Source of the DNA: Candidatus Gottesmanbacteria bacterium
Lineage (GTDB): Bacteria; Patescibacteriota; Microgenomatia; 2-02-FULL-39-11
DNA: 46,296 bases
NCBI GenBank assembly: GCA_016186795.1
Contig: JACPKY010000002.1
Location: 416,748-463,043, forward strand
Reading direction: 5' to 3'
Shown here: positions 1-46,296 of the stretch, piece by piece
How positions within the stretch are numbered: position 1 is the stretch's first letter
How the letters are laid out: every line of letters starts with the position of its first letter
Program-made: the position numbers and the translations under genes
Notes under the pieces: generated by a model
The model's input: the letters and a program-made list of their open reading frames with translations, nothing else
Told to the model about the DNA's origin: nothing
Databases searched by the model: none

Positions 1-419
1 GTATAGTACATGCTTCTTAGCCAAAACGGTTTATTTCCTTCAAAGACAGGATAGACAGGGCCGCTGACAATATCAGGCTTATATCTTGAAACAATACGCA
101 TGAGATTTTTTATGTAGGTAGGCGGAACAGTTGCATCATCATCGATGTAACAAAGATATATTCCCTCTGCTACACTTGCTCCTCTATTTCTTGTACCTGA
201 TAAGCCAACTTTCGGTTCAAGAAAATATTTGATATTTGGGTTCCTTTTTTGGAATTCTTCCACGACATTTTTGGTATTATCAGGTGAATTATTATCGACA
301 ACGATTATTTCAACCGCCTTTTTTCTTCCGATCGAGGAAACAAGTGAAAGAAGACACTTTCTTAGTAATTTTTCCCTATAATAGGTGCAAACTATAACTG
401 AAAGGAGAGGCTTGTCCAT
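1..419 (-). CDS. Glycosyltransferase family 2 (GT-A fold), 5' portion only; the 3' end lies beyond the window edge
   Basis: Absent from the ORF track because it runs off the window. The reverse complement from ATG (419-417) reads MDKPLLSVIVCTYYREKLLRKCLLSLVSSIGRKKAVEIIVVDNNSPDNTKNVVEEF...GIYLCYIDDDATV. This shows the canonical GT2 N-terminal fold with DNxS and DDD (DxD-type) signatures. It starts 5 nt after the stop of the upstream gene (425). Confidence 0.85.
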   Translation of the reverse strand, partial: MDKPLLSVIVCTYYREKLLRKCLLSLVSSIGRKKAVEIIVVDNNSPDNTKNVVEEFQKRNPNIKYFLEPKVGLSGTRNRGASVAEGIYLCYIDDDATVPPTYIKNLMRIVSRYKPDIVSGPVYPVFEGNKPFWLRSMYY

Positions 420-424
420 ATCTT

Positions 425-1693
425 CTAATTTGGGAGTAAAATACTTTTCCATCTATTAAGCTTTGCATCTATTTCAGAATCAGAAAATAGGTCACTATCG
501 TGCGTATCGGGATTGAAATAAGTTTTTGGTAAAAACCTATTTTGCACGTAAGTATAAAGGGCATCCGCCTTTTTGGGGAATGAAACATTGTCAACTCTTG
601 GGTTATCGAGAAGATTTTGGATAAAATTAGTTAGCTTCTCAATTGGATCATGGGTCTGAAACATCGTCGTATATGCCCACATTTTTAATTTCTTCCCTGA
701 AACGCTCCCCTCACCTCGACACATCTTTTGAAGTGACCTATAACTCTTTATCTTTTCAACATATCTATACCAAGAATTACTCACAATTTTGGGAAAACGA
801 ATCGGTTCAAAGATATAGATAGGTTTATTCGCTACAGCCCCTTCAATAAGTGTCGTACTAAATGAAGAAAGTACGATATCTGACGCAAGAACCCACTCTC
901 TCACCGATTCTTTTTTGATAATATGAATACGTGTTGAGCTTTTGCCACTGTTTTTATTATAGAAATGCAAAAGAAGAGTTTTTGCTGTTGCTGGTCTTGG
1001 CCGAAGTATTACTTCTATATCTTCTTCATATGAAAGTCTTTCCAACCACTCAAGAAGAAGACGAAGTGACCGTTGACTAAAATCTCGCAGAGAAAAAAGA
1101 GAGGTGGTTGATATTCCATCTCCACTTACCCGTTGCAATCTTTTATCTGTCTCAAATGCCCACCTGTAATTTTCTGGTATAAATATCCATTTTTTCTTTT
1201 TATCAAGATGATATTTTCTACTTAAGATCTGTCTATTTGTAAAGAATAATTTATATGGGTTTTGATACAGCTCGTAGATTGGATTACCATTGAGAAAAAT
1301 TTTATCCTCACCGACTCCATTCTCGAGTAAGTATTTCTTGTAAAATGGAGCCCAGGCGTGGTGGAAAATATGATTTTTTGTAAATGAATCTTTTGGTTTT
1401 TTCAGTTTTTGCTGAAGTGGGTAGAAGATTTGCTCCCACGCAAGATTAAAAAAGAGTGCACTTGGCCAAATGCGGATAAACTCTTTCATTCCAAGATCAT
1501 CCCGGCTATAAAAAAAGGGGACAACCACAACCTTTGGACGAAAGGTTTTCATTGCTTCTTTTGCATCTCCATAGATATGCTTTATCACAACTTTGTGGGG
1601 AGATTTTGCTTCTACAAGTGCTTTTACTATCAACGCAACGTCAAGTTCTCTGGCAACATGTTCTATAAAGTAGAGTACATCAACCGGTTTCAT
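425..1693 (-). CDS. Uncharacterised polysaccharide-biosynthesis protein, putative GT-B-like transferase (capsule-synthesis/TagF-like architecture)
   Basis: Intact 422-aa ORF whose ATG overlaps the upstream stop (ATGA at 1690-1693). I can make no confident family call. It has a two-lobed alpha/beta pattern, and the C-terminal lobe reads EVILRPRPATAK...ASDIVLSSFSTTLIEGAVANKPIYIF, which resembles GT-B donor-binding lobes. Confidence 0.5.
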   Translation of the reverse strand: MKPVDVLYFIEHVARELDVALIVKALVEAKSPHKVVIKHIYGDAKEAMKTFRPKVVVVPFFYSRDDLGMKEFIRIWPSALFFNLAWEQIFYPLQQKLKKPKDSFTKNHIFHHAWAPFYKKYLLENGVGEDKIFLNGNPIYELYQNPYKLFFTNRQILSRKYHLDKKKKWIFIPENYRWAFETDKRLQRVSGDGISTTSLFSLRDFSQRSLRLLLEWLERLSYEEDIEVILRPRPATAKTLLLHFYNKNSGKSSTRIHIIKKESVREWVLASDIVLSSFSTTLIEGAVANKPIYIFEPIRFPKIVSNSWYRYVEKIKSYRSLQKMCRGEGSVSGKKLKMWAYTTMFQTHDPIEKLTNFIQNLLDNPRVDNVSFPKKADALYTYVQNRFLPKTYFNPDTHDSDLFSDSEIDAKLNRWKSILLPN

Positions 1694-2751
1694 ATGGAAT
1701 TTTTGATATTTCGAGTGAGGAATACATACATATCGTATATATTCTTACTAAGATGTAGAATAAATTTACCAAGACGAGAAACTGCTGCAAAGCGAAAAAT
1801 TAAATACATATTTCGAATAAAAGATCTGTATTCATCATATTTTTTGTACAGTTTTTGAGATAGGTTTAAGTAAGGAAGAATAACATATTTTCCTATAATG
1901 CGACTATCTCGCTGAAGCTTAGGGAGTGAACGAATAAAAAAAAGTATACTTACTTGTGTTGCAATGTAACGGATATAAAAATCATTTTGTTTGGAGACCA
2001 AAACCTGATACCAAAATATTGCAAAAGAATTCGTTACTGGCCATGGAATACGTAAATACCAAGGATGTTTATAAAAAGCAATCCTTCTTTGCCTTTCGAT
2101 ACTAAATAAATCAACATACCGCCTATACCACAACTTTCTCTTTACTTGCTTAAACGTCCCATGCAGAGATAGCTCAAGAAGAAAAAGGACATCTGGAAGC
2201 AAAAAATAACGAAATATGCCAGCTTCCGGAATCTTATTTGCACGAAGCAATCCATAAATCATATTGCCAAAATTTTTCCCATGAGCGGCAACAGTAAGAG
2301 CGCATTGTGGGGCGGAGAGACCAAATGTCTCAAATACATCCGATTTGACAGGAAGTGTTTTTCCTTGACCATCGATTCGCACCGTTAAAGGGTACGCCAT
2401 AACAACTTCAGGGTATTTTTGAAGAACTTCTACATGGTGAGATAACCATTCGGGGTGGTAAACATCATGTCCTGCCGCCCAAGTGAAATAATCGGCATTC
2501 TTCCCTCCCAACTCATACGTCTTGCGGTAATTGTAAATATACCCCATGCGTTTCTCGTTTTGAAAATAGCGTATTCGTTTATTTTTCTTCTTATACGCTG
2601 CAATTATTTGAGGAGTATGATCCGTTGATACATCGTCAAGGATTAGGAATTGGAAGTCTCTATAGGTTTGACAAAGAAGAGACTCTATCGCTTCCCCAAC
2701 ATGTTTTTCTTCGTTATACACGAACATCGCAATGGTAATCTTCGGTTTCAT
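1690..2751 (-). CDS. Glycosyltransferase family 2 with a long C-terminal extension
   Basis: The ORF track begins at GTG 2844, which would overlap the upstream SDR gene by 68 nt. ATG at 2751 gives MKPKITIAMFVYNEEKHVGEAIESLLCQTYRDFQFLILDDVSTDHT, so the GT2 fold begins at the N-terminus and a 25-nt gap remains. The start choice is an inference. Confidence 0.85.
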   Translation of the reverse strand: MKPKITIAMFVYNEEKHVGEAIESLLCQTYRDFQFLILDDVSTDHTPQIIAAYKKKNKRIRYFQNEKRMGYIYNYRKTYELGGKNADYFTWAAGHDVYHPEWLSHHVEVLQKYPEVVMAYPLTVRIDGQGKTLPVKSDVFETFGLSAPQCALTVAAHGKNFGNMIYGLLRANKIPEAGIFRYFLLPDVLFLLELSLHGTFKQVKRKLWYRRYVDLFSIERQRRIAFYKHPWYLRIPWPVTNSFAIFWYQVLVSKQNDFYIRYIATQVSILFFIRSLPKLQRDSRIIGKYVILPYLNLSQKLYKKYDEYRSFIRNMYLIFRFAAVSRLGKFILHLSKNIYDMYVFLTRNIKNSI

Positions 2752-2776
2752 AAAGAGGTATCTTACAACAACTACG

Positions 2777-3769
2777 TTAACCCCACGTTTGCGGTAAATT
2801 TTTCCGGATCTCAATATTTTTAAATCGCTTACTTTTCCTTGCACCTTCCGTCTTTACCCACTGAGTCATCGCTTCCAAACCAACCGTAAGTGAGGTTTCT
2901 CTAAATTTCGGAAAAAACTTTTTGAATTTAGCATGATTTGAATAAGCGTTCTTTACTTCTTTCCGCTCACGTACGTGTCGAATAGGAACTCGTCTGCCCA
3001 TAATTTCCATAACTTCTTCTGCCAGTTCGTTAACAGAGGTGGGAATATCTGATCCTATGTTGAAAATCTGCCCGTGCGTCCTTTTGTTTGCAACAGACTG
3101 GGCAATACCGGGGATTATATCTTTGATATAAGAAAACGCCCGTATTTGTTTACCGTCTCCAAAGATAATCAGATCTTTTCCCTGAAGAATATTATTCATA
3201 AAAATGCCGATAACATTTCTATACTTATCACCAATATTTTGCCGCTCACCATAAACATTGTGAGGTCGAAAGATAACATAGGGTAATCCGAAAAGTGTAT
3301 GAGTTACTTCAAGTTCTTTCTCTACTGCATACTTTGCAATACCGTATGAATCCTCAGGCTTTGGTTTAAGATCTTCAGTCATTGGGAGTTTATTTGTTCC
3401 ATATACCGCAATGGAGGAGGTAAAAGCAAAACATCGAACATTGAAATTTACACTCGCATTTATGAGATGGATACTCCCAATAAGATTATTCATATAATTG
3501 AATCGCTTTATAAAATGACTTAACCCTTCTGCTGCATAGGCAGCAAGATGATACACATAAGTAAATCGGTACTTTCTGAATAACTGATTAATAAGCTGCC
3601 GATTCGTTATTGTTCCTTTAACAAATATCGCTTTTGGGTGGATATTCTTGACAAATCCTCCGCTCAAATCGTCAAGAACAACAACAGTAGAATCTCCATT
3701 CTCAATAATATAGTCCGCAAGATGTGAACCAATAAATCCAGCTCCCCCTGTAACAAGAATTGCTTTCAT
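2777..3769 (-). CDS. NAD-dependent NDP-sugar epimerase/dehydratase-family protein (extended SDR, epimerase-like active site)
   Basis: MKAILVTGGAGFIGSHL Rossmann motif; TSSIAVYG and YGIAKYAVE (S...YxxxK triad). ATGA overlap with the next gene at 3766-3769. Confidence 0.85.
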   Translation of the reverse strand: MKAILVTGGAGFIGSHLADYIIENGDSTVVVLDDLSGGFVKNIHPKAIFVKGTITNRQLINQLFRKYRFTYVYHLAAYAAEGLSHFIKRFNYMNNLIGSIHLINASVNFNVRCFAFTSSIAVYGTNKLPMTEDLKPKPEDSYGIAKYAVEKELEVTHTLFGLPYVIFRPHNVYGERQNIGDKYRNVIGIFMNNILQGKDLIIFGDGKQIRAFSYIKDIIPGIAQSVANKRTHGQIFNIGSDIPTSVNELAEEVMEIMGRRVPIRHVRERKEVKNAYSNHAKFKKFFPKFRETSLTVGLEAMTQWVKTEGARKSKRFKNIEIRKNLPQTWG

Positions 3770-4407
3770 GAGGAAAAAACCCGTGCAAAATATGTATTTC
3801 CAAGTCCTTCTACATCTCTACATTGATACTCTTCCACTTGCTTCATACCAAGTTTTTCAAAAATCCGTTTATAGTTCCGCGGAAAAGAACTCCAATGGAC
3901 ATGTTTTTCATTCTCTATGGTAATCAACGCTTTGTCAGTTATACGAACAATTTCATCAAATATCCAATAAGATTCAGGGTGAATGTGCTCCAAAACTGCC
4001 ATAGTGAAAGTAACATCAAACTGATTCTTTTGAAACAATCGAGTTTTCTCTTCAATCGTTGAATGGTAAATTTTTGCTTTCTTTGAAAGATCGGGATATG
4101 TTTTCCGTAACATCTTTATGGCTTTTTCATTCAACTCAACACCAGAAAGGTTGTTAAAGCCTGCCTGTTGTAGATAATGAAGATTTCTTCCAACGTTACA
4201 ACCAAGTTCCAGAATTGACGCTTTCTTGCTGGCGTAATTTTTTATTATATGAAGAAGAAATTTGCTTTTGTTATCGCCTTGAATGTAAAACTCTGGTTGA
4301 TTTTTCCAGGATGGATTTTGCCAATAGTGAACGAGGTCCTCTCTTGATTTCTGAATAGAGAAAGGAAAAACGTTTTTTAACAAAGGTATAATTGCGGAAA
4401 GGTTCAT
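3766..4407 (-). CDS. Class I SAM-dependent methyltransferase
   Basis: Motif I reads ILELGCNVGRNLHYL, followed by an acidic loop (GVELNEKAI) and FTMAVLEHI (post-I/II motifs). ATGA overlaps occur at both ends. Confidence 0.8.
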   Translation of the reverse strand: MNLSAIIPLLKNVFPFSIQKSREDLVHYWQNPSWKNQPEFYIQGDNKSKFLLHIIKNYASKKASILELGCNVGRNLHYLQQAGFNNLSGVELNEKAIKMLRKTYPDLSKKAKIYHSTIEEKTRLFQKNQFDVTFTMAVLEHIHPESYWIFDEIVRITDKALITIENEKHVHWSSFPRNYKRIFEKLGMKQVEEYQCRDVEGLGNTYFARVFSS

Positions 4408-5621
4408 AGGGTTACCGCATCCAAAACTCTTGTAATTCCCTTCACAGTATCGTCTATATCCCGATCTGATAGTGTTGGGTGGACCAAAAATAAAACAGCG
4501 GTCTCTCCGAGTTCTCTGGCAACAGGTAATGGTTTCTTAGGAATGCTTCTTTTGACCTCGGGGATTATCCGCCATACGTGTTCTCTATAGATTTCTGAAC
4601 ATGACCCATAAAACGCTGGTATTCCTTCGCGGTTTATCGCTTCTAATACTTTTTCCTTACTCCAACCTCTTTTAAGCTTTTCCAAGCGCAAATAAACGTA
4701 GTATTTATAGTATGAGTGAAAAACATACCGAGGTGGAATGGTAACTCTAAGAGATGGATACGTACTAAAAGTTGTATTGAAGATTCTGGCGATTTTTCTC
4801 CTTTTGGCAATCCATATATCAAGTTTTTTTAATTGTGCACGACCTATGGCTGCCTGAATTTCCGTCATTCGGAGATTCGTCCCCAGACTATCGTGTAGCC
4901 ACTTAAAACTATAGGTGTTATGCTTTTTGAGAGCCTTTTCTCTATTTTTCCCATGATCTTTATAACTCCAGGCTTTTTCATAATATTTTTTGTTTTTTAC
5001 AACAAGCATCCCCCCCTCCCCACCTGTTGTAACAATTTTGTCCTGACAGAAAGAAAAAGTAGCTGCGTCACCCCATGTCCCTACAAATCGATTCTTGTAC
5101 TTTGAACCGAGGGCTTGAGCGCAATCTTCAATAAGGTAAAGGTTATGACGTTGACATATTTCTTGTAGCAGATCAAGTTTGCAAGGCCATCCAGCAAGAT
5201 GGACAGCAATAATTGCCCTGGTTTTTTTTGTTATGGCGCTTCTTACCTTTTGCGGATCAACGTTTCCTGAATCTCTTTCAATATCAACAAAAATCGGAAG
5301 TGCCCCCACCGTTGCCACGCACGTCGCTGAGGCAATAAATGAGCGTGGAGAAACAATGACCTCATCCCCTTTCCCAATTCCAAGTATCCGACACGCTACT
5401 TCAAGCGCAGCTGTTCCATTAACAAGCGGCACGCAATATGTAATTCCTAAATACTTTGCAAAATCAGAGGAAAACTTCTCACACTCGTTTCCTGTCCATT
5501 GATTTACTTTTCCAGATCGAAGTATTCTCGCAACTGCACTAATCTCATCGTCTTCAAAATGGGGCCATGAGCTTATTCTTTTATGTCTGATTGGTTTACC
5601 ACCCTCAATTGCTAGTTTCAT
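4404..5621 (-). CDS. DegT/DnrJ/EryC1/StrS-family PLP-dependent NDP-ketosugar aminotransferase (PseC/LegC/SpsC-like role)
   Basis: NGTAALEVACRILGIGKGDEVIVSPRSF, AIIAVHLAGWP, IEDCAQALGS and FSFCQDKIVTTGGEGGMLV (Schiff-base lysine context) are typical of the family. It is translationally coupled to the acetyltransferase and methyltransferase genes. Confidence 0.85.
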   Translation of the reverse strand: MKLAIEGGKPIRHKRISSWPHFEDDEISAVARILRSGKVNQWTGNECEKFSSDFAKYLGITYCVPLVNGTAALEVACRILGIGKGDEVIVSPRSFIASATCVATVGALPIFVDIERDSGNVDPQKVRSAITKKTRAIIAVHLAGWPCKLDLLQEICQRHNLYLIEDCAQALGSKYKNRFVGTWGDAATFSFCQDKIVTTGGEGGMLVVKNKKYYEKAWSYKDHGKNREKALKKHNTYSFKWLHDSLGTNLRMTEIQAAIGRAQLKKLDIWIAKRRKIARIFNTTFSTYPSLRVTIPPRYVFHSYYKYYVYLRLEKLKRGWSKEKVLEAINREGIPAFYGSCSEIYREHVWRIIPEVKRSIPKKPLPVARELGETAVLFLVHPTLSDRDIDDTVKGITRVLDAVTL

Positions 5622-6259
5622 AGAGAAATTCTCTTTGCTGGAACTCCAACAACAGTTGTTTTTTCTTTTACATTGTGAGTAACCATTGCTCCACCGCCGA
5701 CGACTGCATCGTCTCCGATTGTCATATACTGCATCACTTTCGCACCTATCCCAACCATTGTTCGACGACCAATTTTTACTCCGCCACCAAGATGAGCTCC
5801 TGGCTGAACTGAACTAAATCTACCAATAATACAGTCATGATCGATACTTGATGATGTATTTACGATCGCTCCTTCTTCAATAACCGTTCCGATATTAATA
5901 ACTACTCCAGGGGCAATGAAAACTCCTTTCGAAATTTTTACGTGCGGGGAAATAGATGTACTGGGTGCAATACATGTACAAGGAAGTTGAGATGTACTTT
6001 TTCCAATTTTTTCAGAAATTTTCTCGCGGAGAACATTATCACCAATAGCAACAAAATAATTGACTTCATTTTCTTTTACGAATCTGATCATATCGTCCAA
6101 ACCACCCAAAACTTTCCATGCGATTCTTTTCGTACCAAAAAGAGTTTTATCGTCATCAAATAAACCTTCAACACGTATGTGGCGGGATTCAAATACGTCT
6201 GCTACAACTCGTGCATGTCCTCCTGCACCAAAGAGAACTACTCTTTTTATCTTCCTCAT
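5618..6259 (-). CDS. Left-handed beta-helix (hexapeptide) sugar N/O-acetyltransferase, NeuD/PglD/LegH-like
   Basis: N-terminal Rossmann-like VVLFGAGGHARVVADV is followed by hexapeptide repeats (IAPGVVINIGTVIEEGAIVNTSSSIDHDCIIGRFSSVQPGAHLGGGVKIG). Confidence 0.8.
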   Translation of the reverse strand: MRKIKRVVLFGAGGHARVVADVFESRHIRVEGLFDDDKTLFGTKRIAWKVLGGLDDMIRFVKENEVNYFVAIGDNVLREKISEKIGKSTSQLPCTCIAPSTSISPHVKISKGVFIAPGVVINIGTVIEEGAIVNTSSSIDHDCIIGRFSSVQPGAHLGGGVKIGRRTMVGIGAKVMQYMTIGDDAVVGGGAMVTHNVKEKTTVVGVPAKRISL

Positions 6260-7626
6260 TATTCTTTCTCCTCTTTTAGAAGTACTTGAAGATTACTGGA
6301 AAATGGAAGTATATCCTTCGCTTCTCCTTTTTCCAAATGGGATTTTAGATCTTGGATACCTTCTTTAAGTGTAATCGTTGAATGAAAGTTCAACTTTTTT
6401 TTGATTTTAGAAAAGTCTACTTGATAACTTCTTTTATCGTCGTTTGTGCTTTCTGTCTCAATTGGGATTCCATCAAATTCTTGAGATATTATATGCCCCA
6501 ATTCGTTGAGTTGAACATTCAACGAGTCCACCCCTACATTAAAAATCTCTCGATCCAGAGTTGAAATAGGGGTTTCAATTGTCTTTATAATGGCCCGGGC
6601 AACATCTTGGACATGGATGAAGGGTCGCCACTGCTTACCTGACTGGAGAATTATTTTCTTTTTATTTACTGCTGAAAGACAAAAAAAATTCGCAACCAAA
6701 TCGAAACGTGGTCTGAAACTCCAACCAAATACTGTTCCTAGACGAAGAACAGTCGGATAAAAATTCTTTATCGTATCAGATAGAATGAGTCTCTCGCATT
6801 CAAGCTTTGTCCGAGCATAGAGAGAGAGTGGATGAGGAATACTTTCCTCATGAAATTTCTTTTCTCCGAACCCATACACCGAACAACTTGATGTATAAAT
6901 AAATCTTTTGATACCCATATTTTTTGCGGTAAAGAGAACATTTTGTGTCCCCCCATAATTTACCGATACTGTATACTCTCTATCCAGAGAACACGCGGGG
7001 TCTCCCACAATTTCTCCGAGATGTACAACCGTATCTATATTTTCCATCGCCTCTCTTATAGAAACTATATTTCTTGTATCCCCTATATAGTGTTCAAACT
7101 TCTTCTTTCCATAAAGATCTCGAATAGAACTATCACCATAGAGGAGTGAATCAAAAACTCTGACCCTATAGTTTCTCTGAAGAAGTAATCGGACTAGTAC
7201 TGATCCTATATACCCTGCGCCTCCGGTAACGAGAACCCGATTATTTTTTGATTGTCCGTTTGTCTGAATTTTTTGGGGTATTTGTCCATGAAGGGAAAGT
7301 ATATCAATAATTCTTCGGTTTTCATCAATTATTGGAACATACATAATATTATTGTCATTGAGAAATTGAAGTGTTGAAGTATCAAGTGGTTGATACTTTT
7401 TTCTCAGACTATACGGATTGGGATTTGCAACGATCCTTACACTTAAACGTACACTTTTTCCCTGCAAAATGGCGCGGCGAATATCCCCGTCGGTTACTGA
7501 ACCTAAAAGTCTCCCTTCTTTATCAACTACAAAAAGAATCCCTTTCTTATTTTTTTCAAATTGGGCAAGTGTATCTCGTACAGTCTTGTTAGCCCCAATG
7601 AGCCATTTCTTAAGTTGTGTTTTCAT
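6259..7626 (-). CDS. Fusion protein: N-terminal CBS pair plus C-terminal extended-SDR NDP-sugar epimerase/oxidoreductase
   Basis: Residues ~1-115 have a CBS-pair pattern (ILFVVDKEGRLLGSVTDGDIRRAIL ... YVPIIDENRRIIDILS). From ~residue 130 the sequence reads VLVTGGAGYIGSVLV, TSSCSVYG and YARTKLECE (SDR triad). Confidence 0.75.
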   Translation of the reverse strand: MKTQLKKWLIGANKTVRDTLAQFEKNKKGILFVVDKEGRLLGSVTDGDIRRAILQGKSVRLSVRIVANPNPYSLRKKYQPLDTSTLQFLNDNNIMYVPIIDENRRIIDILSLHGQIPQKIQTNGQSKNNRVLVTGGAGYIGSVLVRLLLQRNYRVRVFDSLLYGDSSIRDLYGKKKFEHYIGDTRNIVSIREAMENIDTVVHLGEIVGDPACSLDREYTVSVNYGGTQNVLFTAKNMGIKRFIYTSSCSVYGFGEKKFHEESIPHPLSLYARTKLECERLILSDTIKNFYPTVLRLGTVFGWSFRPRFDLVANFFCLSAVNKKKIILQSGKQWRPFIHVQDVARAIIKTIETPISTLDREIFNVGVDSLNVQLNELGHIISQEFDGIPIETESTNDDKRSYQVDFSKIKKKLNFHSTITLKEGIQDLKSHLEKGEAKDILPFSSNLQVLLKEEKE

Positions 7627-8663
7627 GATATGTATGATCGAATAATTTCTACTACTCTTTCCTTTCCCCGCCCGTCAACAAGTTTCATCGCAAGCTTTCC
7701 CATACTCTCGCGTTTTAGTTTCTCTTGGAAAAGTCTCTCAAGCGCCATTCCAAGAGTTGAAGGTTTCACTTGTTTGTAAAGGCCAAAATTTATACACGCT
7801 TTCCTTTCTTCGAGAAAGGCAGCATTCTCGTTTTGTCTAGGAACTTGATTCATTGCCAAAAATGGAGTACCAATCACACTTGCTTCATATGCACCATTTC
7901 CAGCTGAACCAATTAAAACATCACTTTCTTTCATGGATGCTGCGATATTTTGAGAAGAAAGACTTGTCAAAAAATGCACCGTAAGACCGAGTCGATGAGC
8001 TAATTTTTCCAAGCTCGAATACCCTTTTTCTACAGGACTAATAATTATAGTCGTTGTCGGATGAAAAGTCACAAGAGAAATAGCTTCCAAAACTATTGAA
8101 ATGGCAGGAATTGAGTTTACCCCACCAAATAATACAAGAATGTTTGAAATCTTATTCTGATAAGAGCGGGCAAAGAAGCGGAAAGTCAGGAATGTTTCAT
8201 TGATGATAAAATATCGCAACCCGAAATATCTTTTGGGGAACACTGAAGATTTTGGGTATAATCTTTTTGACTGGTGAGGATTGCAACAGAATTGCACGTC
8301 GCAGTCAACATCCCTTGGATTTGGATCATCAGTTGTAGAAAAGATAGTTATCTTTTGCTCCCTGTAGAGAGAAGTGTAATCGGAATCTTTATCTTCTCGT
8401 AAAAGATCGATCATTATACCCTTTGGTTTTTTTTCTGATAGGTACCTTTTTAAAATATTCAGTGATCCATTCTTGTCTTTTGGAAGTACGACAATTTCTG
8501 CATGACTTCGCTTTTGAATAAATGGGAGTACGTGGAGAGGAGAACGAGTGAAAAAAATAGTTCGAATACCTTTATCTCGTAAATCATTCGCAATATCAGA
8601 CTGCCGACTTACATGTCCTAAGCCAATCCTAGTTGAAGCATCCGCACGAATAGCAAAATACAT
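7623..8663 (-). CDS. pseG: PseG/SpsG-family UDP-sugar hydrolase (nucleotidase step of nonulosonic acid synthesis)
   Basis: N-terminus MYFAIRADASTRIGLGHVSRQ matches the RADAS..IG.GH..R signature of PseG. The C-terminal GT-B lobe reads SDVLIGSAGNGAYEASVIGTPFLAM. It lies immediately upstream of the NeuB-family gene. The symbol is given at family level only. Confidence 0.7.
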   Translation of the reverse strand: MYFAIRADASTRIGLGHVSRQSDIANDLRDKGIRTIFFTRSPLHVLPFIQKRSHAEIVVLPKDKNGSLNILKRYLSEKKPKGIMIDLLREDKDSDYTSLYREQKITIFSTTDDPNPRDVDCDVQFCCNPHQSKRLYPKSSVFPKRYFGLRYFIINETFLTFRFFARSYQNKISNILVLFGGVNSIPAISIVLEAISLVTFHPTTTIIISPVEKGYSSLEKLAHRLGLTVHFLTSLSSQNIAASMKESDVLIGSAGNGAYEASVIGTPFLAMNQVPRQNENAAFLEERKACINFGLYKQVKPSTLGMALERLFQEKLKRESMGKLAMKLVDGRGKERVVEIIRSYIS

Positions 8664-8668
8664 ACAAT

Positions 8669-9724
8669 CTAGAGAAGATGCGAAGAAGTAATTTGTTGAT
8701 CTTTCTTTATTGACCGTACAAGTTTTCTCCCAATGAGATCCTTATATTTTAAAGGCAAGATACCACCTTCTTCTGGTCTTTTGTATGCAAGATCTTTTTC
8801 CGTCAGTACCTGTCCTTTTGCAAGATTTGTACGAGCTACAATCGATCTTCTAAATTCTTTCCGTTTCTCAATTTCATATGTTCCAACTACTCTTTCATAC
8901 TGACCCACCGCATGAAAAACATTCTTTACCTCTTTCACAATATATTCCATCTCAACGGGGTCAGCAGAAATTGAATGATCCCAACCAGGCAGAGTCTTAT
9001 CCAGTGTAAAATGCTTCTCGATAATACAGGCTCCGAAACTCACTGCTGCCACACTAAGTGACGTACCAACACTATGGTCACTAAATCCTACATGAACGCC
9101 AAAGGTTTTTCTTAGCATTTCTATATTTTTAAGATTTATATCTTCATATTTCGGTGGATAGACCGAAATACAGTGAAGAAGAACAGTGTCGATTTTTCCC
9201 CCCCGTAAGATCTCCATCGCTTGATCAATTTCCCAAAGTGTTGCCATACCGGTTGATAGAATAACTGGTTTCCCTTTTGTAGCAACATACTCTAGAAGCG
9301 GATGATTCGTTACGTCCATTGAAGCTATTTTAAAAAATGGCACATCAAGCTTATCGAGTAAATCAGCTGTTTTGGTATCAAATGGAGTACTTGCAAAAGC
9401 TATATGTTTTTTTTGGCAATAGGATAGAATCTCCTCATACTCCTTTGGTGTTAGAGAATATTCTTTTACCATTTCGTAAAGCGACCCAAAATGTTTATGC
9501 TCATCTCCAGGGTAAGTAAGATGTTTCTCATAGAGTGGAAGACTTATCAGATTTTCTGTAGTAAATGACTGGAATTTCACCACATTCACCCCACACGATA
9601 CTGCGGAATCTATAAGTTTGCGACAAAGATTCATGTCACCATTATGATTGGCACCAATATCGGCAATAATATAAGGTAAATGCCCTTCCCCGATATACGT
9701 ATTGTTCATTTTAATTGGCTTCAT
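8669..9724 (-). CDS. neuB: NeuB-family nonulosonic acid synthase (PseI/LegI/NeuB/SpsE-like) with a C-terminal SAF domain
   Basis: YIIADIGANHNGDMNLCRKLID, VKFQSF, FASTPFD, FKIASMD, PVILSTGMA, LLHCISVYP and GFSDHS are hallmark NeuB TIM-barrel motifs. The C-terminal RSIVARTNLAKGQVLTEKDL is the SAF domain. Substrate specificity cannot be read from the sequence. Confidence 0.9.
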   Translation of the reverse strand: MKPIKMNNTYIGEGHLPYIIADIGANHNGDMNLCRKLIDSAVSCGVNVVKFQSFTTENLISLPLYEKHLTYPGDEHKHFGSLYEMVKEYSLTPKEYEEILSYCQKKHIAFASTPFDTKTADLLDKLDVPFFKIASMDVTNHPLLEYVATKGKPVILSTGMATLWEIDQAMEILRGGKIDTVLLHCISVYPPKYEDINLKNIEMLRKTFGVHVGFSDHSVGTSLSVAAVSFGACIIEKHFTLDKTLPGWDHSISADPVEMEYIVKEVKNVFHAVGQYERVVGTYEIEKRKEFRRSIVARTNLAKGQVLTEKDLAYKRPEEGGILPLKYKDLIGRKLVRSIKKDQQITSSHLL

Positions 9725-9733
9725 GGCTTTTGG

Positions 9734-9762
9734 AGTGTATCATCACAAATTTTATCAGTCAA
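9734..9762 (-). promoter_or_regulatory. Possible internal sigma70-like promoter, TTGACT-17 nt-TACACT, ending 9 nt before ATG 9724 (neuB)
   Basis: The minus strand reads TTGACT (9762-9757), a 17-nt spacer, then TACACT (9739-9734). It lies in the 49-nt gap, the largest within the array. Confidence 0.3.
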
Positions 9763-9773
9763 CGTAACGGTAT

Positions 9774-11216
9774 TTACCCATTCAAAAGCTCAAAACACCG
9801 AGCTTCCATATAATCGAGAACATGTCTTTTATGAGGGAAGACATCTCTACTGTGGTAACTTCCTTTTTTCGGTTTGCCATTCGTACTATCAGAAAGTTTT
9901 CTAAGTGTTTCAATCAAACTTTGCACTGATTCTATTGGAACTGTTATTTCATCAATAATTCTGTGGCGGGTCGAATATTTTGAAGGAAGAAAACGAAGAG
10001 TATATTTTCCGATACCGGCTGAAACATATAGGCCTGTTGACCCACAGGCAACAACGACTTTGAGATTATCCCAGTTGAGCAAGTTTTTCAGTTCCTCGTG
10101 TGTAATTTTTATATTTGGGTAATTTTGCATATCTTCCGAACCTGGAATAGATATATGTTCATGGTAGGGCCGGGTTTTAATAAGAAAAAACCAGTGTGGG
10201 AAGAGACGTGCTGTCCTTTTTATCCATTCTAATGATAACCGCATTAAATCACCTGTATTAAGAACTGGATTTTGATCATATTCTGAGAGAAAAAGAAAAA
10301 CATTTTTCCCAAAAGATTTGCTTTTAAGATGTTTTTCTTGCTGAGTAACCTTATAATTCTTTTTTAATATCTCATCTATTTGGGCATTTCCAACTATCGT
10401 AAATAGTGGCATGTTTCCCTTTTGTATTTTCTTTAATTCATCTGCAACAGTTTTATTCCATACCCATACTTCACGAGAAATAATAGGAACCACCATGGTT
10501 GTCGGATGCTCATTGAAAAACCAAATGGTATGAATGTTTTTCTTTTCTCCGAGGAGTGCCAATTCTGCTCCAAACGGTACATGATCACCATTGGTGATTA
10601 TTATTTTCGGTTGCAAAAGGCCAAGAAGATGCCCAAGCGATCGAAAACGGAGGCGAGACAAAAAAAGTTGGTACCATAAAGAAAAAGGGTTATTAAGTAT
10701 TTTTTGAACTTCTCTATTCATTTTTTGTGAACGAAACTGAAGATAGAGCATATCCAAAAATGAAGAAGCAAATGATAGAAGAAATTGAAACGTACTTCCT
10801 CCAAAAGCGATGTATTTTGACATTGAAGGAAAAGAAGAAATATTTATCTCCTTTTCCGATGGATTTACTGTTTCAAATCGATCCGGAGAAAATCTGATTA
10901 CTCGAAGATCTTTTTGCGCAAGTTTTTCTCCCAACCTATCTAGGGTAGGCTGGAAACTCGGTTTGCGACTTGATGAAAAAATAAGAACATCGCAAGAGAT
11001 TTTGGATAAATTAAGCGGATGGATTTTCTGAAAATTAGAAAGAACCTCTTTAATAAACTGGGGAAAATTATTCACTTTGCCCTCTCTAAGAAGTAGAGGA
11101 AGCCGAGCCGCAAACAAACTCTGGTGGTTTTTCTCTATAGGACCTATGTGCTGAATATAATTTTCAAAATGAGAAGCAATGTGAAATCCGTCGGGGAGTA
11201 AGGGCTTTGCATCCAT
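9774..11216 (-). CDS. Uncharacterised 480-aa protein, putative GT-B-like transferase sitting between the cytidylyltransferase and the NulO synthase
   Basis: Intact ORF with GGAG 10 nt upstream of its ATG. There are no TM segments. The C-terminal lobe reads WFFLIKTRPYHEH...LKVVVACGSTGLYVSAGIGKYTLRF, which resembles the (K/R)xHP plus G-rich donor lobe of capsule-synthesis/TagF-type GT-B enzymes. Family not recognised with confidence. Confidence 0.45.
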   Translation of the reverse strand: MDAKPLLPDGFHIASHFENYIQHIGPIEKNHQSLFAARLPLLLREGKVNNFPQFIKEVLSNFQKIHPLNLSKISCDVLIFSSSRKPSFQPTLDRLGEKLAQKDLRVIRFSPDRFETVNPSEKEINISSFPSMSKYIAFGGSTFQFLLSFASSFLDMLYLQFRSQKMNREVQKILNNPFSLWYQLFLSRLRFRSLGHLLGLLQPKIIITNGDHVPFGAELALLGEKKNIHTIWFFNEHPTTMVVPIISREVWVWNKTVADELKKIQKGNMPLFTIVGNAQIDEILKKNYKVTQQEKHLKSKSFGKNVFLFLSEYDQNPVLNTGDLMRLSLEWIKRTARLFPHWFFLIKTRPYHEHISIPGSEDMQNYPNIKITHEELKNLLNWDNLKVVVACGSTGLYVSAGIGKYTLRFLPSKYSTRHRIIDEITVPIESVQSLIETLRKLSDSTNGKPKKGSYHSRDVFPHKRHVLDYMEARCFELLNG

Positions 11217-11221
11217 GAAAA

Positions 11222-11989
11222 TTATACTCCAAATATTCGCTTTTTGTATTGAACTTCTGTCTCATACCGATTACTATTGAGTGCTTTTACCGCAGGGTGA
11301 GTATCGAGAAACCTTAAGATATCGTCCAACCCAAAAAGTGGATTCTGAGGATATAGTGCCTCAATTATTTTTTTCACTTGCATCAAATCTTCAGGATAAT
11401 CTAATACGATCCGATATTTGTCATGAATATTGGAGGAGTTCTCAATATTTCCGATTCGAAAATGGTGAGGATTTTTCCAAATGAAACTCGTAACGTGTTC
11501 TTTATCTTCTGATTTAAGATCTTGACTTAAGTATATTCGTTCTAACGCTTCACGGTGTACAATTTCAATTTGCATTCCTTCTGGGAATGTAGAGGGGTGA
11601 TTATTACTTACATAATCGTATCCTTGAAATTTTTGTTCAAATTCTTTGATAAGAAATGCGCATAACTTTGGATCAATCAAAGGACTATCTCCCCAGAATT
11701 TCACAAAGTAGGTATCCGGAAATAAATTTGTACACTGACATATTCTATCCAAAACATTCTCTTCACTCCCACGAAAGACATCCAATCCTAAATGTCGGCA
11801 GTAACCTGCTAATTCATCATCACTTGCATTTACTGTTGTTGCAACAATAATTTTACTTACCATGGGAATTGCATGAACTCGTTCAATGAGAAAGTAAAAA
11901 ATGGGTCTACCCAAAATCTTTCGCATTGCTTTATTTCGAAGCCGTGAAGAGCCATTTCGGATCTGTACAATTGCGGGATACTTGGCCAT
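11222..11989 (-). CDS. SpsF/PseF-type cytidylyltransferase (CMP-nonulosonic acid synthetase candidate)
   Basis: N-terminus AIVQIRNGSSRLRNKAMRKILGRP is the acylneuraminate-cytidylyltransferase-type P-loop-like motif (R.GS.R...K). The length (255 aa) and the NulO context fit. Confidence 0.75.
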   Translation of the reverse strand: MAKYPAIVQIRNGSSRLRNKAMRKILGRPIFYFLIERVHAIPMVSKIIVATTVNASDDELAGYCRHLGLDVFRGSEENVLDRICQCTNLFPDTYFVKFWGDSPLIDPKLCAFLIKEFEQKFQGYDYVSNNHPSTFPEGMQIEIVHREALERIYLSQDLKSEDKEHVTSFIWKNPHHFRIGNIENSSNIHDKYRIVLDYPEDLMQVKKIIEALYPQNPLFGLDDILRFLDTHPAVKALNSNRYETEVQYKKRIFGV

Positions 11990-11997
11990 TGCAAAAA

Positions 11998-12714
11998 TTA
12001 TTTCTCTACTAAAACAATATAGTAAGATGTTTTGCGCTTTCCTGGAACTTCATCAATTGTCAATTTTTTAAAACTCATATCCCAGGTGTGGATGCGAACT
12101 GTTCCAAACGGTAGAAACATTGCAGAAATATCACTCTTCGTAAATGCATGAAACGGAAGCGTAACGGAGTGAGTACCAGTTTTTTGTGAAAGAAATATTG
12201 AGTCTTTTACAAGATAAGTATTTTCCCCAATCTTTTTCGCATGGTCGAATGCACAATCTGTTATTCTCTTCAACAGGAAAAATCCTACACCACCTTTCTT
12301 TAATACACGATAGCATTCTTTACTCGCCTTGAGTATATCTTCCCAAGAGTTATTTACCAGTGTTGCATGCTCAATAATTCCATCAAAAAAATTATCAACG
12401 TATGGAAGAGACGTAATAGGTCCGAGCCGAATATCTGCTTCGCATTTTTCCCTTTTAAGCCAATTCTCTGCGTACTTCACTGCAACGATACTTCCGTCAA
12501 TTCCATAAGCTTTAAATCCCATTTGCCGAAGAAGAATTATGTGACGCCCAATCCCACACCCTAAGTCCAAAATTCGGTAACGTGACCTCCTGCTTTTGGG
12601 AAAGCTACTAACAAGAAAACGAACAATATTTTCATCAGGATAGATAGGCCTGTAATCAGGATTCATATGATACATATCAAAGATGCGCGGGTTGTAAGTC
12701 GGAATACCTTGCAT
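11998..12714 (-). CDS. Class I SAM-dependent methyltransferase
   Basis: Motif I reads ILDLGCGIGRHIILL, then YGIDGS and GIIEHATL. Confidence 0.8.
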   Translation of the reverse strand: MQGIPTYNPRIFDMYHMNPDYRPIYPDENIVRFLVSSFPKSRRSRYRILDLGCGIGRHIILLRQMGFKAYGIDGSIVAVKYAENWLKREKCEADIRLGPITSLPYVDNFFDGIIEHATLVNNSWEDILKASKECYRVLKKGGVGFFLLKRITDCAFDHAKKIGENTYLVKDSIFLSQKTGTHSVTLPFHAFTKSDISAMFLPFGTVRIHTWDMSFKKLTIDEVPGKRKTSYYIVLVEK

Positions 12715-12715
12715 G

Positions 12716-13885
12716 CTATAAATCTTTCACAGCAGTTTGAATTGATGAAGCAATATATTCAATATTTTGCTGCGACAGGTTAATCATAATTGGTATTGCA
12801 ATTGCCCTTTGGAGTAACTCATAACTTTTGGGCCATAACTTGAGATAATTTTTCTCGGCATATCGTGGATATACGTCCCAAATATGATCCCAACGACCTG
12901 CAAAATGCCATTTCACTGCTCCAGGGAGAAGTTTAAATCCAATTTTCTTCCCTGTAAGATAGTCTGATACCTTTTTGCGTTGTTTCGCCGTAGGGAGAAA
13001 GAACGTTAAGCTGTCTCCTACTTCTTCTCCTTCTTTTGGAACTTTTCGAAACTCAATTTCAGGAATACCCTTTAGTAAATTCTCTAACTTTTTGTAATTT
13101 TTCTTGACCTGAGATAAAGCCTTCGGTAATTTCCTCAGTTGGGCAAGACCTACTGCTCCTTGAAGTTCCATCATACGGAAATTAAAGCCACTCCGTGTTG
13201 CTGTATCTTCCCCTCGAGGGAACTTAGGATTATCTTCATGACCATGATCACAGTAAGCACGCGCTGCAAGATAAAGTTTTTTAGTAGGTACAACTATCAT
13301 CCCTCCATCTCCTGTTGTCAGCGTTTTTCCAAAATCAAAGCTGAATGCTCCTGCATCTCCGAAAGTTCCGCAAAACTGACCATTATACTTTGCCCCTAGA
13401 GACTGTGCCGTATCTTCTAAAAGAAAAAGACGATACTTCTTTGCAATGCGGGCAATTTCAGATATTCTCGCCGGTACTCCCATCATATGTACTACCCAAA
13501 TCGCTTTTGTTTTCTTCGTTATTCTCTTCTCAAGATCAATGGGGTCCATATTTAACGTCTCATCGACTTCGCAAATGACAGGTGTTGCCCCAGTCTCCAA
13601 TATTGCTTCAACGGTTGCAACAAACGTAAAGCTTTGTGTAATAACTTCATCACCCTTACCTATCCCAAATATTTTATTTATTGCAAAAAGAGACGCGGTA
13701 CCTGAAGTAGTCGCTTGAGCATATTGTGCATGAAGAAACTCTGCAAACTTATTCTCGAACTCAACAACTTTGTACGTATTGTTTCGAAGAGCTTCAAAAC
13801 CGTATCGGAATAAAACACCACCGCTATCAAAAACCGAATTTACTTCTTGGCGTTCTTCACTGTCTATAATTTCATATCCTGGCAT
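12716..13885 (-). CDS. DegT/DnrJ/EryC1-family PLP aminotransferase (second copy; KdnA-like context)
   Basis: TSGTASLFAINKIFGIGKGDEVITQSFTF, LLEDTAQSLGA and FSFDFGKTLTTGDGGMIVV (catalytic Lys context). The ORF track starts at TTG 13906. I prefer ATG 13885 (MPGYEIID...) because a perfect AGGAGG lies 9 nt upstream of it. Confidence 0.85.
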   Translation of the reverse strand: MPGYEIIDSEERQEVNSVFDSGGVLFRYGFEALRNNTYKVVEFENKFAEFLHAQYAQATTSGTASLFAINKIFGIGKGDEVITQSFTFVATVEAILETGATPVICEVDETLNMDPIDLEKRITKKTKAIWVVHMMGVPARISEIARIAKKYRLFLLEDTAQSLGAKYNGQFCGTFGDAGAFSFDFGKTLTTGDGGMIVVPTKKLYLAARAYCDHGHEDNPKFPRGEDTATRSGFNFRMMELQGAVGLAQLRKLPKALSQVKKNYKKLENLLKGIPEIEFRKVPKEGEEVGDSLTFFLPTAKQRKKVSDYLTGKKIGFKLLPGAVKWHFAGRWDHIWDVYPRYAEKNYLKLWPKSYELLQRAIAIPIMINLSQQNIEYIASSIQTAVKDL

Positions 13886-13894
13886 ATAATCGTT

Positions 13895-13900
13895 CCTCCT
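13895..13900 (-). promoter_or_regulatory. Shine-Dalgarno sequence AGGAGG for the second aminotransferase gene
   Basis: The minus strand reads AGGAGGAACGATTATATG, with AGGAGG 9 nt upstream of ATG 13885 and overlapping the TAG stop of the Fe-ADH gene. Confidence 0.6.
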
Positions 13901-15062
13901 AGTCAATCATACTATGTAACATAGCTCGAATATTTTTTTCTGTCATGGGTATCGGATTTTGCTCAACTGCACTCCACAAGAATTTTAAGTGGTCAATGAT
14001 TGAATCGATATCAGATTTTTGCACCCCAAATGTATTAAGTTTTTCAGGAATATCAAGATTTGCACATAAGAGTTGGAAACAGTGAAGAAACTTCTGACTT
14101 TTGTCTTTTCCGATGCATTTCTTTTGAACTGATGGATCAACCAAATCATACAGGGTTTCATATCCTTTATACCCGTTTTCGATGTTAAATTTGATTACGG
14201 GGTACAAAAAAACCGACCCGGCAAGACCGTGTGTTACGCGGAAAAGTGTTCCAATTGGATACGATAGTACACCTGCAGGACCTGCAGCAGAGTTAAAAAG
14301 AGCAATTCCAGCTAGATACGCACCCAAAGAAACTTGCGTACGAAGATTAATATCCTCAGGATTTTTTACAACTCTTTCCAGATTATTAAAAATCAAAGGA
14401 AAAGCTTCCTCTGAGAATAGTTTCGATAGTAGAGAGTGCTTTTTTGCTACAAAACTTTCAAGAGTATGTGTCAAAGCATCCATGCCAGATGCAATTGTTA
14501 CAGAGGATGGACAAGATAGGGTAAGAAGTGGGTCGATCACTGAAAAAACCGGTAGGTAAAGAGGCGAATTAATACCAAATTTTCGTTTTTCCTTTCTGTC
14601 AATGAAAACAGCATACGGTGTAATTTCACTCCCAGATCCGGCAGTTGATGGAATAAGTATAAGAGGAATTCCTGAATTTTTAATAAGACCAAATCCTCTA
14701 TATGCAATAGCTCTCTTTTTATTCGTCACCAAAACAGATATTGCCTTTGCAACATCCATCGTACTCCCCCCACCAATCCCTAAAAGACAATCAATTTTTT
14801 TATCAAATTTTCCACGAATAGAATCTAAATAATCATACGTGGGCTCCATCATGTCATTTATAAAATACGGGTTAATTGTGTACAACTTTCGCAATTTCTT
14901 TATAAGTTGTTGCCAATACTCACCCTTTTCAACGTGAAGATCAATAATCACTCCAACACGGTTAAAACCCTTTTCTTCCAAAAATGGAATAATTTCATTA
15001 AGACTTCCAGGACCAAATGAAAGATTGGTATGCAATCGAAAGTAAAGCAGTGAGTCTTTCAT
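13899..15062 (-). CDS. Iron-containing (class III) alcohol dehydrogenase family oxidoreductase
   Basis: LLGIGGGSTMDVAKA, IPSTAGSGSEITP, SGMDALTHTLES and VTHGLAGSV correspond to the GGGSxxDxAK, PTTAGTGSE and metal-binding His motifs of the Fe-ADH family. Confidence 0.85.
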   Translation of the reverse strand: MKDSLLYFRLHTNLSFGPGSLNEIIPFLEEKGFNRVGVIIDLHVEKGEYWQQLIKKLRKLYTINPYFINDMMEPTYDYLDSIRGKFDKKIDCLLGIGGGSTMDVAKAISVLVTNKKRAIAYRGFGLIKNSGIPLILIPSTAGSGSEITPYAVFIDRKEKRKFGINSPLYLPVFSVIDPLLTLSCPSSVTIASGMDALTHTLESFVAKKHSLLSKLFSEEAFPLIFNNLERVVKNPEDINLRTQVSLGAYLAGIALFNSAAGPAGVLSYPIGTLFRVTHGLAGSVFLYPVIKFNIENGYKGYETLYDLVDPSVQKKCIGKDKSQKFLHCFQLLCANLDIPEKLNTFGVQKSDIDSIIDHLKFLWSAVEQNPIPMTEKNIRAMLHSMID

Positions 15063-15078
15063 ACACGTAATTTCATAA

Positions 15079-16347
15079 TTACTCTGAAAGAGTATCGATC
15101 GTGTATTTTGGCTTTATAACAAGCAGGCTCTCTTTTTTTTGCATATTGTACCCCAAGGCTCCAATTTCACTATCTTCTGAAAGCTCGATGTTTATCCCCG
15201 TACCAAAATTAGGATGATTATGATGTGCTTTCATATCTAATCCAACTGCAGCTCGAACAATATATCTACCACAATTTAAAACAGATCCTGGAAAAATAAC
15301 GCGTAGGTAGGATTTTCCTTTTTCCCAAGAAGAAAATTTCGGATCTTCTTGTGTATTCCAATACCAAAGAAGAGTCCCATCGGTTGAAGCAATAACAACA
15401 ATAATATCGATTTTTCCACGACTTGTATCTCGAATAAGGAAATCTACCTCAATAGTTATATCATCTGCTGGATTAAGAATTGAAGTAATTCTATCAGATG
15501 CGTCTTTTATACCTACACGCAGTAATTGACCTGCTTTCGTATCATCTATAGGATATGTGATTTCTCCACTCTTTGATAAATTTTTTTGCAGATAATAATC
15601 AACAACTTTATTGGGTTTGCCGATCTTTGTAAGAATTCCATTCTCCAAAAGAATACATTTTTGCACAAGTCGAATGATTGCAGCCATGTTATGACTAACA
15701 AAAAGAACAGTTCTTCCTTGTGAGGCAACATTATCCATTTTGCTAAGACACTTCTTTTGAAAATTTACATCACCGACGGCCAAAACTTCATCGACAATAA
15801 GTATCTCAGGTTCCAAGTGTGCAGCTACAGCAAAAGCAAGACGGGTATACATTCCTGAAGAGTAAAATTTTACTGGCGTATCTATAAACCTTGGTATTTC
15901 AGCAAAATCAATGATCTCATCAAATTTCCGCCTAATTTCTTTATTTTTCATTCCAAGTATTGCACCGTTTAGATATACATTTTCTCTGCCTGTTAACTCT
16001 GGATGAAAACCAGTTCCTACTTCCAGAAGACTTGCGACTCTCCCCCGTAAAATAATTTTTCCCTTTGTAGGAGGTGTTATTTGACTTAGAATTTTCAAAA
16101 GCGTACTTTTCCCGGCTCCATTTCGGCCTATTATTCCTACAATCTCTCCACTGCCTATCTTGAATGATACGTCCTTGAGCGCCCATATATGTTGATTGGA
16201 AGAAGCTTTTAAGGGAGAATCCTTTTTACTTACAAAGGGAGAGTGAAAAAAATCCATAACGGTATCCCGTAGGGAATAGTATGGGAGAACTTTCCCTATC
16301 CGATACTGTTTTGAGATGTTTTGTATTTCAATAATTGGTTTTGTCAT
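15079..16347 (-). CDS. wzt: Polysaccharide ABC exporter ATP-binding protein (Wzt/TagH type) with a ~170-aa C-terminal extension
   Basis: Walker A GIIGRNGAGKSTLLK, signature YSSGMYTRLAFA and Walker B ILIVDEVLAVGD. The sequence beyond ~residue 250 is beta-rich (ITIEVDFLIRD..., YLRVIFPGSVLNCGRYIVR), as in Wzt C-terminal glycan-binding domains. Confidence 0.85.
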   Translation of the reverse strand: MTKPIIEIQNISKQYRIGKVLPYYSLRDTVMDFFHSPFVSKKDSPLKASSNQHIWALKDVSFKIGSGEIVGIIGRNGAGKSTLLKILSQITPPTKGKIILRGRVASLLEVGTGFHPELTGRENVYLNGAILGMKNKEIRRKFDEIIDFAEIPRFIDTPVKFYSSGMYTRLAFAVAAHLEPEILIVDEVLAVGDVNFQKKCLSKMDNVASQGRTVLFVSHNMAAIIRLVQKCILLENGILTKIGKPNKVVDYYLQKNLSKSGEITYPIDDTKAGQLLRVGIKDASDRITSILNPADDITIEVDFLIRDTSRGKIDIIVVIASTDGTLLWYWNTQEDPKFSSWEKGKSYLRVIFPGSVLNCGRYIVRAAVGLDMKAHHNHPNFGTGINIELSEDSEIGALGYNMQKKESLLVIKPKYTIDTLSE

Positions 16348-16352
16348 GCACG

Positions 16353-17180
16353 TTATACAATATCTGCAAAATATTGCTGTGTTTTATTGAAGTACCATAG
16401 TCCAATAATAAATACAACAAAAGCAAAAAATATTGCAAAAACTATTTGAGAAAGCGTTATAACGGTCGTTCCTGAGAATGGCCACCTCACAAGTTCAATA
16501 ACAATTGCCATAGGATTAAATGACATGATGAATCTATTTCTCTCGGACAAAATAGCCATTGGATAGACAACCGGAGTAACATAGAAGGATATTTGAATAA
16601 AAAAGGGTAGAATATAACGTACGTCTCGAAATTTTACATTTAAAGAAGAGAGTATAAGTCCAAGACCTGCAGCAAGTGTTGAAGATATTAGTAGCGCTAA
16701 AAGAAACGGAATCACTGACCAAAGATGCGGAATGTATCCCAAAAAAACTGCGACAATAAGTAAAATAGCGAAATTAATAAGAAAATCAACAAATCGAGTA
16801 ATAACACTAGCAATAATAAGAATTATTTTGGGGAAGTATATTTTTTTGATGATGGATTGATTCCCTATGATGCTGTCAATCGATTCTGACAGAGCTGTTG
16901 AATAAAAAGACCAGTAAACGATACCACAAAGAACAAAAAGTGTATACGGAAGATTTCCCGAGGGTATTTTGGCCACATTGCCAAATAGCACGGTAAAAAT
17001 GAGCATGGTGACGAGTGGCTGAAAGATAACCCATAAAATTCCGAGTATAGTCTGTTTATATCGCACCTTCAAATCCCTCCAGACGAAAACAAAGAAAAGC
17101 TCGCGAAATCTCCAAATCTCAGAAATATTAAGTAAAGATTGTGATGATTTTGGGACAATGGTGATTTCTTTTATTTCCAT
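16353..17180 (-). CDS. wzm: ABC-2 type polysaccharide exporter permease (Wzm/TagG type)
   Basis: 275 aa with about 6 hydrophobic segments. The N-terminal ELFFVFVWRDLKVRYKQTILGILWVIFQPL is the ABC-2 signature. It lies directly upstream of wzt (5-nt gap). Confidence 0.85.
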   Translation of the reverse strand: MEIKEITIVPKSSQSLLNISEIWRFRELFFVFVWRDLKVRYKQTILGILWVIFQPLVTMLIFTVLFGNVAKIPSGNLPYTLFVLCGIVYWSFYSTALSESIDSIIGNQSIIKKIYFPKIILIIASVITRFVDFLINFAILLIVAVFLGYIPHLWSVIPFLLALLISSTLAAGLGLILSSLNVKFRDVRYILPFFIQISFYVTPVVYPMAILSERNRFIMSFNPMAIVIELVRWPFSGTTVITLSQIVFAIFFAFVVFIIGLWYFNKTQQYFADIV

Positions 17181-17183
17181 GAT

Positions 17184-18344
17184 TTAACTGACCGAATCGA
17201 GTGTTTTTTTTGCTATAACGCTCCACGAAAGAAACTCTTGCGCAAATACTCTACTTGCTTTTCCAAGACCCATTCGAAACTTCTTATTCGAAACTAATAG
17301 TGTAATCTTATTTGCTAAGTTTTTCCAATCGCCAATATTGTATCGTAATACACGGTCTTTCAGAAATGCATTGTTTTCCACATTTGCAACAATAAGTGGT
17401 AATGACGATGCCATAGCCTCAAATATCGATATGGAAAAATCACCAGGCCAACATCCTATATCTGCAGCAGAAAAGTACCCCGGTAACTGCGAATTTTTCA
17501 CCATCTGATGGTAGAGAATACATTTCCTTTTATCAATCCTATTTAAGTATTTAATATATGCACCATCTCCCCCTCCTAATAGAAGTATTTTAATCCGGGA
17601 GTTTTGGATAGAATTAACTGCTTGTATAAGTGTATGGATTTCTTTGTTAGGACTTATTTTCCCTGTGAAGATAATAAGAATATCACTATATGTAAGTCCA
17701 AGTTCTCGCCTTATAAACAGTCTTTTCTTAGAATTATATGTGAACACATAAGGATCAACGCCCAGATGGATTATTGGAACTTTTCTCTTGTCTACTCTTA
17801 GATTTTCATAAAGAAAATCTCTTTCATTATTTCCTACGGCAAAGAGAAAATCTTTCCATCTAACTATTTTGGGCCAAATAAGACTTTCATATATCATGAA
17901 ATAAAGTCGTTTAGTTAAAGAATTGGTTAAATTTGTATTAAATGCCGCAGCGTGAGTATCGTAGACAAGTTTATACCCAATATCCTTTTTCCAAAAAGCC
18001 GCAAGATATGCCGTCAGAGAAAATACTCCATGGCAAAAAAGTATGTCAGGAGAAATTTCCTGTAAAACTTTTTTTAAGCCATGAAGATAGACAACTGAAC
18101 TTGGCACAATCTCAATTGATCGAAGTCTAACTGTCAAAATACCCTCTTCATATCGTTTCCCAACAGGTACAACTCTTTTGCCTAAAATTGATTTATACGT
18201 TTTATCATAATTTGGAAAAGGAAAATACATTGAAGAGGTGACAACGGTTACATCATGACCTAAACGAGTATGTTCTCGGGCAAGGAAGTATTCTTGGTAT
18301 CCTACTTTTGGTTGAAAGTAATCAATAAGATGGACTATCTTCAT
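17184..18344 (-). CDS. Glycosyltransferase, GT-B fold (GT4-like)
   Basis: MKIVHLIDYFQPKVGYQEYFLAREHTRLGHDVTVVT (GT4 N-lobe) and a C-lobe reading ILIIFTGKISPNK...SIFEAMASSLPLIV. Confidence 0.8.
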   Translation of the reverse strand: MKIVHLIDYFQPKVGYQEYFLAREHTRLGHDVTVVTSSMYFPFPNYDKTYKSILGKRVVPVGKRYEEGILTVRLRSIEIVPSSVVYLHGLKKVLQEISPDILFCHGVFSLTAYLAAFWKKDIGYKLVYDTHAAAFNTNLTNSLTKRLYFMIYESLIWPKIVRWKDFLFAVGNNERDFLYENLRVDKRKVPIIHLGVDPYVFTYNSKKRLFIRRELGLTYSDILIIFTGKISPNKEIHTLIQAVNSIQNSRIKILLLGGGDGAYIKYLNRIDKRKCILYHQMVKNSQLPGYFSAADIGCWPGDFSISIFEAMASSLPLIVANVENNAFLKDRVLRYNIGDWKNLANKITLLVSNKKFRMGLGKASRVFAQEFLSWSVIAKKTLDSVS

Positions 18345-18347
18345 ATG

Positions 18348-20243
18348 TTAATCAAGATATCGTCTTGCCCAGAGCTCAAAGATAAAAAGAGTCCAAACTC
18401 GTAAGTGATCGGTCCAAAGTGTTTTCCCTAAATCTTGCGTATAAAACGATTGAACAACATCGTTCACATATTTTTCATTAAAAATACCCCTCTTCTTTAT
18501 CGAACTTGGACTCAAAGCTTCGAGGATGAGTGGTTTGAGAATACCTTTCATATAGCGCTTTCTTGGAAACCCAAAACCAGTTTTTTTGTGATCAATAATT
18601 TCCTTTGGTAACCATTCTTTTGCAACTTCTTTCAAAATATATTTTTGGATTCCATTCTTAACCTTAAATTCGTATGGAAGTGAGAAAGCGTATTCTACAA
18701 GACGCTTATCCAACAGAGGAACTCTCACTTCAAGTGAATGGGCCATACTTGCCATATTAGTTGTAATTAAAAGATTGTCTCGTGTGTATGTAGAAAGATC
18801 CATAAAGGAGAGTTTATCTATTTCATTGGTTGCCTTACTACTTTCAAATATTTCGGAAAAAATTTGTCGGGTATTATATTTGCTATCTTCTAAAAATGAG
18901 GAAGAAAATAGTCTCTTTTTCTCTTGATCAAAGTATGCAAAGTAGAAAAATAGTCTTTTTTCAAGAAATGTTGGAAGTCGTAAGAATCGATCTATCAAAG
19001 AGAATGTCTTTTTATAGCAGTTCAATAGTGGAAATTGCGAGAGTATCTGAATAACATTTCGAGTAAGTTTTTTAGGAACTCTTTTATAAAAAGTTGAGAG
19101 AGTATTAGTTCTATAAATCCATCCGTGATAGCCTCCAAAAAGCTCATCTCCACCAAGACCACTTAAAGCGACTTTTACATCATTTCCAATTACTTTTGAG
19201 AGAAAATATGTTTCAAATGATTCTCCATTGGGTTGATCAAGAAAATAAATGAAGTTTTCAAACTCAGTAAAGATTTCTTTTTCGCCTATTGTGTATTCTG
19301 TATGATCTGTATGGAACTTCTTCGAAACAAGTCTGGCAAATTCTCTTTCATCAAAACCTTTCCCTTCATCTGCCCAAAGTGAATATGTCTTCACTCTTTT
19401 TTTATTATGATTTGCCATGAGTGCAACAACAAGAGAAGAATCTATACCACCCGAAAGAAATGCACCAACTGGTACATCAGAAACAGTAGTAAGCGAAACA
19501 GAGGACAACAGAAGTTCTCTCAACTTTTCTTTTTCATTCTCATAAGAGACATTTCTTTTAGCTGAAAATGTAGGAAGGTGCCAGAACTTCTTTATTCGGA
19601 GACCATTTCTCCCCACCCACATGAAATGACCTGGAGGAAGACTGTATACACCTTTAATGATGGTTAAGGGAGTGGGAGTTGCAAAAATTGATGTATAGTG
19701 ATACAAAGCCTCTTTATTTATTTCCTTCGAAACAATTGGATTTGACAGAATCGACTTGACTTCTGATGCAAAAAGAAATGTATTTCCACCTTTGAAGTAA
19801 AAAAGAGGATTTATTCCAAGATGGTCTCTTGCAAGGAAAAATGCTTTTTTCCTCATATCATAAATACATAAAGCAAACTGACCTAAAAGTTTTTCTACAA
19901 TTTTTTCACCAAACTCTTTAAATCCAACAAGAATAACTTCTGTATCGGTTTCAGTGAGAAAGGAATGTCCATACGACTTAAGTTCTTCCCGTAAACTTTT
20001 GTAATTGAATATTTCGCCATTAAAAGTAATCCAGAGAGATTTGTCATACAAGGATAGAGGCTGATTTCCAGATTCCCGAGGATCTATAATGGCAAGTCGT
20101 CTATTAGCAAGACCAACATTATTTAATATAAACTCCCCATGACCGTCTGGTCCCCGATGGGAAACACATGTATCCATACGGTGGAGAATTTTTTTGTCAA
20201 CGCTCCTTCCATCAAACTGAAAAATTCCAGCTATACCGCACAC
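18348..20243 (-). CDS. asnB: Asparagine synthase (glutamine-hydrolysing) family amidotransferase; probably a glycan amidation enzyme rather than housekeeping AsnB
   Basis: The start codon is GTG (20243-20241), followed directly by Cys: (M)CGIAGIF, the Ntn-amidotransferase nucleophile. SGGIDSS is the PP-loop in the synthetase domain. The protein (631 aa) sits inside a glycan operon. Confidence 0.85.
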   Translation of the reverse strand: MCGIAGIFQFDGRSVDKKILHRMDTCVSHRGPDGHGEFILNNVGLANRRLAIIDPRESGNQPLSLYDKSLWITFNGEIFNYKSLREELKSYGHSFLTETDTEVILVGFKEFGEKIVEKLLGQFALCIYDMRKKAFFLARDHLGINPLFYFKGGNTFLFASEVKSILSNPIVSKEINKEALYHYTSIFATPTPLTIIKGVYSLPPGHFMWVGRNGLRIKKFWHLPTFSAKRNVSYENEKEKLRELLLSSVSLTTVSDVPVGAFLSGGIDSSLVVALMANHNKKRVKTYSLWADEGKGFDEREFARLVSKKFHTDHTEYTIGEKEIFTEFENFIYFLDQPNGESFETYFLSKVIGNDVKVALSGLGGDELFGGYHGWIYRTNTLSTFYKRVPKKLTRNVIQILSQFPLLNCYKKTFSLIDRFLRLPTFLEKRLFFYFAYFDQEKKRLFSSSFLEDSKYNTRQIFSEIFESSKATNEIDKLSFMDLSTYTRDNLLITTNMASMAHSLEVRVPLLDKRLVEYAFSLPYEFKVKNGIQKYILKEVAKEWLPKEIIDHKKTGFGFPRKRYMKGILKPLILEALSPSSIKKRGIFNEKYVNDVVQSFYTQDLGKTLWTDHLRVWTLFIFELWARRYLD

Positions 20244-20288
20244 AAGTTATTCTTTCGTTGCTTTTATAATAAGATAAAGATCTGTTTT

Positions 20289-21467
20289 CTATTTGCCTTT
20301 GGAGATTGTTTCATATACATGGATTAATTTTTCACTCATTGCCTCAACTGAATAATTTTTCCAAATAAGTCTTTTGGCATTCTCCCCCATAGTTTTTCGC
20401 AGTATATCATGTTGTAACAGGTATGATAGAGAGTGTACGAGTTGTTTTCCATTTGTTGGTATCACCATCCCTGCACGATGGGATTCAACTTCAGGAAATT
20501 TACAACCCTTAGTCACAATAAGGGGTAGACCAGATGCTCCAGCCTCTAAAATTGCCAAAGAAAATCCCTCTTTGGGAGAAGGATAGACAAATATATCTGT
20601 ATCCCTATACAATTCTTTTTTCTGTTCTCCGGCAAGTACACCAGGAAAATGTACGCTTTTGGTAAGCCGAAGCCTTTCTCTCTGTTCCTTAAGAAAAGAT
20701 AGATATCCATCATCTGAACCTGCAATAATAAGATGTGAGGGAATTCGTTTACATACTTCTCGAAATGATTCCAGAAGAAGTCCAAGACCCTTCAGATGGG
20801 TTATCCTTCCTAGGAAACTTATTACTTTTTCTTTTTGTGTAATATTAAATCGACTTCGGAAATTACCAGATTTGGGAAGACTTTTAAACTCATGAAGGTT
20901 AATACCATTTTGTATACGATATATTTTGTTAACTCCAAATACCTCGTACTCTTTTTCCTCTTGAACTGTTGCCGCAATAAATGCCTGGGCTTGACTAAAC
21001 ATGGTTTTCCCAAATAGATTTATAAATATCTTCTTCCAGTCTTTTCGATGAGTTAGGTGAAACTCATCAAGTGTTCCATGCGCCGAAATAATGTATGGCT
21101 TACGTAAGCTTCTAGCAAAAAAAGACGTCACAATTGCAAGCTCAGTAAAAACTTCATGAATATGAATGACATCAACGGTAGGAAGAATCTGCATCATCGA
21201 CAGTATCCAATTTACGGGAAGAAAGATCTTGTATCGAAAAGCAAGAGTATTACTTAAGTTTTTAAAAAAATAGTACGATATACTCTTTCTATTCAATCTA
21301 TTATTATCCGACTCATCTCTTCTTTTTTCACCAAATGCATCTGTTGAAAAGACTATTACTTCGTGCCCTTTTGCGGCAAGAGATGAGGATAGTTCGTAAA
21401 CCAATTTTCCTGGACCACCATAACTCCAAGCTGGATACATATACGAGATGACTTGAAGAATTCTCAT
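20289..21467 (-). CDS. Glycosyltransferase, GT-B fold (GT4)
   Basis: MRILQVISYMYPAWSYGGPGKLVYELSSSLAAKGHEVIVFS and the EX7E region PSPKEGFSLAILEAGASGLPLIVT. Confidence 0.85.
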   Translation of the reverse strand: MRILQVISYMYPAWSYGGPGKLVYELSSSLAAKGHEVIVFSTDAFGEKRRDESDNNRLNRKSISYYFFKNLSNTLAFRYKIFLPVNWILSMMQILPTVDVIHIHEVFTELAIVTSFFARSLRKPYIISAHGTLDEFHLTHRKDWKKIFINLFGKTMFSQAQAFIAATVQEEKEYEVFGVNKIYRIQNGINLHEFKSLPKSGNFRSRFNITQKEKVISFLGRITHLKGLGLLLESFREVCKRIPSHLIIAGSDDGYLSFLKEQRERLRLTKSVHFPGVLAGEQKKELYRDTDIFVYPSPKEGFSLAILEAGASGLPLIVTKGCKFPEVESHRAGMVIPTNGKQLVHSLSYLLQHDILRKTMGENAKRLIWKNYSVEAMSEKLIHVYETISKGK

Positions 21468-21477
21468 GAGAAAGTTG

Positions 21478-22389
21478 TTATTTTAACCTTTTTGATAGTA
21501 TAGAAAAAATTTTTGCTTGAGAGGTTGCTTGAAAGTTTATTTTTTTGAATATTTTCTGAGAAGAAAGGGTTGCATTCTTGAGACGAAATTTTGCCGACCT
21601 CTTGAAAAAATCACGTAACGTACTCGATATAACTTTCCCAGGTAATTTCATTTTTTTTTGAAGAGTGGTTACTAACTGATACGGCGTGATTATTTCATTC
21701 CCTGCAAAATGGTAAATTCCCTCTAAGTTTTTCTCTATGCTTAGGATTATGACGTTAACGAAATCATCGATAAACGTGGGATTTATTGATTGATCATTTA
21801 CTGCTTTGGTAGTTTTCCCACTTTTGAGAGAATGAAAAAACTTGCGGATTATATCGGTAGAAAAATAATTCACATGCCCATATGATAGGACTGAACGAAT
21901 GATGCAAAATGAAGAACATAATTTTTGAATTTCTTCTTCGCCGTGTAATTTCGTCTCTCCATAAAAATTGATAGGATGAGGAGAATCTTCTTCGGTATAA
22001 TTTCCTTTCCTGCCGTCAAAAACACATTCGGTGGATAAATAAATAACCTTTTTACCGAGTTTTTTTGAAATATACGCAATATTTTTTGTGCCCTCGACAT
22101 TCACTTGCCAAGTCTCACTTCGTTCCTTTCGTTGGCTATCTTTTTGACATACATCAATATGAGTCTTGGCTGCTAAGTGCACAATACCATCAAAATCCGT
22201 TCGTTCAAGGGAGCGGAGGAGTAATTCTCTATCGAGAATATCTGCTTGTATAGTCTTGTAAACTCCTAGAGCGGGAAATCGAAATCCTCTCCGATTAAGA
22301 TCAATGAGTTCAAAATGTTTCCCAACAATTTGTGCCAAACGGGAGCCTATATAACCATGAAGTCCTGTCACAACAATTCTTTTTTTCAT
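21478..22389 (-). CDS. RmlD-like NAD(P)H-dependent 4-ketosugar reductase (dTDP-4-dehydrorhamnose reductase family)
   Basis: IVVTGLHGYIGSRL, LSTECVFDG (compare STDYVFDG of RmlD) and YGETKLHGE (YxxxK). TAATG overlap with the upstream gene at 22389. Confidence 0.7.
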   Translation of the reverse strand: MKKRIVVTGLHGYIGSRLAQIVGKHFELIDLNRRGFRFPALGVYKTIQADILDRELLLRSLERTDFDGIVHLAAKTHIDVCQKDSQRKERSETWQVNVEGTKNIAYISKKLGKKVIYLSTECVFDGRKGNYTEEDSPHPINFYGETKLHGEEEIQKLCSSFCIIRSVLSYGHVNYFSTDIIRKFFHSLKSGKTTKAVNDQSINPTFIDDFVNVIILSIEKNLEGIYHFAGNEIITPYQLVTTLQKKMKLPGKVISSTLRDFFKRSAKFRLKNATLSSQKIFKKINFQATSQAKIFSILSKRLK

Positions 22390-24077
22390 TATTTTTCAAT
22401 CAACCAATTTTCCAAAGCAAGTACATCAAGCCCTGAATTCTCAAATGTTTTTAATGCAACTTCGGGGGTACCTACAATAGGAAATCCATGGAGATTAAAT
22501 GATGTATTAAGTACTGCACCTACTCCAGTTAAGGACTTAAACTCTTGAATAAGTTTTTTGTAAGTAGGATTTATATTATCGACAGTTTGTGGTCTGCATG
22601 TTAAATCAAATTGATGGATGGTAGCGATAAGAGCGAATGCTTCCTTTTTTGTATCAAATGCTTCTATCATGTAGGGTGCAACTTTGGCATCAACGAGATA
22701 TTTCCGTGCATCTTCTTGAAGAATAGAAGGAGCAAACGGCATCCAGAAGTCTCTTTGCTTTATCGCAAAGTTAAGACGGTGTACGACTTTTAAATCTCTA
22801 GGATCTGCAAGTATACTCCTATTTCCCAATGCTCTTGAACCTAATTCATCTCTTCCTGAGAATCTGGCAACAATTTTTCCATTTGCCAAAAGATGAGCAA
22901 TTTCTTTTTCTATATCTTTTTTTATGAGTTGAGCACGTTTTTTCCATTTCGTGTTTTTTATCGTTTGCTCAATCTCATGACCCGCCCACTTCTTTCCAAA
23001 ATAGAGGTTGGTTAAAGGGTAGAATTTTGGTTTTTCTCTTTTCTCCTTACATAGTCTTACATACCCTTCAAGTGCTGCTCCAACAGGCGTTCCCCCATCA
23101 TCTGCTGCGGGATAAAAAAAGACTTTTTCAACTTCAGGAATTTCACGAATACATTTATTTGCTTTTACGTTTAGGAATGCACCGCCATTACATACAACGG
23201 TATGTATACCTGTTGTACGAACCGCATTTTTAACCCATTGGACTACTAATTCTTCGAAATGCCTTTGTGTTGCCCAAGCAATATTATCAAACCTTCTTCC
23301 TACAAGAATTTTTGTTAGTTTTTTCGTCACATCATACAAGTAGGCTCCAAATGTATTTTGAAATTCAAGAGGCTTTTGGGGATGTATTCGAATAATGTTA
23401 TTGAATATATCTTTCAATCCGTCATCTCTTCCATATGGGGCAAGTCCCATTAGCTTATATTCATGCTCCCACCGTTTAAATCCCAAAAACCCAGTCATCT
23501 CGCTATATACATTATTGGAAAGACTATCGTAATAGGTCGTTTCTGCAATCCTCTTTATCAAATTCCCCTTTCCTATTGATACTGTTGCCGATAAACCATC
23601 TCCAGACCCATCAAGTGTCAGAATAACTGCTTCACCCGACCATGGCCTTTGATAAAAAGCACATGCCGCATGAGTTAAGTGATGTTCAATAAATGTGATA
23701 GGGATATTTCCCATGCCGAGTGTAGTCAAGAGAGATTTTAAATTTTTCGTTTCCCGAAAGTTGTGGAGAATACGCACATACATCTTGGCGAAAGCGTGGG
23801 ATTTCACATATGGAGATAGCGCAACCTGTAGTCTCCCTAACCAATTGATATCTGCGTATGGAGGACCAACTCGTACAAAGCAACCAATTGCGATCAAATC
23901 TGTATTTTGTGGCTCAATCTGGGCAATTTCGTAGACTTTCCTTATTGACAAAAGTGGTGGACCAAAATAGTTTTTCCAGTTATTGAGTCTTTCTTCAGAT
24001 ATTGCGGCAAGAATCTGTCCATCTTTGACTAAAGCCGCACCTGCATTATGTCCATCATGTATACCTAACACAATCAT
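22389..24077 (-). CDS. NodU/CmcH-family carbamoyltransferase
   Basis: N-terminus MIVLGIHDGHNAGAALVKDGQILAAISEERLNNWKNY plus the length (562 aa) and C-terminal VLNTSFNLHGFPIV are characteristic of O-carbamoyltransferases of the NodU/NolO/CmcH/TobZ family. Confidence 0.85.
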   Translation of the reverse strand: MIVLGIHDGHNAGAALVKDGQILAAISEERLNNWKNYFGPPLLSIRKVYEIAQIEPQNTDLIAIGCFVRVGPPYADINWLGRLQVALSPYVKSHAFAKMYVRILHNFRETKNLKSLLTTLGMGNIPITFIEHHLTHAACAFYQRPWSGEAVILTLDGSGDGLSATVSIGKGNLIKRIAETTYYDSLSNNVYSEMTGFLGFKRWEHEYKLMGLAPYGRDDGLKDIFNNIIRIHPQKPLEFQNTFGAYLYDVTKKLTKILVGRRFDNIAWATQRHFEELVVQWVKNAVRTTGIHTVVCNGGAFLNVKANKCIREIPEVEKVFFYPAADDGGTPVGAALEGYVRLCKEKREKPKFYPLTNLYFGKKWAGHEIEQTIKNTKWKKRAQLIKKDIEKEIAHLLANGKIVARFSGRDELGSRALGNRSILADPRDLKVVHRLNFAIKQRDFWMPFAPSILQEDARKYLVDAKVAPYMIEAFDTKKEAFALIATIHQFDLTCRPQTVDNINPTYKKLIQEFKSLTGVGAVLNTSFNLHGFPIVGTPEVALKTFENSGLDVLALENWLIEK

Positions 24078-25021
24078 ACCGATATGCGACTATTTTCCAA
24101 ATACCAATCTATCTCTTTTCGTAAACCTTTTACAAACGGTGTTTGCGCAATAAAGCCAAACTCACGCAGAGCTCTCGTCGTATTTAGCTTGCGTCTAGGT
24201 TGTCCGTCTGGCTTCGATTTATCCCAAACGATTTGGCCATGAAAGTATAAAATTTTACAAATCATGTGAACTAATTCTTTTATCGAAATTTCAAATCCAG
24301 CGCCAATATTAACCGGTTCTGATTTATTATATTTCTCCGTTGCCTTAATAATGGCCCTTGCACAATCTTCGACATACAAAAATTCCCTTGTTGCACGACC
24401 GGTACCCCACACGATAACCTCTTTTTCTTTTTTTTGCTTTGCCTGAATTACTTTTTTTATAAGAGCCGGTATCACATGAGAAGAAGACTCATCGAAATTA
24501 TCTCCTGGACCATACATATTTACGGGTATGAGAGTAATTGCGTTAAAGCCGTACTGTCGCCTGTACGCTTGAGCTTGAACGAGAAGCATTTTTTTCGCAA
24601 GCCCATACGGTGCGTTTGTTTCTTCTGGATATCCATTCCACAAATCATCTTCCTTAAAGGGGATTGGCGTGTATTTTGGGTATGAGCACACTGTTCCGAT
24701 TGCAACAAATTTTTCAACTCCTGCACGCCGTGCTTCCTCCATAAGTTGTGCTCCAATCATAATATTGTCATACAACATTTCGCCGGGATATTTTATGTTA
24801 AATCCTATACCTCCCACTTTTGCCGCAAGGTGGATAACTATGTCCACTCCTTGAACAACCTTTTTGCACTTTGTTCGACTTCGCAAATCATAATCACGAG
24901 AATTTGGGGCAAAAATATCTATTGTCTTGCCTTTTTGGAGCAACCGAAGTAAATGATGACCCAAAAACCCTCCTCCTCCTGTTATCAGAATTTTTTTTCC
25001 TCGCCAAAATTTATTGTTCAT
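24074..25021 (-). CDS. fcl: GDP-L-fucose synthase-like NDP-4-keto-6-deoxyhexose 3,5-epimerase/4-reductase (Fcl/WcaG/GER family)
   Basis: ILITGGGGFLGHHL, HLAAKVGGIGFN, IGTVCSYP, NAPYGLAKK and HVIPALIKK match Fcl-family motifs. The ORF track start (25087) overlaps the upstream gene by 70 nt. ATG 25021 gives an ATGA overlap with the upstream stop and starts just before the Rossmann motif. Confidence 0.75.
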   Translation of the reverse strand: MNNKFWRGKKILITGGGGFLGHHLLRLLQKGKTIDIFAPNSRDYDLRSRTKCKKVVQGVDIVIHLAAKVGGIGFNIKYPGEMLYDNIMIGAQLMEEARRAGVEKFVAIGTVCSYPKYTPIPFKEDDLWNGYPEETNAPYGLAKKMLLVQAQAYRRQYGFNAITLIPVNMYGPGDNFDESSSHVIPALIKKVIQAKQKKEKEVIVWGTGRATREFLYVEDCARAIIKATEKYNKSEPVNIGAGFEISIKELVHMICKILYFHGQIVWDKSKPDGQPRRKLNTTRALREFGFIAQTPFVKGLRKEIDWYLENSRISV

Positions 25022-26040
25022 CTCTCGGTTAAGAGTGTATCTAAATGTTTTGCAATGTATGCTCTTTTTTTTGTCCGAAGGTACCAATCTATTGTTCGAT
25101 GAAGCCCATCAAAAAAATGAACGGTTGGTTGCCATCCCAAAAGAATCCTTGCCAGCGTATTATCGGCTACTCGGTTTAGGGGACCTGTCGGTTTGTGCGG
25201 ATGAAATGTAATGTTTGGAGAATAGTTTGTCACACGAAGAATTTCTTTTACGGCATCAATTACTCTTACTCTTTCCATCGTCCCAAGATTTATTCCTTGC
25301 CCATCGCTTATTCTTTCAGCAGCAAGTAGCGTCCCATCGACAATATCTCCAACATATGTCCAATTTCGTATTTGAGTTCCATCTCCCCATACCTCAAATG
25401 GATTTTGCCGGATAAAAGCTTTTGCGATCATTGCAATGACCGCGTGATTTTCAACTCCTTTTTCGCCATAAACAGTAAAATACCGACAACTCACGGATTT
25501 GAGTCCATAATCTTTGTAATATGCACGAAGTGTTAATTCCCCCATAAGTTTACCCCACCCATACATATTATCCGCATCATAAGGAGTTTTCACCATGTCC
25601 TCTTTTAAATATATTACTTTATGGGGATCTCCTTGGAGAAAATTTGGATATACACATCCGGATGATGCGAAAACAACTTTTTCTACTCCTTCTTGTAATG
25701 CGGCCCGAAAAATAGAGCCATCAAGGAGAAAATTTGAGGCTGTCGCTCCTTGATGAAGATCTACATACCCTCTCCCACCATGGTCGCAGGCAAAGTGGAA
25801 TAAAATATCAACGCCTTTGACAGATCTTTTTGCCTGCCGAAAGTCGCGTAAATCTCTGGTATAAAATTCTATCCGTTTCTTATCGCTATGCTCTTTAAAA
25901 TTATGAATGTGACGACGGGAGAGATTGACTACCCGAACATCCGAACCTAATTTCACCAATCTATCAATGAGATGCGCACCAATGAAGGCTGCACCGGTAA
26001 CTAAAACTTTTCGTTTTTTCCAATACGAGGAGCGAACCAT
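25018..26040 (-). CDS. Extended SDR resembling GDP-mannose 3,5-epimerase (GME-like NDP-sugar epimerase)
   Basis: FHFACDHGGRGY, FASSGCVYP, YGWGKLMGE and RYFTVYGEKG parallel, from memory, the plant/bacterial GME motifs ADMGGMGF, ASSACIYP, YGLEKL and RFHNIYGP. The Rossmann motif is atypical (VLVTGAAFIGAHL). Confidence 0.5.
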   Translation of the reverse strand: MVRSSYWKKRKVLVTGAAFIGAHLIDRLVKLGSDVRVVNLSRRHIHNFKEHSDKKRIEFYTRDLRDFRQAKRSVKGVDILFHFACDHGGRGYVDLHQGATASNFLLDGSIFRAALQEGVEKVVFASSGCVYPNFLQGDPHKVIYLKEDMVKTPYDADNMYGWGKLMGELTLRAYYKDYGLKSVSCRYFTVYGEKGVENHAVIAMIAKAFIRQNPFEVWGDGTQIRNWTYVGDIVDGTLLAAERISDGQGINLGTMERVRVIDAVKEILRVTNYSPNITFHPHKPTGPLNRVADNTLARILLGWQPTVHFFDGLHRTIDWYLRTKKRAYIAKHLDTLLTER

Positions 26041-26051
26041 AATAGGGAAAT

Positions 26052-26079
26052 AGTATATAGGTTTTTATAAAATTTTCAA
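26052..26079 (-). promoter_or_regulatory. Possible internal sigma70-like promoter, TTGAAA-16 nt-TATACT, ending 11 nt before ATG 26040
   Basis: The minus strand reads TTGAAA (26079-26074), a 16-nt spacer, then TATACT (26057-26052). It lies in the 35-nt gap before the GME-like gene. In AT-rich sequence this could be a chance match. Confidence 0.3.
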
Positions 26080-27596
26080 AGAAGGTAAACTTTTAATCCC
26101 TGCTCTTGGAAAATTTTGGGGAGTGTATCAATGAAACTATAATCATTATTTCGTTTTACCGCTTGAAGGTAACGAGAATAACTTTCGTAATCATAGAGAA
26201 TGATGAAAGAATATCCATGTAATTTCAAGTTTTGTACTTTTTCTTTTGATATATCCTCAATGGATACTGAATAGAGTTTTCTTTTTAGATAATATGAATA
26301 AACAGAATTCCAATCATATCCAGGAGTCACAAATACTCCAAAACTATTTGGAGGCAATTTTTCCTCTATACGTTGAATTCGCTGCAACCATTCCCAATCG
26401 ATAGAGAAACTAGGAAGAGCGTTTTGCCAGGATTTCATTACGTAAAAAATCAAAAAGAAGGTAAGAACGAGAGGTGATAGTAAGGAAGATAGTTTGATTC
26501 TTGGAAAAAGACTACCAAGAGCACCCTTTACAAACTTCACGATCTGGTAACAACCGATCCCAATAAATACGGAAAATGCAGGAATCATCACTAGTTGGTA
26601 ATAATTTTGTGCCTGAATGCGAAAAAGTGTAATAAAGTATAAGATTTGTGACACGAGGAATATGTAGAAAAAAGAAGTCTTATCCAGTGATTTACAAACG
26701 ACAAGACCGATAAAGAAAAGAATAAGACCAGGTTTAAGAAAAATACCATTGAGAACCTGATTTATTCTTACCTGCCACATTTCTTTGGAAAATCTGTCAG
26801 CGAACTCCCCAAAATTCCACTCAAGATGTGCGGCGTCCACTGTAGTAAAAAAGAACTGCCCATGAGAAGTGTTTGTAATATTCATATACTGCTGCCAGAG
26901 AAGAAGTGTACTGACGGGAATAATAATTAAAGCTAAGAACGAAGGATGAAGGATGCTTTTAAAAGTTCGCTTTTGAATAGAAAAGAATATAAGGGGTAGA
27001 AACCAAAATGGTCCATACAGCCCTTTTTGAATAAATCCAAGACTAAAAAGAATTACGGATAATACAAGAAACTTAAGCTTACATGTCATAATCCACCGAA
27101 GTCCAAAGTAAAGACCAGAAAGAAGAAAAGCAATAATGGTAGGATCGATCATAAATGAACGGTGGTAAAATATATTGAGAGGAGCAAAAAGAAAAAAGAA
27201 TGCTGAAAAAAAGGCGATTGTTCTTTTTTGGAGTATAAGGTAGGTAATTTGATAGATAAAATATGCTCCGATATATCCTGCAATGATTGAGACAACCCTT
27301 CCCCATAGTTCATGGAAAAAAAATAACCTATAGAGGATAGCTACAACCGCTTCATAAATCGGGAACTCAAGAACGAGAAACCGTTCCTTCCCAATACCAA
27401 AGATATCAAGCTCTGTCTGGAAAAAATTTATCCCGCTTTTATAGAAGTTGAGAGCAAACGTTGCTGTTTGCGATTGACGAAAATAGAAAGAATCCAAAAG
27501 AGGAAACGTCACATGATACAACCTGAAAGGAAGACTCATAACCACAAGGGCGATGAGTAAAATATGTCCCGAAAAGAACTTTTTAAAGCGGCTCAT
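26076..27596 (-). CDS. Polytopic membrane protein, putative GT-C glycosyltransferase (PMT_2/ArnT-like); tandem paralogue 1
   Basis: 506 aa with more than 10 hydrophobic segments. The first extracytoplasmic loop reads FRQSQTATFALNFYKSGINFFQTELDIFG...LEFPIYEA, which resembles the RQxDTA...EFPLY loop of GT39/PMT_2-type proteins. The C-terminal ~110 aa are soluble. Confidence 0.55.
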   Translation of the reverse strand: MSRFKKFFSGHILLIALVVMSLPFRLYHVTFPLLDSFYFRQSQTATFALNFYKSGINFFQTELDIFGIGKERFLVLEFPIYEAVVAILYRLFFFHELWGRVVSIIAGYIGAYFIYQITYLILQKRTIAFFSAFFFLFAPLNIFYHRSFMIDPTIIAFLLSGLYFGLRWIMTCKLKFLVLSVILFSLGFIQKGLYGPFWFLPLIFFSIQKRTFKSILHPSFLALIIIPVSTLLLWQQYMNITNTSHGQFFFTTVDAAHLEWNFGEFADRFSKEMWQVRINQVLNGIFLKPGLILFFIGLVVCKSLDKTSFFYIFLVSQILYFITLFRIQAQNYYQLVMIPAFSVFIGIGCYQIVKFVKGALGSLFPRIKLSSLLSPLVLTFFLIFYVMKSWQNALPSFSIDWEWLQRIQRIEEKLPPNSFGVFVTPGYDWNSVYSYYLKRKLYSVSIEDISKEKVQNLKLHGYSFIILYDYESYSRYLQAVKRNNDYSFIDTLPKIFQEQGLKVYLL

Positions 27597-27605
27597 GAAA
27601 GGTAG

Positions 27606-29108
27606 CTATAATAAGTACACCTTAAAATCAGGTAGGGAGAGAACTTCCCCATAATTTTTAATAAATTCTTGTGAACTTTCTATGTGAACCTTTGAAAGAT
27701 ATTCTTCGAAACTTCCATAATTGTAAAAAACCACATACGAATATCCCCCTTTTTGCCATTTCGATAGATTATCTGCGGTAAAATCTTCAACCGATATCAA
27801 GAGCACTTTGATTTTTGGGAAGTATGTGTAAGCAGAGTTCCAATCATAGCCAGGACTGACAAAAATTCCAGCGCTATCTTTTGGTATTACACGGTTTATA
27901 GAAGTAATTCTTTGATACCAATTTATATCGGCTGATGCATCCCACTGAGATGAAAGAAATGATCGCCATAAAAACACCGCCAACACACTTGCGAGAATTA
28001 AATTTCGGAAGATACGTACGTTGGTTTTTTTAAATTTCCTCAAAAGATACGTTACACTCCCAACTATTCCCAATGCCATAAAGATTGAGGTAATTGGAGT
28101 GATAATCATTTGGTAGTAGACGTGAGATTGGATTCGAAAGAATATTAGAAAATAAAGTATCTCCCCAAAAAGATATACAAAGAGAAAATCTTTATTTTTA
28201 ATATTTCTTACAAACAAAAACCCGAGGAAAAAAAATACAACGCCAGGTTTGAGAAACATTCCATTCAATATGTTATTGAAACGGAAATTCCAGAAAGACA
28301 GATTGAGTCGATCTTCCCATGTGCCAACATTCCATAAAAAATGATCGTTATTATATGTAGTGAAATATGAGTGACCAGATTGTATATTTATTCCATTGAT
28401 ATGCGCAGTCCAAATGTATAGAACAATAAGAGGTACTATTACTAGGATCAAAAACTGAATAGAAAGCATTCGTTTTAGAGAGCTGTGTCTCATTGAATAG
28501 TATAGTATTGGAATAAGCAGAAACGGTCCATACATCGGTTTTTGGATGTAGCCAAGAGATAAGAAAAGGAGGGTTAAAATGAATTGTATCTTCCTTTTTG
28601 AGTGTATCCATTGCAAGAAGTAATAAAATCCGGTAAGTATACACATAACAACAAAACTTTCTATCAAAAAATCCTGTTGGTGATACATGTTAAGAGGGAC
28701 AGATAAAAAGAAAAACGAAGAAATAAATGCCAAAGTATGATTTTTGGAAATAAATAGCACTATTTTGTAGAGAAACATAGCTGAGACAAATCCGGAAACA
28801 ACAGAAACTACTCTCCCCCACATATCATGGACAAAAAATATTTTGTACAGCACTGCTACAACTGCCTGATAAAGAGGAAACTCGAGCGTGAGATACTTTT
28901 CTTTGCCAATTCCGAAAATATCTAATTCTGTTTGAAAAAGATTAATACCATTTTTATAAAAATTGAGTGCAATCGTTGCTGTTTGCGCCTGGCGAAAGTT
29001 AGTAATATTATGAAGAGGAGTTGTAATGTTAAAGAGGCGCATTGGTAAAAAAATTATGATCAAGGAAACAAGAGGTAGAAACACTTGACTTCGTATTGTT
29101 TTTTTCAT
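27606..29108 (-). CDS. Polytopic membrane protein, putative GT-C glycosyltransferase (PMT_2/ArnT-like); tandem paralogue 2
   Basis: Colinear with 26076-27596. In the block FRQAQTATIALNFYKNGINLFQTELDIFGIGKEKYLTLEFPLYQAVVAVLYKIFFVHDMWGRVVSVVSGFVSAMFLYKI, 55 of 79 residues are identical to the neighbour (counted by eye). Confidence 0.55.
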   Translation of the reverse strand: MKKTIRSQVFLPLVSLIIIFLPMRLFNITTPLHNITNFRQAQTATIALNFYKNGINLFQTELDIFGIGKEKYLTLEFPLYQAVVAVLYKIFFVHDMWGRVVSVVSGFVSAMFLYKIVLFISKNHTLAFISSFFFLSVPLNMYHQQDFLIESFVVMCILTGFYYFLQWIHSKRKIQFILTLLFLSLGYIQKPMYGPFLLIPILYYSMRHSSLKRMLSIQFLILVIVPLIVLYIWTAHINGINIQSGHSYFTTYNNDHFLWNVGTWEDRLNLSFWNFRFNNILNGMFLKPGVVFFFLGFLFVRNIKNKDFLFVYLFGEILYFLIFFRIQSHVYYQMIITPITSIFMALGIVGSVTYLLRKFKKTNVRIFRNLILASVLAVFLWRSFLSSQWDASADINWYQRITSINRVIPKDSAGIFVSPGYDWNSAYTYFPKIKVLLISVEDFTADNLSKWQKGGYSYVVFYNYGSFEEYLSKVHIESSQEFIKNYGEVLSLPDFKVYLL

Positions 29109-29121
29109 GTGGCCGAAACCA

Positions 29122-30129
29122 TTACGATAGGTAATGTTGGAGACAAGAAAGAAAGTACTTTTTGGTTAGAACAAGACCTTCGGAAATCGTAAACGCTGGT
29201 TGCCATTTCAGTTCGTGCACAATCTTTCGATTATCTATAATCGCATTTCCTGATTCAATCGCCTTTCTCTCGGAAGACCAAGGAACATGGGCAATACTTC
29301 CACCAATATATTGAACGATATACTGAGCAATTTGTCCAACAGCATAGTATTCGCTAGAGCTCACAAAATAAACATTTCCACGACTTTTAGGACTTACAGA
29401 GGCTTTTATAAGGGCGCTTACTGCATCCTGAATGTAGATAACAGTTCGTATCTGACTACCTTTCCCAAATACCGTAATTTTTTTCCCGCAAAGTCCTAGT
29501 CCAATGAAATAGTTTATGAATCCAAAATCACTACTTTTGATATTTGACCGTGGCCCATAGACATTCGCAAGGCGAAGCACCGTTGCATCTAATTTATATG
29601 CATGTGCGTATAAAAGTACATATTTTTCAGAAGCGCATTTATTCGCTGAATAAATATCCAGCGGAAACTCCGGATGAAGTTCATCGATTTTCTTTGCATG
29701 CATTTTCCCGATTTGTGTACTCGTTCCAATTTGAACAAACTTCAATGAAGGGTTTCTCTTTCTTGCTGCATCAAGGAGAGTTATGACTCCCTTACAGTTT
29801 ACATCAACATCAATAAGAGGTTCCCTCATTGAATCGGGATGAGAAGTATATGCAGCACAATTGAAAAGTATATCCTGTCCATATACTGCTTGAGAAACAT
29901 CATCGAAATTTCTAATATCTTTTTTCAGAAATTGAATTTTCTTTTCAATTCCGACAATATTATAAAAATTTGCTCCTGAGTGTTTTTCCACACTATCGTA
30001 AATAGTAACGCGTGCACCAAGACCCACGCATGTTCGTGCCAAATTACTCCCAATAAATCCCAATCCACCAGTAATAAGAATTTTCTTTTTTCCAAGACTA
30101 GGAAGTGAGAAAGCTTTTTTTTCGCTCAT
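29122..30129 (-). CDS. NAD-dependent NDP-sugar epimerase/dehydratase-family protein (extended SDR)
   Basis: KILITGGLGFIGSNLA, IGTSTQIG and YSANKCASEKY (YxxxK). Confidence 0.8.
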   Translation of the reverse strand: MSEKKAFSLPSLGKKKILITGGLGFIGSNLARTCVGLGARVTIYDSVEKHSGANFYNIVGIEKKIQFLKKDIRNFDDVSQAVYGQDILFNCAAYTSHPDSMREPLIDVDVNCKGVITLLDAARKRNPSLKFVQIGTSTQIGKMHAKKIDELHPEFPLDIYSANKCASEKYVLLYAHAYKLDATVLRLANVYGPRSNIKSSDFGFINYFIGLGLCGKKITVFGKGSQIRTVIYIQDAVSALIKASVSPKSRGNVYFVSSSEYYAVGQIAQYIVQYIGGSIAHVPWSSERKAIESGNAIIDNRKIVHELKWQPAFTISEGLVLTKKYFLSCLQHYLS

Positions 30130-30150
30130 AAATACGTTTATTAACTAGCG

Positions 30151-30948
30151 CTATTTAGCAGGAAAAAGGCGGTACAGTCTGAGTGCTAGCATATCATGGA
30201 TCATATGAAGAAAAAGTATCAATCTTGAATGAATATGCTTTTCCAAGATCTTTGAAGACGTCTGAAATTGCGTTTCGGGAGAAGAGACGGCTTTTGAGAA
30301 AGGATGAACCCTATACGATGCAAGATATGTATCAAGAAATCCCAAGGGATATTTTTTCCAAATGCGAATCCAGTAGTCAAAATCCATATCATAGTGAAGA
30401 TTCTCATCAAACAGTCCAATTTTATCCACAATAGAACGCCTCCAAAAGGTAGCAGGTTGAGATATGTATTGTACGATGTAAAAAGCCCATCTATGGCGAA
30501 AGAATTTCAAAAAGCTATTCTTATAGACTGTTATCAATTTTCGGACCTCTTGACCAGTGCTATCAACAATATGACATTTTCCCGTCACCCACATGATATG
30601 TTTCTCTTTCATAAAAAATACGGCAATGTTATATAAAGCATCTTTTTCAAGATAATCATCGGAATTGAGATACCCGATAATTTTACCGGAGGTGTTACGA
30701 ATTCCTTGATTTATCGCATTAGACTGACCTGAATCTTTTTTGGACACATATCGGATTTTGCGTTTATACTTTTGGAGAATTTGAAGTGTTTCATCTTGTG
30801 ATCCTCCATCCAGAATAATATATTCAAGGTTTGGATATTTCTGGGACAAAACTGATTGAATAGTTTTCTCAATGAATGTACCTTGATTAAAAGACGGTGT
30901 AATGAGAGTAATTCGGGGAAATTTATTTCTTGGATTTTTTTGTGTCAT
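30151..30948 (-). CDS. Glycosyltransferase family 2
   Basis: PRITLITPSFNQGTFIEKTIQSVLSQKYPNLEYIILDGGSQDETLQIL and YLNSDD (DxD). The start is uncertain: the track uses TTG 31002, and ATGs exist at 30987 and 30948. All of these overlap the DUF2304 gene end (30923). Confidence 0.8.
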   Translation of the reverse strand: MTQKNPRNKFPRITLITPSFNQGTFIEKTIQSVLSQKYPNLEYIILDGGSQDETLQILQKYKRKIRYVSKKDSGQSNAINQGIRNTSGKIIGYLNSDDYLEKDALYNIAVFFMKEKHIMWVTGKCHIVDSTGQEVRKLITVYKNSFLKFFRHRWAFYIVQYISQPATFWRRSIVDKIGLFDENLHYDMDFDYWIRIWKKYPLGFLDTYLASYRVHPFSKAVSSPETQFQTSSKILEKHIHSRLILFLHMIHDMLALRLYRLFPAK

Positions 30949-31270
30949 TCTGAAGGGCAATTTGCTGAACAAGCTTCGTAATTTCATGCCGTATATCTTC
31001 AAGAAAGATGTATAAACGAAATACGAGGTAAAAAAGGAGCGCTATTGAAACATACACAACAACATCTGCACCTCTCCCTATACCAAGTGGTGAGGCTACA
31101 AAACTTGTTAGTTCTGGAAAAAGAACAATAATGATCGCGAGCGAAAAAATAGCACTCCAAAAGAAAAATCCGATGAGCGATAGCTCTCCGCTTCGTAAAC
31201 GCAAAAATGTGCGGCTCAGCGCAAAAAACAAAAATATCGAGAGAACAAATTGTGTCAGAGTAACAGACAT
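30923..31270 (-). CDS. Small membrane protein, DUF2304-like
   Basis: 115 aa with three hydrophobic segments, then an amphipathic charged tail (LEDIRHEITKLVQQIALQNDTKKSKK). The central PLGIGRGAD loop and the position 3 nt downstream of a short GT2 gene are, as I recall, typical for DUF2304. Confidence 0.6.
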   Translation of the reverse strand: MSVTLTQFVLSIFLFFALSRTFLRLRSGELSLIGFFFWSAIFSLAIIIVLFPELTSFVASPLGIGRGADVVVYVSIALLFYLVFRLYIFLEDIRHEITKLVQQIALQNDTKKSKK

Positions 31271-31273
31271 ATT

Positions 31274-31954
31274 TTATTTTAAAAGTCGCACGAAAAGTTG
31301 CAATAAAACATGGAAGCTATTTGTAAGTTTCTGTCCTTTCTGACGAGAATACTTTGTGTAAATTGCCTGAATGGGAATTTCAATAAAGCGAAGATGATTC
31401 TTGTGAATTTCCTTGAAAAATTCACTCGAAACCTCCATCCCATCTGACTGTATATTTATACGCTCAATCGCCTTCTTTGTAAATCCACGAAATCCTGATT
31501 GTGAATCTGTGGTCCAAACACCAAAAAGGATATAGGTGATAAAATTAGCAAACCAATTTACTAGAAAGCGGGAAAAAGTGACAGGTGGAAGTTTTTTCCA
31601 ACGCGTTGTAATAACAACATCTACGTTGCCTCCGTACAAAAACTTTACAATTGTTGGTATATCTTTTGGATTATGTTGGCCATCAGCATCAAGTGTCACC
31701 AAAAGTTCATATTTTTTGTTCTTCGCATAGGTAAGAATGGTCTTTAACGCTCCTCCAAGTCCTCGATTAATAAGATGTCTCAATACGATTGCACCATACG
31801 TATGTGAAATTTGTGAAGTTTTATCTGTTGAGCCGTCATCGACAACAAGGATGTCGATTTTACCAGTTCCACGAATTTTTTTGGGGATAGTTTTAAGAAC
31901 ATCCCCTATCGTGTTGGCCTCATTAAAGGCTGGAATACCAATAAGAAGTCGCAT
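31274..31954 (-). CDS. Short soluble GT2, polyprenyl-phosphate sugar synthase-like (DPM1/GtrB catalytic-domain type, no TM anchor)
   Basis: LIGIPAFNEANTIGDVLKTIP...IDILVVDDGSTDKT...RGLGGALKT...LDADGQH are DPM1/GtrB-type motifs. The protein is 226 aa with no C-terminal hydrophobic segment. Confidence 0.65.
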   Translation of the reverse strand: MRLLIGIPAFNEANTIGDVLKTIPKKIRGTGKIDILVVDDGSTDKTSQISHTYGAIVLRHLINRGLGGALKTILTYAKNKKYELLVTLDADGQHNPKDIPTIVKFLYGGNVDVVITTRWKKLPPVTFSRFLVNWFANFITYILFGVWTTDSQSGFRGFTKKAIERINIQSDGMEVSSEFFKEIHKNHLRFIEIPIQAIYTKYSRQKGQKLTNSFHVLLQLFVRLLK

Positions 31955-31960
31955 AGAGAA

Positions 31961-33193
31961 TTAAGATAGCCAATGACCGCGTGTAAATATAATCGTAAAT
32001 ACGGTCAGAAGTATACTACTTAGATACAAAAGAAGCCATTTTAGTTGTTTACTTGGTATGAGCGCAAGTACGATGTATATTGGGAAAAGAACTAAGACAT
32101 ATCGAGGCATACTAGAAAGTGTTCCAGTAAACGTTGGCATAATAAATGCAATAGTCGAAAAAACCACATAAGAGACTCTTACTTTCTTCAAAACAGCAGT
32201 CACCAAAAAAAGTATCGTTATTAAACTCATGACGACTTCGATAAGAGCTACCCAAAACATTTCTACATGGGGTGAAATTGTTGTGAGAATCCTAAAATAG
32301 CGATAAAAAACTTGCGGTAGAAGTATAAACGTACTTCCACTCCTTTCGGCACCAAAAACACCCTGCGCATGCCAGAAATAGAGGAGATCTCCATATTCTT
32401 TTTGGAGGTAAACCATGTAGAGAGCTAATCCTCCAAGAGATAGAAAAATTGAAAGGAAAATTAGTTCCGGTCGACCAAATTGAATTATGTGTTTCCGTAT
32501 ACGATTTGCGCCCGAAAATAAATTCTTCCCCACCGTCATAAACCATGACGATCTTTTATACTGAAAATACCATTCAATAAGGAGTGCCGGCAGAAGTGCA
32601 ACAGCAACAATTCTCGTTGCTGAGGAAATTGCAGCAAACAAAATTGCCAATGCCCACTTTTTTTTTCGAGCAAAATAGAAGGATGAAAGAATAAGAAAAA
32701 GAAATAAGCTCTCGTTATAAATACTGCCGAAATAGAAGGATGTGGGGAAAAGGATCATGAACCCGATTGCCCATAATACAGTATTTTTGCCATAATCCAA
32801 CAAAAGGAGTTTATGAAACATAATTACCGAAAGAGTGAAAAATACGAAAGAAATAATAAGAGCAACAACAATTGGAGGAAACGGTAGCAAAGTATAGAAA
32901 AATCGAATTAAAAGAGGATAAAAAGGAAAAAATGCCTGAGTGAACTGCGCAACATACCCATTTAATGCAATATTGAGATAATGGACGCCATCAAAGTTGC
33001 CAAATGTCCAGACAAATTCGGGAAGTCCTGATGGTTTTAGAAAAATATCTGAGTATGGAAATGATGGAGAGTACCGGAAAAATTTTGATCCAATCCAAGA
33101 TATAACAAATAAACTAAAACGCCAAAATATGCACATCGCAAGTAGAAGTGAAATTCTTTCATAGAATCGGGACGTTTCGGAGGATTTACCCAT
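31961..33193 (-). CDS. GT-C membrane glycosyltransferase, PIG-V/Mannosyl_trans2-like
   Basis: FGNFDGVHYLNIALNGYVAQFTQAFFPFYPLLIR matches the WD..WY..IA..GY....AFFPLYPLL signature loop of the PIG-V-like family. The protein is 410 aa and polytopic. Confidence 0.6.
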   Translation of the reverse strand: MGKSSETSRFYERISLLLAMCIFWRFSLFVISWIGSKFFRYSPSFPYSDIFLKPSGLPEFVWTFGNFDGVHYLNIALNGYVAQFTQAFFPFYPLLIRFFYTLLPFPPIVVALIISFVFFTLSVIMFHKLLLLDYGKNTVLWAIGFMILFPTSFYFGSIYNESLFLFLILSSFYFARKKKWALAILFAAISSATRIVAVALLPALLIEWYFQYKRSSWFMTVGKNLFSGANRIRKHIIQFGRPELIFLSIFLSLGGLALYMVYLQKEYGDLLYFWHAQGVFGAERSGSTFILLPQVFYRYFRILTTISPHVEMFWVALIEVVMSLITILFLVTAVLKKVRVSYVVFSTIAFIMPTFTGTLSSMPRYVLVLFPIYIVLALIPSKQLKWLLLYLSSILLTVFTIIFTRGHWLS

Positions 33194-34247
33194 GATGTTG
33201 CGCCTTAAGAATCGAATACCAGAGTTTGTAAAAATTGCTAGCGGTACTTTCCCACGTGAATTTCCTAAATCTCTCTCTACCCTTTAGAATTAATCTCTCT
33301 TGAAGCTTCTTGTCGTGGAAGAGCCGCATGATTGCACGAGCAATTTCATCCGTATCATAAGGATTGACAAAAAGTGCAGCGCTACCTGCAATTTCAGGAA
33401 TACTTGTTGTACGTGAGGCAACGACAGGAATTCCACAGGCCATAGCTTCGAGAACTGGAAGACCAAATCCTTCCGCAAAGGATGGTTGAACGTACATCGT
33501 TGCAAGATTATAGAGGTGAACAAGTTCGGTATTTGGAAGAAATCCAAACATGGTAACATGCTTATTTAGTCCAAGGATATAAATTGTGTTTTTTATGTTT
33601 TCTAATTCACGACTTTTATCTATAAATCCACTTCCAGCAAGTACAAGGTTTATAGATGGATCGTGCACTGATACCTTCTTAAACGATTCTATAAGTCCGA
33701 CAACATTTTTGTTGTAATTTACGTCTCCAACGTACAGGATAAAATTATCAGGAAGATTCAATTTCTGCTTGGTATTTTTAAGTAGCGCCGTAGATGAAAC
33801 TTTATGAAAGGTTCGTGCTACTCCAGGGTAAATGACATGAATCTTCACTCCTTTGCCACAAAATTTCTGAATACTTTTTTTCGAACTGGTTGAATCAGTA
33901 ACTATTGCGGAGGAACCAAAGAGAGAAAGCCGTTGTATTTGCCACTTTACCAACCCACGGATTCCAATAGGAAACTTATCTGGAAATTCAAGAGGAATAA
34001 GATCATGAACGGTCACTGTTGCTGGCTTAACTTTAACGAGTGGCAACGTTAAAAAGAAGGGATCAAAATACGGATAGTGGACTAATTGAGAAGAACCGTA
34101 CGCATGACCATAACCTGTTATCTGAACATCTAGAAGTTCATTTTTTCTAAGCGCAGCAATAAGATTTTCCGTATAACTACCTACTCCTCGTTTTGCATGT
34201 CCGGAAAGAGGAGGAAAAACTACCGCGATACGCAATTTTCCGCCCAT
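33186..34247 (-). CDS. Glycosyltransferase, GT-B fold (GT4)
   Basis: EX7E region PSFAEGFGLPVLEAMACGIPVVAS; N-lobe RIAVVFPPLSGHAKRGVGSY. Confidence 0.85.
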   Translation of the reverse strand: MGGKLRIAVVFPPLSGHAKRGVGSYTENLIAALRKNELLDVQITGYGHAYGSSQLVHYPYFDPFFLTLPLVKVKPATVTVHDLIPLEFPDKFPIGIRGLVKWQIQRLSLFGSSAIVTDSTSSKKSIQKFCGKGVKIHVIYPGVARTFHKVSSTALLKNTKQKLNLPDNFILYVGDVNYNKNVVGLIESFKKVSVHDPSINLVLAGSGFIDKSRELENIKNTIYILGLNKHVTMFGFLPNTELVHLYNLATMYVQPSFAEGFGLPVLEAMACGIPVVASRTTSIPEIAGSAALFVNPYDTDEIARAIMRLFHDKKLQERLILKGRERFRKFTWESTASNFYKLWYSILKAQHHG

Positions 34248-35026
34248 TACGTTTTTAAATCTTTGATACTCACTTTATTCTCCCAATATTTCACAAAAGC
34301 AACAGGAAATCGTAAAGAGGAAAAGATTGAAAAAAGAAAACCGGCAAATCCATCCATAAAGCCTTTGTGGCGAACATACGTTTTCACAAACCAAACGATC
34401 GGCTTTATCACGCAGTAAGAAATAATTTCTCTTATACCAGTATCGACTTTTCTCTCGCTAAGTTCCTGAGCCAGTATTGAAGTGTAACGATCAAAGTGAG
34501 AAAGATAATGAGAAAAATTTGGGTATGGATAGTGGTAGAGAGAATTTTTTAAATAGGAAGTATCACCAGAAACCACAGCCTGCTCATGAACGCTCTTGCA
34601 AGGAAGTTTACCTGACCCGTTTCGATAAAGCCGAAGGGTATAATCCGGATATTGCCCTCCTTTTTGTAAAAACTTCCCGAGGAAATAGTTCCTTCGCGAC
34701 ATCCAGTAACCGGCAAAATTTCCTTCCTCTGGTAAACTTTGAATTTCTTGCCGGAGTTCCTTTGATACAACTTCATCAGCATCGAGTTGCAGAATCCATT
34801 TTTTGGTACAGTGATCAATTGCTATCTGTTTATTAATATGGAACATTTTCCGATTATCAGCGTGAAGAATTTTGGCTTTGTATTTTTTTGCAATATCAAC
34901 ACTTCTATCAGTTGATGCTCCATCGGCAATAACAATTTCCTCAACGAGAGACTTAACACTGTCAAGAGCACGAGTTAGATTTTCCTCCTCATTATGAATC
35001 GCCATCGCTAGAGAAATACTTTTCAT
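34247..35026 (-). CDS. Glycosyltransferase family 2
   Basis: ISLAMAIHNEEENLTRALDSVKSLVEEIVIADGASTDRS and LQLDADE (DxD). TAATG overlap with the next gene. Confidence 0.85.
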   Translation of the reverse strand: MKSISLAMAIHNEEENLTRALDSVKSLVEEIVIADGASTDRSVDIAKKYKAKILHADNRKMFHINKQIAIDHCTKKWILQLDADEVVSKELRQEIQSLPEEGNFAGYWMSRRNYFLGKFLQKGGQYPDYTLRLYRNGSGKLPCKSVHEQAVVSGDTSYLKNSLYHYPYPNFSHYLSHFDRYTSILAQELSERKVDTGIREIISYCVIKPIVWFVKTYVRHKGFMDGFAGFLFSIFSSLRFPVAFVKYWENKVSIKDLKT

Positions 35027-35037
35027 ATGATAAACTT

Positions 35038-35760
35038 TTACATCTTCAATGATCGAAAAAGTGAAAGTAAGGTCATAATACCGTAGCGCACCGACCGAGG
35101 AAAGTTTATAGAAGAAGCCTGGGGAAAATAACGTACTGGAACTGCGATCTCACCAATTCGGAAACCCTTCTTATGAGCCACAATCAGTATCTCCTGATCA
35201 AAAACAAAATCGTTCGAAAAAGAATGGAAAGGAATTTTTGTTAAGACTTCACGAGTAAATGCTCGAAACCCTGTATGATACTCTGAAAGGTTTAGCCCAA
35301 GTATGATATTTTCAAGAAGCGTTAGAAATCTATTACTTACGTATTTATAAAACGGCATACCCCCAGAAAGAGCTTCTTTCCGGCTTCGAATCCTACTTCC
35401 AAGCATTATATCGTATCGCCCCTCTCGGATTGGTTGAATAAGATAACCAGTCAGTGTCGCGTCATACTGATAATCCGGGTGAATCATAACAATGATATCT
35501 CCACCTCGTTTCAGTGCCTGGGTATAACAGGTTTTTTGATTCCCTCCGTATCCAAGATTTTTTCCATGTACAAATACATCGAGTCCAAGTTTTTGGGAAA
35601 TCGTAACCGTATCATCCTGACTATCATCATCTACAATGATAACTTCATCCACGATTCCTTTTGGAATATCACGATATGTTTTCTCAAGAGTCTTTGCCGC
35701 ATTGTACGCAGGCATAACGACGATTACTTTTGGCTTCCGCGTATTATGAAGTCTTTTCAT
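35038..35760 (-). CDS. Glycosyltransferase family 2 (DPM1-like catalytic domain)
   Basis: VIVVMPAYNAAKTLEKTYRDIP...VIIVDDDSQDDT...GYGGNQKT...IHPDYQY. ATGs at 35784 and 35760 both overlap the upstream stop (35744); I chose the shorter overlap. Confidence 0.8.
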   Translation of the reverse strand: MKRLHNTRKPKVIVVMPAYNAAKTLEKTYRDIPKGIVDEVIIVDDDSQDDTVTISQKLGLDVFVHGKNLGYGGNQKTCYTQALKRGGDIIVMIHPDYQYDATLTGYLIQPIREGRYDIMLGSRIRSRKEALSGGMPFYKYVSNRFLTLLENIILGLNLSEYHTGFRAFTREVLTKIPFHSFSNDFVFDQEILIVAHKKGFRIGEIAVPVRYFPQASSINFPRSVRYGIMTLLSLFRSLKM

Positions 35761-37213
35761 TTTCAAGCTTTTTATCCTCAACATTTTCTATTTTCTTTTC
35801 CTCGAGATATTCCCGCTCAATATTGACAGATTCAACATCGTAAAGTTTTCTCCCTTTTATAATGTTCCAGGCTGCGTAAAGACCCATTTCTATGGAATGG
35901 TCCATATTGTTATATCGGAATGTTCCATTCCTCCCAATAAGTTGTAAATTCTTAAATCTTTTCAAAAAAAGTTTAATCTCTTTGACATCTTGTCTGTATC
36001 CAATATGATAGACCGGATACTCCTTCGGTACTCTGTGAACATACCCTCTGATAATATCGCGATCATCGATGAGATGGAATTCTTCAATATATGATCGGGA
36101 AACCAGTTTAATTATTTCTTTATCAGATTTTCGCCAGAGTCTATCTCCTTCATTACAGGCTATTTCAAATACAAGTGACGTAGTCCCTTTTGGAGAAAGA
36201 CCATCGCTCCAATTATCCATTTCCATCACTCGCATGAATGGAATTTCTTTGGGATGAACATAGATCCACGTATCGGGAGTAATATGGGTTTTTTTTACAA
36301 AAAGTGCAACTTGAAGTTCGTCGCGATAGCGAAGTTTATGGGCTAACTGCAAGATACGTTCATCAATCAAAGGTGTGAGTGCTAAACAGAAATCGTTTAT
36401 CGGAATACTTGAGATGACAAAATCGGCTTCATACCGTTTCATCCCCTTTTTATGCTTTACTCCTATTGCCGTAATTTTTTTCCCATCGTGAAATATTTTG
36501 GTAACATCGGCTAAAGTATGAATTACTCCTTTATACTCCTTCATCTCGCTTGCTAATTTTTCAGCAATTCTCCCTACCCCATCTTTTGGATAAGAAAACT
36601 CATCAACGAGAGAAACTACAGTACCACTTTTGAAAAAAATATCCTTGAGTATTGTCAAAATATTTAACCCTCTCGTCCTTTGCCCTACCCAATCGACGCT
36701 AATTTGAATACATTTCTCACCCCATAATTTTTCGCTGTATCTTTGGAAAAATGTTTTATAGAGAGTTTGGCCAAACTGATTGATATAGCCATCTTCAAGG
36801 GTAACTAACTTCCTTTTGAAAAGTCTTGCTCTTAAACGAGCCCGTGTATAGTCGAAAACAGCCATGAAAGCGCGGGCAATTCCAATTCCAAAAAGGGCAT
36901 TCAAAAGTTTAATTGGATAGTAAAAAAATTTACCGTCAAAATAGATCCTAGTAAGTCTCGGAACTTTTATAACCTCCGGACCTAAAAGTTTCAGCATCCA
37001 ATCATTCACCATATTACTCTTGGTATACCAACGATGTGGTCCGGTATCGAAACGAAATCCCCCCACATTGATCGTCCTGGCAAGACCTCCAACTTCATTC
37101 CATTTCTCGAACACTTCAACTGATTTATTCGCCTTTGCCAGTTCAAATCCTGCCGCAAGCCCTGCAAGTCCCCCACCAAGAATAAGAATTTTCCCTCGTT
37201 TACTCTTCTTCAT
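35744..37213 (-). CDS. FAD-dependent oxidoreductase-fold protein, UDP-galactopyranose-mutase-like candidate
   Basis: KILILGGGLAGLAAGFELAK..VEVFEK.NEVGGLAR (dinucleotide-binding fold), FDTGPHRW (compare GPHIFH in UGM) and C-terminal IGRNGTFRYNNMDHSIEMG (compare the GRLxxYxYxxMD motif of UGM, from memory). It lies between galE and GT2 genes. Confidence 0.5.
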   Translation of the reverse strand: MKKSKRGKILILGGGLAGLAAGFELAKANKSVEVFEKWNEVGGLARTINVGGFRFDTGPHRWYTKSNMVNDWMLKLLGPEVIKVPRLTRIYFDGKFFYYPIKLLNALFGIGIARAFMAVFDYTRARLRARLFKRKLVTLEDGYINQFGQTLYKTFFQRYSEKLWGEKCIQISVDWVGQRTRGLNILTILKDIFFKSGTVVSLVDEFSYPKDGVGRIAEKLASEMKEYKGVIHTLADVTKIFHDGKKITAIGVKHKKGMKRYEADFVISSIPINDFCLALTPLIDERILQLAHKLRYRDELQVALFVKKTHITPDTWIYVHPKEIPFMRVMEMDNWSDGLSPKGTTSLVFEIACNEGDRLWRKSDKEIIKLVSRSYIEEFHLIDDRDIIRGYVHRVPKEYPVYHIGYRQDVKEIKLFLKRFKNLQLIGRNGTFRYNNMDHSIEMGLYAAWNIIKGRKLYDVESVNIEREYLEEKKIENVEDKKLENEKTS

Positions 37214-38132
37214 ATGACATGAAATACTCTCGAGTTAGACTTAGTCCCTTTTGTAAATCAATTTTTGGTTCCCACTTCAATACCCTCTTTGCCAACCTTC
37301 TATCCAAACAACTCCTATGCTGTTCTCCTTCCTTTGGAGACTTATGTTCGGCGGGAAGATTCGTTCCGTAGATGCTTTGGATACCTGAGGCTAATGCATT
37401 TACATCTGTCTCGATTCCAGTTCCTATATTGACAAACCCTGCGAAAGAAGATGTCAGCGCAGAAACATTTGCTTCAACAACATCACTTACATATACATAG
37501 TCACGCGTTTGTTTTCCATCACCGTTAATTTGTGGTGGGAGATTTTTTCGGATTCGCAAATTAAATATAGCAACAACTCCTGCCTCACCATGCGGATTTT
37601 GCCGTGGGCCATAAACATTGGCATAGCGTAGTGCAACAAATGGAATTTGATAATTTCTGTAGTAATAATTGAGGTATTTTTCACTGGAAAGTTTGGAAAT
37701 ACCATATGGAGATAATGGAAAAAGTGGCTGATATGTCTCTGGAGTAGGGATCAAATCTGTATCCCCATAAATAACACCACCTGAGGAGGCAAAAATTATC
37801 TTTGCAACTTTTATCTCTTTCGACACCTCAAGAATGTGTAAAAGACCGATGATATTTGCTTTCGCATCAAAAACTGGATCAGTCACGGAATGGCGAACAC
37901 TTATCTGCGCTGCATGATGGTTGATAACGTCAGGATGCTCTTTTTTTATAATATCGTTGATTTTCCCTCGATCCTCTATATCAACTTCATAGAAAACTGC
38001 TTTTGGGTTAACAAATTTTTTCGTGCCACTTGATAGATTATCCACGACAACAACATCATGTTCTAATTGAATGAACCTATCTACAATATGGGAGGCTATA
38101 AATCCAGCCCCCCCGGTCACCAGAATTTTCAT
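37200..38132 (-). CDS. galE: UDP-glucose/UDP-hexose 4-epimerase (GalE family)
   Basis: MKILVTGGAGFIASHIVD, ASSGGVIYG, YGISKLSSEKY, RYANVYGPRQ and GDGKQTRDYVYV form the typical GalE-type extended SDR pattern. Confidence 0.75.
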   Translation of the reverse strand: MKILVTGGAGFIASHIVDRFIQLEHDVVVVDNLSSGTKKFVNPKAVFYEVDIEDRGKINDIIKKEHPDVINHHAAQISVRHSVTDPVFDAKANIIGLLHILEVSKEIKVAKIIFASSGGVIYGDTDLIPTPETYQPLFPLSPYGISKLSSEKYLNYYYRNYQIPFVALRYANVYGPRQNPHGEAGVVAIFNLRIRKNLPPQINGDGKQTRDYVYVSDVVEANVSALTSSFAGFVNIGTGIETDVNALASGIQSIYGTNLPAEHKSPKEGEQHRSCLDRRLAKRVLKWEPKIDLQKGLSLTREYFMSYEEE

Positions 38133-38141
38133 ATACGTATT

Positions 38142-39770
38142 TTATCTTGCCACAATGCGCATCGCAACTTTCCCGTTCAAAAAATATACTGTGTGAACTA
38201 TCCCATCTGTATCATCCGGTATCTCATCGGGGTGATTCGGAATACTTACAAAAAGAACGTTTTTTTCGTTCCGGTCTTCCCTCCAATCGAGATTGCGGAA
38301 CTCATATTTCCCAAACTTTCGTGTAAAACGTCCAATTGTTTCCTCTTTCCAATTTTGCTGATACCAAAAAGGGTCAACTTTTTTATAGAAGAGGAAATAA
38401 ATATACGGCTGATCATAACGGTATGTAACAATTATTTTCTTAAAGTTCTGTTCGAGCTTTGTTACCTCTTGCACAACTTGTTTGTACCCATACTGCCATT
38501 CTTGTGAATACTCAACAGGTGTATGTACCCAGTACATATGGAGGTAGTAATAGATATTGAGAAGAAAGAAAAAGAAAAGTGCGGGAACTGCCAATGGGAA
38601 AATGTTCTTTTTCCAAGCAAGCTTTGTCAAAACCCATACGATACCAAATGTTATAAATATTTCGTGAGTTGGAATAAAAAGAAGGGAACGCACCGCATGA
38701 GGAGTAGCTTTGGTAATAGAGGAAGAAATGGGAGATACTAAAAACCACAGAAAGAGAAGCTGTACATTTTGATTATGTCGAAGTTTCCCGAGAAGTACCA
38801 GAACCCCAAAAACAAGGAATGGAAACTCCCATAAATAGAGCATTCCCATTCCAAACGCATGATGGCGGAATGCGGCATCGCCTGTTAAGAATAAAAAGTC
38901 GAAATTAAAGTGATCTAGATATCCTCCAAGCATCGCTTTCGCATAGACGATACGCCGATTATGCATGAGTGAACCAAGAACATCATTATTTACTCTGTCC
39001 TCTTCTTGTTTCCCAATACTAGATTTAAGAAGTTCATTGTCATTGAGAATAGTCACTGATCCAAACCGAGCAGAAGTAGATTTCCCAATATCTGTAAAGA
39101 TTGGAGAAATTAGAAGGAGAAAAATAGCGACAGCCGAAATAAACCACCGCCACGAGATCCTCATCTGATTTCGAAAAAGAATAAAAAGCCCTACCAAAAA
39201 TAGAGGAATCATAAGTCTCGGACTGTGATAGGCATAGAGAGACGTCGCAAATGAAAGTAAAGAGGCAAGGAAAAAGTGCTTCTGCGTTCGGCTCCCAAGG
39301 AAAAAATAAACGCCAGTTAAAAAGAAAAAGACTGACAGATTAGCTTCAAACGCGACTCGAGAAAACTGAATATGCCACGGAGAAAGTGCAAAAAGGAATG
39401 TAAAAAGGGCATATCTCCAAAACGCTTGCCCTGGAAATAACTTCCGTATGAGTAAATATCCGATAACAACGGAAAGACTCCCAAAAAATGCGGAAATAAA
39501 CCGAGTCGAAAATTCATTCAAGCCAAATAGCCACACGGGAAAAACTGTTAAGTATGTATAGAGAGGTGGCTTATAATCACCAAAGGACCGAAAAGAAAGT
39601 GGCATGAAGGAACCATATTCGTCACGTCCGGTCGTAAGTATTGAGTATGCGTTATATCCAAGAGACGCTTCATCCCAATCAAGGGAAGGAGGATTACCGC
39701 CTAATTCCCAAAAGCGTAAAAAGTATGCAAGGAAAAATATGCATCCAAGAATAAATATCTTTCTTATCAT
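38142..39770 (-). CDS. GT-C glycosyltransferase, GT39/PMT_2 (ArnT/PMT-like); tandem paralogue 1
   Basis: First loop PPSLDWDEASLGYNAYSILTTGRDEYGSFMPLSFRSFGDYKPPLYTY carries the DE motif of GT-C enzymes. The protein is polytopic with a C-terminal soluble domain. Confidence 0.7.
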   Translation of the reverse strand: MIRKIFILGCIFFLAYFLRFWELGGNPPSLDWDEASLGYNAYSILTTGRDEYGSFMPLSFRSFGDYKPPLYTYLTVFPVWLFGLNEFSTRFISAFFGSLSVVIGYLLIRKLFPGQAFWRYALFTFLFALSPWHIQFSRVAFEANLSVFFFLTGVYFFLGSRTQKHFFLASLLSFATSLYAYHSPRLMIPLFLVGLFILFRNQMRISWRWFISAVAIFLLLISPIFTDIGKSTSARFGSVTILNDNELLKSSIGKQEEDRVNNDVLGSLMHNRRIVYAKAMLGGYLDHFNFDFLFLTGDAAFRHHAFGMGMLYLWEFPFLVFGVLVLLGKLRHNQNVQLLFLWFLVSPISSSITKATPHAVRSLLFIPTHEIFITFGIVWVLTKLAWKKNIFPLAVPALFFFFLLNIYYYLHMYWVHTPVEYSQEWQYGYKQVVQEVTKLEQNFKKIIVTYRYDQPYIYFLFYKKVDPFWYQQNWKEETIGRFTRKFGKYEFRNLDWREDRNEKNVLFVSIPNHPDEIPDDTDGIVHTVYFLNGKVAMRIVAR

Positions 39771-41365
39771 TTTTCTCCTATGTCAAATACACCGTTTGCG
39801 GAAAGATCATCGATCTGGGCAACTTTGCTAAATCCCATCGGTAAATATCCAGCTCTTGTCACAGCAAGTGTTTTACCAGAGGCATTTTCTATTCCATTCG
39901 TTGTCATATGAATTTTTCCCATCGAAAAAACGTTCCAGAGACCAAATATATCAGGTTGAGCTACCCTTTCGCGTAATAATTTATCAACTGGTAACTTTCC
40001 GTAGAAAGCGAAGAAAATATATGGACGACCCAGTGCATCGGTCACAAAGATATTTTCATATTTTGACTCATTTGCTAACACATACTCTACCATCTGTTTA
40101 TATCCGTACTGCCAGGCGCCTCCGTACTGAACTTTATAATGAATGAAATATTCGTGGGTAAAGTAGAAAATCTGGAAAAAGATTATTGTAGTTACGCATA
40201 GTATCCCAAATAATCGTGATCTTTGGTGTATATGGCGAAAAACAAACCAAGTACCTAGGGCTCCGAGAATTTGGTAGACCGGAAGTATTGAAACTGTACG
40301 AAGTGCATGAGGGGTTTCCCGCGCAAGAGCTGCCGGAATGGGGACAATAAGAGCCCAAAATAAAAGTAACAGTCCTTCCTTTTTCCATCCCGTCCATAAG
40401 GCGTATATACCCAAAAGAATAAGTATTAGGTCGAATGGATAAAGCTCGCCCATATCTTGAATCGAGAGACGCAAATTCTCATCACCCCTTGAAAACAAGA
40501 ACCTTCCCTCAAAGTGATCAGTATAGTGACGAAGAAATTCCAAAAAATACAATATTCTTCGGTTATGAATAATTTTTGCGATGAGACTATCATTATCAGC
40601 TACAATAAGTCGATTTGCCGTTTCAACCGGCACAAGATTTGTAAAAATGGTGACCTCTTGAAAGCGCACTTTACTCTCTTTGCTTTGTAAAAAGGAAAAG
40701 CTAGGAAGAAGGAGGAAAAAAGATATAAAAACTGCCACGAAAAGCCAGCGAAGATTTAAAAGAATTTGGCGGTAGTACAAAAAAATGAGCCCCATGATAA
40801 AAAGTGGAGCAATGATTCTGTTGGCATTAAATGTATAGAAGGAGAAAACGAAAAAAATGAAAGAAAGAAGAAGGAGCGATTTCCTTTTCATGCTTTTGAT
40901 AAAGAGAAATAGACCGCAAAGATTGAAAAAAGCCGCGAGGTTTGCCTCAAACGCTGCCCGTGAAAGAAGGATAGACCAAGGAGAAATAGCAACAAAAAAA
41001 CTTGAGAGAGCACTAATCGGAAAAGATGAAAACAGCTCTTGTACTAGGAAAAATGTTAGAATAACCATTCCGGTACCTGCAAGAATTGAGGGAAGTCGGG
41101 TTGAAAGTTCATTAAGATCGAAAAACCAGATAAACGGGACTATCGAATAAATATATCCGGGTGGCTTATAATCGCCAAAGGCAGTAAATCTGGCAACTGG
41201 TAAAAATTCGCCATGCTCATCTTTCAAAGATGTCGCAATCGTATATGCATTGTATCCAAGAGATGCTTCATCCCAATAAAGACTTGGAGGATTATCGTTA
41301 ACATGATATATCCGAACAAGAAATCCCGCTGCGAAAATAAGGATCAGAAGAATCGTGTGTTTCAT
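39767..41365 (-). CDS. GT-C glycosyltransferase, GT39/PMT_2 (ArnT/PMT-like); tandem paralogue 2
   Basis: PPSLYWDEASLGYNAYTIATSLKDEHGEFLPVARFTAFGDYKPPGYIY is colinear with the downstream paralogue. ATGA overlaps occur at both ends. Confidence 0.7.
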   Translation of the reverse strand: MKHTILLILIFAAGFLVRIYHVNDNPPSLYWDEASLGYNAYTIATSLKDEHGEFLPVARFTAFGDYKPPGYIYSIVPFIWFFDLNELSTRLPSILAGTGMVILTFFLVQELFSSFPISALSSFFVAISPWSILLSRAAFEANLAAFFNLCGLFLFIKSMKRKSLLLLSFIFFVFSFYTFNANRIIAPLFIMGLIFLYYRQILLNLRWLFVAVFISFFLLLPSFSFLQSKESKVRFQEVTIFTNLVPVETANRLIVADNDSLIAKIIHNRRILYFLEFLRHYTDHFEGRFLFSRGDENLRLSIQDMGELYPFDLILILLGIYALWTGWKKEGLLLLFWALIVPIPAALARETPHALRTVSILPVYQILGALGTWFVFRHIHQRSRLFGILCVTTIIFFQIFYFTHEYFIHYKVQYGGAWQYGYKQMVEYVLANESKYENIFVTDALGRPYIFFAFYGKLPVDKLLRERVAQPDIFGLWNVFSMGKIHMTTNGIENASGKTLAVTRAGYLPMGFSKVAQIDDLSANGVFDIGEK

Positions 41366-43044
41366 GTTCTCTTTGCTTTTAAGAAAAGCTTTTTTCTAAA
41401 AATCCATTGCCGAATTTCTCCCGCAAAAAGAAAAACCCAGACCACAATTGCTGTAAGTGATAGCCCATCAGCAAATCGCATAAATTTCGTTGGGGTAAAT
41501 TTTACTTCTACGCCGTGTTCACCTTGCGGAAGAAAAAGGTTTAATTTCCCATTAGAATCGTATGTATAGGATGTTTGTCTCCCATCAATAAAGAGATTTA
41601 TGCCAGGAAAAAACAAATGATTAACTGATGCCATAGTCTTCTTTTGAACAGTTACCATCGCATCAATTGAGTTTGTTTTGACTCTCTTTACAATAGATGT
41701 AACCTGCTCACTAGGTTCAATGAAACTTTCCGGTCTTTTCCCAACATCAATATTAGTCCATTTAGGCAAGTATTCGGAAAATGTATTCGTCGTTACCTCA
41801 GAGTCTATATAGAGTTGGAGAGGTATGTCAGTATATTGATTTACTCTCACGTGGTTTTTATTGGTATAGAGAGAGATTACCATAAAGAAAACGGCAAGGA
41901 GAAAGCGAAACCTAGAAAAATGTGAAACAATAACTCCAACGAGAATTGCGCCAGTAAATGTAGTAAGAGATAAAAATCTCCATGGATAATCAACAAAGAT
42001 ATACGAATGAACTAAGTTCCAGAGAAAACGCGAGACATCAATCATAAAAACGATAGAAAGAATAAAAGCAAGAAGAGAAGGGAAAATCAAAAATGAAGTC
42101 TTGGACTTTTTGATGCGGTTTTTTACTAAGATAACGAGAGATAGAATCACTCCCAACCATTGTGCAATTCCTATCTGGAATGAAATTTCACCGTCTTTGG
42201 CCGAATGAATAATAGGTCCATATCCCCATTTTGAGTAGATAAGCTGATTGAGTGTTACGAAATGGTTTTCATAAAGCGTTGAAAAACCAGCCTGCATAGT
42301 TTTTGCCTTAATATCATTACTATAGGCAATTAATGGAAGAAGGTAGAATGCGGAAAGTATTAATCCTAGAAGAAAAAGGTATGAAAATCGCTTAAGAAGT
42401 ATCACTTTTTCTTTTGCTTGAAAAATAAGAGAAAAAATAAACAAGGCAATAAAAACTGATGCAAGAGGAAGTACCATGAAATGGGAAAGTATGAGTCCAG
42501 AAAATCCAAGACTTCCAAGTAAGACTCCCGAACGAGACTTGCCTTTTCCTACACGGGAAAGACCCCAAAAAAGAAGAGGAAGAAAAAGAAAAACCGTTGC
42601 TTCTCCTACTGATGCGCCAACCAATATTTTTGAAAATCGATACGGGGTCCACATGTAAATAAATCCTGCGATAAATCCTGCTTCTTCCCCCAATACCTCC
42701 CGTAACCAAAGATACATAACAACTCCAGATAGCACAAATCCTACAAGAAGAACGATCTTGACACTTGTGATGACACTTATGCCCATAAAAAGAAAAGGCA
42801 GTGCAATAATCCACGGAGCATGAAAAGAGAAAAGAAAAAGTGGGTACCCATATCCAGATGCTAGTTGACTTATCCACCGAGGAGGAATCTGACCATCTCC
42901 GACAGCTTGACCATAGTGGTAAAGTCGGGCAATGTTATGCCAACCGTCAAGACTTGTAAAAAACCCGGGGTGAAAAAGAGCTTTGAGTGCGTAAAGTCCT
43001 GAAAGGATTAAAATACAAAGATAAAGAGTGCTTCTATATCTCAT
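41362..43044 (-). CDS. Large polytopic membrane protein, PTPS-related/YfhO-like putative GT-C
   Basis: HPGFFTSLDGWHNIARLYHYGQAVGDGQIPPRWISQLASGYGYPLFLFSFHAPW resembles the N-terminal loop of the '6-pyruvoyl-tetrahydropterin synthase-related' membrane protein family (family name from memory). The protein has 560 aa, many TM segments, and a C-terminal beta-rich domain followed by a final TM. Confidence 0.5.
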   Translation of the reverse strand: MRYRSTLYLCILILSGLYALKALFHPGFFTSLDGWHNIARLYHYGQAVGDGQIPPRWISQLASGYGYPLFLFSFHAPWIIALPFLFMGISVITSVKIVLLVGFVLSGVVMYLWLREVLGEEAGFIAGFIYMWTPYRFSKILVGASVGEATVFLFLPLLFWGLSRVGKGKSRSGVLLGSLGFSGLILSHFMVLPLASVFIALFIFSLIFQAKEKVILLKRFSYLFLLGLILSAFYLLPLIAYSNDIKAKTMQAGFSTLYENHFVTLNQLIYSKWGYGPIIHSAKDGEISFQIGIAQWLGVILSLVILVKNRIKKSKTSFLIFPSLLAFILSIVFMIDVSRFLWNLVHSYIFVDYPWRFLSLTTFTGAILVGVIVSHFSRFRFLLAVFFMVISLYTNKNHVRVNQYTDIPLQLYIDSEVTTNTFSEYLPKWTNIDVGKRPESFIEPSEQVTSIVKRVKTNSIDAMVTVQKKTMASVNHLFFPGINLFIDGRQTSYTYDSNGKLNLFLPQGEHGVEVKFTPTKFMRFADGLSLTAIVVWVFLFAGEIRQWIFRKKLFLKAKRT

Positions 43045-43057
43045 AGCAACTGTTTGA

Positions 43058-44620
43058 TTACTGATCTTTCACCGTACTTTTATTTTCCTCTCTCTTAATT
43101 ACTTCTGTCCTATCGGGAAATTTCCAGGTTGTAACTGTTATAAAACGATTTTTGGGGGTTTTGTACTCAATGAAATCATCCCGTATTGGTTGAGATGTTT
43201 CCGGAATAATTAAATAGATGAGAGATATTTTTTCCTGTGATACATCCTTCCGATAGTTTCCACGACCTAACCATTCAAACAAATAATCATAGTCATACGT
43301 ATAGATAGCCGGAGAGTAAACGAAAACAGTGAACGGTTTTTGACCATCTTCTAATATTTTCTCAACAATATTTTGTTTTGTCGAAAGTGAAGAAATGGTT
43401 AACGGATCGACAGAAAACGTCTTCGTGTAAGAAACCATATAGAGAATAACGAGAATACTTCCCCAAATTAATCCTCCCCGGATAAACATTTTTGATCCGC
43501 GGAAAAGAACGACAAGAAATAGCAGAAAAATTACCTCAAATCCAACAAAGTGATACTGCCATACTGGGTTTTTTGATGTCTCGTAGAGTGCGAGTGTAAC
43601 AGTTGCGGTAAGAAGTAAAAATCCAAAAGCCCTTCCATAAAGATTTTGATTTTCTCCTTTCACGTTTCTTTGCGAGAAGAAGTACATAAAACCTACAGCA
43701 AATAGTCCAAGTGTTGACTCAATTCCTAACCGTAGGAACGATGCGGGTATCATCAAAAAGTAGTGAAGAATTTGCAGCTTTGTTAGCCCAGTCTGGCCTA
43801 CAGATGCAGAATTATAGAGTGCCGCCTGTGTAAATGTTTGCCAAAACGCTTTCGTTTGCGTAAATCCGTGCCGAAACTCAAAAGTAAGTATCGGGAGATA
43901 GGTCAGAAAGACTCCTGCACAAAAAGTAAGAAAAACAACTGCCCTCTTTTTCCATAGTATCCTCCGGGTGGATTTTTTACTTTTCATCAAGGAAGAAATA
44001 CTCTCGATACCGAGAAAGATAAGTGTTGAGAGGAAAACTCCCAACCCAAACGATAAATGAATATTCAGAATAAAACCGCTGCAAAGTCCTGCAAGAAAAA
44101 TTTTCCAAATTTCTTTCTTTGCCTCAAATTCAGATCTTGAAGTAATGACAAAAAAAGCTAAAAGAAGGAAAAAAAGCGGGGTGAGATGTGGATTCCATAG
44201 AAATGTCGTGTAACGTTCATAAGCCAAAATAAAATATAACCAAATTAGAAAACTCGCGCCAACACCTATCCACTTTGAAAATCGAATCAAAATCAAGGGG
44301 AAAAACAAAAAGTAAGGGATTGTTAAAACAAGAAGCGTCACTATCCTCGGATCAAGTGAAACCTTCATAGCGGCACTTATTGCCCAAATCCAGTATGGAC
44401 CGTAAAAAATACCCGGAATTCCGGTAGGAGGACCGATGAGACTAAATTTTTTACTGTTTTGGGAGGCTAGCAAAAAATCTCTTGCCGGATCAAACCAAAA
44501 TGGAGTACTGCCAGAGAGAACCGAGCGCAGTGAAACGATTCCAGTGACGATAATACTTCCTAGAAAGAAAAATAAGAGAAGTTTCTTTCCCGGAAACGTA
44601 ATACGGGGATTACTCTTCAT
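43058..44620 (-). CDS. Polytopic membrane protein of unknown family, possible GT-C; first gene of the minus-strand array
   Basis: 520 aa with more than 10 hydrophobic segments. The first loop FWFDPARDFLLASQNSKKFSLIGPPTGIPGIFYGPYWIW has an acidic D..RD element. The C-terminal ~120 aa are soluble. Confidence 0.4.
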   Translation of the reverse strand: MKSNPRITFPGKKLLLFFFLGSIIVTGIVSLRSVLSGSTPFWFDPARDFLLASQNSKKFSLIGPPTGIPGIFYGPYWIWAISAAMKVSLDPRIVTLLVLTIPYFLFFPLILIRFSKWIGVGASFLIWLYFILAYERYTTFLWNPHLTPLFFLLLAFFVITSRSEFEAKKEIWKIFLAGLCSGFILNIHLSFGLGVFLSTLIFLGIESISSLMKSKKSTRRILWKKRAVVFLTFCAGVFLTYLPILTFEFRHGFTQTKAFWQTFTQAALYNSASVGQTGLTKLQILHYFLMIPASFLRLGIESTLGLFAVGFMYFFSQRNVKGENQNLYGRAFGFLLLTATVTLALYETSKNPVWQYHFVGFEVIFLLFLVVLFRGSKMFIRGGLIWGSILVILYMVSYTKTFSVDPLTISSLSTKQNIVEKILEDGQKPFTVFVYSPAIYTYDYDYLFEWLGRGNYRKDVSQEKISLIYLIIPETSQPIRDDFIEYKTPKNRFITVTTWKFPDRTEVIKREENKSTVKDQ

Positions 44621-44714
44621 AAACGCCGCTTTTCAAATGCATAAACTTTGGGTATGATCGTCTCACGTAGTGAATTTGCTTGAGTATACTAGATTTCGTG
44701 GCGCTTTTCACGCT
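44621..44714. promoter_or_regulatory. Divergent intergenic region, presumed to hold bidirectional promoters for the 40-gene minus-strand array and the plus-strand gene
   Basis: This is the only non-coding stretch over 50 nt in the window and the only strand switch. It contains the perfect palindrome AGTATACT (44683-44690), which reads TATACT on both strands. It also contains a 9-nt direct repeat CGCTTTTCA (44627-44635 and 44702-44710). No convincing -35 element was seen. Confidence 0.4.
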
Positions 44715-46296
44715 ATGTTAAGACGTTTGGCCATACTCCCAATACTAATCCTTCTTATCTCAATTCCTATACTTATCGATACATTTACTCACCAGGGAAT
44801 GTTTTTTGCCCATGATATTGAGCAAAATATTGCCCGGTTTGGAGCATTTTATAAAACACTTTCAGAAGGAAATATTCCCCCACAGTGGGCCGATGGTATC
44901 GCCAATGGCTACGGTGGGCCAATACTTATCTTTTCGTATAGCATTCCTTACTATATTGCAACAATCTTTCGCTTATTCGGATTTGATCTTGTCACCAGCA
45001 TGAAACTTCTTATTGCTTTTGTATTTATTGGCTCCGGAGTAACCATGTTTTATTGGTTGAAACAACATGTACAAAATATTGCTGCATTCGGAGGAACACT
45101 CCTCTACCTCTATGCTCCCTATCGTATCAGTGATATTTATGCAAGAGGTAGTATTCCGGAACAAACTGCATTTGTTTTTGTTCCACTCGTACTATTTGGA
45201 CTGTTTACTCTATTTCGTGCACCTTCGAAAAAAACCGTAGCCTTTCTTGCGCTCTCACTTTCTTTACTTTTTCTATCGCATCCATTCTTTATAGTTATTT
45301 TCACACCACTTTTTTTCCTTTATTCATTCTATCTTTTCAAACAGCAAAAAAAGAAAATACGCTTTCTACCCTACCCTATCTTCTCTCTTATTTTGACGAC
45401 CGGAATAACAGCATTCTCTCTTATTCCGCTACAGCTTGAAATTAAATATACTCACTACGATATAAGCCCCTTCAATGGTCGAGAATTCTACACCCAGTAC
45501 AACACATTCCCACAACTAATTCTTCCGGTATGGTCATTTCTGGGTAAATATGGCACACGAGAATATATTACCTACCAACTTGGTCTTGTCCACTGGGGAG
45601 TATTTTTTCTTTCACTACCACTACTTATCCGTCTATGGAAAAAGAAAGAAAGGCTATTTCCATTTGCGGTTGTTGCTATCTTAGGATTCCTTCTTAGCCT
45701 CTTTTTTATGCTTCCACCATCGTTTCTCGTTTATAGTGTAATTCGCCCGCTTCAACAAATTCAATTCCCTTGGAGATTTCTCGCTTTATCTACAACTTCT
45801 CTTGCAATTATCTATGCTATACTTTTGGAATCAACGAAAACTCAGAAAGTGTTACTGTTCTGCCTCACTTTTATTGCTACATTGATCCTCTATCTTCCCT
45901 TTGCTAAAGGACACGACTATACATATAGAAAGGATTCATACTACCTAACAGAATTTGAAACAAATACAGAAGGACCAGGAACACAACCCCGATGGGCAGC
46001 AAATCCTGAAAATTATGCCCGCCCTTCTCATCCTATTGAGATAATCGAGGGAAAAGGAGTAATTATCCCTGTAAAGAGAGATACTACCCATCATATTTTT
46101 GAGGTCACTTCTGAAACTCCAGTTCGAATTGTTGACAACACATTCTATTTTCCCGGATGGACCGTTGCAATTGATGGAAACTCTACTGATATTCAGTTCC
46201 AAGATCCCGACTATCGAGGCTTGATTACTTTTCTTGCCCCTCAGGGATCCCACACAATTACTGTTTCCTTCGGTCCTACAAAGGTGAGAAAACTCT
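44715..46296 (+). CDS. PTPS-related/YfhO-like polytopic membrane protein (paralogue of 41362-43044); 3' end beyond the window
   Basis: Not in the ORF track. The frame from ATG 44715 is open to the window end: MLRRLAILPILILLISIPILIDTFTHQGMFFAHDIEQNIARFGAFYKTLSEGNIPPQWADGIANGYGGPILIFSYSIPYYIA... It aligns with the 41362-43044 product at both the N-terminus (G.IPP.W....GYG.P) and the C-terminus (YFPGWTVAIDGNSTD...APQGSHTITVSFGPTK versus FFPGINLFIDGRQTS...LPQGEHGVEVKFTPTK). An in-frame stop lies at 44655. GTG 44670 and TTG 44676 are alternative starts. Confidence 0.8.
   Translation, partial: MLRRLAILPILILLISIPILIDTFTHQGMFFAHDIEQNIARFGAFYKTLSEGNIPPQWADGIANGYGGPILIFSYSIPYYIATIFRLFGFDLVTSMKLLIAFVFIGSGVTMFYWLKQHVQNIAAFGGTLLYLYAPYRISDIYARGSIPEQTAFVFVPLVLFGLFTLFRAPSKKTVAFLALSLSLLFLSHPFFIVIFTPLFFLYSFYLFKQQKKKIRFLPYPIFSLILTTGITAFSLIPLQLEIKYTHYDISPFNGREFYTQYNTFPQLILPVWSFLGKYGTREYITYQLGLVHWGVFFLSLPLLIRLWKKKERLFPFAVVAILGFLLSLFFMLPPSFLVYSVIRPLQQIQFPWRFLALSTTSLAIIYAILLESTKTQKVLLFCLTFIATLILYLPFAKGHDYTYRKDSYYLTEFETNTEGPGTQPRWAANPENYARPSHPIEIIEGKGVIIPVKRDTTHHIFEVTSETPVRIVDNTFYFPGWTVAIDGNSTDIQFQDPDYRGLITFLAPQGSHTITVSFGPTKVRKL

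Follow-up and report, generated by a model that had tools for sequence, protein, structure and literature searches.

Which enzyme supplies the 4-keto sugar to a nonulosonic acid (NulO) pathway when its genes come without a canonical NDP-hexose 4,6-dehydratase? The question is raised by a module on the minus strand, at 4404-11989, of the window (the whole 46,296-nucleotide stretch of DNA analysed here) from Candidatus Gottesmanbacteria, a bacterium with a tiny genome. The first-pass annotation recognized no 4,6-dehydratase among the seven SDRs of the window and proposed that either the dehydratase is encoded elsewhere or the hexose keeps its C6-OH, which would give a NulO with a C9-OH. Each proposal finds partial support, but a third option was missed, namely the SDR with an N-terminal CBS pair encoded within the module (CBS-SDR). 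On the basis of gene context, fusions and domain architecture, this protein is most likely the first, 4-keto-forming enzyme; that it also carries out dehydration is more weakly indicated, by the identity of its partner enzymes.

Organization of the module and its enzymes

The ORF coordinates and the minus-strand orientation of the module were confirmed throughout (Table 1), and the six gene families assigned in the first-pass annotation are borne out by Pfam and NCBIfam profile matches, some of them below the curated cut-off. The ORF for a 480-aa protein, which lies inside the module, was absent from that gene list; its product has no Pfam, NCBIfam or PDB match and no homologue among 160 related loci. 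Start/stop overlaps link all genes from 2777 to 8663 (4 bp at 5618-5621 and 7623-7626, 1 bp at 6259), with the translationally coupled CBS-SDR gene placed between those for the acetyltransferase and the hydrolase, and the synthase gene follows after a 5-bp gap (8664-8668). Leftwards, the operon runs on into the methyltransferase gene and then that of the GalE-like SDR, which has a 361-bit homologue in locus L092. Close orthologues of the iron-dependent alcohol dehydrogenase (348–350 bits) and of the second DegT protein (402–408 bits) accompany the CBS-SDR NulO clusters of loci L108 and L017.

Table 1. Features of the module and its surroundings, in window coordinates
Feature	Position	Strand	Evidence
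GalE-like SDR	2777-3769	-	GalE model 145 bits; motif TSSIAVYG
SAM methyltransferase	3766-4407	-	4-bp overlaps with both neighbours; translationally coupled to module
DegT-family UDP-4-keto-sugar C4 aminotransferase, Pcryo_0638 type (predicted)	4404-5621	-	PF01041 316 bits
Left-handed beta-helix (LbH) N-acetyltransferase, PglD/NeuD type	5618-6259	-	PglD_N + Hexapep
CBS-SDR, 455 aa, proposed first enzyme (NDP-4-keto sugar former)	6259-7626	-	Pfam Epimerase 151 bits + CBS 39 bits
YARTK, SDR catalytic Tyr270 + Lys274	6805-6819	-	Translation confirmed; both invariant in alignment
Active-site strand SSCSVYG (S246-G252)	6871-6891	-	Translation confirmed
GDPAC motif, clade-specific Asp209	6991-7005	-	Translation confirmed
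N-terminal CBS pair, residues 1-111, presumed regulatory	7294-7626	-	PF00571 match, residues 11-54
PseG/SpsG-like nucleotide-sugar hydrolase	7623-8663	-	TIGR03590 PseG 105 bits, below 153.6 cut-off
NeuB-family NulO synthase	8669-9724	-	PF03102 288 bits + SAF
Protein, 480 aa, inside module	9774-11216	-	ORF only
SpsF-type cytidylyltransferase (predicted CMP-NulO synthetase)	11222-11989	-	CTP_transf_3 PF02348 74 bits
Accessory genes: methyltransferase, second DegT (12716-13906), Fe-dependent alcohol dehydrogenase (13899-15062)	11998-15062	-	Pfam + NCBIfam

The aminotransferase scores below cut-off with both the PseC (249 bits) and the LegC (226 bits) models and matches Pcryo_0638 (PDB 7L7X), an aminotransferase assayed on UDP-4-keto-6-deoxy-GlcNAc, at 391 bits and 45% identity over 385 residues, keeping the Schiff-base lysine, the glutamine that holds the C2-acetamido group and the Phe/Gly residues that stack on UDP. 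For the acetyltransferase, TIGR03570 gives 211 bits (cut-off 161) and the PglD structure 3BSS 119 bits. The hydrolase aligns through residues 1-283 to positions 1-279 of the 280-position TIGR03590 model, with 30 bits to the PseG structure 3HBM. The synthase reaches 363 bits with the NeuB/LegI model TIGR03569 (cut-off 400) and 294 with that of PseI (cut-off 340); its PDB matches are NmNeuB (181 bits), PseI (170) and SpsE (1VLI, 159), and its identity is 52% with the NeuB encoded in locus L088 and 48% with the one from a LegB-type Paenibacillus cluster. SpsF-type homologues directly follow CBS-SDR and DegT genes in L019, L034 and L066.

The combination of an LbH acetyltransferase with a PseG-like hydrolase and an SpsF-like cytidylyltransferase, described in the first-pass annotation as mosaic, is real, and it has a proven precedent in the legionaminic acid pathway of Bacillus subtilis. 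There, in line with the first-pass annotation, CMP-legionaminic acid is the product of SpsM, C, D, G, E and F, with SpsM assigned as the C-4/C-6 dehydratase with a preference for UDP-GlcNAc and encoded at a locus separate from the sps pathway (PMC7439481, Dubois et al. 2020). Each combines, in a UDP-linked route, an aminotransferase of the DegT family with an acetyltransferase, a hydrolase resembling PseG (SpsG), a synthase of the NeuB family (SpsE) and an SpsF-type cytidylyltransferase; the window differs in having the in-operon CBS-SDR (SSCSVYG) in the place of SpsM and in adding methyltransferases, the second DegT, the alcohol dehydrogenase and the 480-aa protein. The aminotransferase and acetyltransferase also resemble Pcryo_0638 and PglD of the UDP-diNAcBac pathways (PglF-PglE-PglD in Campylobacter jejuni, Pcryo_0612/0638/0637). 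Compared with the C. jejuni-type, GDP-linked Leg pathway (PtmE, LegB, LegC, LegH, LegG, LegI, LegF; TIGR04180/TIGR04181 cassette), the hydrolase is PseG-like rather than NeuC-like, PtmE is absent from the window, and the CBS pair that the Leg pathway carries on PtmE is found on the SDR.

The CBS-SDR in sequence and structure

The seven SDR active-site strings quoted in the first-pass annotation read exactly so in the translations, none with the D-E, S-E or D-K residues of dehydratases, and in profile searches none of the seven proteins scored as a 4,6-dehydratase at any cut-off: the maxima were 157 bits with the RmlB model (cut-off 365) and 131 with LegB (cut-off 475), while the CBS-SDR gave 52 bits with PseB (cut-off 408) and the SDR at 37200-38132 gave 46 with gmd (cut-off 415). 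Nor is there a canonical dehydratase over approximately 77 kb of the contig (the window plus about 20.7 kb on its left and 10 kb on its right).

The CBS-SDR itself matches no NCBIfam model at cut-off (GalE 102, RmlB 83, LegB 82 bits). Its AF2 model has a pLDDT of 88; the CBS pair, of which residues 12-110 match the C-terminal CBS pair of the KpsF/GutQ model TIGR00393, folds confidently and is set apart from the SDR domain by a low-confidence linker (residues 115-126). The best PDB match is Cj1427 (6VO6/6VO8; 133 bits, Foldseek TM 0.91–0.94, 31–32% identity), and the next structural neighbours are C4-epimerases. Cj1427 shares the VGxPxC and RxRxDLxVN motifs and likewise has no acidic residues after the catalytic Ser/Thr. 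It differs in having T-N-S where the clade has [S/T]-C-S and alanine instead of Asp209, in the lack of a CBS or membrane domain, and in acting on a GDP-heptose and supplying an epimerase and a reductase instead of an aminotransferase. In the CBS-SDR, C248 and S249 stand at the acid/base positions of dehydratases (LegB TSTSEVYG, RmlB S(S/T)DEVYG, PseB STDKA; NTNSGYG in Cj1427). Of 240 database homologues, 238 keep Cys248, and so do 79 of 80 loci; the G-D-P of the Asp209 motif is found in about 228 of the 240, and in the alignment this aspartate is also missing from RmlB and a LegB-like protein.

Gene context of the SDR clade

The clade defined by the motif S-[ST]-C-S-x-Y-G extends over at least 591 species genomes. 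Of 80 clade loci, 55 have a DegT gene no more than 3 kb away and 39 have one on the same strand at a distance of at most 300 bp; 34 of the 80 encode a PglC-like phosphoglycosyl transferase. PglF-like N-terminal transmembrane helices, about four in bacterial members, occur in 49 of the 80 proteins and CBS domains in 26; L092 encodes CBS, a PtmE-like NTP_transferase and SDR in one fusion protein. In spite of these likenesses, PglF belongs to Polysacc_synt_2 and has S-T-D-K-A at its active site, whereas the clade represents another extended-SDR lineage whose PF02719 match is partial (Rossmann region only, 41 bits).

Only six of the 80 loci encode, within 10 kb, an SDR that bears a canonical dehydratase motif; of those checked, one is a near-LegB and the others are genuine RmlB or GMD. 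The co-linear set of the module, NeuB included, recurs in at least 13 loci of unrelated phyla. In six complete Leg-type sets the clade SDR is the sole candidate for the first enzyme: five (L032, L009, L054, L005, L049) combine CBS-SDR, DegT, LbH acetyltransferase, NeuC-like protein, NeuB and CTP transferase, and L147 has SDR, LegC, NeuC-like protein, NeuB and a PtmE-like protein. A Pse-type set (L034) comprises cupin, CBS-SDR, PseC (510 bits, cut-off 423.5), SpsF-like protein, PseG+GNAT fusion and NeuB. The partner is LegC above the cut-off of 420, together with NeuB, in L090 (549 bits), L147 (519) and L111 (479), the last two with a CBS-bearing PtmE-like nucleotidyltransferase; here LegB (T-S-E, at least 475 bits) is replaced by an STCS-type SDR that, where it scores, gives 81–110 bits with the LegB model. 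Control clusters contain true LegB (L091, 514 bits; L101, 522; L144, 490), paired with LegC in L091 and L144. The NeuB proteins of clade clusters form no separate clade; they fall in among those from LegB-type clusters, to which they are as close (42–58% identity) as to each other.

Candidate origins of the 4-keto sugar

We give an even chance to the reading in which the CBS-SDR acts as a non-canonical dehydratase at the head of an Sps-like, Leg-type pathway that is UDP-linked and leads to a 5,7-diacetamido NulO. It would oxidize C4 of UDP-GlcNAc by means of bound NAD+ and most probably complete the 4,6-dehydration with a non-canonical catalytic set, for which Cys248 and Asp209 are candidates, to yield UDP-4-keto-6-deoxy-GlcNAc. 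The predicted aminotransferase would then form the 4-amino sugar and the acetyltransferase UDP-diNAcBac, from which the hydrolase would release the hexose for condensation with PEP by NeuB and activation to the CMP-sugar by the SpsF-type enzyme. Set against this reading, the CBS-SDR lacks the D-E, S-E or D-K pair that follows the catalytic Thr and that, to our knowledge, every characterized NDP-hexose 4,6-dehydratase uses, and its closest relative in sequence and structure is a dehydrogenase that leaves the C6-OH, followed by the C4-epimerases; the aminotransferase, hydrolase and synthase of the window all score under curated cut-offs; and the clade coexists with a near-LegB (454 bits, beside a membrane-anchored member, L014) or with PseB and PseC (beside a CBS-SDR set, L108).

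The likeness to Cj1427, which forms a GDP-4-keto-heptose with the C6-OH retained and recycles NADH with 2-oxoglutarate (PMC10680097), together with the shared motifs, the missing acid/base residues and the conserved SDR-aminotransferase pairing, would suit a C4-dehydrogenase acting on UDP-GlcNAc without dehydration, as in the second proposal of the first-pass annotation. We consider this unlikely, as we do its consequence, conversion through UDP-4-amino-4-deoxy-GlcNAc to a 5,7-diacetamido-3,5,7-trideoxy NulO with a C9-OH; in such a scheme, 2-oxoglutarate from the aminotransferase could re-oxidize the bound NADH in a redox-neutral "hydrogen-borrowing" amination. The identity of the partners argues against it: elsewhere they are LegC or PseC above curated cut-offs, and in the window an enzyme 45% identical to one characterized on the 6-deoxy substrate; the NeuB homologues do not stand apart, and no natural 3,5,7-trideoxy diamino NulO was reported in the literature searched. 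Furthermore, the clade keeps Cys248 and Asp209, both absent from the non-dehydrating Cj1427, which suggests additional chemistry. The first proposal, a canonical UDP-GlcNAc 4,6-dehydratase (PglF/SpsM/PseB or LegB type) elsewhere on the 1.118-Mb genome, is likewise improbable in our view, and so is the other work that it would leave to the CBS-SDR, such as nucleotide-sugar C4 epimerization or ketoreduction, with which the structural proximity of C4-epimerases would agree. Dehydratase genes can be remote, as are spsM and the Psychrobacter cryohalolentis gene 0612 (PMC8040287), so one could sit elsewhere on the contig. The island holds Fcl-like, RmlD-like and TylC3-like genes, which normally need GMD or RmlB products, and the absence of GMD and RmlB from the 77 kb in spite of them suggests that dehydratases are encoded elsewhere; clade members and canonical dehydratases do occur together (L014, L108). 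What a remote enzyme leaves unexplained is an SDR adjoining the aminotransferase across phyla, the PglF-like membrane anchors, the fusion to a GlcNAc-1-P nucleotidyltransferase homologue, and complete Leg-type cassettes with the clade SDR and no other. Very improbable, finally, is the absence of any 5,7-diamino NulO pathway, with NeuB using another aldose and the aminotransferase, acetyltransferase and SDR making a separate bacillosamine-like hexose for a glycan. The SDR-DegT pairs found with a PglC-like transferase and without NeuB (34 of 80 loci), the sub-threshold hydrolase and synthase, and a second, aminotransferase-free NeuB module about 10 kb leftwards would fit it, but the overlapping genes that end only 5 bp from the synthase and the recurrence of the co-linear set speak against it, and a hexose-only route has no role for a PseG-like hydrolase and a CMP-transferase.

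With the CBS-SDR as the first enzyme, its CBS pair probably provides feedback control of the committed step. For the family as a whole, we infer that the clade takes the place of LegB next to LegC, of PseB next to PseC and also of PglF.

Gene content of the nonulosonic acid module

The long open reading frames of the window all lie on the minus strand, and Pfam and NCBIfam searches bear out the assignments that the first-pass annotation had made for the genes of a nonulosonic acid (NulO) module. Absent from its list was an open reading frame of 480 codons between the NeuB and cytidylyltransferase genes, whose product matches nothing in Pfam, NCBIfam or PDB and is without a homologue at the 160 related loci; its place inside the operon is the one feature that would fit a CMP-sugar transferase. 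Between 2777 and 8663, successive genes overlap or touch at their start and stop codons, and the gaps further along the module measure 5-6 bp (8664-8668 and 11217-11221) and 49 bp (9725-9773). Since the overlaps begin at 2777, the adjoining GalE-like SDR and a methyltransferase are part of the same unit. Transcriptionally upstream of the module are another methyltransferase, a second DegT gene and an Fe-dependent alcohol dehydrogenase (Fe-ADH), then an ABC exporter.

Genes of the NulO module and its flanks, with the remaining SDRs of the window (window positions; curated cut-offs in brackets)
Feature	Position	Strand	Match
GalE-like SDR	2777-3769	-	
Methyltransferase	3766-4407		
DegT aminotransferase	4404-5621	-	PF01041 316 bits; PseC 249 and LegC 226 bits, both below cut-off
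PglD_N + hexapeptide acetyltransferase	5618-6259	-	TIGR03570 211 bits (161)
CBS + extended SDR (CBS-SDR)	6259-7626	-	PF01370 151 bits
PseG-like hydrolase	7623-8663	-	TIGR03590 105 bits (153.6); PDB PseG 3HBM 30 bits
NeuB + SAF	8669-9724	-	NeuB/LegI model 363 bits (400); PseI 294 bits (340)
480-aa ORF	9774-11216	-	no family match
CTP_transf_3 cytidylyltransferase	11222-11989	-	74 bits
Methyltransferase, second DegT, Fe-ADH	11998-15062		
Second DegT	12716-13906		
Fe-ADH	13899-15062		
Wzm/Wzt-type ABC exporter	15079-17180		
RmlD-like SDR	21478-22389	-	142 bits
NodU/CmcH-type carbamoyltransferase	22389-24077		
Fcl-like SDR	24074-25087	-	298 bits
SDR with motif ASSGCVYP	25018-26040	-	
SDR with motif GTSTQIG	29122-30129	-	best match RmlB model, 156 bits (365)
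GalE-like SDR	37200-38132	-	

The five enzymes of an Sps/Leg-type pathway, a C4 aminotransferase, an N-acetyltransferase, an NDP-sugar hydrolase, a NeuB-family synthase and a CMP-transferase, occur here together and coupled. The combination of an LbH acetyltransferase with PseG-like, NeuB and SpsF-like proteins, which the first-pass annotation had called mosaic, is real but not without precedent: in Bacillus subtilis, SpsC, D, G, E and F with the dehydratase SpsM convert UDP-GlcNAc to CMP-legionaminic acid (PMC7439481). The hydrolase, synthase and aminotransferase of the module all fall below the curated equivalog cut-offs, and for this reason the sequence does not fix the exact stereoisomer. 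As no PtmE-like nucleotidyltransferase is encoded in the window and the aminotransferase keeps its UDP contacts, the best guess from the sequence is a route through UDP-linked sugars of the D-gluco series. The module works like an Sps/Leg pathway, with a first enzyme of unrecognised type.

Some of the flanking genes recur at related loci in other genomes (denoted by L-numbers). Close orthologues of the second DegT protein (402-408 bits) and of the Fe-dependent alcohol dehydrogenase (348-350 bits) both lie beside CBS-SDR NulO clusters in an Omnitrophica genome (L108) and an Aenigmatarchaeota genome (L017), which suggests that an accessory sugar modification is conserved. The GalE-like SDR that abuts the module has a 361-bit homologue in an Acidobacteriota genome (L092, 20199-21050), about 6 kb from a CBS-NTP_transferase-SDR fusion gene, and may be a functional part of such pathways.

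Other parts of the glycan island were noted in passing. A second NeuB-family gene (P0241, 354 aa) is found about 10-21 kb to the left of window position 1 (L171, the same contig left of the window, 10001-21065); its product scores 300 bits with the NeuB model and 246 with PseI, both below cut-off, and it is followed by genes for a classical adh_short SDR, an aldehyde dehydrogenase, a 669-aa unknown, a CTP_transf_3 protein, a transketolase-like protein, a 433-aa unknown and a GT11 fucosyltransferase-like protein. The region looks like a second ulosonic-acid module that is devoid of an aminotransferase. Two NodU/CmcH-type carbamoyltransferases, one in the window and one at L171 7056-8891, point to carbamoylated sugars. 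Six large membrane proteins, encoded in two tandem runs (26076-29108 and 38142-44620), give weak or no PMT/PMT_2 (GT-C) matches; the neighbouring pair 26076-27596 and 27606-29108 is alike in size and PMT_2 profile, and immediately to the right of the window there are further PMT_2 and YfhO genes.

The CBS-SDR as a probable stand-in for a canonical 4,6-dehydratase

Nonulosonic acids and bacillosamine occur on flagella, S-layers, capsules and spores, and their pathways are used for genome-based prediction of surface chemistry. To our knowledge, all characterised routes begin with a 4,6-dehydratase of known catalytic signature; in the window, that first position is probably held by a different, uncharacterised SDR clade. 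The first-pass annotation had recognised no 4,6-dehydratase among the seven SDRs of the window, and the fuller analysis agrees: their active-site strands are as quoted there, all seven score below the curated dehydratase cut-offs, and none carries T-D-E, T-S-E or T-D-K. When the view of the contig was widened by about 20.7 kb to the left and 10 kb to the right, these flanks were found to hold only glycosyltransferases, methyltransferases, carbamoyltransferases, GT-C membrane proteins and the second NeuB module, with no further extended SDR, and no dehydratase adjoins the module within the resulting stretch of about 77 kb.

The same stretch contains no GMD, RmlB or RmlC partner for the RmlD-like, Fcl-like and GME-like SDRs (21478-26040) or for a TylC3-type C-methyltransferase (Methyltransf_13/14; L171 1855-3084). 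The third of these SDRs we take, from its ASSGCVYP motif, to resemble GDP-mannose 3,5-epimerase. Either canonical dehydratases are encoded elsewhere in the genome or these enzymes, too, use 4-keto sugars of a non-canonical kind. With the TTG start listed for it, the Fcl-like frame runs 70 bp into the upstream gene, and its Pfam match does not set in until residue 33; translation probably starts at the internal Met at about residue 23.

The CBS-SDR itself has the extended SDR fold (Rossmann motif GGAGYIG; triad S247, Y270, K274), and its AF2 model superposes on SDR structures. Neither its motif nor its scores place it in any dehydratase family: it reaches 83 bits for TIGR01181 (RmlB; cut-off 365), 82 for TIGR04180 (LegB; 475), 52 for TIGR03589 (PseB; 408) and 47 for TIGR04130 (FnlA; 730); thus the SDR that the first-pass annotation had singled out for checking is, like the others, recognised as a 4,6-dehydratase by no curated model. 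Nor is it of GalE type (TIGR01179, 102 bits against a cut-off of 262), and the neighbouring aminotransferase is conserved. Its closest solved relative is the C4-dehydrogenase Cj1427 (PDB 6VO6/6VO8, identified by their Foldseek entry titles; 133 bits against 103 for the next match). With the AlphaFold model (pLDDT 88) as query, Cj1427 structures occupy Foldseek ranks 1-6 (TM 0.89-0.94, 30-32% identity), followed by C4-epimerases.

The clade was defined by an alignment of 31 homologues, together with counts of its motifs in 240 homologues from the database and at 80 loci. Its signature is the strand S-[ST]-C-S-x-Y-G, the Cys of which is kept in 238 of the 240 homologues and at 79 of the 80 loci. 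S-C-S of the CBS-SDR aligns with T-D-E of RmlB, T-S-E of LegB, T-D-K of PseB and T-N-S of Cj1427, and the acid/base residues of the known 4,6-dehydratases are missing from it as from 238 of the 240 homologues. VGxPxC and RxRxDLxVN are common to Cj1427 and the clade, but the active sites differ: Cj1427 has T-N-S-G-Y-G and Ala at the Asp209 position, whereas the clade has [S/T]-C-S-[V/N]-Y-G and a nearly invariant Asp209 within G-D-P. Cys248 and Asp209, both missing from Cj1427, are candidates for an alternative acid/base pair, as yet only a lead. In Cj1427, tightly bound NADH is re-oxidised by 2-oxoglutarate, and the product retains its C6-OH (PMC10680097). The CBS pair is matched at 43 bits in the KpsF/GutQ model; in PtmE-like proteins such a pair is carried on the nucleotidyltransferase. 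Its presence on the committed enzyme suggests feedback control. Literature searches returned no description of the clade.

Distribution and genomic context of the clade

When one genome per species was scanned with the motif as seed, relatives turned up in at least 591 genomes from both prokaryotic domains, and 80 loci were examined. A same-strand DegT gene is found within 300 bp at 39 of these and within 3 kb at 55, a PglC-like phosphoglycosyl transferase is encoded at 34, and NeuB at about 13-15 of the 80. At only six does an SDR bearing a canonical dehydratase motif lie within 10 kb. A loose TDK regular expression over-called PseB-like proteins, and NCBIfam served as a check on the motif counts where this was important: the proteins at L034 and L052 are true RmlB, that at L014 is near-LegB (454 bits) and the TSE protein of L111 is a true GMD, while a 280-aa TDK match at L054 is one of the over-calls, no NCBIfam model matching it at E <= 1e-40.

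Full Leg-type cassettes with no other SDR occur in Undinarchaeales (L009), Yanofskybacteria (L032), Thermoplasmatales (L054), Woesearchaeota (L005) and Peregrinibacteria (L049), in the order CBS-SDR, DegT, small LbH acetyltransferase, NeuC-like Epimerase_2, NeuB and CTP_transf_3. A Nitrospinota locus (L147) combines the SDR with LegC, NeuC-like, NeuB and a PtmE-like CBS-nucleotidyltransferase, and a Planctomycetales locus (L034) has a Pse-type set of cupin, CBS-SDR, PseC, SpsF-like, PseG+GNAT fusion and NeuB. A 145-aa cupin (FdtA/RmlC-like) is encoded directly upstream of the CBS-SDR at L019, L033 and L034 (e.g. L033 6587-7021). The cupin of L034, with a PseC above cut-off and the PseG+GNAT fusion, fits a division of the two activities of PseB between the SDR and a separate C5 epimerase. 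CBS domains are present in 26 of the 80 clade members; 49 instead resemble PglF in having predicted N-terminal transmembrane helices, about four of them in the members looked at. At L092 a single frame encodes a CBS pair, an NTP_transferase domain and the clade SDR, joining a predicted maker of NDP-GlcNAc to its predicted user. Across 80 SDR-centred and 80 NeuB-centred loci, and in the fusions and the transmembrane architecture, the clade has the position of the first enzyme of Leg, Pse and Bac sets, preceding the C4 aminotransferase. From this context the clade is likely to provide the aminotransferase with its 4-keto sugar and to be the functional occupant of the LegB/PseB/PglF slot.

Among haloarchaea, Halorubrum sp. 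PV6 makes N-formyl-legionaminic acid and has a 'LegB', HrrPV6_1047, adjoining LegC (PMC6137143); the 120 best homologues found for a haloarchaeal CBS-SDR include no Halorubrum protein. A single-protein search for related loci with the Halomarina CBS-SDR gave, apart from itself, only two weak matches over part of the protein, at 29-31% identity and from unrelated genomes.

Dehydration or dehydrogenation at the first step

Whether the product of the CBS-SDR loses its C6 hydroxyl is best judged from the enzymes that follow. There is about an even chance that the CBS-SDR is a non-canonical 4,6-dehydratase with a 6-deoxy product, which is favoured because the partner aminotransferases of the clade are equivalog-level LegC (549 bits at L090, 519 at L147 and 479 at L111; cut-off 420) or PseC (510 bits at L034; cut-off 423.5). 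In control clusters, LegC (L091, L144) accompanies a true LegB (514 bits at L091, 522 at L101, 490 at L144; cut-off 475). The clade members themselves reach the cut-off of no NCBIfam model, and this looks like displacement in place of LegB alone. The NeuB proteins argue for the same product, since those of the two kinds of cluster interleave in a neighbour-joining tree, which is without bootstrap values and indicative only; the NeuB of L090, for instance, forms a pair with its Paenibacillus xylanilyticus counterpart (L091), and NeuBs of clade clusters are 42-58% identical to those of LegB-type clusters and 43-57% among themselves. So does the resemblance of the window DegT protein to Pcryo_0638, an aminotransferase of Psychrobacter cryohalolentis (PDB 7L7X; 391 bits, 45% identity over 385 residues), of which it keeps the Schiff-base Lys, the Gln responsible for binding the C2 acetamido group, and the uracil-holding Phe and Gly. 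Pcryo_0638 was assayed with UDP-4-keto-6-deoxy-GlcNAc, its product being a bacillosamine precursor (PMC8040287). The acetyltransferase of the window is PglD-like.

These three lines weigh against the suggestion of the first-pass annotation that the hexose keeps its C6-OH, and a C4-dehydrogenase leading to a NulO with a C9-OH is now the less likely reading, and an improbable one. It would account for a CBS-SDR with no known acid/base residue whose nearest relative, Cj1427, does not dehydrate, and the aminotransferases might accept a C6-OH. The clade would then oxidise C4 of NDP-GlcNAc as Cj1427 does with GDP-heptose, and the dehydrogenase and aminotransferase might be coupled via 2-oxoglutarate/glutamate. 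Literature searches yielded nothing relevant on natural 3,5,7-trideoxy diamino NulOs, on CBS domains with dehydratases and NulOs, or on Cj1427-like enzymes in Leg pathways. It is similarly doubtful that a canonical dehydratase is encoded elsewhere and the CBS-SDR has another role. This reading does have real precedents, spsM and Pcryo_0612 both being encoded apart from their pathways. In addition, PseB (536 bits) and PseC (500 bits) directly adjoin a Leg-type set with CBS-SDR at L108, where the two sets look like separate pathways. All other readings together are more improbable still.

'Epimerase/dehydratase' genes in this slot are probably taken tacitly as LegB. Should the clade prove to consist of dehydrogenases, which we consider unlikely, hundreds of bacteria and archaea (CPR, DPANN, Asgard, haloarchaea, Planctomycetes, Acidobacteria) would make a parallel, undescribed 6-hydroxy series, 2,4-diacetamido-2,4-dideoxyhexoses and 5,7-diacetamido-3,5,7-trideoxy nonulosonic acids with a C9-OH, a family of diamino sugars so far unseen in nature. 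If its members are dehydratases, they would represent a new catalytic solution for 4,6-dehydration, and annotation and pathway prediction would be corrected for many uncultured lineages.

Follow-up and report, generated by a model that had tools for sequence, protein, structure and literature searches.

Three adjacent genes in the window, the whole 46,296-nucleotide stretch of DNA that was analyzed, encode an Fe-alcohol dehydrogenase (Fe-ADH), a DegT aminotransferase (AT) and a methyltransferase, and they appear to form a tailoring module in a conserved nonulosonic acid (NulO) cassette. We consider it probable, at roughly 60%, that the side chain of the NulO would be oxidized and transaminated by this module, with C9 favored over C8 as the position modified. 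The most likely outcome, judging from the sequences, would be an extra amino group on a nine-carbon, sialic-acid-like surface sugar, as is found in Shewanella with the eight-carbon sugar Kdo. The family assignments, the clade structure, the synteny and the missing residues described below are direct observations. The genes concerned, in order of transcription, are as follows.

16353-17180, minus strand: Wzm, ABC exporter component (ABC2_membrane)
15079-16347, minus strand: Wzt (ABC_tran and Wzt_C), ABC exporter directly upstream of Fe-ADH
13899-15062, minus strand: Fe-ADH, 387 aa (PF00465, 1.5e-32; ADH_Fe_C, PF25137, 2.1e-28)
13895-13900, minus strand: AGGAGG Shine-Dalgarno sequence of AT, read directly from the DNA
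12716-13885, minus strand: AT, KdnA-like DegT aminotransferase (DegT_DnrJ_EryC1, PF01041, 2.4e-80)
11998-12714, minus strand: class I SAM methyltransferase, 238 aa (Methyltransf_25 and Methyltransf_11, both ~1e-16)
11222-11989, minus strand: CTP_transf_3 cytidylyltransferase (PF02348, 1.8e-20), predicted CMP-nonulosonic acid synthetase
9774-11216, minus strand: 480-aa soluble protein with no family match, between the cytidylyltransferase and NeuB
8669-9724, minus strand: NeuB-family nonulosonic acid synthase (PF03102, 1.1e-85, plus a SAF domain)
7623-8663, minus strand: PseG-like NDP-sugar hydrolase (TIGR03590 PseG, 105 bits against a cut-off of 153.6)
6259-7626, minus strand: CBS-domain plus extended SDR protein, predicted C4 dehydrogenase (motif Y-T-S-S-C-S-V-Y-G)
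5618-6259, minus strand: NeuD/PglD-type N-acetyltransferase (TIGR03570, 211 bits, above the cut-off of 160.8)
4404-5621, minus strand: first DegT aminotransferase, PseC/LegC-like (PF01041, 5e-94), predicted NDP-hexose C4 transaminase

The open reading frames and Pfam matches agree with the first-pass annotation, which had placed the three genes at these positions on the minus strand, directly upstream of the cytidylyltransferase, and the motifs that it had given for Fe-ADH (GGGSTMDVAKA, STAGSGSE and DALTHTLES) are all present in the translation. It had also started AT at 13885 behind a strong Shine-Dalgarno sequence. The mechanical ORF runs from 12716 to 13906 with a TTG start at 13906. Two features favor the ATG at 13885 instead: the protein then begins MPGYE..., matching the KdnA N-terminus MPGFE... 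position by position in the alignment, and AGGAGG lies 9 nt ahead of this ATG, where it overlaps the TAG stop codon of Fe-ADH (13901-13899). The starts of Fe-ADH, the methyltransferase and the cytidylyltransferase, the three compared with it, have no similar AGGAGG in front of them. The gaps between neighboring genes from Wzt through the cytidylyltransferase are 16, 13, 1 and 8 nt, and terminator-like and promoter-like sites in the region 8000-18500 are not above shuffle expectation. These observations suggest that Fe-ADH, AT and the methyltransferase are likely carried on one transcript with the cytidylyltransferase.

In Shewanella oneidensis, KdnB and KdnA (PDB 5k8c and 5k8b) convert Kdo to 8-oxo-Kdo and then to Kdo8N. 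In line with its earlier description as KdnA-like, AT has KdnA as its best PDB match (272 bits, E = 6.6e-80, which is 80 bits above the next match at 192 bits and 1.8e-55), with 41% identity over 339 aa and an N-terminus in common. In a neighbor-joining tree, built without support values, the family splits in two, with Shewanella KdnA and the KdsB-like loci in one clade and the window AT in its sister. AT has the DegT (AAT type I) fold. Its Lys187 and Asp158, presumably the catalytic lysine and the aspartate that binds PLP, vary hardly at all within the two clades and match residues that are conserved in KdnA. NeuB is present in 17/17 window-clade loci for which over 3 kb of sequence is available downstream (16 counted, with L087 added from its Pfam result) and in 0/45 KdnA-clade loci, whereas KdsB-like genes occur in 29/61 KdnA-clade loci and none was found in the window-clade loci; because the Burkholderiaceae loci are closely related, the locus counts are not independent. 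Membership of AT in the KdnA clade with its Kdo genes was rejected on these grounds, and the earlier suggestion that the pair may act on an ulosonic acid such as a NulO is supported by the tie of the AT clade to NeuB and a NeuA-type cytidylyltransferase rather than to Kdo genes. AT is best described as a NeuB-associated sister of KdnA, predicted from its sequence to transaminate the oxidized NulO.

As with KdnB and KdnA, an oxidase gene of the Fe-ADH fold lies directly upstream of the aminotransferase and beside an ulosonic acid cytidylyltransferase. The proposal that Fe-ADH and AT function as a pair is supported by most loci of both clades, since Fe-ADH is directly upstream in 17/20 window-clade loci (15 by script, plus L006 and L007 after inspection of overlapping ORFs) and 35/57 KdnA-clade loci, while such an aminotransferase neighbors only 4/80 generic Fe-ADH loci. 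The dehydrogenases found beside these aminotransferases fall into three subfamilies, namely true KdnB-like, methanol-DH-like and the window type. That different Fe-ADHs have been recruited repeatedly points to a couple that carries out alcohol oxidation and transamination. Counting against the couple is the Leptospira idonii locus, in which Fe-ADH and AT lie 6 kb apart.

The KdnB/KdnA-like reading of the pair holds for AT and its NeuB context; it does not hold for orthology of Fe-ADH to KdnB. Fe-ADH does share with KdnB the class III (group III) alcohol dehydrogenase fold and, in GGGSTMD, the GGGS dinucleotide motif. The best PDB matches of Fe-ADH are methanol dehydrogenase (145 bits) and lactaldehyde reductase, at ~1e-41, compared with 72 bits (4e-19) to KdnB 5k8c, and it was rejected as a KdnB orthologue on this basis. 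KdnB-like proteins proper, such as that in L011, score 286 bits to 5k8c, and the L011 protein is 24% identical to the window Fe-ADH. Among 120 relatives at at least 42% identity, position 264 is Gly in 113, whereas it is a metal-binding His in the KdnB-like and methanol-DH-like references; we take it to correspond to His263 of Zymomonas ADH2. The other ligand positions are kept, D195 and H278 in 120/120 relatives and H199 in 119/120. Its sequence places the window Fe-ADH in a large subfamily, as yet without a name, that typically retains only three of the four metal ligands (Asp, His, His, His) and lacks one canonical histidine. Since it is not a KdnB orthologue and one canonical metal ligand is missing, its chemistry may differ from that of KdnB. 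It is the predicted side-chain oxidase of the NulO.

The Fe-ADH/AT/NeuB cassette is widespread in bacteria and archaea. Three of three window-type Fe-ADH homologues chosen blind, solely by the length of their contigs, one of them from Methanococcoides, lie in the same cassette, the order of which is Fe-ADH, AT, CMP-transferase, NeuB, NDP-sugar hydrolase, NeuD, SDR and second AT. In these three loci, NeuB and the CMP-transferase remain strictly syntenic with Fe-ADH and AT from phylum to phylum, and Epimerase_2, a NeuD/hexapeptide acetyltransferase, an S-T-C-S SDR and a second DegT protein are present, with a CBS domain either on the SDR itself or on a neighboring nucleotidyltransferase. Epimerase_2 (NeuC/LegG-type) replaces the PseG-like gene in related cassettes, not always at the equivalent position. 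The order Wzm, Wzt, Fe-ADH, AT and methyltransferase is repeated in the P0005 locus and in L171, and in L086 a Wzm/Wzt transporter is nearby and divergent. A literature search found no paper on this Fe-ADH/AT/methyltransferase module.

The rest of the cassette shares the logic of the legionaminic (Leg) and pseudaminic (Pse) acid pathways (LegB/C/H/G/I/F and PseB/C/H/G/I/F), in which an NDP-HexNAc is taken through 4-keto, 4-amino and N-acetyl stages to hydrolysis, NeuB-type condensation and CMP activation, and the window has a homologous fold at each step. Unlike in those pathways, only the NeuD-type acetyltransferase reaches an NCBIfam equivalog cut-off. NeuB is under its cut-offs (NeuB_NnaB, 363 against 399.65; PseI, 294 against 340.25), as is the first DegT aminotransferase (PseC, 249 bits; LegC, 226 bits). 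The best PDB match of the cytidylyltransferase is 6oew, named 'Cytidylyltransferase' (3.6e-21), and its orthologues come after the aminotransferase in L087 and L168-L172. The 480-aa protein has no Pfam or NCBIfam match even at E<=1 and no TM segment by hydropathy. The window also differs in the added Fe-ADH, aminotransferase and methyltransferase steps, and in a first enzyme that lacks the dehydratase residues.

This last difference bears on which positions of the sugar are available. The 4,6-dehydratases carry S-T-D-E-V-Y-G. At the S-T-D-E position, the cassette SDRs have S-[ST]-C-S-[VN]-Y-G (S-S-C-S in the window and S-T-C-S in L006, L009, L086, L087 and L168-L170), and the dehydratase acid/base pair is missing in 8/8 orthologues examined; nor was the Asp/Glu pair found in any other SDR of the window. 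Assignment of the CBS-SDR as a LegB/PseB 4,6-dehydratase was rejected because it lacks this pair and because its NCBIfam scores are far under the cut-offs (LegB, 82 bits against 475; PseB, 52 against 408). Its closest solved relative is 6vo6 (133 bits, ~30% identity as estimated from the alignment), which we take to be Cj1427, the GDP-heptose C4 dehydrogenase of Campylobacter jejuni. The product of Cj1427 is a 4-keto sugar nucleotide, formed with no dehydration step (PMC10680097). The window SDR differs from it in having an N-terminal CBS pair, in its presumed HexNAc nucleotide substrate and in a product that presumably passes to an aminotransferase. Retention of a 9-OH on the NulO, as had been suggested earlier, fits the SDR motif, and the terminal OH is probably kept, with the proviso that a missing Asp/Glu pair is no proof against dehydration.

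From sequence and context, we infer each chemical step, the sequence of reactions, the site of amination and the acceptor of the methyl group as follows. The CBS-SDR would oxidize C4 of an NDP-HexNAc and leave the 6-OH in place, the first aminotransferase and the NeuD-type acetyltransferase would produce a 2,4-diacetamido-2,4-dideoxyhexose nucleotide, and the PseG-like hydrolase would release the free sugar. Condensation with PEP by NeuB would give a 5,7-diacetamido-3,5,7-trideoxy-nonulosonic acid that retains the 8,9-diol. Fe-ADH would then oxidize the side chain, with conversion of the C9-OH to an aldehyde the most likely event on the model of KdnB, which oxidizes C8 of Kdo, and AT would convert the carbonyl to an amine, giving a 5,7,9-triamino-3,5,7,9-tetradeoxy-nonulosonic acid. 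In this lineage, the methyltransferase would methylate the sugar, perhaps at the amine just formed, and the cytidylyltransferase would make the CMP-NulO for a glycan exported by the neighboring Wzm/Wzt. Relative to KdnB/KdnA, the substrate would thus presumably be a nine-carbon NulO, and a methyltransferase is added.

The first-pass annotation had thought such an amino-modified NulO undescribed, a view that has to be qualified. A natural 9-amino NulO was not found in our literature search; an 8-amino one is known, the 5,7,8-triamino-3,5,7,8,9-pentadeoxy-nonulosonic acid of the Tenacibaculum (Flexibacter) maritimum O-antigen (PMC3210612). That sugar also has a third amino group on its side chain, at C8 of a 9-deoxy sugar, whereas the window cassette appears to keep C9 oxygenated. 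Tentatively, and with rather less than even odds, we propose a NulO class that has not been described, 5,7,9-triamino-3,5,7,9-tetradeoxy and N9-methylated in this lineage, made by way of a C4 dehydrogenase that spares the terminal OH, a three-ligand Fe-ADH subfamily and an AT that is a sister of KdnA. If this is true, a positively charged sugar that is common on cell surfaces would have been overlooked, since many bacterial phyla and also methanogenic archaea carry the cassette.

The T. maritimum sugar, the only natural NulO with an extra amino group that our literature search documented, raises the alternative that the couple acts on the secondary C8-OH to give an 8-amino NulO. We consider this unlikely, though it has other points in its favor. 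Most DegT enzymes use ketones rather than aldehydes, which counts against a C9 aldehyde, and the three-ligand site of the window-type Fe-ADH could favor oxidation of the secondary C8-OH by analogy with glycerol dehydrogenase, which has a metal site with three protein ligands and oxidizes the secondary alcohol of a chelating diol. However, the substrate of KdnA, the characterized sister enzyme, is a terminal aldehyde, window-clade aminotransferases too can have a true KdnB-like oxidase recruited beside them, and an SDR without dehydratase residues should leave the terminal CH2OH available. In addition, the published description of the T. maritimum O-antigen cluster names no enzymes for the 8-amino sugar and no Fe-ADH or KdnA-like gene, though NulO genes may lie elsewhere in that genome.

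The favored C9 amine could also arise by another route, in which the pair acts before NeuB on C6 of the hexose or NDP-hexose, and the 6-amino-hexose and PEP give the same 9-amino NulO. A hexose had been among the substrates considered in the first-pass annotation. Gene order is silent on reaction order, and the modules in L008 and L011-L017, which consist only of Fe-ADH, AT, a small GT2, NeuB and the CMP-transferase with no SDR within ~10 kb, leave the NeuB substrate open. This route nonetheless seems quite improbable, as the pair mostly adjoins the cytidylyltransferase rather than the NDP-sugar enzymes, and KdnB and KdnA reportedly (Gattis et al. 2013) work on the free ulosonic acid once its synthase has formed it.

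It is very doubtful that Fe-ADH and AT instead make a small non-sugar amine, for instance from phosphonoacetaldehyde or lactaldehyde, that decorates the polysaccharide. The best named NCBIfam matches of Fe-ADH are indeed ErcA (208 bits), lactaldehyde reductase (TIGR02638, 198 bits) and, more weakly, the phosphonate Fe-ADH PsrA (TIGR03405, 151 bits), but all are far under their respective cut-offs of 550, 523 and 424, and Fe-ADH was rejected both as a lactaldehyde reductase (FucO) and as a phosphonate Fe-ADH (PsrA/PhpC type), the two families that, according to the first-pass annotation, would have told against its reading; no outcome that it had named as refuting was observed. No fucose, propanediol, PEP-mutase or decarboxylase genes were found among the scanned window ORFs of at least 100 aa, and the strict synteny with NeuB and the CMP-transferase also argues against a small amine. 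Finally, it is scarcely credible that the pair is a standard KdnB/KdnA route to Kdo8N in the lipopolysaccharide core that adjoins NulO genes by chance, for although KdnA is the best PDB match of AT and the JGI automatic annotation of many homologues is '8-amino-3,8-dideoxy-alpha-D-manno-octulosonate transaminase', AT falls in the NeuB-associated clade outside the KdnA/KdsB-like one, KdsB models, which have cut-offs of 193-255, give the cytidylyltransferase only 49 bits, and the cassette is also present in archaea (Methanococcoides), which to our knowledge lack Kdo-containing LPS.

Alongside the couple proposed to aminate C9, the methyltransferase appears from its sequence and distribution to be a rare accessory tailoring enzyme, found only with the cassette. 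Its orthologues form only about 15 clusters, and the cassette with Fe-ADH, AT and NeuB is present in 5/5 contexts seen. For the candidate N-methylase role that the first-pass annotation had proposed, a sequence search gave no match specific to amino-sugar N-methyltransferases (TylM1/DesVI type). With the AF2 model (pLDDT 89.7), Foldseek gives only generic class I methyltransferases; the top matches are uncharacterized, and the characterized neighbors include N-methyltransferases, C-methyltransferases and others. The start at 12714, which gives 238 aa, agrees with orthologue lengths of 233-245 aa. A 222-aa database gene call also exists.

The window is a single long minus-strand array of polysaccharide genes. 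Both the Pfam matches and the ORF positions bear out the three genes of the module as the first-pass annotation had placed them, and the three motifs it had quoted for the iron-containing alcohol dehydrogenase (Fe-ADH) are all found in the translation. In order of transcription, the module and its neighbours are as follows.

15079-17180, minus strand: Wzt and Wzm, upstream of the module; Wzt with a weak Wzt_C domain
13899-15062, minus strand: Fe-ADH, 387 aa, with PF00465 and ADH_Fe_C
12716-13885, minus strand: DegT aminotransferase (AT), by Pfam
11998-12714, minus strand: class I SAM methyltransferase (MT), 238 aa, by Pfam
11222-11989, minus strand: cytidylyltransferase, CTP_transf_3, downstream of the module
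9774-11216, minus strand: 480-aa protein with no family match, between the cytidylyltransferase and NeuB
8669-9724, minus strand: NeuB
7623-8663, minus strand: PseG-like hydrolase
6259-7626, minus strand: CBS-SDR fusion, in the LegB/PseB slot of the cassette
5618-6259, minus strand: NeuD-type acetyltransferase
4404-5621, minus strand: PseC/LegC-like aminotransferase, the first and other DegT gene

The gaps between genes at the module and its neighbours are 1-16 nt, and a promoter and terminator scan gave no signal over shuffle expectation. The AT had been credited with the only strong Shine-Dalgarno site of the array. An AGGAGG at 13895-13900 (minus strand) indeed precedes its start, overlapping the Fe-ADH stop codon, and among the neighbours examined the element is absent at the starts of the Fe-ADH, MT and cytidylyltransferase genes. 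This suggests that the organism seldom relies on Shine-Dalgarno sites and that translational coupling is specially needed at the AT. Read from the ATG at 13885, the AT begins MPGYE, as compared to MPGFE in KdnA, the Shewanella oneidensis aminotransferase that acts with the oxidase KdnB in converting Kdo to Kdo8N. Since the KdnA N-terminus is reproduced and AGGAGG lies just before it, this ATG is the right start.

Among all PDB sequences, the best match of the AT is KdnA (5k8b; E 6.6e-80, 272 bits), with 41% identity over 339 residues, and the next match is far behind (1.8e-55, 192 bits). The family is very large, with >5,600 homologues at E < 1e-30, and, by annotation, relatives with at least 50% identity come from Chloroflexota, Omnitrophota, Leptospira, Methanoregula and Woesearchaeota. 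We assembled homologous loci, 80 from species-representative genomes and three by exact look-up, annotated them with the window's own proteins and three reference proteins from the loci as queries, and built a neighbour-joining tree, with the other DegT gene of the window as root. The AT family falls into two clades. One comprises about 60 loci, mainly from Desulfobacterota, together with the characterised KdnA of Shewanella (the KdnA clade); the other contains the window and 21 loci of diverse lineages (the window clade). Gene context matches this split exactly. NeuB is found in all 17 window-clade loci with >3 kb of downstream DNA (16 by script, and L087 from its Pfam result) and in 0 of 45 KdnA-clade loci, while a strong KdsB-like cytidylyltransferase occurs in 29 of 61 KdnA-clade loci and in no window-clade locus. 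The clade split and the gene context therefore make the window AT a NeuB-linked sister of KdnA rather than a KdnA orthologue. A search for positions separating the NeuB and KdsB clades of aminotransferases gave six weak candidates, none of them diagnostic.

Within the KdnA clade, a KdsB-like cytidylyltransferase, a methanol-dehydrogenase-like Fe-ADH and a KdnA-clade AT occur together in L025, L027, L030, L033, L051 and about 25 further loci, which belong to Desulfobacterota and one Bacillota MAG. L051, examined in detail, offers a housekeeping context. This trio predicts Kdo8N outside Shewanella, made by means of a different oxidase.

The Fe-ADH had been taken as KdnB-like, and here the sequence disagrees: in the PDB search it scores 72 bits against KdnB (5k8c) versus 145 bits against a methanol dehydrogenase. 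It lies in a large, unnamed subfamily, represented by 120 clusters with at least 42% identity, each labelled only "iron-containing alcohol dehydrogenase". In the subfamily alignment, three of the canonical metal ligands are retained (D195 and H278 in 120/120, H199 in 119/120). At the position of the fourth ligand, which we take to be His263 in Zymomonas ADH2 numbering, 113 of the 120 members have Gly, and the KdnB-like and methanol-dehydrogenase-like references have His. A Ser-Tyr pair follows this Gly position, with Ser267 invariant and Tyr268 present in 119/120. Judged by its sequence, the Fe-ADH is a member of a new subfamily rather than a KdnB, and the analysis defines that subfamily as one without one canonical metal ligand.

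An Fe-ADH lies directly upstream of the AT in 17 of 20 window-clade loci and 35 of 57 KdnA-clade loci, counts in which two overlapping-ORF cases were mended by eye. As background, we used 80 loci from an alignment-based scan with generic Fe-ADH motifs, mostly unrelated Fe-ADHs that serve for this comparison alone; a KdnA-like AT was nearby in four of them among the matches listed. A genome scan with the window Fe-ADH as the sole query found no relatives. The AT-paired enzymes come from three subfamilies: true KdnB-like, as in Burkholderiaceae and Leptospira idonii (the protein of the Burkholderiaceae locus L011 scores 286 bits to 5k8c); methanol-dehydrogenase/FucO-like, in the KdsB-linked clade; and the window's own type. 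A conserved two-step couple, running from alcohol to carbonyl to amine, would be expected to leave one AT family repeatedly paired with different Fe-ADHs.

Three window-type Fe-ADH members, from Methanococcoides sp. SA1 and two metagenomic contigs, were picked only for lying on long contigs. All three share one cassette of Fe-ADH, KdnA-like AT (413-426 bits to the window AT), CMP-transferase and NeuB, followed or flanked in each case by an Epimerase_2 gene, a NeuD/hexapeptide acetyltransferase, an SDR and a second DegT gene. A different arrangement is seen in L011, where the true KdnB-like Fe-ADH, a window-clade AT, a small GT2 (~230 aa), NeuB, a CMP-transferase and a DUF4910 protein come immediately behind a type I secretion set (ABC, HlyD, TolC). 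L012-L021 agree with it for the scorable proteins, all of L011-L021 being from Burkholderiaceae (Roseateles, Pelomonas, Mitsuaria), and no SDR or NeuC-type gene was found within ~10 kb in L011-L017. In L169, a PIG-L deacetylase and a formyltransferase (13024-14432) are inserted between NeuB and the Epimerase_2 gene; CMP-nonulosonic acids in which one amine is free and another formylated are reported from Ca. Kuenenia stuttgartiensis (2026 preprint, bioRxiv 10.64898/2026.04.20.719630).

Step for step the cassette parallels the Leg and Pse pathways, but none of its enzymes apart from the NeuD-type acetyltransferase attains an equivalog cut-off. The SDR at 6259-7626 scores 82 bits against the LegB model (cut-off 475) and 52 against PseB (cut-off 408). 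The 4,6-dehydratases of RmlB, GMD and LegB type carry the motif S-T-D-E-V-Y-G; at this position the window SDR reads S-S-C-S-V-Y-G, lacking the Asp/Glu pair, and its orthologues from other phyla (n=7; L006, L009, L086, L087, L168, L169 and L170) read S-T-C-S-[VN]-Y-G. The acid/base pair is also absent from all five further Epimerase-family SDRs of the window included in the alignment. The closest solved relative is 6vo6, presumably Cj1427. Cj1427 is a C4 dehydrogenase, which yields a 4-keto sugar nucleotide without dehydration (PMC10680097). A pathway in which the hexose retains its 6-OH is thus supported rather than proved. Such a hexose would give a nonulosonic acid (NulO) that retains its 9-OH, the substrate that a KdnB/KdnA-type pair needs; the earlier suggestion of a retained 9-OH gains support from the missing dehydratase motif and from scores far under the LegB/PseB cut-offs. 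In some cassettes (L086, L170, L171) the CBS domain is found on a PtmE-like nucleotidyltransferase instead.

Taken together, the Fe-ADH and AT are best read as an oxidase and a transaminase that would act on a NulO side chain, within a widespread uncharacterised cassette. We favour C9 over C8 as the position acted on, and we infer all of the mechanistic steps from sequence and synteny. The first-pass interpretation of the pair is thereby partly supported: the AT is a NeuB-linked sister of KdnA, but the predicted oxidase is no KdnB. A true Kdo8N pathway, the logic of which matches the module, is rejected, as clade, context and Fe-ADH orthology all fail. Lactaldehyde and phosphonate readings are rejected as well, the NCBIfam matches of the Fe-ADH (ErcA, lactaldehyde reductase, PsrA) all lying far under their cut-offs.

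Our literature search found no report of a natural 9-amino NulO and no paper tying an Fe-ADH or a KdnA-like AT to NulO biosynthesis. The proposal that an amino-modified NulO would be new needs qualifying: an 8-amino NulO, bearing a third amine, is known from the Tenacibaculum maritimum O-antigen (PMC3210612). The paper on that O-antigen cluster describes no NulO side-chain genes and so could not settle C8 versus C9. In L. interrogans, the NulO cluster contains a second aminotransferase with no assigned function (PMC3438082), and automatic annotation places "kdnB" beside neuA genes in a table of that organism's genes (PMC8510873).

If the reading is true, KdnB/KdnA-type chemistry is no peculiarity of Shewanella, and KdnB/KdnA would represent one branch of a broad family aminating ulosonic-acid side chains, the other branch acting on nine-carbon sugars. 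In many microbes, surface glycans, flagella and S-layers are capped by nonulosonic acids, which shape host and phage recognition; an extra amine would cancel the negative charge of the sugar. Thousands of proteins annotated as "DegT family" or "iron-containing alcohol dehydrogenase" would acquire a concrete, testable function, as would the predicted Kdo8N modules in Desulfobacterota, and the second aminotransferase of L. interrogans gains a candidate function if it is a member of the window clade.

The MT has a generic class I fold. Its AF2 model is confident (pLDDT 89.7); Foldseek places it beside uncharacterised methyltransferases or a mixture of N-methyltransferases, C-methyltransferases and other types. 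Orthologues are rare (~15 clusters among 5.8 billion database proteins), and in 5/5 visible contexts the MT sits inside the Fe-ADH/AT/NeuB cassette. Four of them share the gene order Fe-ADH, AT, MT, namely the window, the P0005 locus, L086 and L171; in L172 the MT lies further along. The gene is missing from the cassettes of L006, L009, L087 and L168-L170. Confinement to the cassette and absence from other cassettes therefore indicate a dedicated but optional tailoring enzyme; that it methylates the nitrogen of the newly added amine is no more than a fair guess.

Wzm and Wzt lie directly upstream of the Fe-ADH in three lineages (window, P0005 locus, L171) and are divergent in a fourth (L086). 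The modified NulO could be a chain-terminating cap recognised by the ABC exporter. The 480-aa protein (9774-11216, minus strand), predicted to be soluble, gave no Pfam or NCBIfam match even at E<=1, and its single-sequence AF2 model (pLDDT 36) is unusable. In L171, the P0005 locus and L086 its slot holds a ~300-aa protein with an absent or weak GT2 match. The window protein is a candidate transferase for the modified sugar.

Other genes of the array offer further tailoring functions. Another SAM methyltransferase (3766-4407) and an epimerase-type SDR (2777-3769), both on the minus strand directly after the first aminotransferase, may tailor the hexose or another repeat-unit sugar. Upstream of the module lie a carbamoyltransferase and an AsnB-type amidotransferase (22389-24077 and 18348-20243, minus strand), and in the Leptospira idonii locus L085 three carbamoyltransferases surround a KdnA-like AT, and a NodS-like methyltransferase is present too; either the new amine or a hydroxyl could conceivably be carbamoylated. 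Finally, seven polytopic membrane proteins of one cluster, each with 6-11 predicted TM segments, are encoded on the minus strand at 26076-29108, 31961-33193 and 38142-44620, the last stretch holding four in tandem. Several have PMT/PMT_2/PIG-V-like (GT-C) matches, and this number of GT-C-type transferases is unusual for one polysaccharide locus.
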